Shown: positions 1 to 64,000 of the stretch, piece by piece
Position numbering within the stretch: position 1 is the stretch's first letter
Layout of the letters: every line of letters starts with the position of its first letter
Source of the DNA: Thermodesulfobacteriota bacterium
GTDB lineage: Bacteria > Desulfobacterota_D > UBA1144 > Nemesobacterales > UBA2774
Assembly (NCBI GenBank): GCA_965216785.1
Contig: OZ244197.1
Location: forward strand, 736,001-800,000
Direction: 5' to 3'
Length of the DNA stretch: 64,000 bases
Translations under genes and position numbers: made by a program
The notes under the pieces: model-generated
Databases searched by the model: none
The model's input: the letters and a program-made list of their open reading frames with translations, nothing else
Told to the model about the DNA's origin: nothing

Positions 1-1
1 A

Positions 2-151
2 GACACTGCAAACAAGCTTTTCAAATTATTGAATACAATCGTAGAATTGACAATTACTAGAAATAAGTTTGTTGAAGAAATTTATGAGGAACTACCAGAA
101 GATGCAAAAGAAGCAATAAAAACAAGGGACGAAAATAATGAAAAAAAATAA
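2..151 (+). CDS. C-terminal fragment of a DUF4145-like (HEPN-related) protein, truncated by the window start
   Basis: Open frame from position 2 reads DTANKLFKLLNTIVELTITRNKFVEEIYEELPEDAKEAIKTRDENNEKK*. This resembles the LF-xx-VN...IxxLYxxLPExxKxAIxxRD tail of DUF4145 proteins (recognised from memory). Not in the ORF track. Confidence 0.55.
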   Translation, partial: DTANKLFKLLNTIVELTITRNKFVEEIYEELPEDAKEAIKTRDENNEKK

Positions 152-479
152 GATTATCCCTATTGTGATGATAATGTTATTAACCCAATGCAGTTTTGCA
201 ATCCTATCTCATGCCGGAAGCAAATCAAGCGGGAATGAGGCTGTACAGAAGATCCACGACGGACTTGTGCTGAAGGGGATGACCAAGGCAGAGGTAGTGG
301 AAGCTATCGGAGAGCCATGGCAGAAGGACACAACTCCAGTAAAAGCCCGCTACGGTGAGAAGTGGATATACAGCTGTGAGACCGACAAAGGGCTTACATA
401 TGACTGCGTGTATCTGTATTTTATGGGCGGCAAGGTCAAAAACGTAGGTACTTTTTTCAATATGCCAAATGAGTACTAA
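138..479 (+). CDS. Exported small protein with SmpA/OmlA (BamE-like) motif
   Basis: N-terminal signal-like segment; GMTKAEVVEAIGEP...EKWIY...LYF pattern typical of the SmpA/OmlA fold. Confidence 0.55.
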   Translation: MKKNKIIPIVMIMLLTQCSFAILSHAGSKSSGNEAVQKIHDGLVLKGMTKAEVVEAIGEPWQKDTTPVKARYGEKWIYSCETDKGLTYDCVYLYFMGGKVKNVGTFFNMPNEY

Positions 480-553
480 GAAGCTTTAACTACAACCTGC
501 AATTGTAGTATACTTCCTCTTACAACCCAATAATTTATAAAAACGGAGATGCG

Positions 554-1102
554 ATGAAGAACTGTCCTAAATGTGATATTGAGCTAAAGGTGAAGGTAAT
601 AGGCGATGTTGACGTTGACGAGTGCGAGCGCTGCGGAGGGGTGTGGTTTGACCGGGGCGAGCTTAGTGAAGCCGAAGAAGTAGCAGACCCGAATCTTGGG
701 TGGATGGACTTTGAGATTTGGAAGCACCAGGAGCATTTTAAGGCCAAAGATACCGAGTTTAAGTGCCCTGTTGACGGCACGAATATGATAAGTATCGAAT
801 ACGGACACACCGGTGTTAGAATTGACCACTGCGGCTCGTGCCACGGAGTATGGCTCGACAGGGGCGAGTTCTCTAAAATTATCGAGTCACTCGAAGACGA
901 GCTTAGTAATAAATCTTTCTCTGAGTATTTACATGAAAGCATCGAGGAAGCAAAGGAGCTTGTAACAGGCGATAAGCCCCTATCGACAGAGTGGAAGGAT
1001 TTTACATCCGTGCTCAAGCTTATGCAGTACAGGCTTTTTGTCGAGAAACCCAAATTTGTCGAAACGCTAAGAGAGCTGTACGGACTAAACCCGTTTAAGT
1101 AA
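554..1102 (+). CDS. Double zf-TFIIB zinc-ribbon protein
   Basis: Two repeats: CPKC...CERCGGVWFDRGEL and CPVD...CGSCHGVWLDRGEF. Confidence 0.85.
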   Translation: MKNCPKCDIELKVKVIGDVDVDECERCGGVWFDRGELSEAEEVADPNLGWMDFEIWKHQEHFKAKDTEFKCPVDGTNMISIEYGHTGVRIDHCGSCHGVWLDRGEFSKIIESLEDELSNKSFSEYLHESIEEAKELVTGDKPLSTEWKDFTSVLKLMQYRLFVEKPKFVETLRELYGLNPFK

Positions 1103-1226
1103 TTTTCTTCACCAAAAACTTAAGAGCGGATAATTTTATTTTCATGCGGCGCTCATAAATACAACCTGACAAAAAAATCACGGTTATAATTTTTATGAGT
1201 TTAATAAAGAGGAGGATCCAACGAAT

Positions 1227-2177
1227 ATGAGAATTCTACTATCTAAAGCTACGGCGCTATTACTCACTGCAGTATTCGTAATAACTTTTGCTATTTCTTG
1301 TGATGAGAACAATAAAATGATCGGACCGTCAGACGATACGGATGATTTAATAGGCGAGGCCCCATCCCCCGGGAATGAGTTTGATATTGACACCGCAACC
1401 GAGCTTATGAGGCTCAGTCTCCAGGCATATCAGATGCTGATCGACTCTAATAATGGTGTGACTTTCACACTGCCAGAGCCATATACGCTTATTATACAGT
1501 TTCTTACGGGCGAGAATTTTTTAGGTATTGGACTCGAGCAAGAGGTCCCGATTGCATTCATAGCAACGGCGAACAATAACATATACGTTGTTTTCAGAGG
1601 AACTAAAACCATAGACGAATGGATAGCCGACGCCGACTTCCCGTTCGTTCCGTATACGAACGTGAGTAACGGTGGTATGACGGAGAAAGGTTTCACGGAC
1701 ATTTACGAGAGCCTGGGAATAGTTGAGGAGGTAAACAGCCTCGCAAAAATGGGGGACTTTGACAATGTCTATATAACAGGCCACAGCCTTGGCGCGGCGC
1801 TTGCCGGGCTGGCGCTGCCCGATATAGCCGCAAACACTGATTTTAACGATCCCGTAATCTATAGCTTCGCAAGCCCGAGGGTTGGGGATAGTGATTTTAA
1901 GAGCCGCTACGACGGTTTTGACACTGAAAGCTGGAGAGTATTTAATACGAACGACGAAGTACCCAAGCTCCCCCCGAGCGCGCTTGGTTATACGCATGTA
2001 AACACCGGGTTCCCAATCACGTTCGGAAAGCCTGTGTCGGGTCCGTTCGACTTTAAGGACATAGCGTTTAATCACGAGGGGTGTAACTACTACAACACAC
2101 TCTGTGGTATGACTAGCGACCCCACTACGTGTATGCAGATGGCGGACGGCGCGGACGGCTGTAATGCCGGCATGTAG
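1227..2177 (+). CDS. Lipase class 3 family lipoprotein
   Basis: Lipobox AISC; VVFRGT, GHSLG nucleophile elbow, ASPRVG, DEVPKLP; strong GAGGAGG SD. Confidence 0.88.
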   Translation: MRILLSKATALLLTAVFVITFAISCDENNKMIGPSDDTDDLIGEAPSPGNEFDIDTATELMRLSLQAYQMLIDSNNGVTFTLPEPYTLIIQFLTGENFLGIGLEQEVPIAFIATANNNIYVVFRGTKTIDEWIADADFPFVPYTNVSNGGMTEKGFTDIYESLGIVEEVNSLAKMGDFDNVYITGHSLGAALAGLALPDIAANTDFNDPVIYSFASPRVGDSDFKSRYDGFDTESWRVFNTNDEVPKLPPSALGYTHVNTGFPITFGKPVSGPFDFKDIAFNHEGCNYYNTLCGMTSDPTTCMQMADGADGCNAGM

Positions 2178-2187
2178 ATAAGTCTAA

Positions 2188-2652
2188 TTATAGAAGCTTG
2201 TCCAATATATCTGACGTGCTGTCGTTCCCGACCTCGCCGCTACGGTCGTAAACGACCTCCCCTGTTTTACTAACAATGGTTACGTGGGGAATGTAATTTC
2301 TGTAGTGCTTCTTTACGAGATTAGTCTGCTCTTTTGACCTGGGCGAGTCGAGGTCTATGATTATGAAATCTACCTTGCCCATGTATTTATCATATAGCTC
2401 AACTGTGCGCCTGGCCTGGCGCTTGGAGTTATAGCACTCACGATGATAGAAAATTATGTAGGTGGGTTTGCCAGCCTTAACTACACCGTTCCGCATATCT
2501 TTGCCTGTGATCAGCGGACCGTCGTTAGAATCGCTAGAGTAGTTAAGGTGCGGGTTTAATTTGAGGTCCGTTGCGGCAAACACCTGTCCTGAAATAACTG
2601 TTACAAAAATAATAAAAATAAGCGAAATAGCAGCTGTACGTAGCACCGTCAT
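2188..2652 (-). CDS. Exported thioredoxin-fold protein with CxxS motif
   Basis: Signal peptide; KPTYIIFYHRECYNS and YIPHVTIVSKTGEVV (cis-Pro loop) pattern. Confidence 0.65.
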   Translation of the reverse strand: MTVLRTAAISLIFIIFVTVISGQVFAATDLKLNPHLNYSSDSNDGPLITGKDMRNGVVKAGKPTYIIFYHRECYNSKRQARRTVELYDKYMGKVDFIIIDLDSPRSKEQTNLVKKHYRNYIPHVTIVSKTGEVVYDRSGEVGNDSTSDILDKLL

Positions 2653-2717
2653 GAATGAGTTCTCCTTTATATGATGTGTCCCTGAAATATATTCAAGATC
2701 ATGTTAAAGGATTAGAT

Positions 2718-2748
2718 AAAAAAAAGGCGCACCTGGGTGCGCCTTTCT
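2718..2748 (-). terminator. Intrinsic terminator of the Met-rich protein gene
   Basis: AAAGGCGCACC/GGTGCGCCTTT inverted repeat flanked by an A-run (U-tract on minus strand). Confidence 0.75.
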
Positions 2749-2776
2749 TGAAATTTAGATAACTATAGCTGTAAGT

Positions 2777-3199
2777 TTAATATCCGCTTTTTTCCTTCAT
2801 TTTATCTGCGGCGTCATCCATCATACCTTTCTTCTCTTCCTCTACCATGCCGGCCTCGTCTTTCATCATATCGCCGCCTTCTTCCACAGCTTCTTCAGGA
2901 GCGTCAACCTTTTCTCCAGCTTCTTCCGCCATGCCCTCTTTCTCTTCCTCAACCATACCAGCCTCATCCTTCATCATACCTTCTGCCTTATCCATCATCT
3001 GATCGCTGGCGTCGTCAACCATACCTTCGCCCTTTTCCATCATCTTATCACCGGCATCCTTCATCATACCTCCCTGCTCTTCCTTGACCATGCCGGCTTC
3101 GTCTTTCATCATATCGCCGCCGGTCTCGTCTGCCGATACCGTCAGCCCGGCGAATGATACCGAAAATACTACCGCAAAAACAAAGAGTAAATTTCTCAT
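2777..3199 (-). CDS. Exported methionine-rich low-complexity protein (MXKDX pentapeptide-repeat-like)
   Basis: Signal peptide followed by repeated MMKDEAGMV units; AGGAGGAG SD. Confidence 0.75.
   Translation of the reverse strand: MRNLLFVFAVVFSVSFAGLTVSADETGGDMMKDEAGMVKEEQGGMMKDAGDKMMEKGEGMVDDASDQMMDKAEGMMKDEAGMVEEEKEGMAEEAGEKVDAPEEAVEEGGDMMKDEAGMVEEEKKGMMDDAADKMKEKSGY
2844..3122. repeat. Intragenic direct repeats encoding GGDMMKDEAGMV
   Basis: ACCATGCCGGC(C/T)TCGTCTTTCATCATATCGCCGCC at about 2844-2878 and 3088-3122, with a degenerate copy between them. Confidence 0.75.
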
Positions 3200-3391
3200 A
3201 ATGAACTCCTCCTGTAGGTTTTTGATTCCAATAATAACATACGAGGATAAGAAATGTGCAGTTTTATCGGAATTAAAGTAATTATACTACATATAGTCTA
3301 AAGGTTTAGCTCACAAACTCAGTTGTGTTATCATATGTGACGCATAAAGAGCTATATATACCCTATCACCACTTAAGAGGAAGGAAGAACT

Positions 3392-4015
3392 GTGGCAAAA
3401 TCAAAAGCACGAATCGCTTCGAACGTTAAAGACAAGGAGCTTATAAATACCAGACGCGGAGAGCTGGTGAACGCGGCCGTAAAATTATTTGTGAAGAAGG
3501 GATTTCATAAAACCACTGTTAGAGAGATTGCGAAAGAGTTCGGTATGAGTATGGGAGCCCTTTACGATTATATTAGGACTAAAGAAGACATACTTTTTTT
3601 AGTCTGCGACCACATACACCAAAGTGTAAGGGACAAGCTCGAAAGATCTTTAAGCAGTGACAAAGACTCTAGAGAAAATCTGAAAAACGCAATAAGAGAC
3701 TACTTTACTATTATTGATGAAATACAGGACTATACGCTTCTTCTATATCAGGAGACAAAATCCCTTAAGCACAAGGACAGGAGCTATATACTGGCCAAAG
3801 AGATGGAGCTTACAAATATGTTTGAGAATATTATCGCTCGGGGGATAAAGGATAAAACATTTAAGATATCGAAACGTACAGCAAAAATCGTGGCCAATAA
3901 CATCATGGTTGAAGGGCAGATGTGGTCTTTCAGGCGGTGGGAGACACAGAAGAACTATTCACTCAGGAGCTACATTAATACTCAAACCGAGCTCATCCTG
4001 AACTCGCTCACGTAA
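3392..4015 (+). CDS. TetR/AcrR family transcriptional regulator (fatty acid/acyl-CoA catabolism type)
   Basis: N-terminal HTH AAVKLFVKKGFHKTTVREIAKEFGMSMGALYDYIRTKEDIL; adjacent to acyl-CoA dehydrogenase. Confidence 0.92.
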   Translation: MAKSKARIASNVKDKELINTRRGELVNAAVKLFVKKGFHKTTVREIAKEFGMSMGALYDYIRTKEDILFLVCDHIHQSVRDKLERSLSSDKDSRENLKNAIRDYFTIIDEIQDYTLLLYQETKSLKHKDRSYILAKEMELTNMFENIIARGIKDKTFKISKRTAKIVANNIMVEGQMWSFRRWETQKNYSLRSYINTQTELILNSLT

Positions 4016-4020
4016 ACAAG

Positions 4021-4070
4021 TTGACATGGGCATTAAATGGCATTACTATTAAACCGAGCAAGCGCTCGGT
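4021..4070 (+). promoter_or_regulatory. Sigma70 promoter plus palindromic operator for acyl-CoA dehydrogenase
   Basis: TTGACA (4021-4026)-17 bp-TACTAT (4044-4049); palindrome ACCGAGC-AAGC-GCTCGGT at 4053-4070 over the predicted start site. Confidence 0.75.
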
Positions 4071-4099
4071 CGGTTTGCTAAACAGGGGGTGACGTTTTA

Positions 4100-5251
4100 A
4101 TGCCAACAATCAACATAACCGAAGAGCAGGGGATGGTAAGGAAAACTGCGCATGAGTTTTCCGAAAATGAGATAAAGCCCGTTGCTTCGGAGAACGACAA
4201 GAATCATACATTCCCTAAAGATATAGTCGACAAATTGGGAGAGCTAGGCTTTATGGGAATGGTGGTACCCGAGGAGTACGGTGGGAGCGGTTTTGACTAT
4301 TTGTCATATATCATAGCTCTGGAAGAGATATCCCGTGGCTGCGCTTCGACCGGAGCCATAATGTCAGTTAACAACTCACTCGTATGTGATCCAATAAATG
4401 TATTCGGAGATGAAAAGCAGAAAAAAACCTACCTGCCGGCGCTAACTGCGGGTAAAAAGCTCGGCTGCTTTATGCTGAGTGAGCCCGAAGCAGGCTCTGA
4501 CCCAGCTAGTATGCATACCAGAGCGGTTAAAAAAGGAAAGGATTACATCCTGAACGGAGTCAAATGCTGGATAACAAACGGAGCCGAGGCCGACTTGGCC
4601 GTGGTGTTCGCTTCTACGGACGCGACAAAAAGAAATAAAGGGGTTTCCGCGTTTATTGTGGAAATGAACTCCCCGGGAGTAATAGTCGGCAAACTGGAAG
4701 ACAAATTGGGCATAAAAGCAACAAGCACAGCCCAAATATTTTTTGAAAACTGCAAGATACCGAGCTCTAACATACTTGGGAAAGAGGGAGACGGTTTTAA
4801 AATAGCCATGCACACGCTCGACGGGGGAAGAATAGGGATTGCAGCTCAGGCAGTTGGGATCGCTCAGGCCGCTCTTGAAGACTCGGTCAGATACGCGAAG
4901 GAACGAAAGGCGTTCGGAAGGGCGATATCGAATTTTCAGGGGCTCCAGTTTATGATTGCGGATATGGCGACCAGGATCGAGGCTTCGAGGCTTCTCACTT
5001 GGCAGGCCGCAATGATGAAGGAAAACGGAGGGAAATATTCTAAGAATTCGGCTATGGCTAAGCTCTACGCGTCAGAGACCGCAATGTGGGTTACGACAAA
5101 AGCAATTCAGATTCACGGTGGTTACGGCTACACCACAGACTATCAGGTAGAAAGATATTTCAGGGACGCGAAGATAACGGAAATTTATGAGGGCACTTCG
5201 GAGATACAAAGAAATGTTATTGCCCGAGAGACGCTCAAAGAGATTCAATAA
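4100..5251 (+). CDS. Acyl-CoA dehydrogenase (short/branched-chain type)
   Basis: GCFMLSEPEAGSD, GRIGIAAQAVGIAQAAL, QIHGGYGY, KITEIYEGTSEIQR motifs. Confidence 0.95.
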   Translation: MPTINITEEQGMVRKTAHEFSENEIKPVASENDKNHTFPKDIVDKLGELGFMGMVVPEEYGGSGFDYLSYIIALEEISRGCASTGAIMSVNNSLVCDPINVFGDEKQKKTYLPALTAGKKLGCFMLSEPEAGSDPASMHTRAVKKGKDYILNGVKCWITNGAEADLAVVFASTDATKRNKGVSAFIVEMNSPGVIVGKLEDKLGIKATSTAQIFFENCKIPSSNILGKEGDGFKIAMHTLDGGRIGIAAQAVGIAQAALEDSVRYAKERKAFGRAISNFQGLQFMIADMATRIEASRLLTWQAAMMKENGGKYSKNSAMAKLYASETAMWVTTKAIQIHGGYGYTTDYQVERYFRDAKITEIYEGTSEIQRNVIARETLKEIQ

Positions 5252-5288
5252 AAAAAGGAAGCCCTTAGAACTTCCAAGGGCTTCCTTT
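5250..5288 (-). terminator. Intrinsic terminator, better oriented for a minus-strand transcript
   Basis: AAAGGAAGCCCTT/AAGGGCTTCCTTT stem with A-run at 5250-5256; may also terminate the acyl-CoA dehydrogenase gene. Confidence 0.7.
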
Positions 5289-5345
5289 CCTAAAGGAGGA
5301 GGGTATAGGATGTCATCTTACTACTATACTCATTAATGCTTACAT
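5250..5345 (-). ncRNA. Candidate small RNA with anti-Shine-Dalgarno CCCUCCUCCU motif
   Basis: Minus strand reads ...CAUCCUAUACCCUCCUCCUUUAGG-terminator-U-tract, between two terminators; 5' end uncertain. Confidence 0.4.
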
Positions 5346-5434
5346 ATATTCAGATACTCAAAAAAGTGAAAAGGATTCACCTTACATAAAACCACCAGAG
5401 TCTATCATCCTTTATCGGACTCTCTAGTCTAAAT

Positions 5435-5462
5435 AAAAAAAGGGAGCCGAAGCTCCCTTTTA
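5435..5462 (-). terminator. Intrinsic terminator of IPTL-CTERM gene 1
   Basis: AAAAGGGAGC-CGAA-GCTCCCTTTT hairpin (UUCG loop on minus strand). Confidence 0.85.
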
Positions 5463-5494
5463 TGTTTTCTAAATGTTATAAATCTAGTTTCTGA

Positions 5495-6037
5495 TTAAGC
5501 ACTTACTTGCCTGCGGCGTAGGATCACAAAACCCGCTATTCCTAAAACTGATACCATCGCAATGAGACCCCACTCTGAAAGCGTTGGAATTGCCTCGGTT
5601 CTGGAATTAATAAATGTGCAACCAAGAAAACTGGGCTCGTTACAAGTGAGAGTTACACCTGAATCGACAATTGAATAACTTACACCGTTTTCTATAAAAG
5701 GCGCCTCAGCCTCGTTCTCTGCCATACCATTAAGCCCGCCACCGCAGCTTATGTCTCTGAGCACCCATCCGTTTACATCTCCCTGCGTCACCGTTACTGT
5801 ATCACCGAACGGAATAAGGACCAATCCATCATACGGTAGAGCGAAGGGTGAAAGAGTGAACTCGCGTTCCTCAGCACCAGTAACGGTATACGGGAACTCC
5901 GTCGAGCTTTCGGGTATCGTTTCAACTCCTATCATGATGGTGCAGCCACGTTGTTGGGCGTTCACATCAGAGTTAAAAACGAGCGCGCCGGATGACGCAA
6001 TAATAGCTAGAAACAAGAGATTTATTATATACTTCAT
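5495..6037 (-). CDS. IPTL-CTERM sorting-domain surface protein (single beta-sandwich/prealbumin-like domain)
   Basis: Signal peptide; C-terminal AIPTLSEWG + TM helix + RRRQ; four Cys. Confidence 0.85.
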   Translation of the reverse strand: MKYIINLLFLAIIASSGALVFNSDVNAQQRGCTIMIGVETIPESSTEFPYTVTGAEEREFTLSPFALPYDGLVLIPFGDTVTVTQGDVNGWVLRDISCGGGLNGMAENEAEAPFIENGVSYSIVDSGVTLTCNEPSFLGCTFINSRTEAIPTLSEWGLIAMVSVLGIAGFVILRRRQVSA

Positions 6038-6127
6038 TGTATCCTCCTTTCCTTGTAGTGGGCTTTATTATAACACGACCTTGGATATATGAAATTTTTG
6101 TTATTTCGATTCTCAAGGCTATAAAAT

Positions 6128-6155
6128 AAAAAAGGGAGCCGAAGCTCCCTTTTTT
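6128..6155 (-). terminator. Intrinsic terminator of IPTL-CTERM gene 2
   Basis: Same GGGAGC-CGAA-GCTCCC hairpin with A/T runs. Confidence 0.85.
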
Positions 6156-6187
6156 AATCTTTTTAATTTTGTGAATTTAGATTCTGA

Positions 6188-6670
6188 TTAAGCACTTACT
6201 TGCCTGCGGCGTATTACGAAATATCCCACTGCGCCTAAGCCCAGAACTAGAGCTACCAATCCCCATTGGGAGATAGTCGGTATAGCCTCTGTTTGGGAAT
6301 TGATAAAAGTACATGATGCGAAACCGCCATTTTGAAGGCACTCAAAACTAATACCCGAGCCTACTTTGGTAATATTCATGTTGTTAATGTTTTCGCAGTC
6401 AATATCTCTGAGCACCCATCCTGCAACATCTCCCTGCGTTACCGTTGTTATATCGGAAGCCCCAATCTTCCTGGCTTGGACGGGATTGATAGTAAACTCC
6501 TCAGGGAATTCACCTGTAACCGTATACGGGAAATCTGTGTCGCTTCCGGGTATCGTATCTACGAATATAGTAGCACTACAAAAATTTTGGGCCTTTACAT
6601 CAGCACTGAATAAAAACGCGCCGGATGACGCAAGAACAGCTACAAATAAAAGATTTACTATGTATCTCAT
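6188..6670 (-). CDS. IPTL-CTERM sorting-domain surface protein, paralog 2
   Basis: Start revised to MRYIVNLL (ATG 6670, AGGAGG SD); C-terminal AIPTISQWG-TM-RRRQVSA. Confidence 0.85.
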   Translation of the reverse strand: MRYIVNLLFVAVLASSGAFLFSADVKAQNFCSATIFVDTIPGSDTDFPYTVTGEFPEEFTINPVQARKIGASDITTVTQGDVAGWVLRDIDCENINNMNITKVGSGISFECLQNGGFASCTFINSQTEAIPTISQWGLVALVLGLGAVGYFVIRRRQVSA

Positions 6671-6797
6671 AATTATATCCTCCTTAGGTTGATTGGGCTT
6701 AACTATATCACAATAAACCCATTCTGCATAGAAAAACTTAGTAATAATGAGCAATAAAGAGGTTTGTTATTAACAGTTCGGGTTAATTTAAATTTAT

Positions 6798-7298
6798 CTA
6801 AGCATTAATCAGCCTGCGGCGAAGAACCATAAACCCCGCTAAACCTAAAACGGCTACGAGTGCTATGACGCCCCACTGAGAAAATGTCGGAATGGCTTCT
6901 GCGGCAGTGTTCGAAAAGGTGCAAAAAGCCTGGCCACCACCCTCATCGCAAGTGATATCAGCATTCTTAGCCGCAGTAGATACTGTTGTGCCTCCATTAG
7001 TCCTGCAGTTTATGTTTCTGAGTACCCAACCCTCTGGTGTATCCTCAGCTACACTTACAAAATCACCAACCTGGATATCGAAAAACTCCGTATTTTCAGG
7101 CTGAACTAGTATTTCTCTGCTTAAATCGCCCGAAACCGTGAACCTGAACAATGTACCGTCATCCGGAAACGCCTCTTTTGTTATTCCTACTTCGCATACA
7201 GAGTCTTGTGCTCTTACATCAGCACTAAACACTAAAGAAACTGAAAAAATAGCGAGTGTTATGACAAACACACCTACGAATCTATTTACATATCTCAT
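6798..7298 (-). CDS. IPTL-CTERM sorting-domain surface protein, paralog 3
   Basis: Start revised to MRYVNRF (ATG 7298, GGAGG SD); GWVLRNINC, CTFSN, AIPTFSQWG-TM-RRR. Confidence 0.85.
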   Translation of the reverse strand: MRYVNRFVGVFVITLAIFSVSLVFSADVRAQDSVCEVGITKEAFPDDGTLFRFTVSGDLSREILVQPENTEFFDIQVGDFVSVAEDTPEGWVLRNINCRTNGGTTVSTAAKNADITCDEGGGQAFCTFSNTAAEAIPTFSQWGVIALVAVLGLAGFMVLRRRLINA

Positions 7299-7402
7299 TT
7301 TATCCTCCAATTGTTTTACTCGGTTAAATCTTTTTAGAAACTTAGGTATGATAATACCCGACCTGGATCTAAAATATATTTTTTTTAAGAGGACGATACT
7401 CC

Positions 7403-7768
7403 ATGCCGACATTGATCGAAAAACCTGCTGTTATCGAAGCTGCGGGCAACGTGCCAAAGAAAATAGAGGAATTCGCGGGCAGGGTGAATTCAGGACATAC
7501 CGAAGCGAGTATAGCGCGCATGACCTCTCCCGAAGGGTGGATTGAGCCCGGTCAACGTCCTGAATTTCAGGAAATTACGGTAGTTCTTGAGGGAACGCTT
7601 AATGTTGAGCATGAAAATGGAGAGTTGGAGGTAATCGCGGGGCAGGCCGTAGTAACAAACCCGGGAGAATGGGTTAGGTACAGCACACCTAAAGAAGGAG
7701 GGGCTAAATACATAGCCGTTTGTCTGCCCGCTTTTTCGCCCGATACGGTACATAGGGATTCTGAATAA
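7403..7768 (+). CDS. Cupin domain protein (EutQ-like)
   Basis: GWIEPGQRPEFQEITVVLEG, AGQAVV...GEWVRYSTP, AVCLPAFSPDTVHRD. Confidence 0.8.
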   Translation: MPTLIEKPAVIEAAGNVPKKIEEFAGRVNSGHTEASIARMTSPEGWIEPGQRPEFQEITVVLEGTLNVEHENGELEVIAGQAVVTNPGEWVRYSTPKEGGAKYIAVCLPAFSPDTVHRDSE

Positions 7769-7786
7769 ACTAAAGGAATTAGAAAT

Positions 7787-8356
7787 ATGAGCAAACGATG
7801 CGAATGGTGCGGCGATGAGCCGATCTATCTGGACTATCATGACAAAGAATGGGGTGTACCCGTACATGACGACCGTCAGCACTTTGAGATGATCATCCTG
7901 GACGGCGCTCAGGCAGGGCTAAGCTGGATTACAATATTAAAAAGAAGAGAGACTTACAGAGAGGCCTTTGACAACTTCGACGTAGAAAAGGTAGCCAGAT
8001 ACAGCGATAAAAAGATAGAGCTTTTGCTTAAAGACCCCGGTATTATCAGGAACCGTCTGAAAGTGAATTCAGCAGTAACTAACGCCAAATCATTCCTCAA
8101 GATACAAGAAGAGTTCGGCTCGTTCGATAAATATATCTGGCAATTCACAGGTAACGATACTCTACATAACTCATGGAAAGCGATGAATGAAATACCGGCT
8201 AAAACTACAGAATCTGACGCTATGAGCAAGGATCTTAAGAAAAGAGGGTTCAGCTTTGTCGGGTCTACGATCTGCTACGCATATATGCAGGCTGCTGGGA
8301 TGGTGAACGACCACGTAACTAATTGTTTCAGGTACAAACAAATTAAGAAACTTTAG
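7787..8356 (+). CDS. tag: DNA-3-methyladenine glycosylase I
   Basis: RCEW, YHDKEWG, QAGLSWITIL, IIRNRLKV, GFSFVGSTICYAYMQAAGMVNDH. Confidence 0.95.
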   Translation: MSKRCEWCGDEPIYLDYHDKEWGVPVHDDRQHFEMIILDGAQAGLSWITILKRRETYREAFDNFDVEKVARYSDKKIELLLKDPGIIRNRLKVNSAVTNAKSFLKIQEEFGSFDKYIWQFTGNDTLHNSWKAMNEIPAKTTESDAMSKDLKKRGFSFVGSTICYAYMQAAGMVNDHVTNCFRYKQIKKL

Positions 8357-8369
8357 GCTCTGACTAAAT

Positions 8370-9965
8370 TTAGCCGCGGCCTCTGCCCTTTTTGGCTTTT
8401 GTGATAAACGGCCCCTTACCCTTCTTTTTCCCTTTAAAGTATGAAAGAAGCACCTCTGCCTCATGGAAAGGCAGGGTAACAAATGAGAAACTGTCCAGGA
8501 TTTGTACATCTCTAATCTTTTTACTTTTTATACCGCACTTGTTCTGTATAAAGTGTGTAAGTTTCTGTGGTGTTAACCCGTCTTTCTTGCCCTGAGTTAC
8601 GAAGAGCCTTGTCTTACCTTGGGTATCAACAAGATTTGTTTCTTTGTATGGGCTTCTGATTTGAGTGTAATTTTTCTCATCCAGCTCATCCTGAAATGAA
8701 TACTCAAGCAGTGCCGCCACTATGTCCTGAGGCTCATTCGCCTCTAGAAGCTCCTGAGACATTTCTAAGTACTCGATCCTCGGACTTGCTTTCACTAAGT
8801 CGTCAAGGATATTACTTATCCTGAGCTTTTTAGACTTAATTACATCTTTAACGCCGGGGAGCTTAGCCTTTCGGATATCTGTCTTTGTTTCTCTGCTTAT
8901 ATACCTGAGTTTTCTGTACTCCTCTGGCGTGACAAATGTAATGGCGTTCCCCTCTTTTCCGGCTCTCCCCGTCCGCCCTATCCTGTGTACGTATGATTCG
9001 GCGTCCTGGGGAAGAGCAAAATTAATGACGTGTGTCAGGTCTTGGACATCAATACCTCTTGCGGCAACATCTGTTGCAACGAGTATATTAATCAGGCGCT
9101 TTTTAAATTTATTCAGTATCTTCTCTCTTTGCGGCTGAGATAAATCGCCGTGCAAAGCGTCTGCGTCGTACCCGCGCTCAATCAAGTGATTGGCAATGTT
9201 GTCAACGTCCTTTTTTGTCCTGCAGAAAACAAGGCCGTAAAACTCCTCTTCAATATCGATGATCCTGCATAGCGCTTCAAACTTATCCCGGGCTGATACC
9301 TCGAAATAGATCTGGTCCGTCTGAGATACCGTGAGCTGATCGCTCGTAACCTTTATCTCATCAAACTCCCTCATATGCTGGCTGGCGATCTTGAGAATCT
9401 CTTTTGGCATAGTTGCGGAAAAGAGAAGCGTCCTTTTCTCTGAAGCGGTATGCTTCATAATCTTTTTGACGTCTTCGAGAAAACCCATGTTGAGCATCTC
9501 ATCGGCCTCATCTAAAACAAGGTGTGAAATCTCACCCAGTTGCAGAGTTCCACGCTCTATGTGGTCATACACCCTGCCAGGGGTGCCAATGACAATATCG
9601 ACCCCTTTTTTAAGGAGTCTCAGCTGAAGGTTAATAGACTGGCCGCCGTAAATCGGGATTACGGTTAGCTTTCTCTTGCCCTTTAGGGAATGGATTTCCT
9701 CGGCCACCTGTATCGCAAGCTCTCTTGTAGGTGTCAGCACCAGGGCTTGCACGTGACCTCTGTTTTCTTCGAGAAGCTCAACAAACGGGAGCCCGAACGC
9801 GGCTGTTTTACCCGTGCCCGTTTGAGCCTGGGCCACTATGTCTTTATCCCCATCCAGTATTGCTGGAATGGTGGCTTCCTGTATTGGTGTAGGAACCTCA
9901 AAACCCTTTTTCTTAAGGACTTTAAGCGTTGATATGGATAATCCTAATTCTTCAAAAGATAGCAT
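8370..9965 (-). CDS. DEAD-box RNA helicase with C-terminal DbpA-type RNA-binding domain (DeaD/CshA-like)
   Basis: Q-motif, AQTGTGKT, PTRELA, DEAD, SAT, ARGID, HRIGRTGRAG; C-terminal TRLFVTQGKKDG domain. Confidence 0.95.
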   Translation of the reverse strand: MLSFEELGLSISTLKVLKKKGFEVPTPIQEATIPAILDGDKDIVAQAQTGTGKTAAFGLPFVELLEENRGHVQALVLTPTRELAIQVAEEIHSLKGKRKLTVIPIYGGQSINLQLRLLKKGVDIVIGTPGRVYDHIERGTLQLGEISHLVLDEADEMLNMGFLEDVKKIMKHTASEKRTLLFSATMPKEILKIASQHMREFDEIKVTSDQLTVSQTDQIYFEVSARDKFEALCRIIDIEEEFYGLVFCRTKKDVDNIANHLIERGYDADALHGDLSQPQREKILNKFKKRLINILVATDVAARGIDVQDLTHVINFALPQDAESYVHRIGRTGRAGKEGNAITFVTPEEYRKLRYISRETKTDIRKAKLPGVKDVIKSKKLRISNILDDLVKASPRIEYLEMSQELLEANEPQDIVAALLEYSFQDELDEKNYTQIRSPYKETNLVDTQGKTRLFVTQGKKDGLTPQKLTHFIQNKCGIKSKKIRDVQILDSFSFVTLPFHEAEVLLSYFKGKKKGKGPFITKAKKGRGRG

Positions 9966-10250
9966 TTATTATATTACTCCCTTCATACACCACCGTTTCA
10001 GTGTGTATGATTCAGTTATTGTTCTCAATTTACCGGAATTGTCATAAATTATAAGAATAGTTTTTCGGCAATGACAGTAAGTTGTTTAGTTCTGGAAACG
10101 CATCCCGCCTTAACGATCAATCTACAATAATTTACATCAATTATATTTACCACTCACTTTTTAACTTGCTACATTATACCCGATATAATATAAATATTTA
10201 GATATGACGGCTAAACCCGTTTTCGGTAATATATTGTTAGAGCGGATATC

Positions 10251-10841
10251 ATGAACCGAACCCAAACAGACCGAACAACATTTCGCCCGGCAAGGAAGGA
10301 CGAGGGCAGACTGATTGCAGAGCTTTTCAGCATAGCATCTGACGGAGTTGCCGAGTACATTTGGACCACGTACGCCGAGCCAGGTGAGGATATATTCGAA
10401 TTCGGCGCCGCGCGCTATGCTGAGGAAGATACGCCGTTTAGCTATAAAAACGCTGTATTTGCTGAGCTGAATGGTGAAGTCCTTGGGATGCTCCTTACTT
10501 TTCCGATGGAAGAGAGCGATGTGGAAGAGTCTGAAATTGACCCTGTTCTCCTCCCATACACAAAGCTTGAGCAGTACGGGAGCTTCTACATATGCGCTAT
10601 GGCGGTATTCGATGAGTACAGAGGAATGGGGATCGGCACGAAATTCCTTGAGATCGCTGAGCAGCAGGCGAAAGAAAGAGGGCTTGCGCAGCTGAGTTTA
10701 CTGGTGTTTGAGCAAAATGAAGGCGCGGTGAGGCTCTACAAACGAAACGATTTTTACGAGATCAAGCGTGAGCCGATGGTGCCGCACGAACTCATTCACT
10801 ACACGGGCGATGTGCTTCTTATGGTGAAGGACCTTAAGTAA
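10251..10841 (+). CDS. GNAT family N-acetyltransferase
   Basis: MAVFDEYRGMGIGTKFL acetyl-CoA motif A; NEGAVRLYKRNDF. Confidence 0.9.
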   Translation: MNRTQTDRTTFRPARKDEGRLIAELFSIASDGVAEYIWTTYAEPGEDIFEFGAARYAEEDTPFSYKNAVFAELNGEVLGMLLTFPMEESDVEESEIDPVLLPYTKLEQYGSFYICAMAVFDEYRGMGIGTKFLEIAEQQAKERGLAQLSLLVFEQNEGAVRLYKRNDFYEIKREPMVPHELIHYTGDVLLMVKDLK

Positions 10842-10916
10842 TTCCAGCTATTCATTTGAAAATCCAAATCCACAGTTATTTATCACAATAGATACCAGAA
10901 AAAATTAACGTTTGAT

Positions 10917-10964
10917 TTGACAGGTTTTAAATATACGCATATAATTGAGAAAGTTTCTCAATTA
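10917..10964 (+). promoter_or_regulatory. Sigma70 promoter overlapped by a Fur-family (Zur-type) box
   Basis: TTGACA (10917-10922)-17 bp-TATAAT (10940-10945); perfect 11-1-11 palindrome TAATTGAGAAA-G-TTTCTCAATTA at 10942-10964. Confidence 0.85.
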
Positions 10965-11063
10965 GGACCAATCACACAATCTATTGTAACTATTTATAGA
11001 GAACGGAGCGGTTAGCACGGTCGTGTATTATCTTTAAAAAATAGGGTTTTTAAGTTAATAATC

Positions 11064-11480
11064 GTGTCAAAAGATATAAAAAGCATATTCCACGAGCAGG
11101 GACTGAAGTTTACGCCGCAGAGAAAGGCTGTACTTAAAGTCCTTCAGGATACGCACGCATATCTGCCGATAAATAAAATTCATACAAACGTAAAGGAGAT
11201 ACTCCCCGGCACAGGCCTGGCTACTGTATACCGCTCGCTTGAAACATTGGTCGATCTCGAATTAGTCGTGAAAGTTCACCTCAAAGACGGCTGCCACAGC
11301 TACGCGCTAGCACCCGAAGGGCACCGTCACCCTATTGTCTGTACCGACTGCAGTAAGGTAATCGAATACACAGAGTGCCCTATTGAGGAATTATCGAAAA
11401 AGGTATCAAAAGACACCGGCATCCCTATTCAAAACCATTTCCTTCAGCTTTTCGGGAAATGTAAGGAATGTAGGGCGTAA
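11064..11480 (+). CDS. zur: Fur family transcriptional regulator, probably Zur
   Basis: TPQRKAVL, GLATVYRSL, HRHPIVCTDC, GKCKEC; heads an operon containing znuABC-like genes. Confidence 0.75.
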   Translation: MSKDIKSIFHEQGLKFTPQRKAVLKVLQDTHAYLPINKIHTNVKEILPGTGLATVYRSLETLVDLELVVKVHLKDGCHSYALAPEGHRHPIVCTDCSKVIEYTECPIEELSKKVSKDTGIPIQNHFLQLFGKCKECRA

Positions 11481-11495
11481 GGAAAATAAAAAGAT

Positions 11496-12167
11496 ATGTC
11501 ACATTTACACATACCCGACGGAGTGCTCCCCGGCTGGCTCGTATTAGCAGGCTGGTTATTCACAGCGGTATTACTCGCATTGTGTATATACAGAGTAAGG
11601 CGTGTAGAGCTGACCCGGAAGATCCCGCTCATCGGGATAATTTCAGCGCTCATGATCGTATGCATGACGCTGCCGGTGATTCCGTTTGCGTATCACGTGA
11701 ACCTGAGCGTAGTGGCCGGGATAATCCTTGGACCCGCGCTTGCGTTTATTTCAATATTCATCGTAGACCTGATAATAGCGATGTTCGGCCACGGGGGGAT
11801 AACCGTAGTCGGGCTTAATACTATTGTAGTCGGCGCCGAAGCAGTACTCGGTTATTACCTATTTCTAATGTTTAAAATGCTGATGGGTAACTATTCGGTC
11901 GGCTGGTCGTCGGGGATTGCAGCGGTGTTCAGCCTGATATTGAGCACAACATTACTAGTAGGTCTACTTTATGCAGCCCATGTGAACCCCGATCTAATGA
12001 TAGAGGCGGAATCACACGTAAAAAACGGGCTTAACATTGGCGTGTTCATAAAAACAGCCCTGACCATACTATTTTTCGGGTGGATGATCGAGGGAGTGAT
12101 TACAGGGCTCGTTATAAAGTACGTCTCGGGCATCCGGCCAGATTTGATACAGACGGACACAACATAG
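11496..12167 (+). CDS. cbiM: ECF transporter substrate-capture subunit, CbiM/NikM family
   Basis: N-terminal HIPDG motif, YHVNL, FGHGGITVVGLN, MIEGVITG. Confidence 0.8.
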   Translation: MSHLHIPDGVLPGWLVLAGWLFTAVLLALCIYRVRRVELTRKIPLIGIISALMIVCMTLPVIPFAYHVNLSVVAGIILGPALAFISIFIVDLIIAMFGHGGITVVGLNTIVVGAEAVLGYYLFLMFKMLMGNYSVGWSSGIAAVFSLILSTTLLVGLLYAAHVNPDLMIEAESHVKNGLNIGVFIKTALTILFFGWMIEGVITGLVIKYVSGIRPDLIQTDTT

Positions 12168-12177
12168 GAAACAGAGA

Positions 12178-12981
12178 ATGGACATTGCACTAATAGATTA
12201 TTACGCAAATCATGGAAAGAGCTTTCTCCACAGCGCAGCGGCACCGAGCAAGCTACTGTTTTCAGCCCTGGTCATAGCCTCTGTAGTGATTACAGAAGAG
12301 TTTTACCTTTTGCTCGCCATTTATCTGTTACTTGTAAGCATGGCCGTATGGACAAGGCTTTCAGTTACTAAAATAATAACTATTGCGGCTTATCCTGCTA
12401 TATTCGCAATTTTATTCGTCATAGCAACCTGGGACGGAAGTCTGTTGAGAGCGGGGGTGATAATGTTAAAGGCCCTAACCGCCGCCCTTACTATGGTGAT
12501 TCTCATAGTAACCACTCCTTACCCCGATGTTTTTAAAACCCTAAAACCTATATTGCCCGGGATAATTCACGACGGGCTGTATCTGACGTACCGCTCGCTC
12601 TTCGTTCTGCTTGAAATGACCGATGAACTGGTTAAAGGTCTTAAGGTAAGAGGCGGTCTGACAAAAAAGAAATATTTCACAAACATCGCCAATTTCTCGT
12701 CCGGCATTGGGCTCGTGCTGGTAAAGGGGTTCGACATAACGGAAAAGTATTACGGTGTGATGAAAGTAAGGGGGTATACAGGGAAAATTGCGGCGGATAA
12801 AAACAGCAGGAGATTTAGTACAGAGGACTTAAGGGCAGTAGGATTTGGTGTATTAATATTCTCCGTAGCGCTTGGAGTTAAGCTTTATGGAAGTATCTAC
12901 AAATCGGGCTTATATGCGCTTATTCTTGCGGCAATCATTCTAATAATATCAATAGGATACATAGCTAAAGAGAGAAAATAA
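12178..12981 (+). CDS. cbiQ: ECF transporter transmembrane subunit T (CbiQ family)
   Basis: Multi-TM; TTPY, LTYRSLFVL, two VRG coupling motifs. Confidence 0.8.
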   Translation: MDIALIDYYANHGKSFLHSAAAPSKLLFSALVIASVVITEEFYLLLAIYLLLVSMAVWTRLSVTKIITIAAYPAIFAILFVIATWDGSLLRAGVIMLKALTAALTMVILIVTTPYPDVFKTLKPILPGIIHDGLYLTYRSLFVLLEMTDELVKGLKVRGGLTKKKYFTNIANFSSGIGLVLVKGFDITEKYYGVMKVRGYTGKIAADKNSRRFSTEDLRAVGFGVLIFSVALGVKLYGSIYKSGLYALILAAIILIISIGYIAKERK

Positions 12982-12990
12982 GGAGAAACT

Positions 12991-13848
12991 TTGGAAGAGC
13001 TTGTAAAAGTAAGTAACCTGAAATTCAAATACCCCGACGGCACCTCGCTCTCATTTGACGGGCAGGAATTTACTGTGGGAAAAGGTGAGCGTGTAGCAAT
13101 ACTCGGACCCAACGGAAGCGGTAAATCTACACTTCTCTCGCTCCTTTTGGGACTATTAAAATCAACAGAGGGCGAGATCAATGTGCTCGGTGTAAACCCT
13201 GGAGCAGACTATGAGAAAGTACGCGAGCGAATAGGGGCGCTCCTTCAGAACGTGGAGCTTCAGATCATCGCCCCCCGCGTATGGGATGATATTTCATTTT
13301 CTCCACGGAACTACGGCTACGACAAGGAAGAGACAGATAAGCTTGTAGAGGAGCTTCTTGTTAAGCTCGATATTGACCACCTTAGAGATAAAGTGCCTCA
13401 TTACCTGAGCGGGGGGGAAAAAACCAAGGTTGCAATTGCGGGCGCTCTTGCCACTAGACCCGAGCTTTTAATCCTGGACGAGCCGTTCGAGCACATAGAC
13501 CCCACTTGCAGAAAAGAACAGATAAATCTGCTGAACAGCGTAAACCGCGAGCACGGAACAGCTATAGTATTATCAACACACAACATGAATACAGTGCCTC
13601 TTGTCGCAGATACGGTCTATTTGATCGGCGAGGGAGGACATATAGTTAAGAAAGGCACCCCGAAAGAGATTTTCTCTGATGTAGAGTCTCTTTCAAAATG
13701 CCATATTGAGCCTCCTATATTGGGAGAGCTCTTCTCGGAGCTTAAGAAAAGCGGCATAGATTTAGATGTATCTTTAACAGTAGAAGAGGCCGCTTGCACT
13801 TTAAGGGATATCTTGCTATCATCTAAAAACAGGTCGGACGTCGGATGA
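12991..13848 (+). CDS. cbiO: ECF transporter ATPase (CbiO family)
   Basis: GPNGSGKST, LSGGEK, LILDEP, STH. Confidence 0.85.
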   Translation: MEELVKVSNLKFKYPDGTSLSFDGQEFTVGKGERVAILGPNGSGKSTLLSLLLGLLKSTEGEINVLGVNPGADYEKVRERIGALLQNVELQIIAPRVWDDISFSPRNYGYDKEETDKLVEELLVKLDIDHLRDKVPHYLSGGEKTKVAIAGALATRPELLILDEPFEHIDPTCRKEQINLLNSVNREHGTAIVLSTHNMNTVPLVADTVYLIGEGGHIVKKGTPKEIFSDVESLSKCHIEPPILGELFSELKKSGIDLDVSLTVEEAACTLRDILLSSKNRSDVG

Positions 13849-14183
13849 ATACAGTTAGAGAAAATATAATGAAAGGACCCGCAAGATTGTTACTGCCGAT
13901 GTTGGCAGTCATCTTCGTTATATCTATCAGCTTACACAATCATGCTATAGGTATAGACTCCGGATCTGTAATTGAGCTCTCCGACGCGGCGCCCGACACG
14001 CACCATTCGGTCCAGGATTGCTCTGCCTGTTTACTGCAGGGAAACGTTAAGCTGCCGGATATGGGTGCCGTATTCATTGCACCTATCCCGCTGATTATCA
14101 CATCCTTAGAAGAAACCGAATTTCTAATACCATCTTCATTCTTACAACTTAATAAACCCTCACGCTCACCGCCGACCGTATAG
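13845..14183 (+). CDS. DUF2946/CruR-like metal-sensing upstream ORF (putative ribosome-arrest peptide)
   Basis: N-terminal hydrophobic segment, HNH, HH, CSAC, C-terminal RSPP; directly upstream of an outer-membrane metal-uptake gene; alternative start ATG 13869. Confidence 0.7.
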   Translation: MNTVRENIMKGPARLLLPMLAVIFVISISLHNHAIGIDSGSVIELSDAAPDTHHSVQDCSACLLQGNVKLPDMGAVFIAPIPLIITSLEETEFLIPSSFLQLNKPSRSPPTV

Positions 14184-14381
14184 CTTTCAGTTTGCCGTGT
14201 GAGCACAAGGGTGAAATGAACCGATAAATTCGCCCCAATTATACATATACATTCATATGTTCGGACTAAAGTGCGGAAGTTCCGTTTTTAGCGCCGAGGT
14301 TTTTTCTATTCAATAAGAAATAGCTCACACCGGCTGATTGGTTACCGGAATTCCATACTAATACACATTTGGAGGTGAGTT
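14184..14381 (+). promoter_or_regulatory. Structured intergenic leader (candidate translational switch/attenuator)
   Basis: Outer helix 14194-14204/14323-14334 encloses hairpins 14209-14235, 14243-14260 and 14261-14297 (the last followed by a T-run). Confidence 0.55.
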
Positions 14382-15767
14382 ATGCGTTTAAGAAGAATTA
14401 TCTTTACAGCAGTCCTAATTCTGTTTATATCTCCGGATTTTACACAGCAAGCATTTGGAGATGAGAAAAATGATGTAAAGCAGGAACTAAAAGAGCTCAG
14501 GAAAATGATGGAAACGATGCAGCAAAGAATTGATGAGCTTGAAGAGAAAAATGAAACATTGGAAAAACAAGCCAAAGAAAAAGACGAGACAATAGTAGTC
14601 GAAGAGGAAACGGATTTAACCGTGATTGAGCAGCCTGCCACTGAGCGGGAGGGATTTTTCCAGAGAGCCCTCAATACCTTTAACCCCGAGATAAGCGTAA
14701 TAGGTATATTCGCTGCCGCCTGGTATTCGCAGGACGACCCGATTGTATTCGCTGAGGCAGACCCTGAAAATACTGGCGTTAATCTACAGGAACTCGAGAT
14801 CGGATTTCAGGGCGTTATAGACTCCTACTTCAGGTTCGATGCTTTCCTCTCTTTCGGAATCGAAGGAGTGGAGCTTGAAGAAGCATACGGGACAACGCTT
14901 TTCAGCCTGCCGCTTAACTCTCAGATAAGAGCGGGAAGAATGAGGGCCAAGTTCGGCAGGATCAACCAAATCCACAGACACAACCAGAACTTCGTGACTC
15001 TGCCGCTACCCGCAGCTCAGTTCTTGGGCGAGCATCTAAACCCAACGAGCATAGAGGCTAATTTTCTTGTGCCCGTTCCTTGGTATATGGAGCTAAGCGC
15101 TCTGGGCGGAAGCCCTGACGTAGAGACACCGACCTTTGACAGGGACGAAAACGCAAACAACCTGGCAAGGCTCCTTTATATTTTCCATTTGGCAAACTTC
15201 GTTGAGGTCTCTGAGGCGCTTGGCGTAAGCTTGGGCGGCTCGTTCGCTACGGGCGCAAACAATACCGGGCGTGATGAGAGATCAAACCTATACGGTGTAG
15301 ACCTATTCGCCAAATACCGGCCGCTTAAAAATAACCCTTATCAGGAAGTGATGCTCCAGTCAGAGTTTATGTACCTAGACGCGGACACCCCTGAAGAGAA
15401 CCTCGAGAACTGGGGCTGGTACGCTCAGCTCGTTTACCGTTTCGCAAAGAGATGGAATACCGGATTTCGGTACGGGATAATCGACACGAATACACCTGTA
15501 CATGAAGAAGAGGAGCTAGAGGGTGATCCGGCCGGGCTGTTTAGTTTAATTAGGACAGGCGAGGAGGAAGAGGGACATGAAGAAGGGATGCTCGGTTTAG
15601 AAGGCAGAACGTACCGCCTATCGCCGATGCTGACTTTTAACCCGAGCGAATTCTCGCGCCTGAGAATACAGTACGACTACCTGAACCAGGACTTTGCCGA
15701 AAACCAGCACGCGATATTCCTTCAGTTCCAGTACTCGCTGGGAGCGCACGGGGCGCACCCGTTTTAA
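14382..15767 (+). CDS. Zinc-regulated outer-membrane beta-barrel/porin-like protein
   Basis: Signal peptide, coiled-coil N-terminus, NPEISVIG, LEEAY, FGRINQIHRH, PSEFSRLRIQY, C-terminal LGAHGAHPF; precedes znuA. Confidence 0.8.
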   Translation: MRLRRIIFTAVLILFISPDFTQQAFGDEKNDVKQELKELRKMMETMQQRIDELEEKNETLEKQAKEKDETIVVEEETDLTVIEQPATEREGFFQRALNTFNPEISVIGIFAAAWYSQDDPIVFAEADPENTGVNLQELEIGFQGVIDSYFRFDAFLSFGIEGVELEEAYGTTLFSLPLNSQIRAGRMRAKFGRINQIHRHNQNFVTLPLPAAQFLGEHLNPTSIEANFLVPVPWYMELSALGGSPDVETPTFDRDENANNLARLLYIFHLANFVEVSEALGVSLGGSFATGANNTGRDERSNLYGVDLFAKYRPLKNNPYQEVMLQSEFMYLDADTPEENLENWGWYAQLVYRFAKRWNTGFRYGIIDTNTPVHEEEELEGDPAGLFSLIRTGEEEEGHEEGMLGLEGRTYRLSPMLTFNPSEFSRLRIQYDYLNQDFAENQHAIFLQFQYSLGAHGAHPF

Positions 15768-15792
15768 GAAAACGTAATAGGAGAAAAGAGCT

Positions 15793-16776
15793 ATGAAAAA
15801 CAAAATTTCACTAAAACAATTTGCATTGAGTGTGTTATTTGCAGCGGCGGCGCTTGTTATGACCGATATACCCGCGCTTGCCCAGGTAAAGGTAGTGACT
15901 TCAGTACCGGACTTTGCCGCTATCGCAAAAGAGATCGGCGGAGACAGAGTAGAGGTAACGAGCCTCGCCAAGGGTTACCAAGACCCCCATTTCGTAGACG
16001 CAAAGCCGATTTTTATTACAAGGCTTAACCAGGCGGATATGCTTATCTATAACGGTCTTGACCTAGAAGTTGGGTGGCTGCCGATTCTCATTACTGGGGC
16101 AAGGAACTCAAATATCTCCTCTCCCCACGAAATCGGCCACTATAACGCCTCTGTATCAATTAAGGAATTTCTGGAAGTGCCCACTATACCAGTCGACAGG
16201 TCGATGGGGGACGTACACCCGGGGGGCAACCCTCACTATATGCTTGACCCCAGAAGCGGTATACCCGTCGCCAGAAGCATCGCTGCAAGACTCATACAAA
16301 TAGACACTGAGAACGCTTCATATTACGAGGAGAATTTCAACAACTTCGTCAGCACACTCAGGCTTAAGATAAGCGAATGGGAAGATGAGCTTGAGCCCTT
16401 TAAAGGCACTCAGGTCGTAACATACCATAAGCTCTGGAGCTACTTCTTGAATTGGGCGGGTTTTAAGAACGCGGGAACGATAGAACCTAAACCGGGAATA
16501 CCGCCTTCGCCTTCACACACTGCCGAGATTATAAACACGATGGAGCGTAAGAATGTCGGACTTATTATAGCGGCTAACTATTACCCGGAAAAAACGGCTT
16601 CGATTATCGCCCAGAAAACAGGCGTCATTTTCCTTTCTTTGCCTGCGATGGTTGAGGGGAGAGACGGTATAGAGAGCTATATTGAGCTATTCGACGCGCT
16701 CGTGGGCGAGATTACGTCTGCGCTTCAGAATAGGACAGGCTCGACTGAAATCAGGGCAGGATTTAATGACGGATAA
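15793..16776 (+). CDS. znuA: Metal (Zn/Mn) ABC transporter substrate-binding protein
   Basis: QDPHFV, GDVHPGGNPHY, YHKLWSY; cluster A-I solute-binding protein. Confidence 0.85.
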   Translation: MKNKISLKQFALSVLFAAAALVMTDIPALAQVKVVTSVPDFAAIAKEIGGDRVEVTSLAKGYQDPHFVDAKPIFITRLNQADMLIYNGLDLEVGWLPILITGARNSNISSPHEIGHYNASVSIKEFLEVPTIPVDRSMGDVHPGGNPHYMLDPRSGIPVARSIAARLIQIDTENASYYEENFNNFVSTLRLKISEWEDELEPFKGTQVVTYHKLWSYFLNWAGFKNAGTIEPKPGIPPSPSHTAEIINTMERKNVGLIIAANYYPEKTASIIAQKTGVIFLSLPAMVEGRDGIESYIELFDALVGEITSALQNRTGSTEIRAGFNDG

Positions 16777-16801
16777 ATAAGTTTACATATCTCCAAAGGT
16801 G

Positions 16802-16842
16802 CCCCCGGGCTGCCCTTGAGAAGGGGACTCAGTCCGGGGGGG
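16802..16842 (+). other. GC-rich intercistronic hairpin between znuA and znuC
   Basis: CCCCCGGGCTG (16802-16812) pairs with CAGTCCGGGGG (16830-16840); inner CCCTT/AAGGG. Confidence 0.6.
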
Positions 16843-16872
16843 TTCTCACTTTCTAAGTCTGGGATAAAAACG

Positions 16873-17622
16873 ATGGCGAATCTCATAAAGCTTGAAAATC
16901 TAACAATAGGGTATGAAAAAAAAGCGCTCATTAAAACTTCTGATATATCCATAGACAGTGGACAATTTTGGGGAGTATTAGGGCCTAACGGGAGTGGGAA
17001 GAGCACTCTCCTTAAAACTATACTGGGATTAATACACCCTCTAGCGGGACAAGTTAATTCTAAAAAAGGTATAGTGCTGGGCTACGTTCCGCAGAGTGAA
17101 AAGTTTGACCCCATCTTTCCGGTTTCAGTGTATGAGCTCGTATCTATGGGACGATACAGCAGGGTCTCCCCCGGAAAGAGGCTCGGGATGAGGGATAGAG
17201 AAGCAATAGAGAGATCGATTGAAAAAGCGGGGATATCACACTTATCTAACCGCAAATTCCGCTCGCTTTCGGGAGGAGAGAAGCAGCGCTCGCTCCTCGC
17301 AAGGGCGATTGCTGGGGAGCCCGATATATTAGTACTAGATGAGCCAACGGCGGCGGTAGATATTAAGGGAGAGGCGCAAATAATGAGCCTTGTAAAAGAT
17401 ATAAAAAAGGAGAGCGGGCTTGCGGTTTTAATGGTCAGCCACTTTCTAAACACTATATCCGCATTTTCAGACTATATTATATTGATCGACAAGGACAAGG
17501 AGCTATTTCAGGCAGGCGAGAAGTCCGAAATTCTAAACAGCGAGAACCTGAGCGCGTTCTTCGGGCTGAACCTTGATATGGAGAGAATAAAGGAGATGCA
17601 GGCGATCGACCGCCTGACATAA
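16873..17622 (+). CDS. znuC: Metal ABC transporter ATP-binding protein
   Basis: GPNGSGKSTL, GYVPQ, LSGGEKQR, LVLDEPT; start revised to ATG 16873. Confidence 0.85.
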   Translation: MANLIKLENLTIGYEKKALIKTSDISIDSGQFWGVLGPNGSGKSTLLKTILGLIHPLAGQVNSKKGIVLGYVPQSEKFDPIFPVSVYELVSMGRYSRVSPGKRLGMRDREAIERSIEKAGISHLSNRKFRSLSGGEKQRSLLARAIAGEPDILVLDEPTAAVDIKGEAQIMSLVKDIKKESGLAVLMVSHFLNTISAFSDYIILIDKDKELFQAGEKSEILNSENLSAFFGLNLDMERIKEMQAIDRLT

Positions 17623-17634
17623 TGCTGGACTAAT

Positions 17635-18483
17635 ATGGCAACATTTGCTGAATTTATAAACAGCTACTTTCTATGGAGAGACCCTATGATAGTCGGGGCC
17701 GCCGCGGGTGCTGTGTGCGGTTTTCTCGGAGTATATGTGGTGCTGAGGCGCATAGTGTTCGTAAGCGCGGCGCTTACTCAAATATCGAGCTTCGGCGTTG
17801 GGTTAGCTTTTTATCTTGAAGCATACAGCATAGGGGTTTTCGCCTCATTATTCGATCCCTTTATACTGTCCTTGCTATTGACATGCCTGGCAGCCGTTTT
17901 CTTTTCATCAAAAAGGGATTTCTCACGGATAAGCACGGAAGGCGTTATTGCGTTTGGATTTTTACTGGCCTCGGGAGCAGTAGTTATAATAGGCGACAGG
18001 ATAACAAAAGGGGCGCATGATATAGCAAATATACTTTTCGGAAGCGCCGTTGTAGTTGACCCTTCAGACGTTTTGATAATACCCTCTGTTGCGCTTGCAG
18101 TATTTATAATTCACCTGATCTACTATAAAGATTTTGTATTCGTATCCTTTGACACCGAGACCGCGAAACTGTTTAAATATCCTGTAAGGCTGCTGAACAC
18201 CGGCCTCCTTATTACCATTGCAGTAGTAGTGGCTGTATCAACCAGAGCTCTCGGCGCGCTTCCCGTGTTTGCGTTATTAGCACTGCCGGCGCTTTCGTCG
18301 CTGCTCATAACGGAAAATCTGAAACTCGTTTTTATACTCTCCATAGTTATAGGAATCTTATCAGCAACTTTAGGCTACTTTTTCTCGTTTATTTTTTCAC
18401 TCCCGACAGGAGCGTCGATGACTGTTTGTGCGGCAATCTTTTTTCTTGTAGCGCTTGGGTTAAGGGAGTTAAGAGCAAGGTAA
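17635..18483 (+). CDS. znuB: Metal ABC transporter permease
   Basis: GFLGVYVVLRR, ILFGS, SFDTETA; ABC-3 family. Confidence 0.85.
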   Translation: MATFAEFINSYFLWRDPMIVGAAAGAVCGFLGVYVVLRRIVFVSAALTQISSFGVGLAFYLEAYSIGVFASLFDPFILSLLLTCLAAVFFSSKRDFSRISTEGVIAFGFLLASGAVVIIGDRITKGAHDIANILFGSAVVVDPSDVLIIPSVALAVFIIHLIYYKDFVFVSFDTETAKLFKYPVRLLNTGLLITIAVVVAVSTRALGALPVFALLALPALSSLLITENLKLVFILSIVIGILSATLGYFFSFIFSLPTGASMTVCAAIFFLVALGLRELRAR

Positions 18484-19023
18484 ATGAATATGCAAAGGGA
18501 ATACTTCATGGTCATGAGAATAGTACACGTACAGATAATTTTGATAATAACAGTATTATTTATAGGCTGTGCTCAATATGAAACCGCCATAGAGAAGCTG
18601 GAATGGTTAGAGCCCGACACATTTACATGCGACGTAGTGCAGGTCAGTAGCGGAGACACCTTCCTCTGCAGATTTCCAGACCTTGAAATCGATACAATCA
18701 GACTCGCCGGGATAAAAATTCCGGATAACAAAAAAAAGGAAGCTGAAATATTCACAAAGTCGGTACTAAAAAGAGGAACACTCGTAAATATAGAGCCTCA
18801 CAGGCAACAAAGAGCCGGATACGGCGGTATTTCAGCCTATGTATATGTACCGGGAGGAAAGATACTGAATATGCTTCTGTTAGAGAAAGGATACGCAGGA
18901 GTCGCCCGGGACGAGGTAAACGAAAAATACAAAGCGGAATTCATTAAAATAGAGGATAATAGGAGCGAGGAGACAGGGCTTATAGAAGAAGTAGAAACTG
19001 AAAAGAAACCCTGGGTTAAGTAA
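18484..19023 (+). CDS. Thermonuclease (SNase)-fold lipoprotein with degenerate active site
   Basis: Lipobox FIGC; GDT, IRLAGI, AYVY, LNMLLLEKGYA; true start probably 18508 or 18514. Confidence 0.75.
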   Translation: MNMQREYFMVMRIVHVQIILIITVLFIGCAQYETAIEKLEWLEPDTFTCDVVQVSSGDTFLCRFPDLEIDTIRLAGIKIPDNKKKEAEIFTKSVLKRGTLVNIEPHRQQRAGYGGISAYVYVPGGKILNMLLLEKGYAGVARDEVNEKYKAEFIKIEDNRSEETGLIEEVETEKKPWVK

Positions 19024-19052
19024 TATGCAATTAATACGTAAACACTTCTTAA

Positions 19053-19313
19053 TCAGGAAAGTGATTCCAGTGATATTGACTCATCAATCAGTAAAATCGG
19101 TATTCCGTCCCTTATTGGATAGAGGTATTTACGGTCGTCCTTTTGTATGAGCCCGCCGTTTATTTTCTCTCCGACATTTTGCCCGGAGCGGTTTTTTAGC
19201 TCCCCTTCTTCTATAAGAAGATTAATCTTATCAATAAGATCAGGCTCCGCAATCACCAAATCCTGCTTGGTCTCGGGGCAGGCAACTATTTTTAACAAAT
19301 CCTCGCTTATCAT
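19053..19313 (-). CDS. Trm112/YcaR family protein
   Basis: LLKIVACPETKQDL...YPIRDGIPILL. Confidence 0.9.
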   Translation of the reverse strand: MISEDLLKIVACPETKQDLVIAEPDLIDKINLLIEEGELKNRSGQNVGEKINGGLIQKDDRKYLYPIRDGIPILLIDESISLESLS

Positions 19314-19421
19314 ACTTAAATCCGTGGCCGCAAATTGAGTTTGTAAGAAAATATAATTGGATTACAGTACATGGTAATTTAGAATACATTACATATATCA
19401 AACTCAAAGGGAGCTAAGAAA

Positions 19422-20297
19422 ATGAGAAGAACAATATTGCTGTCATTATTAAGTATTTTCACTCTTGTAGCCGTAGGAATTACGGGATGCAAACAAGAAA
19501 CAGGCGACGCAAGCAAAGAGGCTGTTGAGGATACAGCCGCAGTACAGCAAAACAACCCTGCACCTGAAACCCAAGTTGAAGAGCCTAAGGTAATAATTGA
19601 AGCAGGGGAAAGATCCCCCGCTTTCCCGGGTGCAAAAGCACTATTTGCAAATATAAAAGACGGAGATGTCCTGGAAGACAATAACGTCTCTGTAGTAGTG
19701 GACGTACAGAACTATGAGCTTGGCATACAAACAGATACCGAAAGGGCCTCTGAAATCGCAAACTCCGCAAAAGGGCAGCACGCTCATATAATTCTAGATA
19801 ACGATCCCTACTTTGCCGATTATGAAGCCGGAGTGCCCTTTGATATAGGTACGCTTGATGAAGGCGCTCATACGATCCTGGTGTTTCCGAGCCGCTCCTA
19901 TCATGAGAGCGTAAAATCAGAAGGATCTGTGGATATAGTAAATTTTTACATCGGCAAGGAAGACGGGGAGTTTATGCTCGACAAATCAAAACCTACTATC
20001 ATTTACAGCAGGCCGAAAGGCAAATATGAGGGTAAGGACGCAGAAAAGATTATGCTCGATTTTTACCTTATTAATGCTGAGCTTGGCGATGATTACAATG
20101 CTAAATACACAATCCGTAAAAATGTAGCGGACGCTGTGGAGCATTCAATCACTATGACGGAATGGACCCCCGCGTTTGTAAGTGGTCTAAGTAGCGGAGA
20201 GTATGTTATTACTCTTCAGCTTTTAGATAAAGACGGGAACCTGGTTGATGGACCTTTTAACAATACCCAAAGAACAATTTCCGTTGTTACTGAATAG
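19422..20297 (+). CDS. Uncharacterised lipoprotein with His-containing putative metal site
   Basis: Lipobox ITGC; GQHAHIILDN, GAHT, SRSYHESVK; two related beta-rich domains. Confidence 0.7.
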   Translation: MRRTILLSLLSIFTLVAVGITGCKQETGDASKEAVEDTAAVQQNNPAPETQVEEPKVIIEAGERSPAFPGAKALFANIKDGDVLEDNNVSVVVDVQNYELGIQTDTERASEIANSAKGQHAHIILDNDPYFADYEAGVPFDIGTLDEGAHTILVFPSRSYHESVKSEGSVDIVNFYIGKEDGEFMLDKSKPTIIYSRPKGKYEGKDAEKIMLDFYLINAELGDDYNAKYTIRKNVADAVEHSITMTEWTPAFVSGLSSGEYVITLQLLDKDGNLVDGPFNNTQRTISVVTE

Positions 20298-20322
20298 TGT
20301 GGAAGGATTAAGACTGGCGTAG

Positions 20323-20370
20323 AAAAAAAATGAAGGGGAGATCCTGCTTAGAATCTCCCCATAACTTTTC
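20323..20370. terminator. Bidirectional terminator between convergent genes
   Basis: GGGGAGAT/ATCTCCCC stem with flanking A and T runs. Confidence 0.65.
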
Positions 20371-20386
20371 TAATTATCAGACCGAA

Positions 20387-21019
20387 CTAGTTAACATAAA
20401 GAACCCAGGCGCCCTGATCGCCCTGGATCTTACCCTGGAGCTCTACACTATTCCTGTCTGAAGTAGCTTCTAATTTACTTATTGCCTCTTCTGACCCATG
20501 TAAAGCATAAACCTGACCGCCGCTTGTGGTAACAACGTGAAGGTGCTGATCCTTCTCACCACAAGGCGATGTTGCTACAACAGGCTGTACGCTTCCGTCC
20601 TCATAATTCGGTAGCAAGCATACTAATGTGCCAGATACAGAAGCTTCCTTTGCGCCCGATTCGTCAAGCGCTGAAGCCGTTCCGAGAATCCAACCCCTGG
20701 TATGTCCGGCGATTTCACCGCTTACAGTCTGCTTTCCGCCTTTCATACCCTTCATATCGTCCTTCTTAGCAGCAACCGCCGCCGCTTTGTCGGACCCGAC
20801 CATGACTACTGTGCCTGTACACTCGGTAAACTCGGCCATTGTCTGAACATTGCCTTCCTCGTCTACCTGTACACAGATTAACGTACCTTCCATAGCCGCC
20901 ATCTTATCACCGTCTTTCATACTATCATCGGCTTTTCCCTCGTGCTGGGCAGCAAAAACCGGAAGTGCTAATGTAAGAGCTAATACTAACATTGATAATG
21001 TTAAAGCTCCTCTCAACAT
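20387..21019 (-). CDS. Exported hypothetical protein with two internally repeated domains
   Basis: Signal peptide; repeats GTLIC...GEIAGHTRGWIL and GTLVC...GKIQGDQGAWVL; AGGAGG SD. Confidence 0.7.
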   Translation of the reverse strand: MLRGALTLSMLVLALTLALPVFAAQHEGKADDSMKDGDKMAAMEGTLICVQVDEEGNVQTMAEFTECTGTVVMVGSDKAAAVAAKKDDMKGMKGGKQTVSGEIAGHTRGWILGTASALDESGAKEASVSGTLVCLLPNYEDGSVQPVVATSPCGEKDQHLHVVTTSGGQVYALHGSEEAISKLEATSDRNSVELQGKIQGDQGAWVLYVN

Positions 21020-21268
21020 ATTTACGTACCTCCTAAGGTTTTTTGTTCCACATAATATCTAAACACATGATATTATCCATTACAAGCAGAATTATTCCCC
21101 CCTCTAATTCAGAATATTTTATAATAAAAACGGGGAAGAAATCCTAATTATAGGAACATACTGTAATTAGATTATAAAATCTTAGATTTGGATGCGTAAT
21201 ATTTTTTATTTACAAACAGGAAGTTTATGGGATAATATTAGGGAAATTGGGAATTTAGGGAGATTAGT

Positions 21269-21508
21269 ATGTCACAGAAATGTATGATCACAGGTAAAGC
21301 ACCGCTAACAGGCAACCATGTGTCTCACGCGAATAATAAGGTTAAGCGCCGTCAAAACCCTAACCTTCATTGGAAGCACATCTTTGTCCCTGAACTTAAC
21401 CGTACGGTCAGAATCAGGATTTCCACCCGTGCACTCAGAACTATAAATAAAAAGGGTCTCCTGCCTTTTCTCAAAGATAACGGCCTTAAGCTTAAGGACC
21501 TTACTTAG
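21269..21508 (+). CDS. rpmB: 50S ribosomal protein L28
   Basis: MSQKCMITGK...GNHVSHANNKVKRRQNPNLH. Confidence 0.96.
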   Translation: MSQKCMITGKAPLTGNHVSHANNKVKRRQNPNLHWKHIFVPELNRTVRIRISTRALRTINKKGLLPFLKDNGLKLKDLT

Positions 21509-21546
21509 CTTTTATACTAACAATACACCATCCTTTAGGGCAAATT

Positions 21547-21984
21547 ATGAAATCTGGAAAGACAGATTACGCCTATTTGCTTACGCGCGCAACAAAAAGT
21601 GCGGGCTCAATTCTTAAAGATACCAACAAATTGAACCGCCTTGTCGATAGTGCTACGCTCAGCATAGACTCAGGCGTAAGCCGTATGAACGGCGTAAAGA
21701 GCGATCTCAGCACGCTTCTGAGCTTGATAAAAGCATGGGCGAGAGGTGATTACACAGGGGTATCAAAAACTACTCTGCTTCTGAGCGCGGGAGCAGTCGT
21801 ATATTTCGTGAACCCCATGGACGCAATACCCGACATTCTGCCTGCTACAGGCCTGTTGGACGACGCCACTGTAATAGGGATAGTTATTACTTCTATAAAG
21901 AAAGATATCGAAAGCTTCAAGCTCTGGGAATCAGCCCGGACTGATATTGCAACGTCTAAACAACCTGAATCCGTACCCACTTAA
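21547..21984 (+). CDS. YkvA/DUF1232 family protein
   Basis: YFVNPMDAIPDILPATGLLDD motif. Confidence 0.88.
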   Translation: MKSGKTDYAYLLTRATKSAGSILKDTNKLNRLVDSATLSIDSGVSRMNGVKSDLSTLLSLIKAWARGDYTGVSKTTLLLSAGAVVYFVNPMDAIPDILPATGLLDDATVIGIVITSIKKDIESFKLWESARTDIATSKQPESVPT

Positions 21985-21992
21985 CCACTCAG

Positions 21993-23945
21993 CTATTCAT
22001 TATCTTCATACTTCTCTTTGAGTTCCTTTACGACACTCGGGTCGGCAAGTGTTGTCGTATCACCCAGAACCGAGCCTTCGGCTATATTTCTTAGGAGCCT
22101 TCTCATTATCTTACCGCTACGTGTTTTGGGCAGCTCAGCTGTGAATATAATTTCATCTGGCCTTGCAATGGCCCCGATCTTCTTGGCCACGTGCTGCCTT
22201 AATTCTGCTACCAGCCGGGAGCTTGTCTCTATCCCTTTCTTGAGGGTTGTAAATGCTACAACGGCCTGGCCCTTAATTGGGTCCGCCCTTCCCACAACTG
22301 CTGCTTCTACTACTGATGGATGATCCACGAGAGCGCTTTCCACTTCCATGGTACTTAAGCGATGGCCGGCCACGTTCATGACGTCGTCCACTCTGCCAAG
22401 TACCCATATACAACCGTCTTTGTCACGCTTTGCGCCGTCTCCCGTAAAATAAATATCCGGGTATTTGCTCCAATACTGTTCTTTATAGCGTCCGTGGTCG
22501 CCGTAGATAGTCCTCAGCATAGAAGGCCAGGGACTCTTAATGACGAGATATCCCGCCCCCTCCTTAACGGTTTTACCTTCTTCGTCAACAACATCGGCAT
22601 CAATTGTAGGGAACGGGACTGTAGCTGAGCCTGGCTTCGTCTTGGTTACTCCGGGCAGAGGAGTAATCAGTATAGAACCCGTTTCTGTCTGCCACCATGT
22701 GTCAACGATCGGACATTTTTTATCGCCTATATGCGTATGGTACCAAACCCAGGCTTCGGGGTTGATCGGCTCTCCGACCGAGCCCAGAAGACGAAGCGAG
22801 CTGAGGTCGTACTTCTTGGGGTGCTCCTCTCCCCACCTCATAAACGCTCTTATCGCAGTGGGTGCAGTATATAGAATATTAACAGCGTATTTTTCCACTA
22901 TAGCCCAGAACCTGCCTATATCCGGGTAATCGGGTGCTCCCTCGTACATTAAAGACGTTGCCCCATTGGCAAGCGGGCCGTAAATAATATAGCTGTGCCC
23001 GGTTACCCAGCCTATGTCTGCAGTGCACCAATACGTGTCCTCGTCTTTCATATCAAAGACCCATTTTGTCGTGGCGTATGCCCCCACCAGGTAGCCCCCT
23101 GTGGTGTGGACAATACCCTTGGGCTTACCCGTAGTTCCGCTCGTATAGAGTACGAAAAGCATGTCTTCGCTGTCCATTCTCTCGGGGACGCAGTAAGCCG
23201 CCGCCTCATCCATGAGCTCATGCCACCAGTAGTCTCTTCCCCTTTTCATTTTTATTCTGGCTCTGCTTCCGACTCTGTCAACCACGACAACTTTTTTGAT
23301 GCTTTTAGCTTTCTTTAGCGCCTCGTCAGCGTTCTTCTTAAGAGGTACTATTTTCCCCCTTCTGTAGCCGCCGTCCGAGGTAATAAGTACTTTAGATTTG
23401 GAATCTTTTATCCTGTCGCTCAGGCTCTCGGGGCTGAATCCGCCGAACACTATGCTGTGCGGGGCACCTATCCTTGCACAGGCTAGCATCGCAATCGCAA
23501 GCTCGGGAACCATGGGCAGATATATCGTCACGACGTCGCCCTTTTTTACTCCAAGCCCTTTTAAGACATTGGCAAATTTATTTACCTCCCTGTAGAGCTC
23601 CCAATATGTAAGTGTGACAGTCTTTCCGAATTCCCCCTCCCAGATGATCGCTGCTTTATTCTTTCTGTGTGTAGTTATATGGCGGTCAAGACAGTTATAA
23701 GAAACATTAATCTTCCCTCCGAGGAACCACTTGGCATGAGGAGGCTTCCAGCTTAGCACCTTCCTCCATTTCTTAAACCAATCGAGCTCTTTCGCAAAGT
23801 CCTCCCAGAATTTCTCAGGGTTGCGCTTTGCCTTCCTATATACAGCATCTGAGCTGACATGCGCTTTCTCTTTGAATTTCTTACTCGGAGAAAATGTGCG
23901 TTTCTCTTTAAGCAGTGACTCGATAGTTTTTTCTTTTTTAGCCAT
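21993..23945 (-). CDS. acs: Acetyl-CoA synthetase (AMP-forming)
   Basis: [42 protein letters not shown]. Confidence 0.97.
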
Positions 23946-24101
23946 TGGTGCCCCCTATGGTGAATTGTAAGGAAGTAAGTTACTCAATAGTAACAAATAA
24001 AGGATTGGATTTGAAGCCTATGTTATGAAAGCGCCCGCGCATACTCCCATGAAATAGCTTTGAGACAAATGCAGTAACCTCTAATATTGTTAAAGGAATA
24101 T

Positions 24102-24138
24102 AAAAAAAGCCCCTTACTCACTAGAAGCAAGGGGCTTT
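24102..24138 (-). terminator. Intrinsic terminator of the IPTL-CTERM beta-propeller gene
   Basis: AAAGCCCCTT/AAGGGGCTTT stem with upstream A-run. Confidence 0.75.
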
Positions 24139-24174
24139 GGTCTTTTCTAAATTAGGTTATTTCTGTTAAGTCCT

Positions 24175-25371
24175 TTAGGCTTTCAAAGCGCGTTTTCTCA
24201 TGACTACAAAACCTACCATTCCGAGGGCCAGAGCCATAGCGATAAGTCCCCACTCAGATAATGTCGGGATTTGAGCAACACTTTCTTTGACGCCTTCTAT
24301 TGCCATCGAGCCTTGGAACTCAGGATTAAAACCAATACCGAGGGAGTCATAAAAATCTTCAACCTCACTATCTGAAACGAATATCGATGTTCTACCGTTT
24401 TTCACAAGCACTATATTGGGCTGATCACCGCCACCGTCTTCCCCGAGATATAAGTTATTCCGTTTATCCGCTGCGATTCCTCCCTCTAGGTCCGCTCCGC
24501 TTTCACCTGTCGCGTCAGTAATCTGGTCTTCTGTAACGAACACATTTGCCTGACCACTTACTGGGTTTACAACCAGCACGCAATCGCATTCTTCGTCATC
24601 CATTACATATAAAATGCCCTTTAAAACCATTCCCACGTCAAGATCATGTTGAGTTACTCCGGTCGCAGCTATTAACTGCTGTTGGGTGGTTAAGATCGAA
24701 AGACCGCTAACAGGCGAGTATTTAAATATCACGTTATTCAGGTCATTGGTGCTATCGTCGTTTGCAAAGTAGATATTGCCGAACTGATCTACGGAAAGAC
24801 CACTGTCAAGGTCTATATTGGCACCAGGTCCGAGCAGAGCTTCTATTTGGTTCTCTGTAACAACTTGGGTGATGGGTCCAAGCGGAACCGGAATACGCAG
24901 TATCGAGTTACTATCGGAGTCGTTCACATAGAGCGCGCCGTCAGGGCCGAACGCCATACCGTTTTCAAGATCAATTTCAGCAGCGCCTTGAATTGCGGCT
25001 AAGAGCTGTGCGGGGCTCGCGAACTGACTAAGTGTCCCATCGGGTGTTGCCATTAAAATACTGCCAACATCAGGATCAGTAGCACTTAAATGATCCAAGC
25101 TGAAAAAGACGTTACCCGCCATGTCTACTGCGAGGCCCGTGTTTTCACAACTGTTGCTGCCTAATCCGGTTACGGCCTCGATTTCGGCAGGGGATATAAA
25201 CTGAGAGAGGCTACCGTCCGGTTCGACTTTCAGAATCGAGCACTCGTCATTGTTTTCGGACGTGTTACCATTGTCAACCTGAACAAACAAGTCACCGTCG
25301 GCCGCAAGAGCGCCCGGGATAAATACCACTGCTAAAAGTAAAACTGTTAAAATACTCGTAAGCTTTTTCAT
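24175..25371 (-). CDS. IPTL-CTERM surface protein with acidic beta-propeller-like repeats
   Basis: Start revised to MKKLTS (ATG 25371, AGGAGG SD); repeats GLAVDMAGNVFF/GMAFGPDGALYV/GLSVDQFGNIYF; C-terminal IPTLSEWG-TM-RKR. Confidence 0.82.
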   Translation of the reverse strand: MKKLTSILTVLLLAVVFIPGALAADGDLFVQVDNGNTSENNDECSILKVEPDGSLSQFISPAEIEAVTGLGSNSCENTGLAVDMAGNVFFSLDHLSATDPDVGSILMATPDGTLSQFASPAQLLAAIQGAAEIDLENGMAFGPDGALYVNDSDSNSILRIPVPLGPITQVVTENQIEALLGPGANIDLDSGLSVDQFGNIYFANDDSTNDLNNVIFKYSPVSGLSILTTQQQLIAATGVTQHDLDVGMVLKGILYVMDDEECDCVLVVNPVSGQANVFVTEDQITDATGESGADLEGGIAADKRNNLYLGEDGGGDQPNIVLVKNGRTSIFVSDSEVEDFYDSLGIGFNPEFQGSMAIEGVKESVAQIPTLSEWGLIAMALALGMVGFVVMRKRALKA

Positions 25372-25556
25372 GTTTCCTCCTTTAAGACACACCTCTAGAT
25401 TCTAGTGATTTAATAAAACTCATTATATCACAGATATAAATGCATTCAATAGCTAATTTAGGGGCACAAAAACCCTTTCTTTCTAGTGAGTTAAGAGCTT
25501 TTGTTATGATTCCTCTACTGTTTATTTCAAACATAAGCCACTGTAACAGCAAATAA

Positions 25557-27311
25557 TTATTTATCTGAACGCTCAAAGAAAGGAGGGGGCAGCAGAGGGA
25601 GTTTCTCCTTTTTAGAAGAGGTACGCTGAAACTCCATCTCGGACACTAAAATACTGGGAGCAATTGTAGAAATCGGCACGTAGCCAGACTCCGCTCCGCA
25701 AAATCCGTTAAATACAGCGTAGTCCTCGCCCGTAGCGATGATTTTGTTTATCGACACAAGAGGGGTTCCTACCATTTCTATATCCCTCACGGGGGTTTCC
25801 TCCCCAGTCTTGGGGTCTACCTTGTATATAACGGCGGGAGTGGCCCTGAACGCCTGGAAATTGTAAGAGGAAGTATTGGTCTCACCACCCTCCATTTTCT
25901 TTATTAATAGGCCAAAGGGTTTTTGCTGGCGTTTTACTTCCTTGATGAGGAGCTCTTTTAACTCCTCATTTGTGTGGGTGCTTTTAGATTCGATAATAGT
26001 ATTACTCATCCTTGCAATGGGCGCTCTGCCATAAGAGGCCCTACCGTGACCGTTTGAGCGCTGGAATCCGTTTACAGGGGTTCTTGATAGCAGGAAGTTT
26101 CTGAGCACTCCGTCCTCTACGAGCACGACCCTTTGTCCCGGTACGCCCTGGTCGTCAAACGGGTAATAGCCCATCAGATGCGTACCCTCAAAACTCTTAA
26201 GTGTCGGATCGTCAATAATGGATAGAAACTGCGGTATCACTTTCTCGCCAACTTTATTTCTGAATGTCTGCCCCTCGTTATCGTCTATCTGCCTCTCGCC
26301 TTCGAGTCGGTGCCCAACGGCTTCGTGGAACACTACTCCTGCGGCCTCGGGCTCCAGCAGCGCGGGCACGCTGAGGGGCTGAAGCACCTGGGCGTCTCTC
26401 ATACGGATAGTCTCGTCCACCATATCTTTTAACATAGATTTTAAGTCCTTAAGCGGGGGTATGTCTTCTGGGGTAACGTAGTAAAGGTTTCTGTAATTGG
26501 ATATTTCCTTCCCGTCTTTTGCCCTGGCTGACACCTGGGCGTCTATAGAGTAAAGCACCTCATCCCTCACATAACGGGTCCCTTCTGTATTGACGAAATA
26601 AACAGTTTCTTTTTGAGCCGTGACGACAACGTCGCCGTTTATGAGTTCTTTATAATTTTTATAAACCGCGGATAAATCCCTTACCCTGTTTTCCCAAAGG
26701 GCTGTATCGAACGTAAGATTGAGCTCGGGGCCGAAAAAAGTATGTCTGTCTTCCTTTGTGAAACTCTTTATATCCTCATCCTTAACCTCATGAACTATAG
26801 TGGCTTTCTTATTGAAGTACTGAGTTAGGGCTTCTTTGTACGCGTGATCCGTTACCTGCCACAGTACCGCCCTGATGGCATCGGGATCATTATCAAGAGG
26901 AACGGAAGAGGCGTCGTGGAAGGGGACGACACCGCCCGAGCGGCCCTTTATGGAGTTATCGAACTCATAGTCCCCTACGCGTACGTCTACATAGAGGCGT
27001 CTTATCCTGTTTGTGTCCGAGTCTACTATCGCTCCGTACTTGCCCTGAATGCTCGTGTAGGAGTTGTCTTTTATTTGATAGCTTATGAAATAGGGCGCTT
27101 CATACCCCTCTAATTTCAGCTTTGTTTGAGAGCGCTCGAGCTCATCCGACATTGCGTTTATTACAATGACATCGCTCCTTTCTTCACTTTCTTTCGCCTG
27201 TAAAGAGAATGCGCCTTGAGGAATAAACAATGCTGTAATTAATAGGAGAGTGAATATAGAATGTGATATAGGCCTAATAGAGCACATATATAAAAAGGTT
27301 AGCTTTGACAC
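25557..27311 (-). CDS. TldD/PmbA family metalloprotease with predicted signal peptide
   Basis: VFHEAVGHRLEG HExxxH, DDPT, DDQGV, SNGHGR, RMSN, GFCGAESGYVP; start may be 27287. Confidence 0.85.
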   Translation of the reverse strand: MSKLTFLYMCSIRPISHSIFTLLLITALFIPQGAFSLQAKESEERSDVIVINAMSDELERSQTKLKLEGYEAPYFISYQIKDNSYTSIQGKYGAIVDSDTNRIRRLYVDVRVGDYEFDNSIKGRSGGVVPFHDASSVPLDNDPDAIRAVLWQVTDHAYKEALTQYFNKKATIVHEVKDEDIKSFTKEDRHTFFGPELNLTFDTALWENRVRDLSAVYKNYKELINGDVVVTAQKETVYFVNTEGTRYVRDEVLYSIDAQVSARAKDGKEISNYRNLYYVTPEDIPPLKDLKSMLKDMVDETIRMRDAQVLQPLSVPALLEPEAAGVVFHEAVGHRLEGERQIDDNEGQTFRNKVGEKVIPQFLSIIDDPTLKSFEGTHLMGYYPFDDQGVPGQRVVLVEDGVLRNFLLSRTPVNGFQRSNGHGRASYGRAPIARMSNTIIESKSTHTNEELKELLIKEVKRQQKPFGLLIKKMEGGETNTSSYNFQAFRATPAVIYKVDPKTGEETPVRDIEMVGTPLVSINKIIATGEDYAVFNGFCGAESGYVPISTIAPSILVSEMEFQRTSSKKEKLPLLPPPFFERSDK

Positions 27312-27357
27312 CGGAGTATGTAAAGTAAATTCATATACCGCACCCTCAAATAACCTC

Positions 27358-28173
27358 TTAAATATGCGAGTTTTTGTATAAGTACAAAAATACTATTACC
27401 ATGGCAAGCACCAAACGATAAACGACGAAGACGTTGTAGCTTCTGTGTCTAACGAACCTGAGCAGATACTTAATGGCGAGGAAAGCAAATACTGCTGAGG
27501 CAATAATTCCTGCCGCGAACGGGAGACTTAACACAGAGGATAGCTCTAAGTGGCGTGATTCGAATACTCCGGCCCCGGCTATGAGAGGGGCAGCCAGCAT
27601 GAATGAGAATTTTGCGGCTTGATCTCTTTTATAGCCCCTGAACATAGCGCCGGTGATCGTGACGCCAGAGCGCGATACTCCAGGTACGATAGCAAAAGCC
27701 TGAGAGATACCAATGATGAGACAGTCAACAAGACCCATCTCTTCTACGGATTTACTCTTTTTCGAGTATTTGTCAGACGCGTATAGAAGCACTCCGAAAA
27801 ATGACAGAGAAAATGCCACGTAAAGCGGGTTACGCAGAATGCCCGATGCGTAACTCTCAAAAAACACCCCGGCCAGTCCCCCCGGAATGGTTGCTATTAT
27901 AAGATACAAACCCATCCTTCCGTCCGGATTGTCTGAGAAGCTCAACTTGGACAAGCATCTTAGAAATTCTCTTATTATACGAATCCAGTCCTGTCGGAAG
28001 TAGTAGATTATCGCAATCAGGCTCCCCACGTGAAGGGCTACATTAAAGGCGAGTCCCTCGTCATTCCACGAGAAAAACCAGGGCATGAGCACAAGGTGGG
28101 CCGTGCTGCTTATCGGGAAGAATTCCGTAATCCCCTGTATAGCGCCTAGAATGATAGATTGTATAAAGTCCAT
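27358..28173 (-). CDS. uppP: Undecaprenyl-diphosphate phosphatase
   Basis: QGITEFFPISSTAHL, PGVSRSGVT, AAKFSFML. Confidence 0.95.
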   Translation of the reverse strand: MDFIQSIILGAIQGITEFFPISSTAHLVLMPWFFSWNDEGLAFNVALHVGSLIAIIYYFRQDWIRIIREFLRCLSKLSFSDNPDGRMGLYLIIATIPGGLAGVFFESYASGILRNPLYVAFSLSFFGVLLYASDKYSKKSKSVEEMGLVDCLIIGISQAFAIVPGVSRSGVTITGAMFRGYKRDQAAKFSFMLAAPLIAGAGVFESRHLELSSVLSLPFAAGIIASAVFAFLAIKYLLRFVRHRSYNVFVVYRLVLAMVIVFLYLYKNSHI

Positions 28174-31005
28174 TTAATTCGCTGCCCCGTTTGATGAATG
28201 CTTTGTTTTAAGAGCGCTTTTGAGATAAGTCCCTGTGTAGGAGCCTTTTACCTTTGAAACCTGCTCCGGGGTTCCCGAAGCAACTATCCGCCCTCCCTCC
28301 TCGCCACCTTCGGGGCCAAGGTCAATCACATAATCAGCGCATTTAATAACATCGAGATTGTGCTCGATTACAATCACTGTATTACCCATGTCGGTAAGCC
28401 GGTCAAGTACCTTTAGGAGTTTTTTCACGTCATCGAAATGAAGCCCTATCGTAGGCTCATCCAGTATATACAAAGTGTTTCCTGTGTCTCTTCTGGAAAG
28501 CTCTTTTGTGAGCTTTATTCGCTGCGCCTCGCCTCCTGAGAGAGTGGTCGCGGGCTGTCCGAGCCTTATATAACCCAGGCCCACCTCCTCAAGCACATCG
28601 AGCTTTGATTTAATATGAGGCACGTTTTTAAAAAATTCTGCTGCCTCACTCACCGTCATATCAAGCACGTCGGCAATACTCTTATCGTTATATTTTATTT
28701 CTAGCGTTTCTTGATTATACCGGCCCCCGCCGCAGCGCTCGCAGGTTACGTACACATCAGGAAGAAAATGCATCTCTATCTTTTCAACACCGTAACCCGA
28801 GCAGCCTATACAGCTGCCCTCTTTTACGTTAAAGCTGAACCTGCCGGACTTGTAGCCGCGCGCATTGGCCTGAGGAAGCATTGCAAAAAGCTCCCTGATG
28901 GGCGAAAACAACCCTGTGTATGTGGCGGGATTAGATCTGGGCGTTCTACCGATAGGAGTCTGCTCGACGTGTACGACTTTATTTATGTCACCATCACCGG
29001 TTATTTTTTTATGGGCTCCCACCCTCTCCTTACTTCTGTACAGTTTTTTACTGAGCGCGTTGTATAGAGTATCTAAAACGAGCGAGCTCTTGCCCGAGCC
29101 CGAGACTCCCGTGACACAAGTCAACACTCCGATCGGGAATAGCACATTGATGTTTTTAAGGTTGTGCTCGGACGCTCCTTTTAGGGCTATCTGAGCTTTA
29201 GGCTTTCTCCTGCGAGAGGGTATGGGTATTGTAAGGTTCCCGGATAAATAACGTACAGTTATGGACTCCTTAAAACGGGAGAGCCTTTTTATATCCCCCT
29301 CAGCCATTATCTCACCGCCCTTTTCTCCTGCTCCGGGACCTATATCGACTATAAAATCGGCGTTTCTGATAGTGTGCTCGTCGTGCTCCACTACTAAAAC
29401 GGTATTTCCGCTGTCTCTTAGTGATTTCAGTGTCTCGATGAGCCTGTCGTTATCCCTTGAATGAAGACCTATCGTAGGCTCGTCCAACACATAGGTTATG
29501 CCCGTGAGCTTTGAGCCAACCTGAGTTGCGAGTCTAATTCTCTGAGCCTCACCCCCCGATAGAGTGGGCGCCGAACGGTCCAGAGTGAGGTAACCAAGCC
29601 CTACATTTTGAAGAAAAGAGAGGCGAGATTCTATTTCTTTCAAAATTCTTTGTCCTATGACAAACTCTCTTTCCTTGAGCTCTAGATTATCGAAAAACTT
29701 AATACCTCTATCTACCGGCATGGAGGATATGTCGAAGATTGATTTCCCGTCCAATAAAACCGAAAGCGATTCTTTTCTTAGCCTTGAACCTTTACAATCC
29801 GGGCACTCGGCTGTGCGCATGTATTGTGAGAGTTTCTCCCGAACCTTAGCGGAATCGGTCTCTAAGTACCACTCTGCAATAATCCCTGAAACTCCCGCAT
29901 AGGTATCCCAGTACTTGAGCACTCTGTCCCGTCTCTCCCTGTGGAACATCACCTTTTCGTCACCGGAGCCGTATATGATGAGCTTTTTAACTTTTTCAGG
30001 CAGGCTTTTAAATGGCTTACTCAGACTAAAACCATAAAAATCGGCTACTCCTTCTATAATATTTCTGAAATACCCCGAGTTTCTCCAGGGAATAATAGCC
30101 CCGTCCTTTATGGACATTTCCTCATCTATCATTAGCTCTGGGTCGCAAAACGAGGTCTCGCCTATGCCGTGACATACGCTGCAGCAACCGTAGGGACTGT
30201 TAAAGGAAAAGAGCCTTGGCGATATCTCCGGGTAGCTTAAACCGCACTCGGGACATGCGAATTTCTCACTAAATGTCATGCTCGCCCCGCTACCCGACTC
30301 AACGATGGCTACTCCGCCCGAGCGCTTAAGCGCAATTCTTAACGATTCACTCAGTCTTTCCCCTACGCCCGAGGAACGGAGGACTATCACATCCACGAGT
30401 AGCTGGATTGTGTGTTTCTTCTGTCTGCTTAATTTTATCTCCTCGTCCAGATCGTAAAGCTCACCGTCAATCCTGACCCTCAGGTAACCCTCGCCCCGAA
30501 GATTCTCAAGCTCTTTTCTATACTCACCTTTCCTGCCCTGTACTATCGGTGAAAATATGGAAACTTTCTCCCCCTCTCCGAGCTCAAGGACAGCTTCGGC
30601 CATCTTATCCAAACTCTGTGCGGATATAGGCGTTCCGCAGCTATAACAGTAGGGCTTTCCGAGACGGGCAAAGAGGAGTCTTAGAAAATCGTAAATTTCC
30701 GTTATCGTTCCCACTGTAGAGCGGGGGTTTCTCTGAAATGTTTTCTGGTCGACTGAGATTGAGGGGGATAGACCCTCTATCGAATCCACATCGGGCTTAT
30801 CGATCTTCTCAACAAACTGCCTTGCGTAGGCCGAGAGAGATTCCATATACCTGCGCTGACCTTCGGCAAATACGGTGTCGAACGCAAGCGAAGATTTGCC
30901 GGAACCGCTTATACCGGTGATTACAACAAGTTTTCCCCGGGGCAGCTTTAGAGACACGTCCTTTAGGTTGTGTTCCCGCGCCCCCGTGATCTTTATGGAT
31001 TCCAA
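28174..31005 (-). CDS. uvrA: Excinuclease ABC subunit A
   Basis: GAREHNLK, GSGKSSLAFDT, two ABC domains, zinc fingers, LSGGEAQRI twice. Confidence 0.98.
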   Translation of the reverse strand: MESIKITGAREHNLKDVSLKLPRGKLVVITGISGSGKSSLAFDTVFAEGQRRYMESLSAYARQFVEKIDKPDVDSIEGLSPSISVDQKTFQRNPRSTVGTITEIYDFLRLLFARLGKPYCYSCGTPISAQSLDKMAEAVLELGEGEKVSIFSPIVQGRKGEYRKELENLRGEGYLRVRIDGELYDLDEEIKLSRQKKHTIQLLVDVIVLRSSGVGERLSESLRIALKRSGGVAIVESGSGASMTFSEKFACPECGLSYPEISPRLFSFNSPYGCCSVCHGIGETSFCDPELMIDEEMSIKDGAIIPWRNSGYFRNIIEGVADFYGFSLSKPFKSLPEKVKKLIIYGSGDEKVMFHRERRDRVLKYWDTYAGVSGIIAEWYLETDSAKVREKLSQYMRTAECPDCKGSRLRKESLSVLLDGKSIFDISSMPVDRGIKFFDNLELKEREFVIGQRILKEIESRLSFLQNVGLGYLTLDRSAPTLSGGEAQRIRLATQVGSKLTGITYVLDEPTIGLHSRDNDRLIETLKSLRDSGNTVLVVEHDEHTIRNADFIVDIGPGAGEKGGEIMAEGDIKRLSRFKESITVRYLSGNLTIPIPSRRRKPKAQIALKGASEHNLKNINVLFPIGVLTCVTGVSGSGKSSLVLDTLYNALSKKLYRSKERVGAHKKITGDGDINKVVHVEQTPIGRTPRSNPATYTGLFSPIRELFAMLPQANARGYKSGRFSFNVKEGSCIGCSGYGVEKIEMHFLPDVYVTCERCGGGRYNQETLEIKYNDKSIADVLDMTVSEAAEFFKNVPHIKSKLDVLEEVGLGYIRLGQPATTLSGGEAQRIKLTKELSRRDTGNTLYILDEPTIGLHFDDVKKLLKVLDRLTDMGNTVIVIEHNLDVIKCADYVIDLGPEGGEEGGRIVASGTPEQVSKVKGSYTGTYLKSALKTKHSSNGAAN

Positions 31006-31069
31006 GGTAGTAAAGTTTACCAGTAATTCGGGCGAAAGTTATATAAACAGATTAGCGCCCAAAGCTCCT

Positions 31070-32146
31070 TTATTTGAACGATTTAATTTCCTGTACAGTC
31101 TTCTTATCGAGCTTTTGAAGTATGTTCTTAAGCAGCTTTACCGTATTGTCGAAGTCGTCTCTGTGCATGATGGCGTTATGGCTGTGTATGTGTCTCGTAG
31201 GGACCCCGAGCACCACCGTAGGGACTCCTGTCTTGTGAAGGTGAATGACCGAGCCGTCAGTGGCTCCCCCTTCCATAGTAGTGAATTGTAGTGGTATTTT
31301 TGCTTTCTTCGCCGTATCTATTACAAGGTCTCTGAGCTTTAAGTTGGGAATCATACGCGCGTCATAAAGTAGAAGAGAAGGGCCTTTACCCATCTTGGTA
31401 GAAGACTCGTCGGGCTTTATACCCGGAACGTCCCCCGCTATATCTGACTCGAGTATGAAGGCTATGTCGGGGTTTACCATTTCAACGCTTGTGGTTGCCC
31501 CTCTCACGCCTACCTCTTCCTGAACGGTAGTGACGCCGAATATTGTATTTGGGTGCGTAGGTTTCGGGAAGGACCTTAGCGCCGAGATAACGAGCGCGCA
31601 ACCGACGCGGTCATCAAACGCTTTAGACATATAGGTCTTGGTATTGGACAAAACAGAAAACTCGCTCACCGGGACTATTGGATCGCCCGGACGCACACCT
31701 GCTTTTTCGACGTCTTTTTCCGAGACAGCGCCGATGTCTATGTACATATTTTTTCTGACTACTACCTTGCCCCTTTCTTCCTGACTCAAGAGGTGGGGGG
31801 GCTTTGCGCCTATTACGCCCAGCACATCCCCTTTACTCGTTTTGATGATGACCCTCTGCCCGAGCAGCACCTGATCCCACCAGCCGCCCAACGTCGTAAA
31901 GCGGATAAACCCGTCTGTTGAGATGTGCTTGACCATAAACCCTATCTCGTCCATGTGTCCCGCAAGCATGATTTTTGGCCCTCCGGATTTACCCGGCTTC
32001 TCACAGATCAAGCTGCCCATATTGTCCTCGCTCAATTTCCCGAGGGGTTTTAAATGGCTTCGAATAAGCCTCCGCACTTCGGTTTCATACCCCGGGATAC
32101 CGTGGGCTTCAGTTAATTCCTTTAGCAGGCTTTGGGTCTTGTCCAT
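31070..32146 (-). CDS. M42 family aminopeptidase
   Basis: AGHMDEIG, KAFDDRVG, VQEEVG, RHIHS. Confidence 0.93.
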   Translation of the reverse strand: MDKTQSLLKELTEAHGIPGYETEVRRLIRSHLKPLGKLSEDNMGSLICEKPGKSGGPKIMLAGHMDEIGFMVKHISTDGFIRFTTLGGWWDQVLLGQRVIIKTSKGDVLGVIGAKPPHLLSQEERGKVVVRKNMYIDIGAVSEKDVEKAGVRPGDPIVPVSEFSVLSNTKTYMSKAFDDRVGCALVISALRSFPKPTHPNTIFGVTTVQEEVGVRGATTSVEMVNPDIAFILESDIAGDVPGIKPDESSTKMGKGPSLLLYDARMIPNLKLRDLVIDTAKKAKIPLQFTTMEGGATDGSVIHLHKTGVPTVVLGVPTRHIHSHNAIMHRDDFDNTVKLLKNILQKLDKKTVQEIKSFK

Positions 32147-32325
32147 ATCAAATGCTCCTTAATGTCATTGTAATTTATAAACCGGATCGGCTGTTGCTTT
32201 AAGATAACCAATCAAATGAATCACTGCCACTGTAATTTCTTGTAAACAATATCCGAACGCTGTATTATTCGACTTGGAAGGCTAAAACGTATTAGTAAAA
32301 TACATGTGAGAGATAGGAGAATACT

Positions 32326-32736
32326 ATGAGACGTTATTCACTACTTTACAGCTTTATTTTTACGGTATTGATCGCGGGAATTGCTCTTGCAGATGAGGAT
32401 CCGATTATTTTTTACGATTCTTTTCTAAAGGTATCTACCAACGCAAAGTCTATTGACGAGTTAAAACCGTATTTATCTCAAAAAAACCTGAATGAAATGG
32501 GTCAGGTATCAAAAGAAGACGAGGCCTTCTTTTTAGAATTCATGCAGGAAACCCGCCGTACAATGAAAAGAAAAAGCATATCTAAAAAAGTGGAAGGAGA
32601 TAAAGCTACGCTTACAATAGAGGCCGTAAGCACAATAGACAACACACCGATCGACGGCACCGCTATACTCGTCAAAGAAAATGGATCTTGGAAAATAGAT
32701 AGTGAAGACTTCACGTCAAATATTGTAGTAGAGTAA
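32326..32736 (+). CDS. Exported hypothetical protein (NTF2-like/DUF4878-like)
   Basis: Signal peptide; GDKATLTI...LVKENGSWKI C-terminal pattern. Confidence 0.6.
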   Translation: MRRYSLLYSFIFTVLIAGIALADEDPIIFYDSFLKVSTNAKSIDELKPYLSQKNLNEMGQVSKEDEAFFLEFMQETRRTMKRKSISKKVEGDKATLTIEAVSTIDNTPIDGTAILVKENGSWKIDSEDFTSNIVVE

Positions 32737-32822
32737 TTAACAAGTAACCAGGTGAAGAGACGAAATGGCGGCTGCAGTACCGTGTTTAAATAAAGCGACT
32801 TAAGCTCCATTTATAAAATATT

Positions 32823-33242
32823 ATGACAGTTATAACAAAAGGTATAAGGTTTGAGACCATGGGCGAGACGGACGTGATAGACATCACGGCGGATGTGGCC
32901 GCGGCTGTGCGTGATGGAGATATATCATCCGGAACAGTCACTGTATTTGTCCCGGGGTCAACTGCGGGAGTTACGACAATAGAATTTGAGGAAGGTGCTG
33001 TAAGGGACTACCAGGAAGCTCTGGACAGGATAGCTCCAAGAGGCATTCACTACCATCATGACGCAAGATGGGGAGACGGGAACGGATACTCCCATGTGAG
33101 AGCCGCTCTTCAGGGAGCCTCTCTAACAGTGCCGTTTTCATCCGGAAGGCTTCTGCTCGGCACATGGCAGCAGATTATAGTCGTGGACTTCGACAACAGA
33201 CCCCGCTCAAGAGAAATAGTGCTGCAAATAATAGGGGAATGA
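32823..33242 (+). CDS. yjbQ: YjbQ/UPF0047 family protein
   Basis: STAGVTTIE, DGNGYSHVRA, LGTWQQI. Confidence 0.9.
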   Translation: MTVITKGIRFETMGETDVIDITADVAAAVRDGDISSGTVTVFVPGSTAGVTTIEFEEGAVRDYQEALDRIAPRGIHYHHDARWGDGNGYSHVRAALQGASLTVPFSSGRLLLGTWQQIIVVDFDNRPRSREIVLQIIGE

Positions 33243-33248
33243 ATTAGA

Positions 33249-33267
33249 GACGGCCCGTGAGGCCGTC
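33249..33267. terminator. Hairpin between convergent genes
   Basis: GACGGCC/GGCCGTC inverted repeat. Confidence 0.55.
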
Positions 33268-33277
33268 CCTAAAAGTT

Positions 33278-33937
33278 TTATTTAAATTTTACCGAGAAAT
33301 GCTGTTTATGCTTAACGTTTAAATTTACGATAAGCGGCGTAATCGCCTCGATCATGGAAGAGAGTTTTAACGGCCCCGCGTCCAGCACCCTCATGTTGGG
33401 CATATCTTCAGTAAGCTTAGTTATTACTTCCTTGGCTTCCTCGTCATCCCCGCATATTACCACATCGTAATCGAGCTCCTGCTCGATCTTACTCAGCTCC
33501 TTAGCCGGCAGGTTATGATACGCGGAAACAAGCTTTACCGTATCCGGCAGTGCTTCTTTGATCTCAAGCGCCGAAGAGCCGTGAGGAGGGGGGTTGAAAA
33601 CAAAACTCTTATCCTCATGCCTATCCATCGCTACCACGGGAGTTACAACAATCTGATCCGTGAAGCTGTCACTTATTTGCCTCACAGTATCTGCAGCATA
33701 CTCCGGGGGGATGCTTATTATCACAACTTCCGCTTCCTTGGCAGCATCTGCGTTTGGCATACCCTGAATATTTGATTCTACCCCGAGCTCATTTAGTTTC
33801 TCTATATACTCATTCGCAATCCCTTTTGCCTTCTCGTCACTCCTGGAACCTATAAAAATATCGTGTCCCGCTTTAGACCATCTAAGCACGAGTCCTTCTG
33901 CAATGTCTCCGGTGCCTCCTAATAATGCTATCTTCAT
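33278..33937 (-). CDS. npdG: NADPH-dependent F420 reductase (F420H2:NADP+ oxidoreductase)
   Basis: MKIALLGGTGDIAEGLVLRW, IGSR, GSSALEI, VSAYHNLPA, DAGPL, IEAITPL. Confidence 0.88.
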   Translation of the reverse strand: MKIALLGGTGDIAEGLVLRWSKAGHDIFIGSRSDEKAKGIANEYIEKLNELGVESNIQGMPNADAAKEAEVVIISIPPEYAADTVRQISDSFTDQIVVTPVVAMDRHEDKSFVFNPPPHGSSALEIKEALPDTVKLVSAYHNLPAKELSKIEQELDYDVVICGDDEEAKEVITKLTEDMPNMRVLDAGPLKLSSMIEAITPLIVNLNVKHKQHFSVKFK

Positions 33938-34072
33938 TTTATTCTCCTATATTCGTAAAAGTTCCATTTAGTTTAACAAAATAGAGTGTCTAGTAAAGCT
34001 ACCGCTGTGAGGATTCTATTTATCGGCATTAAAGAGAAATAATATTCAGCGGTACAAAATACAAAGATCTAA

Positions 34073-34603
34073 TCAAAACTTCGTTTTAAAATAAAGGAAG
34101 AGAGAGAAGCTTTCTTCGTTAAAAAAGCTGTCCTCGGTCTCCAAATCGGCGTCAGGCAGGGCAACAAACGGCAAGACCCCCCCGTAGAGAATGGTGTCCC
34201 CCGAGTTGAATTTCTGAAAGTCTATATTCTCCTCATCAACAAACATGACCCCGGGATCAGGCAGGATTTTAGTTCTGTCGGTTGAATAATCGACCTCTTT
34301 ATTCTCTTCAACAAACGGGGCAGGCTGATTTACATCCGCCTCTTCCGCTACCACGTAAGTAGCGCAATTATCCTTTACTTCGTAGTCTAATAAATCTGAG
34401 GGGTTCATAAACGACGCATTGGGGTTTATCCCGGAAAAAAGAGACGTATCAAATCCCTTGTTAGTCAATAAATAGTAATCATAACAGTAAATTCCCGACG
34501 CTAAACCCGGATCGCCAGCATGCTCTTTGATGTTATCGCCCAGAGCTCCGCCGTATATTGTAAACATTAGTAAGAACGTTAGTGTTGTAAGAAATACCCT
34601 CAT
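34073..34603 (-). CDS. Exported hypothetical protein
   Basis: Signal peptide; acidic body; ends FSLFLYFKTKF. Confidence 0.6.
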   Translation of the reverse strand: MRVFLTTLTFLLMFTIYGGALGDNIKEHAGDPGLASGIYCYDYYLLTNKGFDTSLFSGINPNASFMNPSDLLDYEVKDNCATYVVAEEADVNQPAPFVEENKEVDYSTDRTKILPDPGVMFVDEENIDFQKFNSGDTILYGGVLPFVALPDADLETEDSFFNEESFSLFLYFKTKF

Positions 34604-34691
34604 CTATACCGCCATCAGACCCTATTAATATATGACCTATACTACATATTAATATAAATGCAGTCGGATGAAATTCAATAGTTAATGATCT

Positions 34692-34973
34692 TTACCGGTA
34701 CTTGTATATGAACTCATTATAGGCCTTTTCATCAATGCCTAATACCCTCAGAGTCTTCAGCTTTGAAATTCTGCCCCGAACTATCTCAACCCCGGATTTG
34801 GGCACTCCGAGAGATTTAGCGATAAACGATATAGCACGCTCATTTGCTTTCCCGTCTACAGGGGGCGCAGCAAGCTTAATCTTAAGCCTGCCATCGTGGA
34901 TACCGACAATTTCATCCCGGGAGGATTTGGGTTGTATTTGTACCTGAATTTCAACTGATTTTTCTCGGGCCAT
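34692..34973 (-). CDS. yggU: DUF167/YggU family protein
   Basis: IQPKSSRDEI, APPVDGKAN, GRISKLK. Confidence 0.9.
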   Translation of the reverse strand: MAREKSVEIQVQIQPKSSRDEIVGIHDGRLKIKLAAPPVDGKANERAISFIAKSLGVPKSGVEIVRGRISKLKTLRVLGIDEKAYNEFIYKYR

Positions 34974-34977
34974 TCTC

Positions 34978-35277
34978 TTAGAACTGCTGCGCGAACTGCA
35001 TCAGGGATTGAACCAGGAATTGCTTTAGAAATACGATTGCTACGAGTACGAGAATAGGGGAGAGATCGAGGGAGCCGCCTATAGGGGGAATAATTCTTCT
35101 TGCATAACGCAGTACAGGCTCTGTTGCTTGGTAGAGAAAATTAACTATAGGATTATAGGGGTTAGGGCTTACCCAGGAAATAATAGCTCGGGCCACAATT
35201 ATCCACATGTAAACATTAAGTACTATGTCAATCACGGTTACTACTGCGACTAAAAAATTTCCAAATAAAACGTCCAT
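34978..35277 (-). CDS. yggT: YggT family membrane protein
   Basis: IISWVSPNPYNPIV...TEPVL...DLSPI. Confidence 0.93.
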   Translation of the reverse strand: MDVLFGNFLVAVVTVIDIVLNVYMWIIVARAIISWVSPNPYNPIVNFLYQATEPVLRYARRIIPPIGGSLDLSPILVLVAIVFLKQFLVQSLMQFAQQF

Positions 35278-36092
35278 TATTTATCCTCCCCGGACAGCTC
35301 TTTTGAGCGCTTTGTAGCAGCTTCGACTGCCGAGATTGTGCTAGAGCGGAAACCGCCCTCTTCCAGTTTGTGTATACCTTCAATAGTGGTTCCGCTCGGG
35401 GACGAAACCTTATCCTTAAACTCAGCCGGATGAGTCTTACCCTCTATTATCATCTTGGCTGTACCATATACAGTCTGTGCCGCAAGCTCGTGCGCCAGAG
35501 CTCTCGGGAGACCCATTTTTACGCCGCCGTCTGACAACGCCTCAATAAATATAGAAACATACGCGGGGCCGCTTCCACTGAGGCCCGTTACCGGATCAAG
35601 CAGACTTTCATCTTCAACTATGTGCGCTATCCCTATTGCCCCAAATACCTCTCTAATTGTAATCTCATCGGCTTCGCTTACATTCTCATTACAGTACAGA
35701 ACTGATGCGCCTTCAAGAACAAGAGCGGGCGTGTTGGGCATAACGCGGACTATCTTTGCCTTTTTTCCCAGGCCCTTGGCAATCTTAGAAACAGGAACAC
35801 CTGCAGCAATTGATACGATAATCTTTTTCGCTGTAACATTTCGCTTCACTTCTGCCAGGATTTTAGGGACCGATTTTGGCTTCACCGCAAGTACCAAGAT
35901 ATCTGACTGGGCGGCAACTTTCTTGTTGTCCTTAAGTGCTTTTATACCGTACGCGGAACTCAAATGATCGAGCCTGGCTTTACTTATATCGCTTGCCGTA
36001 ATCTCGGTCTTCTTGAATTTACCGGTGGATATAAGACCCTTAATAAGTGCCTCGGCCATATTCCCAGCGCCTATGAATCCTATCTTGCTCAT
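35277..36092 (-). CDS. proC: Pyrroline-5-carboxylate reductase
   Basis: IGAGNMAEA, LAVKP, RVMPNTP, GSGPAY, VSSPSGTTIEG; start revised to MSKIGF. Confidence 0.95.
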   Translation of the reverse strand: MSKIGFIGAGNMAEALIKGLISTGKFKKTEITASDISKARLDHLSSAYGIKALKDNKKVAAQSDILVLAVKPKSVPKILAEVKRNVTAKKIIVSIAAGVPVSKIAKGLGKKAKIVRVMPNTPALVLEGASVLYCNENVSEADEITIREVFGAIGIAHIVEDESLLDPVTGLSGSGPAYVSIFIEALSDGGVKMGLPRALAHELAAQTVYGTAKMIIEGKTHPAEFKDKVSSPSGTTIEGIHKLEEGGFRSSTISAVEAATKRSKELSGEDK

Positions 36093-36139
36093 GTTTTTAC
36101 GCGACATTCCTTTACAATTAACATCTATTTCATTAACAA

Positions 36140-36829
36140 TCAATCCCTGGGCCCGAAAATAGAAGTACCGACTCTGACTATCGTCGCCCCTTCTTCTATC
36201 GCCACTTCAAAATCGCCGCTCATTCCCATTGACAGCTCTACAAGGCCGGGATGCTCGTCCTTGAGCCTGTCCCTTAGCTCCCTGAGCTCACGAAAGTAAG
36301 GCCTTGCCTGCTCGGGATCATTAAAATATGGGGGCATCGTCATAAGACCCTTTACTTCAAGTGAATCAAGACTGCTCACTTCTTCTAAAAAGCTTTCAAG
36401 CGCCTTTGTTTCTACCCCTCCTTTCGTATCTTCCCCGCCAGTGTGCACTTCAATGAGCACAGCCGCTTTTATCCCCAAGCTCTTGGCTTTTTTATCTATT
36501 TCCTCAGCGACGCTCACAGAATCAAGAGAATGTATAAGCTCGACGCTCCCGATGAGGTATTTGACTTTATTTTTCTGCAGGCTCCCTATGAAATGCCAAT
36601 GAACCCCGGAGCCGGCGCTTTCTTCGACGATTTTTCTTTTATCCCTAAACTCCTGCGCGTAGTTCTCTCCGAAAGTGTCGATTCCAGAGTTAAGAGCCTC
36701 TATTACTCTTCCCGCTTGAACCCTTTTTGAAACCGCAATGAGTCTTATCTCGTCCGGGTCCCTGCCTGCTTTTGACGCAGCTACCCTGATCCTGTCTTTA
36801 ACTTTATTAATATTACTTTTTAAATCCAT
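36140..36829 (-). CDS. yggS: PLP homeostasis protein
   Basis: LIAVSK, FGENYAQE, WHFIGSLQKNK, SMGMSGDFEVAIEEGATIVRVGT. Confidence 0.95.
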   Translation of the reverse strand: MDLKSNINKVKDRIRVAASKAGRDPDEIRLIAVSKRVQAGRVIEALNSGIDTFGENYAQEFRDKRKIVEESAGSGVHWHFIGSLQKNKVKYLIGSVELIHSLDSVSVAEEIDKKAKSLGIKAAVLIEVHTGGEDTKGGVETKALESFLEEVSSLDSLEVKGLMTMPPYFNDPEQARPYFRELRELRDRLKDEHPGLVELSMGMSGDFEVAIEEGATIVRVGTSIFGPRD

Positions 36830-37418
36830 TTACAGAGAAAATATTAAATGCCCCGTGTAATTTGAGCGCCTCCAGCAGCTCGACTAAAGGAAGTCCGACC
36901 ACATTTGTGTAAGAGCCCCTGATCTGCCTTACCATAAACGCGCCGATACCCTGTATTCCGTAGGCGCCCGCTTTATCCATGGGCTCACCCGTCATAATGT
37001 AACCTTGTATTTCAGACGCCGCAAGATTTTTAACACCGACCAAAGTCTCTACGATTTCACTGTGGAGGACCTGAGACTTAGGCTTCACAATGGAAAACGC
37101 GGTCAGCACTCTATGCTCTCTACCCGAAATTTTACGGAGCATCGAGGCGGCATCATTTTCATCGAGGGGTTTGCCCAGAATATCATTACCCACCACTACG
37201 ACCGTATCGGCACCTATCACGACCGTGCCCTCTTCGCATTCCCGGGAAACCGAGAGCGCCTTGTCTTTTGAAAGCCTGAGCGCGAAATCTTCCGCAGACT
37301 CACCCTTTAAATGCGTTTCCTCTGTTTCAGGGGTAATTATCTGAAAGTTGAGACCGACGCTTTCCAAAAGCTCTTTTCGTCTTGGGGAGGAAGAGGCAAG
37401 AATAATATTTACACTCAT
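36813..37418 (-). CDS. maf: Maf family nucleotide pyrophosphatase
   Basis: ILASSSPRR, GADTVV, DKAGAYGIQG, NVVGLP. Confidence 0.95.
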   Translation of the reverse strand: MSVNIILASSSPRRKELLESVGLNFQIITPETEETHLKGESAEDFALRLSKDKALSVSRECEEGTVVIGADTVVVVGNDILGKPLDENDAASMLRKISGREHRVLTAFSIVKPKSQVLHSEIVETLVGVKNLAASEIQGYIMTGEPMDKAGAYGIQGIGAFMVRQIRGSYTNVVGLPLVELLEALKLHGAFNIFSVNGFKK

Positions 37419-37455
37419 GTGAGACTATATACCTCTGGCGTTATTGAAGTGAAAA

Positions 37456-38769
37456 TCATTCTTCCGGTTTTTTAGTTCCTCCCCCTGAAAACGGCCATGG
37501 GCCGGGTTTCGGGGGATTATAATTCTTAGGCAGATAATCATCTGGAATATTCTCCGCACCCTCCCTGAAAGCCGTAAGGCTCGGGGAGGCGATTTCGACG
37601 CCTTCTGTGTGAAAGACGTCTTGGATATTCCTGTGCATCTCGTTATATATAACGGCCATTTGTTTGGGCTTCTTGGTATATGCGTTAATTTCATACTCCA
37701 CGTAGTAGTCATCAAGAGAGGTCTGAAGAACAAAAGGCTCGGGCGTTTTATCAATTCCCTCTGTCGCTAAAGCCGCTTCTTTCAATAGTTCATGCACCCG
37801 TCTCCAGGGAACGTCGTAACCTATGGTCACTTTGGTGTGCAGAATGAGACCCTCTCTCTCAGCAAGAGAACTGTAGTTGATTATATGGTTATTAAGCACC
37901 ATGGCGTTGGGGATAGTTATCTCAACGTTTTTAATCGTCCTGATTCTTGTGACAAACATTGTTTTTTCAACCACGTCTCCCGTAGTGTCGGCAATCTGAA
38001 CCCTGTCTCCATTCTTAAATGCCCTCATATACGTTAGCGCTATTCCGGAAACAACATTGGATACGGCTCCCGTTGAGCCAAGCGACACCAGAATTCCGAA
38101 GAAGATCGATACAGCCTGAAAGGCGGGGGATTCCTTACCCGGAAGGTACGGGAATGCCACGATGATGACAAATACGATTATCAGAAAACGGACAATTGTA
38201 AAAGTCGGACCAGCCCAGTCCGGGTAAAAACCCGATAAAGTAATCCTTCCGGCCTCGATTCCTTTAAAAAACAGACCGGCAAGCCTGATAGCGTAGTGTC
38301 CAAATGCAAATATCACAATCAGTGTGAGCAGGTTTGGTATGTAGTTCCAAATCGCTCGCAGCACAAATCCTACGGCGTTTAAGAAATGGGCAAATAGAGT
38401 AGTCGATATCCCTTCCGTCTCGGGAAAAAAGCTGAAAATAATATTTACGTACAGATAAAAGATAATGATGTAAGCTAGATAACGGAGCCATTTAAATAAT
38501 TTCCGTATAGCCCAGTTTATCTGGTCTCCTGTCAGGAGCTGCTGGTTCTGGAGCTTAAACCCGCCCATGTTCTCAATGTGGAGGCTGAGTATTCTCCTTT
38601 GTATCCATGAGGTTACTCCCTTAACGATGAGAAATGCCGTCAAAGCCAGAACGGTGGCAACGATGGCAGTGATAATTAGTAATGCAATACCACTGAGCTC
38701 GATACCAGGCATGAGCCGAGCGATTATGTCAGCAAGGATTTCGTTAAAAGCGCTAACGTGCTTATTCAT
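37456..38769 (-). CDS. Small-conductance mechanosensitive channel family protein
   Basis: Multi-TM; SNVVSGI, FKNGDRVQI, GDVVEK, IPNA, IGYDVPW. Confidence 0.9.
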   Translation of the reverse strand: MNKHVSAFNEILADIIARLMPGIELSGIALLIITAIVATVLALTAFLIVKGVTSWIQRRILSLHIENMGGFKLQNQQLLTGDQINWAIRKLFKWLRYLAYIIIFYLYVNIIFSFFPETEGISTTLFAHFLNAVGFVLRAIWNYIPNLLTLIVIFAFGHYAIRLAGLFFKGIEAGRITLSGFYPDWAGPTFTIVRFLIIVFVIIVAFPYLPGKESPAFQAVSIFFGILVSLGSTGAVSNVVSGIALTYMRAFKNGDRVQIADTTGDVVEKTMFVTRIRTIKNVEITIPNAMVLNNHIINYSSLAEREGLILHTKVTIGYDVPWRRVHELLKEAALATEGIDKTPEPFVLQTSLDDYYVEYEINAYTKKPKQMAVIYNEMHRNIQDVFHTEGVEIASPSLTAFREGAENIPDDYLPKNYNPPKPGPWPFSGGGTKKPEE

Positions 38770-38854
38770 CTATATAAACTGCCCATAAAACATTTTCTAT
38801 ATTAACTTTTAATTGCAACTTACATTAAAAGAAGCCGGGACATAGTAAAGATAC

Positions 38855-39430
38855 TTATGGATTGTTTAGCTCTTGGTCAATCCAGTACTTTGAGGCCCCA
38901 ACCGTAGCCCTGAGCGCTATACCGTCCTGAGTCATCTGTATTACGACAACATCTGAATTCAGTGGTACTTCCCCACCGGTGGCGCCGCCCGTGTCGTCGT
39001 ACTTTAGTGCCGCATCGCCCTGAGCGCCGTAATTCCAGCCCTCGGTCACGAATTGATAAAACACCTCTTTGTTGTTAAAGATAATTACTTCCCTGAAGTC
39101 CTTTAGCGCTACCCCTAAACCGACTCCTCCCTCTGCCATCTTCATATAGATCTCGTCACCGTTTGAATTATCCGTAACAACACCGTAGCCATTCCCCGAA
39201 CCTACTACCAAGAGCTGAGTGTTAAAATTACTAAATACTCCGTAACCAACCGACTGCTTGATCAAATCTCTTGCAAAAGGTTTCTTTGCATAAAGCTCAG
39301 CCAGAGTGTCGTTCTTCATCTGCTGAACGAAGTCTCTTTTCTGCTGCGGGGTATCCCCTTTGGGACGGGCACAACCGTAAATAACGGTTATTACTAATAG
39401 CAAGGGCAACAATTTTATACATAATCTCAT
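38855..39430 (-). CDS. YSC84/SYLF-related lipoprotein
   Basis: Lipobox IYGC; GYGVF, GSGNGYGV, GVGLG, G(A)SKYW. Confidence 0.8.
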   Translation of the reverse strand: MRLCIKLLPLLLVITVIYGCARPKGDTPQQKRDFVQQMKNDTLAELYAKKPFARDLIKQSVGYGVFSNFNTQLLVVGSGNGYGVVTDNSNGDEIYMKMAEGGVGLGVALKDFREVIIFNNKEVFYQFVTEGWNYGAQGDAALKYDDTGGATGGEVPLNSDVVVIQMTQDGIALRATVGASKYWIDQELNNP

Positions 39431-39639
39431 AATAGCCTCCGTAATTTCTTATTCGAACAAGCCAATTTTAGATTCAACAATAATCAATTATATCAAACTT
39501 GGGGAAATTCAGCCATCCGTATGAGCTAAGTATGCACATTTTTTTAGGATTTTAATATATATATTGGCTAAATCGTAATAAAAGGCTTATAATGATTTCA
39601 ATTTACGCTTTCCATGAGTATACAATGTCCGAATAGAAA

Positions 39640-40995
39640 ATGTACGAAAAAAAGACAAGCCTATTAGTAATACTCTCTTCCATCATAGCCGCCCTCGCGG
39701 GTTTACTCGCAGGTTTCGACACAGGGGTCATAAGCGGAGCGCTTGAGTTTATAGCGCACTCGTTCAAGCTGGGCACTGTCGGGAAAGAAGCTGTGGTCTC
39801 AATGGTACTGGTGGGCGGGGTATTCGGCGCGCTACTAAACGGGGCTCTGGCCGACAGAATGGGACGAAAAAATATGGTACTCTCGGCTGCGGTGCTTTAT
39901 ATCATGGGCTCCTTAGGCTCTGCGTTTTCTCCGGAACCCATAACACTTCAGGTATCTAGGTTTGTACTCGGCCTCGCCATAGGGGGCGCTTCAGCATCGG
40001 CTCCGCTATATATCGCCGAGGTATCCCCCGCAAGTATCAGGGGAAGCCTTGTAACACTTTTTCAGCTTGCAATCACTGTAGGGATATTGGGGGCATACTT
40101 CATTGATCTTGCTTTTACCTCTAGCGGGAATTGGAGGTTTATGCTCGGAAGCAGCGTAATACCCGCGGTTCTTCTACTAGCCGGAATGGTATTCCTGCCC
40201 AACAGCCCGAGATGGCTGATCAAGACGGGAAAAACCGAGAAAGCGCACGACATACTTACCAGGATATATAGCGGCGACAGCGCCGAGGCCGAAAGAGAGA
40301 TCAAAGACATAAAAGAAGTGCTGACTATCGAATCAAAAGGGAGCTTCGGCGAGCTTTTCAAATCCCCGGTAAGCAGCGCGTTATTTATTGCCGTCGGGCT
40401 TTTTATAGTGCAGCAGTTCGTTGGGATAAATACGGTCATATACTACGCACCGAGCATTTTTAAAGAAGCCGGCATGGAATCCGCGAAAGCAGATATATGG
40501 GCAACCGTGAGTGTTGGCACCGTGAATGTTCTAGCAACATTTATAGCTATCTGGCTTATCGACAAAGTAGGCAGAAAGCCGCTCATGTACGCGGGGCTCA
40601 TCGGGATGGCGCTTTCGCTCACGGGGCTTGGAGTAGCATTTCTTACAGAGCACGGGCCGGGCAGCGAAATCGGGAACATCACAGTGGCCGCCCTTTGGAT
40701 TTATATCGCGTGTTTTGCCTTTTCGCTCGGACCCATACCGTGGCTTATGATGACGGAGATATTTCCTTTAAACGTAAGGGGCCAGGCAGTCAGCATCGCC
40801 ACAATGACGAGCTGGGGATGCAATTTAATCGTATCATTCACCTTTCTGTCGCTACTTAAGGCTATCGGGCCTTCTTATACTTTCTGGCTTTACGGACTTG
40901 TAGCAATTATCGGATTTATATTCGTATGGACAAAAGTGCCTGAAACAAAAGGGAAGTCGCTTGAAGAGATCGAGGAGAAGTTTAGAAAGGGATAA
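39640..40995 (+). CDS. Sugar porter family MFS transporter
   Basis: GFDTGVISGA, DRMGRK, YIAEVSP, PNSPRWL, QQFVGIN, VPETKGKSLEEI. Confidence 0.93.
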   Translation: MYEKKTSLLVILSSIIAALAGLLAGFDTGVISGALEFIAHSFKLGTVGKEAVVSMVLVGGVFGALLNGALADRMGRKNMVLSAAVLYIMGSLGSAFSPEPITLQVSRFVLGLAIGGASASAPLYIAEVSPASIRGSLVTLFQLAITVGILGAYFIDLAFTSSGNWRFMLGSSVIPAVLLLAGMVFLPNSPRWLIKTGKTEKAHDILTRIYSGDSAEAEREIKDIKEVLTIESKGSFGELFKSPVSSALFIAVGLFIVQQFVGINTVIYYAPSIFKEAGMESAKADIWATVSVGTVNVLATFIAIWLIDKVGRKPLMYAGLIGMALSLTGLGVAFLTEHGPGSEIGNITVAALWIYIACFAFSLGPIPWLMMTEIFPLNVRGQAVSIATMTSWGCNLIVSFTFLSLLKAIGPSYTFWLYGLVAIIGFIFVWTKVPETKGKSLEEIEEKFRKG

Positions 40996-40996
40996 T

Positions 40997-42463
40997 ATGA
41001 ACAATAGAGGAGATAGGGGATTAATTGCTTTAATCGTACCAATAATCGTATTGCTGATTCATGCTATTACAGTGAAATGCGAAGAGCCGCCTGACACCCT
41101 TAACGCCGATTCGGGCGTTTTGGAACCAATCCAATATGATGAAAACACGCCCGATTATATACGTGACATGAATCCTGAAACAGTGCTGCTCTACCAGAAT
41201 CATCCATCGATAAGGGAGTTCCCTGATACTTTTATAGAGAATAATGAAAAATCCTTTTGGAAAAGGAAATTCCTGACAGGCGACTGGGGCGGCCTGCGCA
41301 CGAGGCTCAACAATAAGGGCGTAGTCCCTACGCTAACATATGTCGCCGATATTCAGGGAAACCCGGTCGGGGGCGCGAGGCAGGGGTTTAAATACTTTCA
41401 CAATATCGGGCTGGATTTGATTATTCACACGGAGAAGCTGATAGGGCTTAAAGGCGGCAGGTTCCACGTCTCGGTATCTCAAAGGAGCGGAGAAAGCCTT
41501 ACGCACAGGGATATAAAGAACACTTTTAATGTAGCTCAGGTTTGCTGCGGCGATACATATAAGCTCGTTAACCTTAGCTACGAGCAGGCGCTATTTGATG
41601 AAAAACTCAATATAAGACTCGGAAGGATATCAGGCGGAGACGAGTTTCTCTCATCACCCCTGTACTGGCTCTTCGTTCAGAACGGAATAGACGGAAACCC
41701 GGTCGGCATATTCTTTAACGCCGGTTTTTCGGCATACCCAAACGCCACCTGGGGCGTCAGGGTCAAATCGCATCCGACCAAGAATTTCTATATCATGGCA
41801 GGGGCGTATAACGCAAACCAGGAAAGAATAAAAAACAGTAATCACGGCGCCGACTTTACATTTGACGGACCGTACTTTTTCATCGCCGAAACAGGGTATC
41901 ACTTAAACGGTCTTTTAAGCCAGAGAGGGCTTCCAGGCAACTATAAAATCGGGGGGTATCACCAGAGCGGAGACTATCAGATATTCTCTGATCCCGATAG
42001 GACTAAAAACGGGAAGTGGGGATTTTACGTTCTAGTAGACCAGATGATTTACCGCGAGAAAGGAGGTCACGGCATAATCGCCGATCAGGGGCTTACGCCC
42101 TTCGCCGCGTTTCTGTTCGCCCCCGACGATGAGATAAACTCAATACCGTTTTTCATGAATGGCGGGCTCGTTTACAAAGGGCTCATTCCCGGCCGTGACC
42201 AAGACTATGCGGGCTTCGCGCTTATATATGGGAAGTTCACCGACAAGATGAATCAGGATATGGCGCAAGCCACATCGTTCGAGCTGACAGATAACCCCAT
42301 GCGTCCAAAGGACTTTGAGGCTGTATTAGAGTGGATGTACAAGATTCAGATTACCCAGTGGCTTAACATACAGCCCGACGTTCAGTACGTGATTAAACCC
42401 GGCGGCACAGGAGATATAGATAACGCCCTTGTGCTCGGGTTCCAGCTCGGTGTTTCAATGTAA
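40997..42463 (+). CDS. Carbohydrate-selective porin, OprB family
   Basis: LTGDWGGLRT, GNPVGG, QPDVQYVIKPGG, ALVLG; start revised to ATG 40997. Confidence 0.88.
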   Translation: MNNRGDRGLIALIVPIIVLLIHAITVKCEEPPDTLNADSGVLEPIQYDENTPDYIRDMNPETVLLYQNHPSIREFPDTFIENNEKSFWKRKFLTGDWGGLRTRLNNKGVVPTLTYVADIQGNPVGGARQGFKYFHNIGLDLIIHTEKLIGLKGGRFHVSVSQRSGESLTHRDIKNTFNVAQVCCGDTYKLVNLSYEQALFDEKLNIRLGRISGGDEFLSSPLYWLFVQNGIDGNPVGIFFNAGFSAYPNATWGVRVKSHPTKNFYIMAGAYNANQERIKNSNHGADFTFDGPYFFIAETGYHLNGLLSQRGLPGNYKIGGYHQSGDYQIFSDPDRTKNGKWGFYVLVDQMIYREKGGHGIIADQGLTPFAAFLFAPDDEINSIPFFMNGGLVYKGLIPGRDQDYAGFALIYGKFTDKMNQDMAQATSFELTDNPMRPKDFEAVLEWMYKIQITQWLNIQPDVQYVIKPGGTGDIDNALVLGFQLGVSM

Positions 42464-42470
42464 GCTGTGG

Positions 42471-42854
42471 TTAAGCCCCTTCGTCTATCTCCTTGAATAC
42501 CTCTTTTGCGATCCTGAGCCCTGTTAGCGCAGCGGGAAAGCCGGCATAAACGAGGGTCTGTATCAGCACCTCGATTACCTCTTCCCTTGTGCAGCCGCAT
42601 GTGAGCGCCCCTTTAATATGCACCTTGAGCTGATTCGGCGCGGTACCTAAAGCAGTAAGAGCGGCCACGGCGGTAATCTCGCGCGCCCTCATATCCAGCC
42701 CGGGCCGAGAGGATATCTCGCCGAATACGAACTCCATCAGGTAACGGACCATATCTGGGGCTATGTCGTCGAGACTAGCCTTGGTTCTTGCAGCGGCTCC
42801 CGGTGAGATTTCCTCAAGTTTTTCCAAACCTTTTTTATATTTATCATCAGACAT
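42471..42854 (-). CDS. Carboxymuconolactone decarboxylase family protein
   Basis: FGEISSRPGLD...REI...QLKVH...YAGFPAA. Confidence 0.9.
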   Translation of the reverse strand: MSDDKYKKGLEKLEEISPGAAARTKASLDDIAPDMVRYLMEFVFGEISSRPGLDMRAREITAVAALTALGTAPNQLKVHIKGALTCGCTREEVIEVLIQTLVYAGFPAALTGLRIAKEVFKEIDEGA

Positions 42855-42965
42855 TTATAGCCTCCAAAGTATGGTTTAATATGGTTACTTTGTATCTTGA
42901 TTTTTGTAAATTGTAAACGCAGTGCCTATACTACGATTTTTCACCCAGTTTGTAAAGGAGGCATC

Positions 42966-43265
42966 ATGCTGATATTAATCGCAAAGCTAAGAGCTAAACC
43001 CGGACGCGCGCAGGAGCTTATAAACCTGGCAGAGCAGGCCATAGAACCTTCGAGAAATGAGGAAGGCTGTATTATTTACGAGCTCCTTCAGGACCCTTTT
43101 GATCAGGATTCATTTACATTTTATGAGAAATGGAGAAGCCGTGAAGACCTTGAGTTACATTTTAAAGAAGATCACTTCCTTGAGTTCGCAGGAAAGTCTC
43201 CCGAGATTACCCAGGGAGACGCCAGTCTGGTTTCATACGAGATTTCGAGCGAAGAAGAGTTATAG
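42966..43265 (+). CDS. Putative quinol monooxygenase (ABM domain)
   Basis: AKPG, SRNEEGCIIYEL, FYEKW, HF..HF; start revised to ATG 42966 after AAGGAGG. Confidence 0.88.
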   Translation: MLILIAKLRAKPGRAQELINLAEQAIEPSRNEEGCIIYELLQDPFDQDSFTFYEKWRSREDLELHFKEDHFLEFAGKSPEITQGDASLVSYEISSEEEL

Positions 43266-43317
43266 TGACTTTTATTAATTGCAGAGAAATGGCCGATTGA
43301 TTATGATTAATGGCGTT

Positions 43318-44928
43318 ATGATAAAAAACCTAACTACTATTTTTTTCGCAATTTTTCTGTTTACCGGCTGCACCCAAGGCCAAAATAAAAACGAAGACAT
43401 AAGCTCAAAAGACACTATCAATGTTAACATAGGGAACGAGCCTCCTACGCTCGACTGGTCGCTCGCCACGGACAGCACGTCCTATTTGATTCTTAATAAT
43501 ATTATGGAAGGGCTTACAGAGTTCGGGGACACGTTCCTACCCGAGCCAAACCTTGCAGAAAGCTGGGAGATAAGCGAGGACGGCAGGACCTATATCTTTA
43601 AAATCAGAGATGACGTTCTATGGACTGACGGAAAGCCGCTTACCGCAGGGGACTTTGAATACTCCTGGAAGAGGATACTAACCCCCGCAACCGGAGGGGA
43701 CTATGCCTATTTCCTCTACGACATAGAGAACGCTGAAGAGTACAATACGGGAAAGATAGACGATCCTGAAAAGGTTGGGGTAAAGACACTTAATGACAGC
43801 ACCCTGCAAGTGAAACTCAAAAGAAAGGCTTCTTATTTCCCGAGCCTTCTGAGCTTCATGTCAACTTATCCAATGAGGAAAGACGTAGTCGAGAAATACG
43901 GTATTAAATGGACCGAGCCTGAAAACATAGTGACCCTCGGGCCTTATAAGCTTAGCGAGTGGAAACACCACAGCGATATATTGCTGACAAAGAACCCCGG
44001 GTACTACGGGGAGCAGCCGAAAATCGACAAAGTGAACATGATAATGAACGAAAACACTTCCTCCGCGCTGGCCCTTTATGAGAGCGGGGAGCTTGACTAC
44101 GCGGACAGTAAGAGCATACCGCCCCTTGAAGTGCCGAGGCTGATAGACCTGGAGGACTTCACCACTACCCTTATGTTCAGAGGGAATTATATTGCATTTA
44201 ACGTAAAGAAGCCGCCTTTTGACAACCCGCTCATCAGAAAAGCGTTTGCAGCGTCCATAGACAGGGCGAGCATAGTGGACCTGATACAGGGAGCGGGGAT
44301 AGTAAATACGTCATGGATACCAAAAGATATGCTCGCCTATAACCCTGCGATCGGAATTAAGTTTGATCCCGAGCAGGCACGCAAGTGGCTCGCCGAAGCC
44401 GGTTACCCCGGCGGAAAGGGTTTCCCCGAGGTATCGTTCCTGTGGCCTGACGTGAGCTATAACCGCGTCATTGCGGAGGCGCTTCAGAGTATGTGGAAGC
44501 AGTACCTGGGAATAGAGGTAGAGCTCATGAACGAGGAGTGGAAGGTATATCTTAGCACCATTAACACAAATCCGCCTGAGATTCACAGGGCGGGATGGGG
44601 AGCAGACTTCCCCGACCCTCACAATTTCATGAGCCTCTTTCAGTGTAATACGGGTAATAACAGAACAGGTTGGTGTAACGAAGAATACGACAGCTTGGTC
44701 GATAAGGCAGCCGAGGAAACGGACATAGAAAAGAGAAAAGCGCTCTATGACAGAGCGCAAAAGATACTTACTGAACAGGACGCTCCGATTGCCCCCTTCT
44801 ACAACTCGAAGCAGCAGAACCTGATAAAACCCTACGTAAAGGGGCTTAAACCCAATCCGCTTGATTTAGTTCTATTTAAAAAAGTATATTTTGAGAATAA
44901 CTCGGCTGCTCACGTAGAAGGGCAGTAG
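43318..44928 (+). CDS. oppA: Oligopeptide ABC transporter substrate-binding lipoprotein
   Basis: Lipobox FTGC; EPPTLD, LAESWEIS, WTDGKPLTAGDF, GWGADFPDP; no permeases adjacent; start approximate. Confidence 0.88.
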   Translation: MIKNLTTIFFAIFLFTGCTQGQNKNEDISSKDTINVNIGNEPPTLDWSLATDSTSYLILNNIMEGLTEFGDTFLPEPNLAESWEISEDGRTYIFKIRDDVLWTDGKPLTAGDFEYSWKRILTPATGGDYAYFLYDIENAEEYNTGKIDDPEKVGVKTLNDSTLQVKLKRKASYFPSLLSFMSTYPMRKDVVEKYGIKWTEPENIVTLGPYKLSEWKHHSDILLTKNPGYYGEQPKIDKVNMIMNENTSSALALYESGELDYADSKSIPPLEVPRLIDLEDFTTTLMFRGNYIAFNVKKPPFDNPLIRKAFAASIDRASIVDLIQGAGIVNTSWIPKDMLAYNPAIGIKFDPEQARKWLAEAGYPGGKGFPEVSFLWPDVSYNRVIAEALQSMWKQYLGIEVELMNEEWKVYLSTINTNPPEIHRAGWGADFPDPHNFMSLFQCNTGNNRTGWCNEEYDSLVDKAAEETDIEKRKALYDRAQKILTEQDAPIAPFYNSKQQNLIKPYVKGLKPNPLDLVLFKKVYFENNSAAHVEGQ

Positions 44929-44988
44929 ATTGGGCAGGGGCAACCAGCCGATCGCCCCCGCCGTAATCTGAAACTTCTTTCAACACCC

Positions 44989-46041
44989 TCAATCTTTAAA
45001 ATAAGGAATTATCTCTTTCGCGTATGTTTCAAGCGCCTTGGCGGGATCGGGGCTGAACCTGTAGAAAAGCACGAAGTGCCTCACGCCTTTATCTATAAAT
45101 TTTTCGATCTTTTCAATGCAGTCTTTCTTAGCGCCCGTTATCGTAAAGTCAAGGATAGCCTCCCTCGGGAAGAACTGACCGATCTGTCTGAACTTCTCTC
45201 TTCCCTCCTCGTCCTGAGGTATGACGTTAAAGTAGTTAAGCCCGTGATACTCCTCAGGTATCTCCACGTCGTAGCCCGCTTTTTTAAGCTGCTCCTGCAT
45301 CACAAGCACATACTTAAACGGCTCGAGTGTCTCATACGCGTGATCTACACTGTCGCCCACAGACGTGAATACCCAGAGCGCGGGGTCTATTTCGTCAGGA
45401 TTTCTTCCAGCGCCCTCCGCACCCGCGTGGATTTCTTTTAAATACTCACCGTAGAGATAAGGGTTCAGGTCAAGCGGAAGCCATCCGTCCGCAAGCTCAC
45501 CTGTCAGTTTAAGGCCCTTAGGGGTATGGGTAGCGATATAAATCGGTATTCTGTCTCTAAGATATGGTTTCACCTGCAAAAACGCGTCTTTTAAATTGAA
45601 GAACTCGCCCTTGAAATCACAGGGGCCTTCACTCGCCCAAAGCTTCTGCATTACGGTCATAGCTTCCCTCAGCCTTGCGAGCGGCCTGTTCCACTCTATA
45701 CCGTATGCGTCCAGGTTCATCGATTCCCCCACTCCCAGGGTGAGCGTGACTCTGCCGTTTGATATATGGTCGATCGTGGCAAGCCTCTGAGCGAAGACCG
45801 CAGGGTGCATCCTGTGGGGATCTGAGACCGTGCCTATGCTAATGTTCTTTGTTTGCATGGCAGCCGCGGTCGCTATGGTCCAAGCCTCGTGAGCTTCTGT
45901 AGGCGATACAAATACCACGTGGTCCGGGATCCAAACAGTATCGAATCCAAGCTCGTCAGCCTGGACTGAAAAATCGAGAAGCCCTTTTAGGTCAGCACCC
46001 GGCATTGGCGCCGCAAGTCCGAATTTGATTTCTTTTCCCAT
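44989..46041 (-). CDS. LLM class flavin/deazaflavin-dependent oxidoreductase
   Basis: GFDTVWIPDH, HPAVFAQRLATIDHISNGR, LGVGE, ADGW. Confidence 0.88.
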   Translation of the reverse strand: MGKEIKFGLAAPMPGADLKGLLDFSVQADELGFDTVWIPDHVVFVSPTEAHEAWTIATAAAMQTKNISIGTVSDPHRMHPAVFAQRLATIDHISNGRVTLTLGVGESMNLDAYGIEWNRPLARLREAMTVMQKLWASEGPCDFKGEFFNLKDAFLQVKPYLRDRIPIYIATHTPKGLKLTGELADGWLPLDLNPYLYGEYLKEIHAGAEGAGRNPDEIDPALWVFTSVGDSVDHAYETLEPFKYVLVMQEQLKKAGYDVEIPEEYHGLNYFNVIPQDEEGREKFRQIGQFFPREAILDFTITGAKKDCIEKIEKFIDKGVRHFVLFYRFSPDPAKALETYAKEIIPYFKD

Positions 46042-46218
46042 ATCACACCTCTTCTTTTTCTTGTCTCACTCATTATAAACATATGGAGTTATAAAAGACA
46101 ATAGCAAAGAGCCATTTTTATCGTACATTTAAATCTATAGGGCCGTAAGTCTTGTAATTTAGACCAAAAAATAATGTTATAATCATTTCCTCATACGCAA
46201 ATTCAGGAGGAATAAAAC

Positions 46219-47241
46219 ATGAAATTCGGCATCGGACTCTTCAGTATGCAAACCCATGAGGAGCTTTCCTACTCACACCCAGAGCTTTATAAAAATACTA
46301 TCGAACAAGTGCAGCTCGCAGAGGACGTTGGATTCGACTCTGCCTGGATATCCGAGCACCATTTTCTTGAGGACGGCTACTGCCCTTCGCCTGCTGTTAT
46401 AGCCGGAGCGCTTGCGGCAGTGACAGATAGGATCAGAATAGGGTCCGGAGGCATTATTCTTCCTCTGCACAATCCCGTCAAAGTCGCCGAGGACGCCGCA
46501 GTCGTGGATAACATCTCCAACGGCCGCTTCGACTTGGGTGTTGTGCTCGGCTATAGAAAAGAGGAGTATGAGGGCATGGGTATCGCCATGATTCAGAGGG
46601 CATCGCGCATGGACGAGGGTCTCGAAGTGCTCGAGAAGGCGTTTTCGGGTGATACATTCTCATATGACGGGAAAAGGCATAGTTTTGATAATATGACTCT
46701 CACTCCAAAGCCCGTCCAAAACCCCATCCCTATATATATTGGAGCGTTTGAAGAGCCCGCGATAAGGCGCGCTGGAAGGTTCGGTTATCCCCTTCTTATA
46801 GGGCCGGGAAGGACTGTTGATATGGTCAGGGACACGCTCGGTTTCTATAACGATGAGGCGGAAAAAGCCGGAAAAGACCCTTCAGATGTGGAGCATATAC
46901 TCCTTAGGGAAACGTTCGTCTCAGAAGACAGAGATGAAGCTCTTGAAGGCGGCAACAAATTCATAATCAGTATGTATAAATATTACTTCACTCTCGGTGT
47001 TAAGATGTATGTTAGGGGCAAGCAGCTAAAAGACCTTGACGACCCGCTGTTCGAGCATCTCGCGGAGGAGAGGTTTATTATAGGCACCCCGGAGGACTGC
47101 ACAAATGAGATCGAGATGTACCGGGACGAGCTTGGAATAAATTACATATCTCACCGCATGGTATTCCCCCAGGCTACCCATGAAGTGATATCGGGACTAA
47201 TAGAAATTTTCGGTGAACAGGTGATTTCGAATTTCAGATAG
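46219..47241 (+). CDS. LLM class flavin-dependent oxidoreductase
   Basis: GFDSAWISEHHF, LPLHNPVKVAED, SNGRFDLG, GYRKEEY. Confidence 0.9.
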   Translation: MKFGIGLFSMQTHEELSYSHPELYKNTIEQVQLAEDVGFDSAWISEHHFLEDGYCPSPAVIAGALAAVTDRIRIGSGGIILPLHNPVKVAEDAAVVDNISNGRFDLGVVLGYRKEEYEGMGIAMIQRASRMDEGLEVLEKAFSGDTFSYDGKRHSFDNMTLTPKPVQNPIPIYIGAFEEPAIRRAGRFGYPLLIGPGRTVDMVRDTLGFYNDEAEKAGKDPSDVEHILLRETFVSEDRDEALEGGNKFIISMYKYYFTLGVKMYVRGKQLKDLDDPLFEHLAEERFIIGTPEDCTNEIEMYRDELGINYISHRMVFPQATHEVISGLIEIFGEQVISNFR

Positions 47242-47282
47242 CTTCTGAAACGTCTGAATTTAGTAGCGTTTTTTTGACACAC

Positions 47283-47312
47283 TTGACAGATATTTAATTT
47301 AAGAGTTATGAT
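47283..47312 (+). promoter_or_regulatory. Sigma70 promoter of the btu operon
   Basis: TTGACA (47283)-18 bp-TATGAT upstream of the riboswitch. Confidence 0.6.
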
Positions 47313-47348
47313 GTAAACCTTGCTTTACGGATCTTTTACAATTTAACG

Positions 47349-47508
47349 TACAGGGCGCTTTAAGCTTAATAGGGAAATCCGGTGAGAATCCGGTGCAGCC
47401 CGCTCGCTGCTGTAAGTAGTCCAAAAAGTCCTTTGCATTATGTCACTGGAACTATCCGGGAAGGCGCAAAGGAGACCCGAGGCTACGAGCCAGAATACCT
47501 GCCTTGTA
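47349..47508 (+). ncRNA. Cobalamin riboswitch
   Basis: AATAGGGAA-TCCGGTGAGAATCCGG-GCAGCCC...CTGTAA...CACTGG...GGGAAGGC...B12-box GAGCCAGAATACCTGCC; P1 TACAGGGC/GCCTTGTA; upstream of a TonB-dependent receptor. Confidence 0.93.
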
Positions 47509-47565
47509 ACACCCGTAAATTACTATTCTTCGGGGGGAGAATGTAAATGCTTATTTTAGTCAAGC

Positions 47566-47602
47566 CTCCCGGTTTCGCACGATTGAACCGGGGGAACAAT
47601 TG
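47566..47602 (+). promoter_or_regulatory. SD-sequestering hairpin (riboswitch expression platform)
   Basis: CTCCCGGTTT (47566-47575) pairs with GAACCGGGGG (47585-47594), covering the SD of the TTG start at 47600. Confidence 0.6.
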
Positions 47603-49486
47603 ATCAGATTTTTAATAGTACTATTTCTTATATTTCAATCTACGTCCGTATTTTCACAGGAAAACACAGACGAGACTCTTGAGACAGTTATAGTCGAGGA
47701 CACTCCGATAGAGCCTCCTCTTAACTACCCGTCCGCCTTTTCTACGGTGATCGAGCTTGATAATTTTAAAGGCGAGTACAATACCTCGGCTGAGCTCCTG
47801 TCTTTCTCACCGGGCGTAGTAGTAAGAGACTTCGGTGGACTCGGACAACTCAAGACGCTTTCAATCAGAGGTTCATCCAACGACCAGGTCGTGATTCTTC
47901 TTGACGGCGTTAGGCTAAACAGCCCTATCGGCGGAGGTGTGGACTTATCTACCATTCCTGTTAGCTATGTAGACCGCTTCGAGGTTATAAGGGGCGGGGC
48001 CTCAGCGCTCGCAGGCTCTGACGCCATCGGCGGGGTTGTAAACATTGTAACTAAAGATACTGATAAACCTTTTACTTTCGGTTCGGCAACTTATGGCTCT
48101 TTTGAAACATTCGGTATAAACCTCGGTAGAGCGCAGAAGATAGGGAAATTCAGCTATCTGGTCTCATTCGCCCATGCCCAGAGTGAAGGGGATTTCGAGT
48201 TCAAATCGGTGAACGGTCTTGATGCCAAGAGGATAAATAATGACTTTCACTCAGAAAGTTTTCTCCTGAAAACGGATTATGATTTTGAGAACGGGTGGAA
48301 GATAGGGTTTTTAAACGAATTCTTTTATGATGACCGGGGAGTGCCGGGCCTGGGTGAGTTCCAGCAGCCCAACGCCAACCAAAAAGACCTCCGCAATCTG
48401 ACAAGCGTAAATATCTCCAAGGAAAAGTTTATCAATCCCGAGCTTGATCTGAACGTCCTTATATTCAATAGATACGATAATCTTGAATTCAAAAACCCAA
48501 CTCCTACCGTAGGAGTGCCGATAGATACTCTAAGTAAAACCTACTCGTTTGGTATTAACCCGAAACTCACTTGGTTTGCACCCTACAACCAGATATTTAC
48601 ATTCGCTACTGAGCTCAGGGGAGACATCCTTAAAAATGAGGACTTCGACAACCCCGAGCGTTTTACATACAGCGCTTTTCTTAGTGATGAAATAAGCTTC
48701 TTTGACGAAAAACTACTCATAAACCCGCTGGTTCGATTTGACCTATTTTCTACAAGAGAAGATGAAACAACTACCGACACAGGGTTTTCGCCCAAGCTCG
48801 GTGTGATTTACTCTCCTAAGAAATATCTCTCCTTCAAGAGTAACATCGGGCGCTCGTTCAGGGCGCCCAGCTTCGGCGAGCTCTTTTTCCCCGAAGAGGG
48901 GTTCATCGGTGGAAACCCCGACCTTAAGCCAGAAACCTCGTACGACTTTGATATAGGCGTTCTGCTGTCACATCCTCGCTTTGCGTTTGAGCTCACATAC
49001 TTCAGGAGCCACATAGACGACCTGATACTTTTTGTATTCGTAAGCGCTTTGAGGATCGAGCCCCTGAACATAGGTGACGTAGACGAGCAGGGTGTAGAGA
49101 CAAGCCTTGTAGTAAGACCGTTTGATTTCCTTGAACTATTCGCGGGCTATACGTTTTTGGACGGAGAGGTAGAAGACACCGGGGCCCAGCTTCCTGGAAG
49201 GCCAAGGAATAAGTTCGACCTGAGAGCTGTGCTCACTTACGATCCGCTAGCGCTGTTTTTTGAAACGCACTATGTGGACGAGATACCGCTCAGCGCTTTT
49301 CCGAACGCAAGGACCACCGACGCAAGGACAACTTACGATATTGGAGTAAAGGGAGAGTGGAAAAGTATTTTTGCGACATTTGAGATAAAAAACCTGCTGA
49401 ACGACCTGGACGTGAGGGACGCACTTGATTTTCCACTGCCCGGGCGGACTTTCTTTATCACTGCGGGAGTTAACTTTGAAAAATAA
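47600..49486 (+). CDS. btuB: TonB-dependent cobalamin receptor
   Basis: TonB-box-like LETVIV, SIRGS...ILLDG plug, AIGGVVNIVT, FRAPSF, LPGRTF; under a B12 riboswitch. Confidence 0.85.
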   Translation: MIRFLIVLFLIFQSTSVFSQENTDETLETVIVEDTPIEPPLNYPSAFSTVIELDNFKGEYNTSAELLSFSPGVVVRDFGGLGQLKTLSIRGSSNDQVVILLDGVRLNSPIGGGVDLSTIPVSYVDRFEVIRGGASALAGSDAIGGVVNIVTKDTDKPFTFGSATYGSFETFGINLGRAQKIGKFSYLVSFAHAQSEGDFEFKSVNGLDAKRINNDFHSESFLLKTDYDFENGWKIGFLNEFFYDDRGVPGLGEFQQPNANQKDLRNLTSVNISKEKFINPELDLNVLIFNRYDNLEFKNPTPTVGVPIDTLSKTYSFGINPKLTWFAPYNQIFTFATELRGDILKNEDFDNPERFTYSAFLSDEISFFDEKLLINPLVRFDLFSTREDETTTDTGFSPKLGVIYSPKKYLSFKSNIGRSFRAPSFGELFFPEEGFIGGNPDLKPETSYDFDIGVLLSHPRFAFELTYFRSHIDDLILFVFVSALRIEPLNIGDVDEQGVETSLVVRPFDFLELFAGYTFLDGEVEDTGAQLPGRPRNKFDLRAVLTYDPLALFFETHYVDEIPLSAFPNARTTDARTTYDIGVKGEWKSIFATFEIKNLLNDLDVRDALDFPLPGRTFFITAGVNFEK

Positions 49487-49523
49487 AAACAGCTAAGAAA
49501 ACAAATAATTAGGAGGACTTACA

Positions 49524-51008
49524 ATGAGAACGTTTTTATCAGTGTGTTTATTTATCATAATTGGAGGAGTATTAGTGGGATGTGACAGCAGCGGCAGCGG
49601 CGGGGGCTTTATTCCGACGGGTGATATATTAGCCGTAGCCGAAAGAGGAGGACAAAACCAAACAATTAAAGTTGGAGGCACTGCGGGATCCGTACCTCCC
49701 GGAAGTACTGTTACAGTCACAAACCTCGATACTCAACAAGTGGAGACAACAACAGGTCTTGCAGACGGGAGTTTTGATCCAGAATTTATGGGAAATACAA
49801 ACAATATATTTAACGTTCAGGTAACCAATAACGGGAACATAGTCCAGGACGAAAATATAGGGGTAACTCTTCTTAGGAACGCGGTCAGGCGGGACCTGGC
49901 TCAGCTTGGCAGTGTGCCGGCCAACATAATAATAAGAGGAGCCCTCGCATACGTTATCAACGGTTTTTCAAACAATATTCAGGTTTTTAACCTTAACGTA
50001 AGCCCGCCTCAACAGACAGGAACAATTGTAGTCCCTATGGGATCAAACCCCATTGCCATGGACTTTTTGAATGACACGACTGCTTATGTGGCCAATAACA
50101 CCGGGCAGAGCGTAGCTGTGGTGGACGTTGTGAGTGGCGATTGCGAGACGCTGATTGTAGGAGAAGACGATGTAGACGAGACAACCCCGTGTGAAGAAGT
50201 GGTAGAGCTTTCGGGGTCACCGTTTGAAGAGCCCGCTGGAGTATTGGTTGCTAACGGCAAAGTCTATATATCAAACAACAATTTAGATGAGTTTTTCAGC
50301 CCGAACGGTAACGGGTTTATTACTGTTATAGATCCCACAACAAACAGTATTATAGATACCATAGACGCGTCCGGTGCGAACACTACCAGCATGCTGGAAA
50401 TGGACGGAAGCATTTTTGCGCTTAATAACGGAAACGTGCTCTTTGACCTGGAAACTTTTCTATTTACGTGCGATGTAGAGTTTCCTCCCTCGGTAGACGA
50501 GATCGATCCTCAGTCAGATACCGTAGTTAATAACATAGACATTGGTCTTAGCGAGCAAAATACTTTGGTATGCCTGCCTAATAATTTGACCGCCACTGAA
50601 GAGGGTTTTGCGTACACGGGTCTTGGGCTTGTGGGAGCACTTCTTAAATTAGATCTACTAACAGGGGAGGTTATTAACGGCCCTGACAATCCGATAGTGA
50701 TAACAGACCTCTCCGGTCTCAATAACACCGCGGATATAGCAGTAAAAGACAACTTGCTCTTTACTTCGCTATTTAACTCGGACCAGATAGCTGTGCTGGA
50801 TACTGACACTGATCAGGTTAACCCGTTTCCCTACATAACGCCGTTTCCCGCGGGAATCAGGGGAGATGACCCGGGCGCTGTGATCTTTGACGGCGTACAG
50901 TCACTCGCTGTAAGAGCGGGCAATGATTTCTCGGGCGCGGATATTTTCTTCATCACCGGCTTAAGTGAGCAGCTGGGCTCAGTGGACTCAACTCTGGAGA
51001 CTCAGTGA
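49524..51008 (+). CDS. YncE-like beta-propeller lipoprotein (BtuG-like candidate)
   Basis: Lipobox LVGC + SG linker; repeats GSVP..AYVIN..NIQV, GSNP..AYVAN..SVAVVD, P.GV..GKVYISN. Confidence 0.7.
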   Translation: MRTFLSVCLFIIIGGVLVGCDSSGSGGGFIPTGDILAVAERGGQNQTIKVGGTAGSVPPGSTVTVTNLDTQQVETTTGLADGSFDPEFMGNTNNIFNVQVTNNGNIVQDENIGVTLLRNAVRRDLAQLGSVPANIIIRGALAYVINGFSNNIQVFNLNVSPPQQTGTIVVPMGSNPIAMDFLNDTTAYVANNTGQSVAVVDVVSGDCETLIVGEDDVDETTPCEEVVELSGSPFEEPAGVLVANGKVYISNNNLDEFFSPNGNGFITVIDPTTNSIIDTIDASGANTTSMLEMDGSIFALNNGNVLFDLETFLFTCDVEFPPSVDEIDPQSDTVVNNIDIGLSEQNTLVCLPNNLTATEEGFAYTGLGLVGALLKLDLLTGEVINGPDNPIVITDLSGLNNTADIAVKDNLLFTSLFNSDQIAVLDTDTDQVNPFPYITPFPAGIRGDDPGAVIFDGVQSLAVRAGNDFSGADIFFITGLSEQLGSVDSTLETQ

Positions 51009-51104
51009 TAGATGTTTGCATAAACATGCAGGTTACAGATAATTATAAGGGGGCCGGCAGCCGAGTAGCTGTCTGCCCCAAATAAATTATTGGGGGCGCG
51101 CAAA

Positions 51105-52052
51105 ATGCGTATTTGTTCATTCCTTCCTAGCACTACTGAGATAGTTTACGAATTGGGTCTGGGCGAGTGCCTTACAGGAGTTACACACGAGTGTGATTAC
51201 CCGCCCGAAGCGGTTGATAAAAAAAGGGTTATCATGAGTTTTATAAAACCTGAGGAAATGTCTAGCAAAGAGATTGACGATCTCGTTTCGAAGAACGCAC
51301 AAGAAGGAAAGAGCACATACCTCGTAAAAAAAGAAGCTCTCATTGAAGCAGACCCCGATATTATTCTGACACAAGAGCTGTGCGAAGTGTGCGCTGTGTC
51401 AGGAAACCAGGTGCAGGAGGCGGTACAGGTACTCGGTAGAACGCCAGAAATAATTTCTCTTGAGCCAAAGACTATGGCGGGAATACTGGAGACCATAAAT
51501 ATAATTGGCGAAGCGACAGGAACTCAGACAAGAGCGGCTGAATTAACTGAGCAGCTGGGATCTAGGATAGAGAAAATCAGATCGAAACTGGGAAATGAAA
51601 GAGACCGCCCTAGGGTATTCTGCCTTGAGTGGCTAGACCCGCCGTATGTAGCGGGACACTGGGTTCCCGAGATGGTCGAGACCGCTGGGGGCGAGTGCGG
51701 CATAGGAAAACCCGGAGAGCCCTCTTTTAAGGTAACATGGGACGAAATAGTCGAGTTCGCGCCGCACATGCTTTTCGTAATGCCCTGCGGATACAATATA
51801 GATAAAACATTTAACGAAATCGATGACGCGTCAAAGAATGATGGCTGGTTCGCTCTTCCAGCGACTAATAAGGGTGAGATATACCTCTTTGACGCAAACT
51901 CTTATTTCAGTAGACCCGGCCCCCGAGTGGTGGATGGACTCGAGATACTCGCAAAGATTATGCACCCTGAGGCAATGAGAGGCTACGAGCCCCCTGCGGA
52001 TTCTGTAATCAATCTTAGAAATTACATGCAGCTTGAATTCTTTTCAGGATAA
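51105..52052 (+). CDS. BtuF-like class III solute-binding protein without signal peptide
   Basis: MRICSFLPSTTEI, GVTHECDYP, TQELCEVCAV, EWLDP, GHWVPEM, FSRPGPR; start revised to ATG 51105. Confidence 0.85.
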   Translation: MRICSFLPSTTEIVYELGLGECLTGVTHECDYPPEAVDKKRVIMSFIKPEEMSSKEIDDLVSKNAQEGKSTYLVKKEALIEADPDIILTQELCEVCAVSGNQVQEAVQVLGRTPEIISLEPKTMAGILETINIIGEATGTQTRAAELTEQLGSRIEKIRSKLGNERDRPRVFCLEWLDPPYVAGHWVPEMVETAGGECGIGKPGEPSFKVTWDEIVEFAPHMLFVMPCGYNIDKTFNEIDDASKNDGWFALPATNKGEIYLFDANSYFSRPGPRVVDGLEILAKIMHPEAMRGYEPPADSVINLRNYMQLEFFSG

Positions 52053-52058
52053 TGAACC

Positions 52059-52925
52059 ATGCGAAAAACCGGCATCATAATTCTCATATATCTAGTCTTA
52101 ATAATAGGCTTACAGGCAAGCTCCGCAGAGGCTCCCAGGAGGATAATTTCTCTATCCCCTAATATCACCCAGATCATTTACGCGCTCGGCGCTTGGGATA
52201 ACGTAGTGGGTGTATCAATATACGCCGATTTCCCGCCGGAAGCTGAAGATATGTCAAAAGTAGGCGGATGGGTTAACCCTAATATGGAGGCCATAGTGGC
52301 GCTCAAACCCGATCTTGTCCTTCTTATGAAAGACCAAAACACTATATTCGGTCAAAAACTGGACAACCTGGGTCTTAATAAATACGTAATAGACAGTAAC
52401 GACTCCGTCCACGATATATTAGAGTCAATAAGCGCCCTCGGAGAGGTACTCGATAAAAAACCCCAAGCGGATAGCCTGGTCGGCAAGCTCAGGAGCGAGC
52501 TTGACAGCATTACTGTTACTACTGATAAAGCAAATAGAAAAAGTGTACTAATTGTGGTCGGGAGAAACCCCGGGACGCTTGAAGATATCTATGTTATAGG
52601 AAGAAATAACTATATAGATGAGCTTCTAAATATGGCCGGTGGGGAAAACGTTATAGAAAACGACAGGCTCTCCGTAAAACTTACTAAAGAAGCGGTTCTG
52701 ACGCTCAACCCCGACGTTATAATAGAGATAAATCACGACAAATCCAAAAGAGAATCTCAGATTCTGGAGACTTGGAGTAAATTAAAGCTTGCAAAAGCAG
52801 TAAAGGAAAACGAAGTATATATACTCCCGAGCACAGTGTTGCTCCACCCGAGCCAAAGAATACTCGAAGGGGCAAAAGTGCTGACCGAGATTTTGCATCC
52901 GGATTTAGTAAACGCCTCAAAATAA
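52059..52925 (+). CDS. btuF: Cobalamin ABC transporter periplasmic binding protein
   Basis: Signal peptide; RIISLSPNITQIIYALG, PNMEAIVALKPDLV, NPDVII, HPSQR. Confidence 0.8.
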   Translation: MRKTGIIILIYLVLIIGLQASSAEAPRRIISLSPNITQIIYALGAWDNVVGVSIYADFPPEAEDMSKVGGWVNPNMEAIVALKPDLVLLMKDQNTIFGQKLDNLGLNKYVIDSNDSVHDILESISALGEVLDKKPQADSLVGKLRSELDSITVTTDKANRKSVLIVVGRNPGTLEDIYVIGRNNYIDELLNMAGGENVIENDRLSVKLTKEAVLTLNPDVIIEINHDKSKRESQILETWSKLKLAKAVKENEVYILPSTVLLHPSQRILEGAKVLTEILHPDLVNASK

Positions 52926-52934
52926 AATATACAT

Positions 52935-53708
52935 ATGGAAAAAATCATAGAATGCGGCAACATCCTCTTTTCCTATAACGGTGTTAAGGTGCTAAACGGA
53001 ATTAACCTTTCCGTAGCCCCGGGGGAGATGGTAGGTATATTGGGGGCGAACGGCGCCGGAAAATCCACGTTATTAAAAATTCTTTCGGGTTTGCTGCAGC
53101 CGCAGAGCGGAGAGACTCTTTACAGAAATAAAGAGCTGTCAAAGCTCGGCAGAAAAGAGATCGCTAAGCGTCTTGCTTACATACCCCAGGACCCTGTGTT
53201 TGCTTTCCCGTTCACCGTTACTGAAACAGTGCTGATGGGAAGGGCTCCGTATATTGGCAGATTCGAGTTTGAAAGACAGGAGGACAGAGAGATCGCCGCA
53301 AAGGCAATGGATACAGTCGGCATAACGCACCTTAAAGACCGGCTGATATCGCAGGTCTCGGCTGGGGAGAGACAGCTCGCTTCGCTTGCCCGCGCGCTCG
53401 TTCAAGAGCCCGAGATAATGATCCTTGACGAGCCAGCTACTTTCCTTGATGTAAGACACAGAACGGAGATTATGAAAATCCTGCAAAAGCTCAAAGAACA
53501 AAGGGGTATATCCATTGTCTCCGCAACGCACGATATATTCGCAGCCCTCTATTACTTTGAGGAAATTAAAATTCTAAAGGGCGGGGTTATTTTCGCTCAA
53601 GGCCCTACGGAATCAGTAGTAACAGAAGAGAATTTAAGCTGCGCGTACGGGATCAATGTTACGGTTAAAAAAGAAAACGGACGGGTTTTTGTCTTCCCAA
53701 GCGACTGA
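52935..53708 (+). CDS. btuD: Cobalamin/iron-chelate ABC transporter ATPase
   Basis: GANGAGKST, VLMGRAPY, SAGERQ, LDEPATFLD. Confidence 0.8.
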   Translation: MEKIIECGNILFSYNGVKVLNGINLSVAPGEMVGILGANGAGKSTLLKILSGLLQPQSGETLYRNKELSKLGRKEIAKRLAYIPQDPVFAFPFTVTETVLMGRAPYIGRFEFERQEDREIAAKAMDTVGITHLKDRLISQVSAGERQLASLARALVQEPEIMILDEPATFLDVRHRTEIMKILQKLKEQRGISIVSATHDIFAALYYFEEIKILKGGVIFAQGPTESVVTEENLSCAYGINVTVKKENGRVFVFPSD

Positions 53709-53744
53709 TCTCAGTAATTCAATCTATTCAGAAACAGTGGTTAT

Positions 53745-54746
53745 ATGAACGCAAATAAAAAATTCTATATATCTATCGCTCTTCTATCAGTGCTTTGGCT
53801 GGTTATAGCTCTCATCAGTATTTTTACCGGCACTTATGAGATAGGGCCTATTGATGCGATACTGAACCCGGATGAGCTCTCAAAAACGATATTCCTCAAT
53901 ATCAGAATCCCCAGAGTCCTGATGGCAACAATCGCTGGCGGCACACTGGCGATTTCAGGAGCCGCTTTACAAGCGCTGTTCAGAAACCCCCTTGCCTCAC
54001 CGTTCACGCTCGGAATCTCGGGCGGCGCATCACTCGGAGCGCTCATCGCCATAAGACTGGGCCTGGGGATAGGGATTCTCGGATTCTCTATGGTGTCGAT
54101 TTCAGCTTTTATATTTTCGATCCTCACAATGCTTTTCGTATACTCCGTTTCGAAAGTAGGGGGAGTGGTCGCTACAGGCAGACTTCTCTTGGCGGGAGTA
54201 GTCGCGAATTTTCTATACTCCGCAGTTGTAATGTTTATACAGTTTTTTTCAAACTTCACGGAGTCTCTTCAGACAATGAGGTGGATTATGGGGAGTCTCG
54301 ACATCGTAGGTTTCGATACTGTATGGAAGACGCTTATTTTTGTAGTCCCGGGGTGCTTATTACTACTTATATCTACAAAAGATATGAATCTGTTCGGGCT
54401 TGGTGACGACGTAGCTACATCACTTGGTGTAAACGTAAGAAGGCTTGAGAAGAAAATCTATTTCGCTACCTCTCTTGCCGCGGGCTCTGTAATATCAGTT
54501 ACCGGGCCCATAGGGTTCGTAGGCCTCATTATCCCACATATCCTCAGAATGATACTCGGAGTAGACAACAGAATAATACTCCCATGCTCGTTCCTCCTGG
54601 GAGCATCGTTTCTGACCGCGGCGGATACTGTATCGAGAACTGTAATATCTCCTGTTGAAATTCCGGTCGGTATTATTACAGCCGCGCTCGGGGGGATATT
54701 CTTCCTATGGCTCCTTATAAAAACCAAAAAAGAAGTGATAGTTTAA
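53745..54746 (+). CDS. btuC: Cobalamin/iron-chelate ABC transporter permease (FecCD family)
   Basis: RIPRV, FRNPLASP, GPIGFVGLIIPH, EIPVGIITA. Confidence 0.82.
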   Translation: MNANKKFYISIALLSVLWLVIALISIFTGTYEIGPIDAILNPDELSKTIFLNIRIPRVLMATIAGGTLAISGAALQALFRNPLASPFTLGISGGASLGALIAIRLGLGIGILGFSMVSISAFIFSILTMLFVYSVSKVGGVVATGRLLLAGVVANFLYSAVVMFIQFFSNFTESLQTMRWIMGSLDIVGFDTVWKTLIFVVPGCLLLLISTKDMNLFGLGDDVATSLGVNVRRLEKKIYFATSLAAGSVISVTGPIGFVGLIIPHILRMILGVDNRIILPCSFLLGASFLTAADTVSRTVISPVEIPVGIITAALGGIFFLWLLIKTKKEVIV

Positions 54747-54827
54747 AATAAACTAACATCCTCCCCGCTCACATTTACAAGAGGGTCGCCTATGTAGTAA
54801 TTGAAGTTTCCGCGCTAAATTTGCTAC

Positions 54828-55088
54828 TTAGCCCGGAGCCTTAAACGGATCATCGTCTCCGCCACCGGCAGGAGCTTCAGCGGGTGCTTCTGCAGGAGCT
54901 TCAGCAGGCGCCTCTGCAGGAGCTGCTTGAGCCGATTCGAACTCACTGCCACCACCACCTGACTCTTCAGCTGCGGGCGGCTCGGGCGGCGCTTCGGGTG
55001 CAGCGGCTTCACCAGCATCAGCCTCACCCATCGGCCCCATTATATACCAGCCGAGAAATGCCAATCCTATAACAATTAAGGTCCACAT
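54828..55088 (-). CDS. Small single-pass membrane protein with acidic Ala/Pro/Glu-rich tail
   Basis: AAGGAGG SD before ATG 55088; MWTLIVIGLAFLGWYIMG TM segment; APAE tandem repeats. Confidence 0.65.
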   Translation of the reverse strand: MWTLIVIGLAFLGWYIMGPMGEADAGEAAAPEAPPEPPAAEESGGGGSEFESAQAAPAEAPAEAPAEAPAEAPAGGGDDDPFKAPG

Positions 55089-55184
55089 CTTCAACTTCCT
55101 CCTTATCAAGTTAGAAATCTCTGGCTCTTAAAGCCCATCCCCAGTAACAACGACTATCTATGTGAAATAACGTCAATAAGTTGA

Positions 55185-55213
55185 TATTAATAAATTTTAT
55201 ATGCTCATGTCAA
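55185..55213 (-). promoter_or_regulatory. Sigma70 promoter of the small membrane protein gene
   Basis: Minus strand TTGACA-17/18 bp-TTAATA/TAATAT. Confidence 0.55.
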
Positions 55214-55378
55214 GGACAAATTTTCAAGCTCAATCAGAATAGTGCTCATAGAGAAGGTGAAAAAATGTATATATCAGCAGTTTTTGAGCGCTTTACGATA
55301 GCGTCCGGGCATATTAAACTTCAGCGCAATAGCATGTAAAATTACTCACCGCCTGGTATTTTAATTAGACTTTAAAAG

Positions 55379-55852
55379 ATGATACTAAAAAACGTATTAA
55401 ACCGCATAAAGAGTAATAACGAGGAGACTGAGCTCTCAAACGATACTCTTATCACTCTCTCGCAAATCGAGTCAGGCTGTCTCTTTACCCAACATAAAGA
55501 TAAAACGCTCATGATTATTATATGCACCGGGGAGGAGGCTTCGAATCTTAAAAACTCAGAGAACTTTTCACTTAAAATGGAGCTTATCGAAAAACTTGAA
55601 TTCCCCACAATCGCCGCTTATATCAAAATTATGACCAAGAATAAGGACTCATATGATTTTGAATACTTTTTTAATATCGAAGCATCTGAAGAGTTGGAGC
55701 TTGTGGAGAATTTAAGCAATCAAAATACTATGGAAATCTTGCTATACGACGACGACGTTGTGCATTCGATGCTTTTAGGGCTGAGTAGAGAAGTAAGGTC
55801 CTTGTTGACATCAATGCACGAGCGGGCGAAGCATATGTTTGACAAAGCTTAA
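55379..55852 (+). CDS. Hypothetical protein
   Basis: 157-aa ORF filling the gap before fabH; no recognised motif. Confidence 0.55.
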   Translation: MILKNVLNRIKSNNEETELSNDTLITLSQIESGCLFTQHKDKTLMIIICTGEEASNLKNSENFSLKMELIEKLEFPTIAAYIKIMTKNKDSYDFEYFFNIEASEELELVENLSNQNTMEILLYDDDVVHSMLLGLSREVRSLLTSMHERAKHMFDKA

Positions 55853-55867
55853 CGGTTCCCTGATAAT
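55839..55867 (+). promoter_or_regulatory. Sigma70 promoter of fabH
   Basis: TTGACA (55839)-17 bp-GATAAT. Confidence 0.55.
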
Positions 55868-55904
55868 TACAAACTCTAAATGACAACCAAGGAGAAGTAT
55901 TAAA

Positions 55905-56882
55905 TTGGGTTTCGCTAAATTTATCGGTATCGGTTCATCAACACCTGAAAAAGTGCTTTCTAATTTTGACTTCGAAAAGATAATAGACACTTCAGATGAA
56001 TGGATAACTACTAGGACAGGTATAAAGGAAAGAAGAATCGCTGAGCCTGAAGTGGCTACGTCGGACCTAGCTTATGAGGCATCGATAAAGGCTCTCGAAG
56101 ACGCGGAGGTCGATGTTTCTGAAATAGACGGCATTGTCCTGGGCACTATTACACCTGACCATATTTTCCCCTCTTCCGCTTGTATGCTACAGAGCCGATT
56201 GGGAGCAAAGCAGGCTTTCGCGTTCGACCTGCTCGCGGGTTGCTCGGGTTTCTTGTATGCGCTTCATGCCGCTAAGGGTATGATCGAGGGCGGAGACTCG
56301 AAAAAACTTCTCGTAGTAGGGGCAGAGACACTTTCCAAGATAATGAATTATGAGGACCGTACCACTTGTATTCTATTCGGCGACGGCGCAGGCGCAGCTG
56401 TTTTATCCACATCTGACACTCCTGGGATACTGTCTTCATGCTTGGGCGCAAACGGCGATGACTGGGATCTCCTATACATGCCCGCCGGAGGGTCGCGCAT
56501 GCCGACTACTAAGGAAACTATACAAAACGGCGGCCACTTTTTGAGGATGGAAGGAAAAGAGGTTTTTAAAGAAGCCGTAAAAGCAATCCAGGCCTCGTCT
56601 CTTCAGGCAATAGAAAAAGCCGATCTCACCCCTGATCAAATAGATCTCTTCATACCGCACCAGGCAAACTACAGAATCCTTGAAGCGGTAAGGAAAAGGA
56701 TCGGCCTTCCGGAGGAAAAGGTCTTTTCCAACCTTGACAAATACGGTAATACTTCTTCGGCATCCGTACCGATTGCGCTTGATGAAGCAGTAAAGAGCGG
56801 AAGGCTTAAAAAAGGAGATATAGTACTCTTTTCCGTGTTCGGAGCCGGGTTTACCTGGGGCGCAGCCGTAGTCAGGTGGTAG
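55905..56882 (+). CDS. fabH: 3-oxoacyl-ACP synthase III
   Basis: DTSDEWITTRTGI, AGCSGF, FGDGAGA, PHQAN, YGNTSSAS, FGAGFTWG. Confidence 0.96.
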   Translation: MGFAKFIGIGSSTPEKVLSNFDFEKIIDTSDEWITTRTGIKERRIAEPEVATSDLAYEASIKALEDAEVDVSEIDGIVLGTITPDHIFPSSACMLQSRLGAKQAFAFDLLAGCSGFLYALHAAKGMIEGGDSKKLLVVGAETLSKIMNYEDRTTCILFGDGAGAAVLSTSDTPGILSSCLGANGDDWDLLYMPAGGSRMPTTKETIQNGGHFLRMEGKEVFKEAVKAIQASSLQAIEKADLTPDQIDLFIPHQANYRILEAVRKRIGLPEEKVFSNLDKYGNTSSASVPIALDEAVKSGRLKKGDIVLFSVFGAGFTWGAAVVRW

Positions 56883-57036
56883 TAAGCCGCTAAGTTCTTT
56901 AGATCCTAAAAACTCTATACCAATGTGAATAAGACCCTTATTCTCACTCCGGGGTAAAATACTCCCCATTAGAAAACCGGTATTGTAATTACAGTAGAGG
57001 AGATCCCAAAACATCTTACAGCAAATAGTAAATGTA

Positions 57037-57888
57037 GTGCTCCCGGTATTTCTAATAGCCTCCCTGGGGTATCTCTTCGGAAAAAAGAAGAAGATTGACC
57101 TCTCGGCGGTAAACGAGTTTGTTATATATCTGGCAACTCCCGCACTCATAATCTCATCTTTATCTAAGGACCCGATTGAGCTCAGCCTTGCCTTCAAGGT
57201 ATTTCTATCGGTATGCCTCATAGTAGGCGGGTGCTCACTAATCGGTTTACTGGCGGTAAGAGCGCTGAGGATTCCGTTAAAGGTATATCTGCCTCCCGTG
57301 ATGTTCGCGAACACCGGGAATATGGGGCTTCCCCTGGTGCTCTTTGCGTTTGGCGAGACGGGGTTTAAAGTAGGAATACTATATATGGTCTCTACCACCA
57401 TACTTCACTATACGGTGGGGATATTGATTCTTAACTATGATGAAAGCCCGCTTGAGGTATTTAAGCTCCCGCTCGTTTACTCGGCTGTGGCCGGAGTTTT
57501 GTTGAGCGTATCGGATGTTATGCTTCCAACAGCTCTTGACAGGGCGGTCGACCTCTTGGGTGAAGCTAGTATACCGACTATGATATTCGCGCTCGGATAT
57601 AAGCTTTCTGAAGTCGCGCTGAGACACGTGAGCAGATCGTTTATAATCGGCGCCTTAAGAATATTTGGGGGTGTCGCTCTGGGGATCGCCGCGGTCTGGA
57701 TTTTCAACCTTGAGGGGGTAAAAGCAAGTGTTGTAATTCTCCAGTCAGCGATGCCCCCTGCGATCTTCAACTTCGTTCTTGCCGAAAAATACAATCAGGA
57801 CTCGCAGTCCGTGGCTTCGATTATATTGGCCGGGACAATTATATCTGTCTTTACATCCCCCATTATTATTGCGTTTTTATTAAGTTAA
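57037..57888 (+). CDS. AEC (auxin efflux carrier) family transporter
   Basis: LPVFL, PALII, NTGNMGLP, AMPPA; true start probably slightly upstream. Confidence 0.88.
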   Translation: MLPVFLIASLGYLFGKKKKIDLSAVNEFVIYLATPALIISSLSKDPIELSLAFKVFLSVCLIVGGCSLIGLLAVRALRIPLKVYLPPVMFANTGNMGLPLVLFAFGETGFKVGILYMVSTTILHYTVGILILNYDESPLEVFKLPLVYSAVAGVLLSVSDVMLPTALDRAVDLLGEASIPTMIFALGYKLSEVALRHVSRSFIIGALRIFGGVALGIAAVWIFNLEGVKASVVILQSAMPPAIFNFVLAEKYNQDSQSVASIILAGTIISVFTSPIIIAFLLS

Positions 57889-57905
57889 AACTAAAGCAGA
57901 ATTTG

Positions 57906-58898
57906 TTACTTTAGACAGCTGACTGTAACTATTGGGACTGAGAAAAATTTATACTCTGTACTGTAGATAAACCCGCTCCCGTCAGGCAGATACGATACGC
58001 TTTCCTGCTGAGGCAGTGAATTTATTCCGATAACACTATAATCGATACCTTCCTTCATATCTTCAGTATCTTTTATCTTCGACACCGAAAGATCGTGATT
58101 AAACTCAAACGCATCCTCATAGGTCAGGATCAAGAACCTCTTGCCATCGGGGGAAATATCAAAAGAAGTCGATAACTGCCCGTAAGTGGAAGCCTCGGGA
58201 GCTAACGAAGGTATATCAATTTCGCCCATATACTCAAGCATGAGCGGCCCTTTTCCAGTATTTTTTCGCTTTTTATATTCCAATCTGTAAAGCTTAGAAG
58301 GGTACGCCTCATCTTTACCGAGGTCTTCCTCTTTTGTTAGAATATATATATCACCGTTAGGATGAACCGCGAGACCTTCTGCGTTGTGCGCTCTGTCCGG
58401 GTAAACGAGCTTAAGGGCCTTCACCGGAGTAACCGGACCGCCATAATGTTCGAGCTCCTCTACGGCAATTACCTCCACATACTTTCTCCTCTCTCTATTG
58501 TCACCGATGTCAGCGATAAATAGGCAGGTTTTACCCGTGGCGCACGGACCTAGGCCCAAATCCTCGAAATCCGAGCGTTTATTCTTATAACCTTCAATCT
58601 TTACCTTTTTTGTTTGATTTCCCGACATGTCGGTTATATAGAAATAGGGCCCGCCCCCCGAGTCATTTACATGATATAACCTTCCTGGATATTCAGAGGA
58701 AACTGCTATGCCGCTCGCCTCTTTTATAATAGAGCTGTCCAATTGGCCGGCATTTTCCCCTTTATCCCACTTCCGGCACAGCTCTCCATAGCTTGGTTCT
58801 ACAATACATATTAGAGCTGAAAAAATGAGAGATAGAAATAATAAATGCTTTGCCAAGATAGATTGATTTAGTGAGGAGATTTCAAAGCTCATAAACAT
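57906..58898 (-). CDS. Exported beta-propeller-like hypothetical protein
   Basis: EASGIA, NDSGG, DFEDL, IADIGDN, NAEGLAV, QQESV repeats; N-terminal hydrophobic segment. Confidence 0.7.
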   Translation of the reverse strand: MFMSFEISSLNQSILAKHLLFLSLIFSALICIVEPSYGELCRKWDKGENAGQLDSSIIKEASGIAVSSEYPGRLYHVNDSGGGPYFYITDMSGNQTKKVKIEGYKNKRSDFEDLGLGPCATGKTCLFIADIGDNRERRKYVEVIAVEELEHYGGPVTPVKALKLVYPDRAHNAEGLAVHPNGDIYILTKEEDLGKDEAYPSKLYRLEYKKRKNTGKGPLMLEYMGEIDIPSLAPEASTYGQLSTSFDISPDGKRFLILTYEDAFEFNHDLSVSKIKDTEDMKEGIDYSVIGINSLPQQESVSYLPDGSGFIYSTEYKFFSVPIVTVSCLK

Positions 58899-58986
58899 GT
58901 TATACTCTGGTACAATTTTACCTGGGAGTAGAATCAGGCAAAATAAATCTTATCCAGAGCTGGAATATACAACATTAGACGGGTCC

Positions 58987-60276
58987 ATGTCCACTGAAAA
59001 AATAATTGGAAATAAAGCGCCTATTCAAGGCGAGCTTACGCCTCCCGGCGATAAGTCCATCTCACACCGTTCGGTGATGATAGGCTCTTTAGCGAGAGGA
59101 ACCACACTCGTAAGTGGGTTTCTTGACAGTGAAGACACTAACTCCACCATAAGGGCTATGAAGCTTCTTGGAGTGGCAATAGAATCACTCGATACGCATG
59201 TGGAAATAAAAGGGACGGGCCTCACCGGATTAAGTAAACCCGGTGATATCATTGACGCGGGTAATTCGGGAACGACGGCCAGACTCCTAATGGGTCTACT
59301 CAGCGCACAGGATTTTACTTCCGAAATCACAGGGGATAAATACCTGCGGGCAAGACCCATGAGTAGAGTTGTCGACCCTCTAAGGCTAATGGGAGCAGAC
59401 ATTACAGGCGTTGATGACGGAAACAAGCTCCCGATCAGAATAAACGGAGGGAAATTAAGAGGCATTTCGTATGCGTCCCCTGTCGCAAGCGCTCAGGTGA
59501 AATCCGCCGTGCTACTAGCCGGTCTGTACGCAGATGGTGTAACGGAAGTAAAAGAAGCTAAAGCTACAAGAGACCATACGGAAAGGATGCTCTCATATTT
59601 CGGGGCGCAAGTTTATACAGACGGCAATACTATACGAATAGAAAAACAGGACGATTTGAAGGCCCAAGAGCTGCTAGTGCCTGCGGATATATCTTCAGCC
59701 GCGTTTTTTATAGTCGCGGCCCTCATAAACCCGGGTTCTGAAGTGCTGATAAAAAATGTCGGCGTAAATCCACTGCGCTCTGGAATAATCGATATCCTTA
59801 GAGAGATGGGCGGTAAGATAGAGTTAATAAACTATTCAGATAGCGGGTGTGAGCCCATCGCAGATATTCTTGTAAGATCGAGCGATCTGAAAGCCCTTGA
59901 AATAAAGGGTGATATGATTCCTAAAGCAATTGACGAGCTGCCCGTTATTGCAGTCGCCGCGTGCTTTGCCCAAGGTGAGACTGTAATTAAAGAGGCGGGT
60001 GAGCTGAGAGTAAAGGAGACGGACAGGATAAAAGCTGTAACCACAGAGCTCAGAAAGCTCGGCGCGTCCGTAGAAGAGCTCGAGGACGGTATGGTGATCA
60101 AGGGAACGAACGGCCTTAAAGGAGCGAAATGCTCTGGATGGGGAGATCACAGAATAGCCATGGCGGTTGCTGTGGCCGCAACCCGTGCCGAGGGCGAAAC
60201 CGAAATTGAGGGGTCTGATTGTGTTTCAGTATCATATCCGGGCTTTTTTCATGATTTGAGGCATTTGAGGAAATAG
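58987..60276 (+). CDS. aroA: 3-phosphoshikimate 1-carboxyvinyltransferase (EPSPS class II)
   Basis: PGDKSISHR, GNSGTT, SAQVKSA, RDHTE, RVKETDRI, DHRIAM; start revised to ATG 58987. Confidence 0.96.
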   Translation: MSTEKIIGNKAPIQGELTPPGDKSISHRSVMIGSLARGTTLVSGFLDSEDTNSTIRAMKLLGVAIESLDTHVEIKGTGLTGLSKPGDIIDAGNSGTTARLLMGLLSAQDFTSEITGDKYLRARPMSRVVDPLRLMGADITGVDDGNKLPIRINGGKLRGISYASPVASAQVKSAVLLAGLYADGVTEVKEAKATRDHTERMLSYFGAQVYTDGNTIRIEKQDDLKAQELLVPADISSAAFFIVAALINPGSEVLIKNVGVNPLRSGIIDILREMGGKIELINYSDSGCEPIADILVRSSDLKALEIKGDMIPKAIDELPVIAVAACFAQGETVIKEAGELRVKETDRIKAVTTELRKLGASVEELEDGMVIKGTNGLKGAKCSGWGDHRIAMAVAVAATRAEGETEIEGSDCVSVSYPGFFHDLRHLRK

Positions 60277-60329
60277 ACTTGGGTTTCTAATCGAAAATTC
60301 CCCCAAAATCCGATTCATTAACAAACACT

Positions 60330-61001
60330 ATGGATAAAAAAGCAATAATAACAATTGACGGGCCGTCAGGAGTGGGTAAGAGCACAGCTGCCAAGTCAGT
60401 GGCTGAGAAATTGGACCTGAGCTACCTTGATACAGGAGCTATGTACAGGGCAGTTGCGCTTCAGGCAAAGAGGGAGGGGGTAAATATAAACCTCGAAAAC
60501 GAGCTAGAGTCTCTTTTGGATCGTACGGAAATTACATTCAGGAAAGACAAGAGCCACATTCTCCTTCTTCTCGTAAATAATGAGGATATTACGGATAAAA
60601 TAAGATCCCCTGAGATTTCACGCCTCTCCTCCGACATAGCAACTAAGGGTATAGTTAGGACGAGGCTTATAGAGATTCAACGCAGGATCGGGCAGCAAGG
60701 CGGTATTGTCGCAGAGGGAAGAGACATGGGAACATACGTATTCCCTGATGCTAAATACAAGTTTTACCTTGATGCGGATTTAGACATGCGGGCACAGCGA
60801 AGGTGTGATCAATTACATGAATCCGGCAGCGATGCGAACATAGATGATATTAGCAAGCAAATAGCAGCCAGAGACAAGCAGGACATGGAGCGCTCAGAAT
60901 CTCCCTTGCATCCGGCCCGGAATGCGGTCATAATAAATACAACCCATCTTAACGCTGATGAAGTAGTATTAAAAATAATTAAGGAAGTCCAAGGCTTGTA
61001 A
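60330..61001 (+). CDS. cmk: Cytidylate kinase
   Basis: IDGPSGVGKST, LDTGAMYR, EGRDMGT. Confidence 0.96.
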   Translation: MDKKAIITIDGPSGVGKSTAAKSVAEKLDLSYLDTGAMYRAVALQAKREGVNINLENELESLLDRTEITFRKDKSHILLLLVNNEDITDKIRSPEISRLSSDIATKGIVRTRLIEIQRRIGQQGGIVAEGRDMGTYVFPDAKYKFYLDADLDMRAQRRCDQLHESGSDANIDDISKQIAARDKQDMERSESPLHPARNAVIINTTHLNADEVVLKIIKEVQGL

Positions 61002-61086
61002 AAATCCTGCGCTACCTGATACTAATTCATTAATGACAACAGATGGTTAACTGATAAATACTATATCTTACGAAAAAGGCGATTCT

Positions 61087-62775
61087 ATGGTTGATGAGAA
61101 AAATTTTGCAGAACTTGTAGACGAAAGCATGAATGTTCCTGACCAAGGGAAGATATTTAAAGCGACTGTCGTTAGGATCGATAAAGACGACATATTCCTG
61201 GATTTCGGCTCGAAATCAGAAGGTGTGGCCGCCGTACAGGAATTTTTTAACAAAGAGGGCGAACTCGACGTCCAGGTCGGCGAGGAAGTCGAAGTCGTCA
61301 TAGATAGCTGGATAAATGAAGGATTTCCAAGGCTCTCGAAAACAAAAGCCGGGTTCATTAAAGAAAACGAAATACTCAAAAACGCATATGAGAAGGGCGA
61401 GCTTGTAACGGCTATTGTACAACGAAAGGTAAAAGGCGGTTTGATTGCGGACGTTGGAAAGACTATAGAAATAAGGGCGTTTATTCCCGGCTCTCAAATC
61501 GATATTCGCCCCCAGGCGGACTTGGATAAATTCATCGGACAGAGTATCGAAGCCAGGATCATAAAGCTTGACGGTAGAGATGTTGTGCTGTCACGAAGGG
61601 CTTTACTTGAGGAAGAGAGGGAAGTGCAAAGAAAAGATACTCTCTCCAAGCTGGAAGAAGGAACCACAGTTTCCGGAAAGGTCGTAAACATAATAAACCA
61701 GGGCGTGTTTGTCGATATAGGCGGCGTTGAGGGTTTCATACCCATAAGCGAGCTCTCGTGGGGAAGAATAGCCCATCCGAGCAACGTAGTTTCCATCGAT
61801 GATGACCTAACTGTAGGCATTTTAAAAATTGAAGGTGATGAAAAAATCACGCTCAGCCTGAAGGAAACCACTGCAGACCCCTGGGAAAATGTCCAGAATA
61901 ATTACGCGCCCGGCACACAGGTTACGGGTAAAGCAGTATCTCTTACCGATTTTGGCGTTTTTGTTGAGCTTGAGCCGGGAGTTGAGGGGTTGGTGCACGT
62001 ATCCGAAATTACCTGGACGAAACGTTTTAAACATCCAAAGGAAGTAGTCGAGCAGGGAAGCACTCTTCAGACTGTCGTATTGGAAGTGAACTCTGAGAAT
62101 AGACGTATATCATTAAGCTTAAAACAGATAGAGCAAAGCCCCTGGCAGCTCTTTAAGGAGAATAACCCCGAAGGCTCTAAGATAAAAGGCACCATTCGCA
62201 ACGTTACCGACAAGGGGATATTCGTTGAAGTAGCAGAGAACATTGTAGGTCTTGTGAGACCCGATAGCATATCTTGGGAAGGTAGAGTAAATCCTGAGGA
62301 ATCTTATGAAAAAGGCAGTGAGATCGAGGTTGTAGTCCTAAATGTCGATGAAAAGAATCAAAGGATAGGTCTCGGGGTAAAACAACTTTCATCAGATCCC
62401 TGGGAAGAAGCAATGAAGAAATACAAACCTCGTCAGACCTCCGTTACGGGGAAAGTAAAGGACGTAAAGGAGTGGGGTATTGTGCTAGAGCTCGAAGACA
62501 AGTTAGAAGGGTACATTAGAGCCAACGAATATTCAGACGATAAAGGACAGAGCGATTTAACCAAACAAGTCAAAGAAGGCGATGAGATCACAGCCCTTGT
62601 AACAGGGCTTGATAAGAGAAAAAGGCAGATTAACTTGAGCAAGAAAAAGCACGAAGAGTGGCTGGAAAAGCAAAGGGTTTCCGATTTTATGTCCTCACAG
62701 GGAGAGGCTTCCGTTACTCTAGGAGACGTGCTCGGCTCAAAGCTAAAATCCATATCAAATGACGAGGTAGGTTAA
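61087..62775 (+). CDS. rpsA: 30S ribosomal protein S1
   Basis: Six S1 repeats (FIPGSQ, GVFVDIG, FGVFVEL, EGLVHVSE); follows cmk. Confidence 0.95.
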   Translation: MVDEKNFAELVDESMNVPDQGKIFKATVVRIDKDDIFLDFGSKSEGVAAVQEFFNKEGELDVQVGEEVEVVIDSWINEGFPRLSKTKAGFIKENEILKNAYEKGELVTAIVQRKVKGGLIADVGKTIEIRAFIPGSQIDIRPQADLDKFIGQSIEARIIKLDGRDVVLSRRALLEEEREVQRKDTLSKLEEGTTVSGKVVNIINQGVFVDIGGVEGFIPISELSWGRIAHPSNVVSIDDDLTVGILKIEGDEKITLSLKETTADPWENVQNNYAPGTQVTGKAVSLTDFGVFVELEPGVEGLVHVSEITWTKRFKHPKEVVEQGSTLQTVVLEVNSENRRISLSLKQIEQSPWQLFKENNPEGSKIKGTIRNVTDKGIFVEVAENIVGLVRPDSISWEGRVNPEESYEKGSEIEVVVLNVDEKNQRIGLGVKQLSSDPWEEAMKKYKPRQTSVTGKVKDVKEWGIVLELEDKLEGYIRANEYSDDKGQSDLTKQVKEGDEITALVTGLDKRKRQINLSKKKHEEWLEKQRVSDFMSSQGEASVTLGDVLGSKLKSISNDEVG

Positions 62776-62776
62776 A

Positions 62777-63658
62777 CTGAGAAGCTTTTTACTGGCAATC
62801 TTAATACTCGTTTTTCTGTTTTTCACATTTCTAGCCGGCCTTGGGTGCGGTCTTTTAATTTCCGGAGAGGGCGGCTTCTCAAGCGGCGATAAAGTAGCCG
62901 TGCTGAGAGTAGAAGACGTCATACTCGACTCACAAATATATCTTGAAAGCTTGAAAAAGATTAAAGACGACGACGGCATAAAAGCGGTCGTAGTAAGAAT
63001 CGATTCACCAGGCGGGGCTGTCGGCCCTTCACAGGAAATATACAGCGCTCTCCTTGAGATGAGGGAGCACAAGCCTGTAATTGCCAGCATTGGCGGAGTC
63101 GGGGCTTCTGGGGGCTATTACATAGCATGCGCCGGAGAGAAAATATTTGCTAACCCGGGCACCATTACGGGCAGTATAGGTGTAATTGCCCAATTCGCAA
63201 GCTACGAGAAGCTTCTTGCATGGGCGAAGGTGGATGTAGAAGTAATAAAAAGTGGGAAATTCAAGGACGTCGGCTCTCCGTTTAGAGAAATGAACGAGAC
63301 CGACCGCGAATATATTCAAGAACTGATAGATAACGTTCACGTTCAGTTTAAAACCGCCGTCTCTAAAGCTAGAGACCTAGATATGAAACAAGTAGACGTA
63401 ATAGCAGACGGAAAAATATATACTGGAGAGCAAGCAAAAGAGCTTAAGCTCATTGACGAGCTTGGGACTATAAACGACGCCGTGACCTTAGCCGGCACTA
63501 TGGGCGGGATAGAAGGCGAGCCCTCGGTCGTAAACTTTCCCAAGAAACGCTCCGCATTCTTAGATATGATCCTTTCAAGAGCGAATATACACGGGCTGTC
63601 CGGGTTTCCCACAAAATCCAGTTTTGGACTTTTCTATCTTGTTGATATAATAAACTGA
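62777..63658 (+). CDS. sppA: Signal peptide peptidase SppA (36K type), probable CTG start
   Basis: RIDSPGG, ASGGYY, TGSIGV, KSGKFKD; N-terminal TM anchor is in frame only from CTG 62777. Confidence 0.9.
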   Translation: MRSFLLAILILVFLFFTFLAGLGCGLLISGEGGFSSGDKVAVLRVEDVILDSQIYLESLKKIKDDDGIKAVVVRIDSPGGAVGPSQEIYSALLEMREHKPVIASIGGVGASGGYYIACAGEKIFANPGTITGSIGVIAQFASYEKLLAWAKVDVEVIKSGKFKDVGSPFREMNETDREYIQELIDNVHVQFKTAVSKARDLDMKQVDVIADGKIYTGEQAKELKLIDELGTINDAVTLAGTMGGIEGEPSVVNFPKKRSAFLDMILSRANIHGLSGFPTKSSFGLFYLVDIIN

Positions 63659-63660
63659 AT

Positions 63661-64000
63661 ATGAAATCGCTTTGGGCCCCATGGAGAATAGAGTATATTA
63701 AAGGGGAGAAAGAAAACGGATGTATCTTTTGCGAGAAACCCGAGCAAGAGGCAGACAAAAATAATCTAATTCTCTACAAAGGTAAAACAGGTTTTATAAT
63801 CATGAATCGCTACCCGTACTCAAACGGACACCTTATGGCAGTACCGTACAAACATACGAGTAAGCTCTCGGATCTTAACTCTGCCGAGAGACTGGAGCTG
63901 ATGGATCTCACGTCTAAGTGTATAGATATCCTGGGTGTGTTTAACGCCGAAGGTTTCAATGTCGGGATGAACTTGGGTATAGCCGGGGGAGCGGGAATCG
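63661..64000 (+). CDS. HIT family hydrolase (Ap4A phosphorylase-like), truncated by the window end
   Basis: MKSLWAPWRIEYI...CIFC...MNRYPYSNGHLM...GFNVGMNLG; not in the ORF track because it has no stop. Confidence 0.88.
   Translation, partial: MKSLWAPWRIEYIKGEKENGCIFCEKPEQEADKNNLILYKGKTGFIIMNRYPYSNGHLMAVPYKHTSKLSDLNSAERLELMDLTSKCIDILGVFNAEGFNVGMNLGIAGGAGI

Follow-up and report, generated by a model that had tools for sequence, protein, structure and literature searches.

Between the last gene of a cbiMQO-like transporter and the gene of an outer-membrane porin, the window analyzed here (a stretch of 64,000 nucleotides) contains a small reading frame. Does this frame regulate the genes that follow it, by which mechanism, and in response to what? 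A sequence-only reading had taken it for a zinc-sensing ribosome-arrest leader that gates metal uptake genes. We regard it as a conserved CruR/CutF-like leader that is likely to act as a metal-gated switch, in which its RSPP codons are set against the porin gene's Shine-Dalgarno (SD) sequence and zinc is the most likely metal. This reading rests on observed motifs, spacing, synteny, codon constraint and complementarity, and on a helix and opening energies that were computed.

Table 1. Features of the operon in the window and the evidence on which each is based.
Feature	Position	Strand	Basis
Sigma-70-type promoter, 12/12 consensus, likely operon promoter	10917..10945	+	only 12/12 site in 10800-19500
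21-bp palindrome overlapping -10; likely Fur-family repressor operator	10943..10963	.	unique; conserved
Fur-family repressor	11064..11480	+	PF01475; Zur by exclusion only
cbiM-cbiQ-cbiO-like ECF transporter	11496..13848	+	PF01891, PF02361, PF00005
CruR/CutF-like leader (uORF): TM/signal, HxH, H, CxxC, RSPP; 112 aa	13845..14183	+	ORF and alignment
Leader export/anchor helix, hydrophobic (residues 13-31), and HxH (H31, H33)	13881..13943	+	helix model; hydropathy; HxH in 45/45 close orthologues
Leader H54 and C59-x-x-C62, predicted metal ligands	14004..14030	+	Cys invariant, n=54; His before CxxC in 42/45
RSPP codons: predicted arrest site and anti-SD strand (partner 14369-14380)	14163..14175	+	folding, codon use
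Leader-porin spacer, 198 nt; predicted fold-back joins the two helix strands	14184..14381	+	folding; sequence non-conserved; 50-215 nt in relatives
Porin SD region, 3' strand of predicted helix	14370..14379	+	codon, folding and alignment analyses
Uncharacterized outer-membrane porin, N-terminal coiled coil; predicted OprP/ChiP-like barrel	14382..15767	+	model, fold search
ZnuA-family substrate-binding protein (SBP), His triad	15793..16776	+	PF01297
ABC ATPase and ABC-3 permease (ZnuC/ZnuB-like)	16816..18483	+	PF00005, PF00950; AztA/AztB-type NCBIfam models best, below cut-off

Translation of the frame gives H31-x-H33, H53-H54, C59-x-x-C62 and R107-S-P-P, followed by two codons and a TAG stop, just as the sequence-only reading had described it. 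The spacer length that it gave, from the leader stop to the porin ATG, was also borne out, and its estimate of about 45 residues between CxxC and RSPP agrees with the 44 residues that separate CxxC from R107. The N-terminal transmembrane segment that it assumed coincides with the most hydrophobic part of the leader (mean Kyte-Doolittle 2.0 over residues 13-31), which is modeled as a confident helix. The leader ATG overlaps the stop codon of cbiO (ATGA), and the leader is the fifth gene of an operon with the order fur, cbiM, cbiQ, cbiO, uORF, porin, SBP, ATPase, permease. Its combination of motifs is not a product of chance: among 14,918 stop-to-stop frames of at least 60 aa in the whole genome, four have R[AGS]PP at their end, no more than six residues from the stop, and in two of those four a CxxC motif also lies 42-46 residues upstream. 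The leader matches no Pfam or NCBIfam family. An Rfam scan of positions 10000-22000 yielded no riboswitch or other family (one chance match, E 0.99), and neither a consensus promoter nor an intrinsic terminator was found in the leader-porin spacer. The AlphaFold model of the leader (pLDDT 59) is without a stable folded domain and too poor for a fold search. Elsewhere in the window (5495-7412 and 24175-25392), several secreted proteins have an IPT(L/I/F)S(E/Q)WG tail that resembles a sorting signal, three of them in tandem.

A porin match is present in 86 of 120 genomes of the Dadabacteria class, and 80 of these 86 have a convincing match to the leader profile, a count that is partly circular because 54 of these same loci went into the profile. 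The 34 genomes without a porin match gave no convincing match to the profile, save for one hit with internal stops (E 0.0099). The six porin-bearing genomes without a leader match comprise one in which the region lies at a contig edge (G100), four of a distant lineage, and G020, whose porin module is truly leaderless, with a ZIP gene directly adjoining the porin. No such leader lies ahead of three distant porins from other phyla. Of the 54 aligned leaders, 45 precede close porins and nine precede porins of about 27% identity. H31, C59, C62, R107, P109 and P110 are invariant in all of them at a mean column identity of 32%, and CxxC-to-R spacing ranges from 42 to 45 residues (44 in 40/54). The 45 close orthologues all keep HxH, a histidine is found 4-8 residues ahead of the first cysteine in 42 of them, and the second residue of the arrest motif is Ser in 34 and Ala in 11. 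An alignment of orthologues had been suggested as a check of the earlier reading; it shows R-[AS]-P-P and the CxxC spacing to be conserved upstream of this porin family. Of the H53-H54 pair, which is present here, only one histidine is conserved (HH in 2/45 close orthologues). Locus L058, whose porin start was not found, and duplicate loci were left out of every 54-locus count. The leaderless loci L008-L010, L028, L048, L070 and L072 are absent from the codon counts given below, and the porin gene of L032 is interrupted by stops, so that its background codon count is short.

Placement of the leader in a known family is less straightforward than had been proposed. The DUF2946 model (PF11162) found no match at its gathering cut-off (23.7 bits) in the leader protein or the genome, and among the 54 leader relatives it gave two weak matches (best E 0.0044). 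The leader profile reaches 117 cluster representatives; among lower-ranked matches that were scanned, 18 of 91 match PF11162, two of them above its cut-off, and in distant matches the spacing between CxxC and RxPP clusters at 42-46. Since the profile reaches PF11162 members though below the cut-off, we assign the leader to a divergent CruR/CutF-like branch and not to the Pfam family itself. Its length (below 150 aa) with an N-terminal helix, the invariant CxxC and C-terminal RxPP at a spacing near 45, and a metal-homeostasis module (porin and ZnuA-type ABC) next on the same strand behind a long spacer are all characteristic of CruR/CutF-like leaders. Unlike CruR, the leader does not head its operon here and has no strong internal promoter, while in some relatives it stands first behind a palindrome. 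Copper-linked downstream genes, which CruR and CutF have, were not seen among the neighbors, which are ZnuA/C/B-like, CbiMQO, ZIP and MerC. What had been claimed of a CruR/CutF-type metal-binding arrest uORF in front of a porin-ABC module is backed by the invariant motifs, the conserved spacing and the strict linkage to the porin.

If ribosomes arrest at RSPP, the P-site would be 47 residues away from C62 and 76-78 residues away from HxH. The lengths of the exit tunnel and the translocon would put HxH outside and CxxC at the threshold during such a stall, a geometry that would suit a pull upon metal binding. For CruR, it is reported that CxxC and RAPP are 45 residues apart and both required, and that five additional residues between them broke regulation (PMC9426467). 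CruR brings ribosomes to a halt at its PP codons, and an RSPP motif permits arrest in part (PMC12992588). CruR was found to work without its signal, whereas CutF needs it.

The genes behind the leader point to uptake. The porin met no Pfam cut-off, and its model (pLDDT 79) has ChiP, OprP and OprB as best folds, on which ground the Atlas label "TonB-dependent receptor" was rejected. The best PDB match of the SBP is Synechocystis ZnuA. Its third ligand aligns with the histidine of ZnuA, against a glutamate in the manganese binders MntA and PsaA, and 70 of the 71 loci aligned, counting duplicates, have this histidine. With histidine at the third ligand position the SBP is, judged by its sequence, of the ZnuA type (zinc).

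Control of the operon at its head is less easily assigned to zinc. The -35 and -10 elements are retained ahead of the operator box in relatives. The palindrome is unique in the genome at up to three mismatches, and of 22 distinct loci inspected, 20 have a corresponding box ahead of the fur orthologue; one of the other two is gapped, and the other concerns a different paralogue. No wider operator regulon was found in the genome (the next site has 12.9 bits vs 24.6-36.1 for true boxes), and the regulon of the repressor appears to consist of one operon. In relatives the box heads cbiMQO, ZIP, znuABC, merC or the leader. The "Zur-type box" of the sequence-only reading is real and conserved as a palindrome, single in this genome, and a candidate Zur box. 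Three Fur-family paralogues are encoded in the genome, of which the other two score best as Fur and PerR. The repressor of this operon gives 41 bits with the NCBIfam model of Zur, 101 with that of Fur and 96 with that of PerR, all below cut-off. In the PDB it is matched best by Fur proteins and by entry 3eyy, which we take to be Nur, ahead of Zur entries. At positions filled by His and an acidic residue in the aligned Fur proteins it carries Tyr and Ala, and its His71, Cys77 and Cys105 are largely conserved.

CbiM has no PDB sequence match. Its N-terminus reads MSHxH[I/V]PDG, an extension of the canonical CbiM start MHI. The slot between fur and the leader is occupied by ZIP in three loci and by a second znuABC in two, and it is empty in one. 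This exchangeable slot behind the repressor (cbiMQO, ZIP, znuABC or empty) is seen in L048, L052, L053, L059, L054, L055 and L044, and the ZnuA that replaces cbiMQO in L054 and L055 starts with an HI motif resembling that of CbiM. The ECF transporter of the present operon may carry zinc. A second operator-like palindrome lies directly before the leader in L054, L055, L056, L061-L066 and L069; the leader's own transcript may be subject to the repressor there.

Which metal would the leader read? We consider zinc the probable answer. The SBP has the His triad, ZIP or znuABC replaces cbiMQO upstream in other lineages, a distant porin is flanked by genes that best match ZnuA and Zur, and manganese has a separate ABC locus headed by MntR. 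The same leader and anti-SD switch might instead respond to nickel or cobalt (or to copper or several soft metals) under a Nur-like repressor, which we hold to be unlikely although several observations favor it: cbiMQO lies on the same transcript and is the constant partner of the repressor in all five split operons described below, and the repressor matches Fur proteins and 3eyy better than Zur entries. Moreover, both characterized family members sense copper through Cys motifs, and non-copper CutF-like proteins have been predicted, His-rich clusters of which are linked to Ni/Co transporters (PMC9973294). On the other hand, the leader stays with the porin and the His-triad SBP and not with cbiMQO, the latter is exchanged for ZIP or znuABC in other lineages, and a search of this genome (92% complete) turned up no NiFe hydrogenase, urease, NikR or CbiC. 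It did turn up B12-dependent mutases. With respect to copper, the annotated genes of the porin module include no copper gene, and methionines are scarce near the leader ligands (6 in 45 sequences). A separate CxxC leader, located ahead of a different barrel, could be devoted to another metal. The ligands alone do not decide the matter, as His plus Cys does not separate Zn from Cu, Ni or Co; HxH with CxxC is widespread in distant leaders of uncharacterized context and therefore is not a zinc signature. The zinc-responsive reading put forward earlier thus draws its strength from the neighbors, which lean toward zinc, and not from the repressor, which scores best with Fur and PerR models below their cut-offs and follows cbiMQO when the operon is split. 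Ribosomal protein L28, encoded at 21269-21508, has a single cysteine, no zinc-ribbon pattern and no operator box nearby.

Control of the porin by the leader, for which the sequence-only reading had named no output mechanism, is likely to operate through the arrest codons themselves. When reverse-complemented, the R[S/A]PP codons spell the porin SD. In the present genome the helix contains one G-A mismatch (first Pro codon CCG), yet it is kept in the predicted structure. CCT serves as the first Pro codon in 48 of 54 loci (39/45 close, 9/9 distant), where 13.8 are expected from the same porin genes, in which CCT accounts for 26% of the Pro codons, and this preference persists across GC3 values from 0.28 to 0.81. 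An unrelated RSPP leader family before trkH, a small control (n=7), uses CCT in only two of seven cases. In folding calculations, the SD and the arrest window pair with P>0.5 in 46/54 native loci vs 9/54 after synonymous recoding, and native pairing exceeds that of the recoded sequence in 50/54. The footprint of a stalled ribosome reduces the predicted cost of opening the porin ribosome-binding site (RBS) by a median of 5.4 kcal/mol (>2 in 44/54 loci; 8.1 here), and a control mask of equal size in the middle of the spacer changes it by 0.0. Across the 45-locus alignment, 88.9% of the cells of the 10-pair helix are paired vs 39-51% when the strands are slid, and the covariation score was reached by none of 500 shuffles. 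In a second CxxC-RSPP family A follows GGAG(G) in 17/20 cases and T is found at the facing codon position in 9/20; in the present family T follows GGAGG in 45/45 and T faces it in 0/45.

Some results temper this picture. Two-sided compensatory changes amount to two pairs and are not above shuffles, and a tree test with independent pairs shows helix changes only in the expected direction, in 5-6 pairs that are too few for significance. With the footprint masked, the SD is still mostly paired elsewhere (mean 0.80 vs 0.97), its pairing dropping by >0.2 in 19/54 loci. Furthermore, any GGAGG complements Pro-Pro codons by default, and the porin SD is a strong consensus. SD masking of the SecM/CutF type, that is, a helix over the downstream SD which a stalled ribosome disrupts, is thus found here at the level of computation and comparison. 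In Bacillus, anti-SD-like sequences are able to repress an RBS that lies hundreds of nucleotides distant (PMC12697547), so pairing over about 200 nt is plausible. L047 and L050 carry a self-complementary, repeat-like insert in the spacer, with the predicted helix undisturbed.

Two other leaders of this genome may be mentioned at this point. The second CxxC-RSPP leader (L081:5243-6914; G000:C1:572243-573914) precedes a 367-aa secreted protein without Pfam match. Of 30 related loci, 20 have an RxPP leader, with a first Pro codon CCT, complementary to its own SD, in 13/20; this leader is possibly a sensor for another metal. An RSPP-ending leader without CxxC (L082:4625-6877; G000:C1:1480624-1482876) precedes trkH or a small Cys-rich, lipoprotein-like ORF. 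It is conserved in seven genomes without CCT bias and is a possible non-metal arrest leader.

The SD complementarity might also be a by-product of pyrimidine-rich Pro and Ser codons that form a rut site, the leader acting by Rho-dependent termination as in CruR. Rho is encoded in the genome, a C>G-rich window spans the arrest site in 42/45 close loci (skew 0.17 vs -0.03), and the long spacer recalls cruR-bfrG (PMC9426467). However, the skew upstream of RSPP is 0.141 vs 0.125 after recoding and higher than recoded in 28/45 loci; it follows from amino-acid content and lends no support to a selected rut site. Nor would a rut site account for the choice of CCT over CCC, for the lack of A-C mismatches where the helix ends, or for purine-ending Ser codons here vs T-ending ones in the second family. 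We thus judge this explanation to be quite improbable, while Rho could still act once translation is off.

Relatives provide natural experiments on the contribution of the leader and the repressor. In a distant lineage, 17 of 32 matching genomes have two leader copies about 2 kb apart, and one second copy contains stops. In the two cases that were read (L064:5189-7700 in G060; L069 in G038), the whole unit of leader, spacer, SD and signal peptide is repeated before the SBP gene, which argues that this unit moves as a cassette. The ZnuA-type gene in L064 and L069 now bears the signal peptide of the porin, and codons of the tail after RGPP supply a second SD-complementary tract. Eight genomes of another family have the leader-porin module without a nearby fur gene or box. 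In five of these, repressor and box are located elsewhere together with cbiMQO (5/5 split operons), and in the other three (93-96% complete) no repressor orthologue was found with the query used. Retention of the leader where the repressor is split off or lost marks it as the more constant partner of the porin module. Its earlier description as a second sensor within a Fur/Zur operon fits this genome, but across the relatives it is more constant than the repressor.

These genomes also bear on the view that the leader serves as a constitutive pause site or a monitor of secretion of the SecM/ApdA kind, or encodes a small secreted metal-binding protein, and sets basal porin output without sensing a metal. 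RAPP-type leaders do monitor secretion too (PMC10987492), the export segment is conserved, and in the present genome a Fur-family repressor already covers the transcript. Yet the His/Cys ligands and the interval between them and RSPP stay constant in an otherwise divergent leader, its model lacks a stable fold (pLDDT 59), the downstream genes encode metal transporters and not Sec components, and eight genomes keep the leader with neither repressor gene nor box nearby. A leader without metal sensing therefore seems very unlikely to us. The opposite polarity, in which metal induces the stall and turns on genes for export or sequestration, is known from CutF, which acts via an SD-masking stem-loop (PMC9973294; bioRxiv 10.1101/2025.02.05.636593), and one locus adjoins a CusA/CzcA-type efflux pair on the opposite strand. 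It is hardly credible here, as the gated genes encode an ABC system of the importer type, periplasmic binding protein included, that stands behind a Fur-family operator, and RAPP-like motifs arrest by default, as in CruR.

Returning to the metal-gated switch at the porin SD, we infer the following course of events. At low metal the repressor would lift and ribosomes would run from cbiO into the leader, where a ribosome stalled on RSPP would cover the anti-SD and free the porin start, so that the porin and the ABC genes are translated. When metal, most likely zinc, is sufficient, the HxH/H/CxxC site of the nascent chain would fold and the resulting pull would release the stall. The helix would then close over the SD and porin translation would stop, and the ZnuA/C/B-like genes behind the porin would probably be shut off by polarity. 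Because the leader is coupled to cbiO (ATGA) inside a Fur-family-repressed transcript, it would split the operon into a half controlled by the repressor only and a doubly controlled half. In its most specific form, namely a portable zinc-sensing cassette whose His/Cys site would fold around Zn at the membrane and tug the ribosome away from the RSPP anti-SD codons, the model is offered tentatively.

The general kind of regulation is already known from CruR, CutF and SD unmasking of the SecM type. Literature searches, in which subscription papers were thinly covered, yielded neither a zinc-responsive arrest uORF nor a description of RxPP arrest codons acting as an anti-SD. ZnuA-linked CutF-like proteins may already be contained in the neighbor table (File S1) of PMC9973294, and the CruR paper states that no riboswitch has been described for Cu or Zn (PMC9426467). 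The characterized metal-sensing arrest leaders respond to copper; a zinc member, if true, would extend nascent-chain sensing to zinc homeostasis and be the first post-transcriptional zinc sensor of this type. In some Dadabacteria the leader would then be the only visible control of the porin-ZnuABC module. The use of arrest codons as anti-SD is a compact mechanism, in which silent mutations can separate effects of the peptide from those of the RNA, and cassette duplication before ZnuA, repressor loss and leader loss should reveal which control layer suffices.

Among known systems, CruR (Bp2923, DUF2946) upstream of bfrG/crtA in Bordetella pertussis is similar in having an export signal, a CxxC motif about 45 residues before a C-terminal RxPP, a tail of two to three residues, a long spacer and an outer-membrane uptake gene next in line (PMC9426467). 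It also shares the predicted polarity, with the stalled state ON and the metal-bound state OFF. By contrast, the present leader mostly has RSPP, conserves HxH and a further His, and remains below the Pfam cut-off. It is located in mid-operon, behind a Fur-family operator and coupled to cbiO; cruR, for its part, is the first gene of its operon and has no Fur box (PMC12914433). Its target is a porin with a ZnuA-type ABC system instead of a TonB receptor, its output is predicted to depend on SD masking, where that of CruR depends on Rho, and its metal is probably not copper. CutF of Rhodobacter capsulatus resembles it as an exported nascent chain with a Cys motif and a proline-rich end that unmasks the next SD, that of cutO (PMC9973294). 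In that system, which has CxxxC, PPP, an intergenic stem-loop and a detoxifier as target, a Cu-induced stall turns on cutO (PMC9973294; bioRxiv 10.1101/2025.02.05.636593), whereas here the 5' strand consists of the arrest codons themselves, the predicted pairing bridges about 200 nt and importers are the targets. SecM, MifM, VemP and ApdA/ApdP likewise combine a RAPP-like motif with a downstream-SD helix that the stalled ribosome disrupts; according to PMC10987492 and PMC12992588, they monitor protein export or insertion and are without the fixed set of metal ligands that distinguishes the leader described here.

Follow-up and report, generated by a model that had tools for sequence, protein, structure and literature searches.

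How can a short translated leader govern a start codon some 200 bases downstream? The question is raised by a locus in a Ca. Dadabacteria genome (G000), where a leader ORF precedes porin and znuACB-like genes in a cluster ordered fur-cbiMQO-leader-porin-znuACB-like. We think it probable that the arrest codons of the leader act as an anti-Shine-Dalgarno (anti-SD) sequence for the distant porin, and that a ribosome stalled on them frees the start of the metal-uptake operon.

Table 1. Features of the leader-porin locus, in positions of the window (the whole 64-kb stretch of DNA that was analysed). P1 and P2 are predicted helices.
Feature	Coordinates	Strand	Basis
Sigma-70-type promoter-like site at cluster head (putative)	10917..10945	+	12/12 consensus match
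Perfect palindrome overlapping the -10 hexamer	10943..10963		sequence
Fur-family regulator	11064..11480	+	Pfam FUR 1.1e-27
CbiM, CbiQ, ABC ATPase (Co/Ni ECF-type transporter)	11496..13848	+	Pfam CbiM, CbiQ, ABC_tran
112-codon leader ORF, CruR/CutF anatomy	13845..14183	+	sequence; conservation over homologues
C-rich, G-poor rut-like stretch ending at arrest codons (putative)	14094..14174	+	composition
RSPP codons, P1 5' strand (anti-SD)	14163..14175	+	fold, codon conservation
P2 5' arm; core 14194-14204, lower segments 14176-78, 14181-84, 14188-92	14176..14204	+	fold, arm swaps, covariation
Looped-out domain: hairpins 14209-14235, 14243-14260, 14261-14297	14209..14320	+	fold
P2 3' arm; core 14323-14334	14323..14348	+	fold
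20-nt AU-rich stretch just upstream of SD	14349..14368	+	unpaired in minimum-energy OFF fold
Porin SD region (P1 3' strand) and start codon	14369..14384	+	coordinates; GGAGGT in 45/49 loci
461-aa outer-membrane porin-fold protein; N-terminal coiled coil, C-terminal HGAHPF	14382..15767	+	AlphaFold2, Foldseek
ZnuA-family binding protein, ABC ATPase, ABC-3 permease	15793..18483	+	Pfam ZnuA 1.5e-48, ABC_tran, ABC-3 3.5e-42

The neighbouring genes indicate transport of zinc, nickel or cobalt (Pfam, NCBIfam). The porin has no match over cut-off in Pfam or NCBIfam, and the best Foldseek matches of its AlphaFold2 model (mean pLDDT 71) are porins: chitoporin (E 3.7e-12), OmpT and OprP. For the ZnuA-family binding protein the best NCBIfam model is AztC, under its cut-off, and for the Fur-family regulator each of NCBIfam's models of Fur, PerR and Zur scores under cut-off. 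The palindrome at the cluster head, which we take to be a "Fur-family box", is likely from its sequence to be the operator of the adjacent regulator. It is the sole perfect copy in G000, and families f2, f4, f7 and f8 carry near-copies upstream of the cluster; its regulon in G000 (the perfect site and two 2-mismatch sites) is uninformative on the metal. The leader does not stand first in its operon here, since it comes after fur-cbiMQO, and its start overlaps the ABC ATPase stop (ATGA), an overlap also found in relatives; some f2 relatives carry no fur-cbiMQO-type genes upstream of the leader. A promoter scan left the interval from 13722 to 14382 empty on the + strand, a weak negative since the scan overall performed at chance (7 sites against 7.8 expected), and an Rfam search at gathering score found nothing at the locus, the only match in the window being a cobalamin riboswitch at 47336-47520.

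The leader begins with a hydrophobic helix and continues through H31-x-H33, C59-x-x-C62 and 44 residues to R107-S-P-P110, T, V and the stop. The arrest codons CGC TCA CCG CCG occupy 14163-14174 and are followed by ACC GTA TAG. Leaders were found at 49 of 54 loci across the order; excluded before the counts were L018, L030 and L074 (too little upstream DNA), L031-L037 (duplicates) and L077 and L090 (without a detected leader), and genus g26 was sampled by 4 of its 36 genomes. Among the 49 homologues, a set filtered on the CxxC motif, the residues H, C, C, R, P and P are invariant, the CxxC-to-R spacing is 42-45, and the C-terminal motif is RSPP in 35, RAPP in 11 and RGPP in three. The leader has no match over cut-off in Pfam or NCBIfam, PF11162 (DUF2946) included, and PF11162 touches just one of the 49 homologues (E 0.074). 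AlphaFold2 predicts the N-terminal helix with high confidence and the remainder as mostly unstructured (pLDDT <50 at 58-86), in a model with a mean pLDDT of 59.7 and no usable metal site.

In the predicted fold P1 pairs 14164-75 with 14369-80, just ahead of the porin ATG at 14382, and is stacked outside P2. The two helices nest together in four folding windows, with probabilities of 0.955-0.992 for P1 and 0.965-0.998 for P2, and the 14150-14400 region beats dinucleotide shuffles (z = -3.55; 1 of 200 shuffles as good). The 5' strand of P1 in relatives typically reads TCA/TCG CCT CCR, matching the 16S 3' tail sequence TCACCTCC, as taken from G000. CCT encodes the first Pro at 43 of the 49 loci and in 17 of the 20 genera, against a background of 27% in the porins of the same loci; these loci are related, and genus-level binomial values are overstated. 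CCT never serves as the second Pro codon (0/49), the Ser codons are all TCN (35 of 35, with no AGY), and purines fill the wobble position of Ser/Ala in 41/49 loci and of the second Pro in 43/49, the latter position pairing as G-U in 14, A-U in 14, G-C in 11 and C-G in one, and standing unpaired in nine. The porins of genus g6 use CCT for only 0-12% of Pro, yet all five of its leaders have CCT. Native arrest codons outpair synonymous recodings at a level of <=0.05 in 31 of the 49 loci and <=0.2 in 46, and this comparison of codons shows synonymous selection on P1.

This genome is one of the six in which the first Pro is not CCT, leaving a G/A mismatch in the core, and the recoding test on its own codons is borderline at 0.06. 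P1 has a probability <0.5 in 10 of the 49 single-sequence folds. Genus g2 has no both-side change in P1, because the SD side is near-invariant and also pairs with 16S rRNA. Any Pro-Pro codons are anti-SD-like, regardless of what they are there for, so the peptide by itself supplies part of P1, and the C-rich codons could be kept for a rut site instead of P1. True PF11162 members turned up in just 6 of the 151 Gammaproteobacteria-class genomes and in two of five further ones; P1 folding at four loci gave a mixed outcome, too few for a conclusion.

By folding and conservation, the helix that hides the downstream SD overlaps the footprint of the stalled ribosome. Masking this footprint takes the median SD-to-AUG opening cost over the 49 loci from 13.2 to 7.1, against 6.55 and 6.50 for 208 control gene pairs, roughly called ORFs of the single genome G000. 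The drop is at least 3 kcal/mol in 41/49 loci and in 15/208 controls; in the other eight loci it is smaller, and negative in three of these. A reading of the DNA made earlier from sequence alone had an ON state in which a ribosome stalled over the arrest codons lets the outer helix form and leaves the SD free, and constrained folding agrees with it: masking the arrest codons lowers the cost here by 7.9, more than the largest control value (7.1). Across 17 loci the cost was lowest with the end of the mask 15-33 nt beyond the start of the Arg codon.

P2 brackets a domain that holds, besides the tabulated hairpins, a T-run at 14300-14305 and a small hairpin at about 14303-14320, the T-run being paired within this fourth hairpin in the minimum-energy fold. 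The sequence and length of the domain differ among genera, and it is absent or replaced in short-spacer relatives; spacers range over 50-215 nt across loci with P1 retained, and many relatives have only 50-97 nt. Because cross-genus alignment could not align the spacers, covariation of P2 across genera was tested by swapping arms at 26 loci (L010 and L028, with short spacers, excluded), and cognate arms proved better than every other-genus arm in 18. Within genus g2, 92% of cells pair and seven are changed on both sides, which none of 500 shuffles matched. Comparison at this level shows that the cognate pairing of P2, as a predicted helix, holds across genera. Many relatives have a spacer similar to the AU-rich stretch, which is possibly a standby site for the 30S subunit.

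The repeats named in the sequence-only reading are present as described: GCTCAC lies at 14164-14169 and 14323-14328, GTGAGC at 14199-14204, and GTGAGT at 14375-14380 within GGAGGTGAGT (14371-14380). Pairing of 14164-14173 with 14371-14380 joins nine of ten positions, with one G-U pair and one G/A mismatch, and 14194-14204 forms 11 bp with 14323-14334, with C14330 bulged; the three hairpins reach probabilities of 0.96, 0.89 and 0.84 in a fold of 14150-14400. GCTCAC has 17 copies on the + strand of the window. Two copies and two complements in 220 nt exceed expectation, though the motif was chosen post hoc, and the stronger argument against chance is conservation rather than motif count.

How these strands are wired has to be weighed against other schemes. 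The sequence-only reading made mutually exclusive pairings the switch: numbering the arrest codons, 14199-204, 14323-28 and the SD as strands 1 to 4, 1:2 would free strand 3 to cover the SD, and a stalled ribosome would let 2:3 form. In the version weighed here 1:2 forms first and is kinetically trapped, and the ribosome forces 2:3. Transcript prefixes ending at 14215-14330 are predicted to form 1:2 with a probability of 0.85-1.0, and at this locus it outdoes every one of 200 recodings and 96% of the shuffled arms. When the P2 5' arm is masked, opening becomes costlier by 8.6 here and by at least 2.5 in 9/26 loci, seven of them from genus g2. Once the transcript reaches 14345, however, P2 dominates at 0.99. 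In free RNA the alternative pairings stay at or below 0.034 over four folding windows, that value being reached in one, and the forced 1:2+3:4 state (-60.5 kcal/mol) lies 9.1 above the nested state (-69.6). The alternatives are weakly conserved: among the 26 long-spacer relatives 1:2 is significant in five by recoding and seven by shuffling, and 3:4 in seven; the sister species fails both (0.72/0.46 for 1:2, 0.40 for 3:4), and P1 is retained in short-spacer families that lack these strands. We consider this toggle improbable as the main switch, while its other OFF option, capture of the SD by the arrest strand, is retained. That reading also allowed hairpin 14261-14297 and its U-tract to act as a regulated terminator. 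The hairpin has -12.5 kcal/mol and is followed by GGTTTTTT, and a hairpin-plus-U occurs at a similar place in 5/8 genus g4 loci, but a consensus scan did not flag it, the T-run is down to four in the sister species, and hairpin-plus-U matches fall on 11/49 spacers on the coding strand and 11/49 on the reverse. Its probability of 0.84 with or without the mask means that it does not switch, and we give intrinsic termination next to no credence.

Two further explanations leave P1 a smaller part or none. As in CruR, release of the arrest could expose a C-rich rut site at the 3' end of the leader and let Rho terminate in the long spacer, with P1 an auxiliary that bars ribosomes from the porin start. 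This is compatible with our main model and, scored as the main switch, seems unlikely but deserves to be taken seriously. Over its final 81 nt the leader is rich in C and poor in G (C 0.31, G 0.07 and 15 YC here; means of 0.28 and 0.12 over 49 loci, against 0.22 and 0.25 in porins), rho is present in G000 over cut-off, the CxxC-to-R spacing of 44 is close to the 45 of CruR, and CruR, in the available part of its report, acts so across a 162-nt spacer (PMC9426467). Against it, a rut site has no need of the purine wobbles, which lower C content and keep pairing; the skew, due in part to the encoded residues P, S, L and F, is small or absent in some g26 loci and L071, and many relatives have short spacers (50-97 nt). 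Alternatively there is no switch: the complementarity arises incidentally from Pro-Pro codons facing a strong SD, and the leader encodes a small metal-binding protein that is exported. CCN-CCN is always anti-SD-like, GGAGGTGA is selectable as a strong SD, a Fur-family regulator and an operator-like palindrome are already present in the operon, and the porin stands without a leader in two relatives (L077, L090). The persistence of the CCT bias in genus g6, the fixed CxxC-to-R spacing (42-47), the mostly unstructured prediction past the helix and the cost of a conserved anti-SD that could not be opened make this very unlikely.

The same design recurs, with a compensatory change, in a second leader of G000. 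Its opening cost falls from 10.9 to 2.0 on masking, and the drop is at least 3 in 13 of 19 second-system loci. The codon-2 wobble pairs as U-A in 8/19 of these, against A-U or G-U in 39/49 porin loci, and second-system arms pair equally well with first-system SDs (-12.2) and their own (-11.1).

In the mechanism that we favour, the OFF state would have P1 stacked outside P2 and the porin SD hidden, and the ON state P2 alone, with the ribosome stalled on RSPP covering the arrest codons; P2 is predicted to persist in both as a bracket that loops out the variable domain. By analogy with CruR, scarcity of metal would arrest the nascent chain while Pro109 and Pro110 occupy the P and A sites; metal bound to HxH and CxxC would release it, so that P1 closes and the uptake genes are silenced. 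Rho may add a second tier once the porin goes untranslated, and 1:2 may form as a co-transcriptional intermediate. Folding of this genome and of genus g2 has 3:4 closing the SD when the P2 5' arm is lost, and the second GCTCAC (14323-28) is predicted to be a back-up anti-SD in that case. In our judgement zinc is the foremost candidate for the sensed metal, nickel or cobalt is a plausible one of lesser weight, and another metal is the least likely. A broader proposal, which we hold tentatively, is that in Dadabacteria arrest peptide and RNA switch are one sequence, in which Ser-Pro-Pro copies the 16S tail and a covarying bracket enables it to silence a start some 200 bases off, that the system senses Zn, Ni or Co and is reused at a second operon, and that a back-up anti-SD shuts off truncated or misfolded transcripts. 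If true, the mechanism would explain direct translational control by long-spacer metal-sensing leaders. RAPP-type leaders, of which there are thousands, can be searched for the codon signature, CCT for the first Pro with purine wobbles either side, and leader, spacer and start site are portable to a reporter or PURE system, although metagenome assemblies alone represent the organism here.

Among known systems, the 1:2/3:4 versus 2:3 wiring of the sequence-only reading is that of the ermC-type four-segment translational attenuator, whereas the favoured OFF state here is nested 1:4 + 2:3 and the alternative is patchily conserved. SecM, MifM, VemP and ApdA/ApdP, as far as PMC10987492 presents them, have RAPP-like arrest and a stalled ribosome that disrupts an SD-sequestering stem-loop, as proposed here, but monitor Sec or YidC, have no metal site and use local stems. 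CutF-cutO of Rhodobacter capsulatus (PMC9973294, bioRxiv 10.1101/2025.02.05.636593) is described, in the portions available, as opening an SD-hiding helix with a stalled ribosome, as proposed here; it differs in CxxxC, PPP, an intergenic stem-loop and copper switching detoxification on. The same source regards direct SD opening as likely to need short spacers (PMC9973294, available part), a limit that this locus offers a concrete way round, and in B. subtilis anti-SD-like 8-mers are reported, in the accessible part of PMC12697547, to repress from hundreds of bases away.

The closest likeness is to CruR (Bp2923, DUF2946), upstream of bfrG/crtA in Bordetella pertussis, whose export-type N-terminus, according to the available text of PMC9426467, may have its counterpart in the hydrophobic helix predicted here. 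Common to both are a CxxC that precedes a C-terminal R-x-P-P by about 45 residues, a long spacer, a C-rich 3' end, a downstream outer-membrane uptake gene and an expected metal-off logic. What is accessible of PMC12992588 has CruR arresting at RAPP, where its two Pro occupy the P and A sites, and describes RSPP as only partly arrest-permissive. The leader here differs in having RSPP, not RAPP, an additional invariant His (HxH) and no PF11162 match over cut-off; it overlaps the ABC ATPase stop and is not operon-first, its cluster opens with a Fur-family gene and a palindrome, and the target is a porin-fold protein with ZnuACB-like genes. The CruR model, in the available sections of PMC9426467, does not include SD occlusion by the arrest codons. 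CruR and CutF are demonstrated for copper only; the locus is a long-range variant of the known copper-sensing leaders and points to a non-copper member.

The region 14150-14400 folds more stably than its shuffles (z = -3.55; 1 of 200 as good) and is predicted to form two helices: P1, in which the arrest codons of the leader (14164-14175) pair with the Shine-Dalgarno (SD) region of the porin gene (14369-14380), and P2, a closing stem with its core at 14194-14204 and 14323-14334. Across four folding windows without a ribosome, P1 has a probability of 0.955-0.992 and P2, which sits inside it, 0.965-0.998. Every element named in the sequence-only reading is present at its position, but that reading made the pairings mutually exclusive, with P2 giving way to arrest codons:14199-14204 (1:2) and 14323-14328:SD (3:4), a four-strand wiring for which ermC is the comparison. 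These alternatives reach at most 0.034 in the free RNA, and the forced 1:2 + 3:4 state lies at -60.5 kcal/mol against -69.6 for P1 with P2. When the ribosome footprint over the arrest codons is masked, P2 persists and the SD hexamer costs 1.9-6.2 to open instead of 8.0-8.9, by mask and window; one such combination takes P2 down to 0.68 and 3:4 up to 0.22. Since P1 and P2 co-occur at high probability and P2 survives masking, the helices are nested rather than exclusive, and what stands of the earlier proposal is that the arrest codons are predicted to capture the SD and that a ribosome on them would ease SD opening. In predicted transcript prefixes 1:2 prevails to ~14330 and is supplanted by P2 at 14345, while loss of the P2 5' arm adds 8.6 to the opening cost; in these models both routes, early 1:2 or 3:4 after loss of the arm, would end in the OFF state.

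The genome holding the window (G000) is a single 3.1 Mb contig, in which the cluster runs Fur-family regulator, CbiM, CbiQ, ABC ATPase, 112-codon leader, 461-aa protein, ZnuA-family protein, ABC ATPase and ABC-3 permease, the leader start overlapping the ATPase stop as ATGA. Upstream lies a promoter-like site with an overlapping palindrome, presumably a Fur-family box, which is found again upstream of the cluster in other families. A near-copy is found 141 nt upstream of the porin start at L090, a locus with no leader, which suggests from sequence that direct repressor control took the leader's place there. The 461-aa protein gave no family match above cut-off; its model (pLDDT 71) resembles solved porins, so the earlier label holds by fold, and the porin of a same-genus relative is 90% identical. 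An acidic, His-containing loop (PVHEEEE...EEEEGHEE; 15490-15600, where model confidence is low) and a conserved C-terminal HGAH are candidate metal-capture sites. Rfam gave no match at the leader-porin locus.

Features located in the window and elsewhere in G000
Feature	Coordinates	Remarks
Sigma-70 promoter-like site	10917-10945	perfect consensus, 12/12 match
Perfect palindrome overlapping the promoter-like site	within 10917-10963	single copy in G000; kept in relatives
Cobalamin riboswitch, Rfam RF00174	47336-47520	94 bits
Second leader and 367-aa gene	L069:2243-3914 = G000:C1:572242-573913	long nested stem, same long-range anti-SD design
ORF ending RSPPPRI, no CxxC	L070:2125-2460 = G000:C1:1480624-1480959	~460 nt upstream of a transporter-like gene

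Of the genomes searched, 30 of 33 from the family and 86 of 120 from the phylum contain a porin homologue. At 49 of the 54 loci examined the porin is preceded by a leader in which 42-45 residues separate CxxC from R-S/A/G-P-P; three of the other loci lack upstream DNA and two (L077, L090) have no leader. In the leaders one His, two Cys, Arg and two Pro are invariant. The porin gene has internal stops or a shifted frame at L022 (G026:C3; three TGA) and L081 (G042:C50; one TAG reported for G042), from assembly error or decay. At L089 (G088:C1:230600-239500) the porin N-terminal sequence recurs at the start of an ORF ~2 kb downstream, suggesting a local duplication or fusion.

Because Pro-Pro codons resemble an anti-SD anyway, wobble positions were chosen as the test of P1. 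The first Pro codon is CCT at 43 of the 49 loci, which are related by descent, and is the majority choice in 17 of 20 genera, against a background of 27% in the same loci's porins and 34% in the rest of the leaders; the second is CCT at none of the 49. In genus g6 CCT makes up 0-12% of porin prolines, yet all five leaders use it. Ser codons of the motif are TCN in 35 of 35 cases, and the typical result, TCA CCT CC, is the 16S tail sequence read in G000. Native codons outdo synonymous recodings at ≤0.05 in 31/49 loci (window 0.06), and at the wobble base of the second Pro codon the pair is G-U, A-U or G-C in 39/49. Median opening costs are 13.2 free and 7.1 masked at the 49 loci, and 6.55 and 6.50 in 208 control gene pairs, a crude set; the drop is at least 3 in 41/49 versus 15/208, and that of the window (7.9) exceeds the control maximum (7.1). 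The drop is below 3 at eight loci, P1 is below 0.5 in 10 of 49 single-sequence folds, the SD side hardly varies, and G000's own P1 core carries a G/A mismatch. At L087 and L089 (genus g26), where RGPP leaders face an SD reading GGAGGAAA, the predicted anti-SD has moved to codons past the prolines, a shift matched on both sides.

A second CxxC-RSPP leader in G000 lies 178 nt upstream of the gene for a 367-aa His/Met-containing protein with no Pfam match, and masking lowers its opening cost from 10.9 to 2.0. It is present at 19 of 30 homologous loci (drop of at least 3 in 13 of the 19), with a weaker first-Pro bias (CCT 13/19, background 33%). In this system an A usually comes after the SD, and the last base of codon 2 is T at 9/19 loci, giving a U-A pair in eight; the corresponding porin pair is A-U or G-U in 39/49, on sequence grounds a compensatory change between paralogous systems. 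In distant phyla a strict CxxC-RxPP leader occurs at 14 of 70 porin loci, one duplicating a Dadabacteria locus, with a drop of at least 3 in 10 of the 14. His-rich leaders ending PKxxPP were counted by eye at 28 of the 56 loci scanned again, for the most part from Myxococcota; those upstream of porin homologues at L099-L161 (Myxococcota and others) end APKx(S/G)PP, not RAPP, possibly a further arrest motif class. The RSPPPRI ORF, followed by what we take to be a TrkH-type potassium transporter gene, may be chance or another kind of leader.

The window's family mostly has long spacers of 145-215 nt, against 50-97 nt in most other families; the inner hairpins vary among genera and cannot be aligned. 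Among the 26 loci with long spacers, 18 have P2 arms that pair better with each other than with any arm from another genus, and the window is not one of these. Covariation favours P2: in genus g2, with the structure taken from one member's fold and significance inflated by relatedness, 92% of cells pair and seven, each of them belonging to P2, carry changes in both partners (0/500 shuffles). RNAalifold independently gives P1 and P2 for g2 and g4. The alternatives are patchy: 1:2 reaches significance in 5/26 loci (recoding) or 7/26 (shuffle), and 3:4 in 7/26, for the most part in g2. The terminator suggested at the hairpin and U-tract finds no backing: masking has no effect on it, the sister species has lost the T-run, and hairpin-plus-U matches are without strand bias (11/49 on each; shuffles 19/245).

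Most likely, when metal is scarce a ribosome would stall on RSPP and cover ~14157-14187, blocking P1 and allowing the porin and znuACB-like genes to be translated. Metal bound by His and Cys would release the arrest, P1 would close on the pre-formed P2 bracket and hide the porin start, and decay or Rho would follow. This reading draws on sequence, conservation and codon bias as observed and on RNA structures as predicted; the arrest, the metal and the direction of the switch are what we infer here. The literature search, in which subscription journals were poorly covered, found no paper that treats this locus, describes a RAPP leader at a zinc operon or gives arrest codons a role as a long-range anti-SD. 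The family may be among the leaders listed in PMC9426467 Table S1 and PMC9973294 File S1. PMC9973294 already raises the possibility that nickel or cobalt is sensed by some CutF-like leaders.

The leader has the anatomy of CruR, whose CxxC-to-motif spacing is given as 45 residues in PMC9426467, and by analogy it may work like CruR although the Pfam DUF2946 profile does not match it. According to PMC12992588, the two prolines of CruR occupy the P and A sites during arrest, and other arrest peptides tolerate RSPP in part; by comparison with these a ribosome would be expected to arrest on the window leader. As in CruR, the 3' end of the leader is C-rich and G-poor (here the last 81 nt) and rho is present in the genome, a likeness read from sequence that makes a Rho tier possible at this locus.
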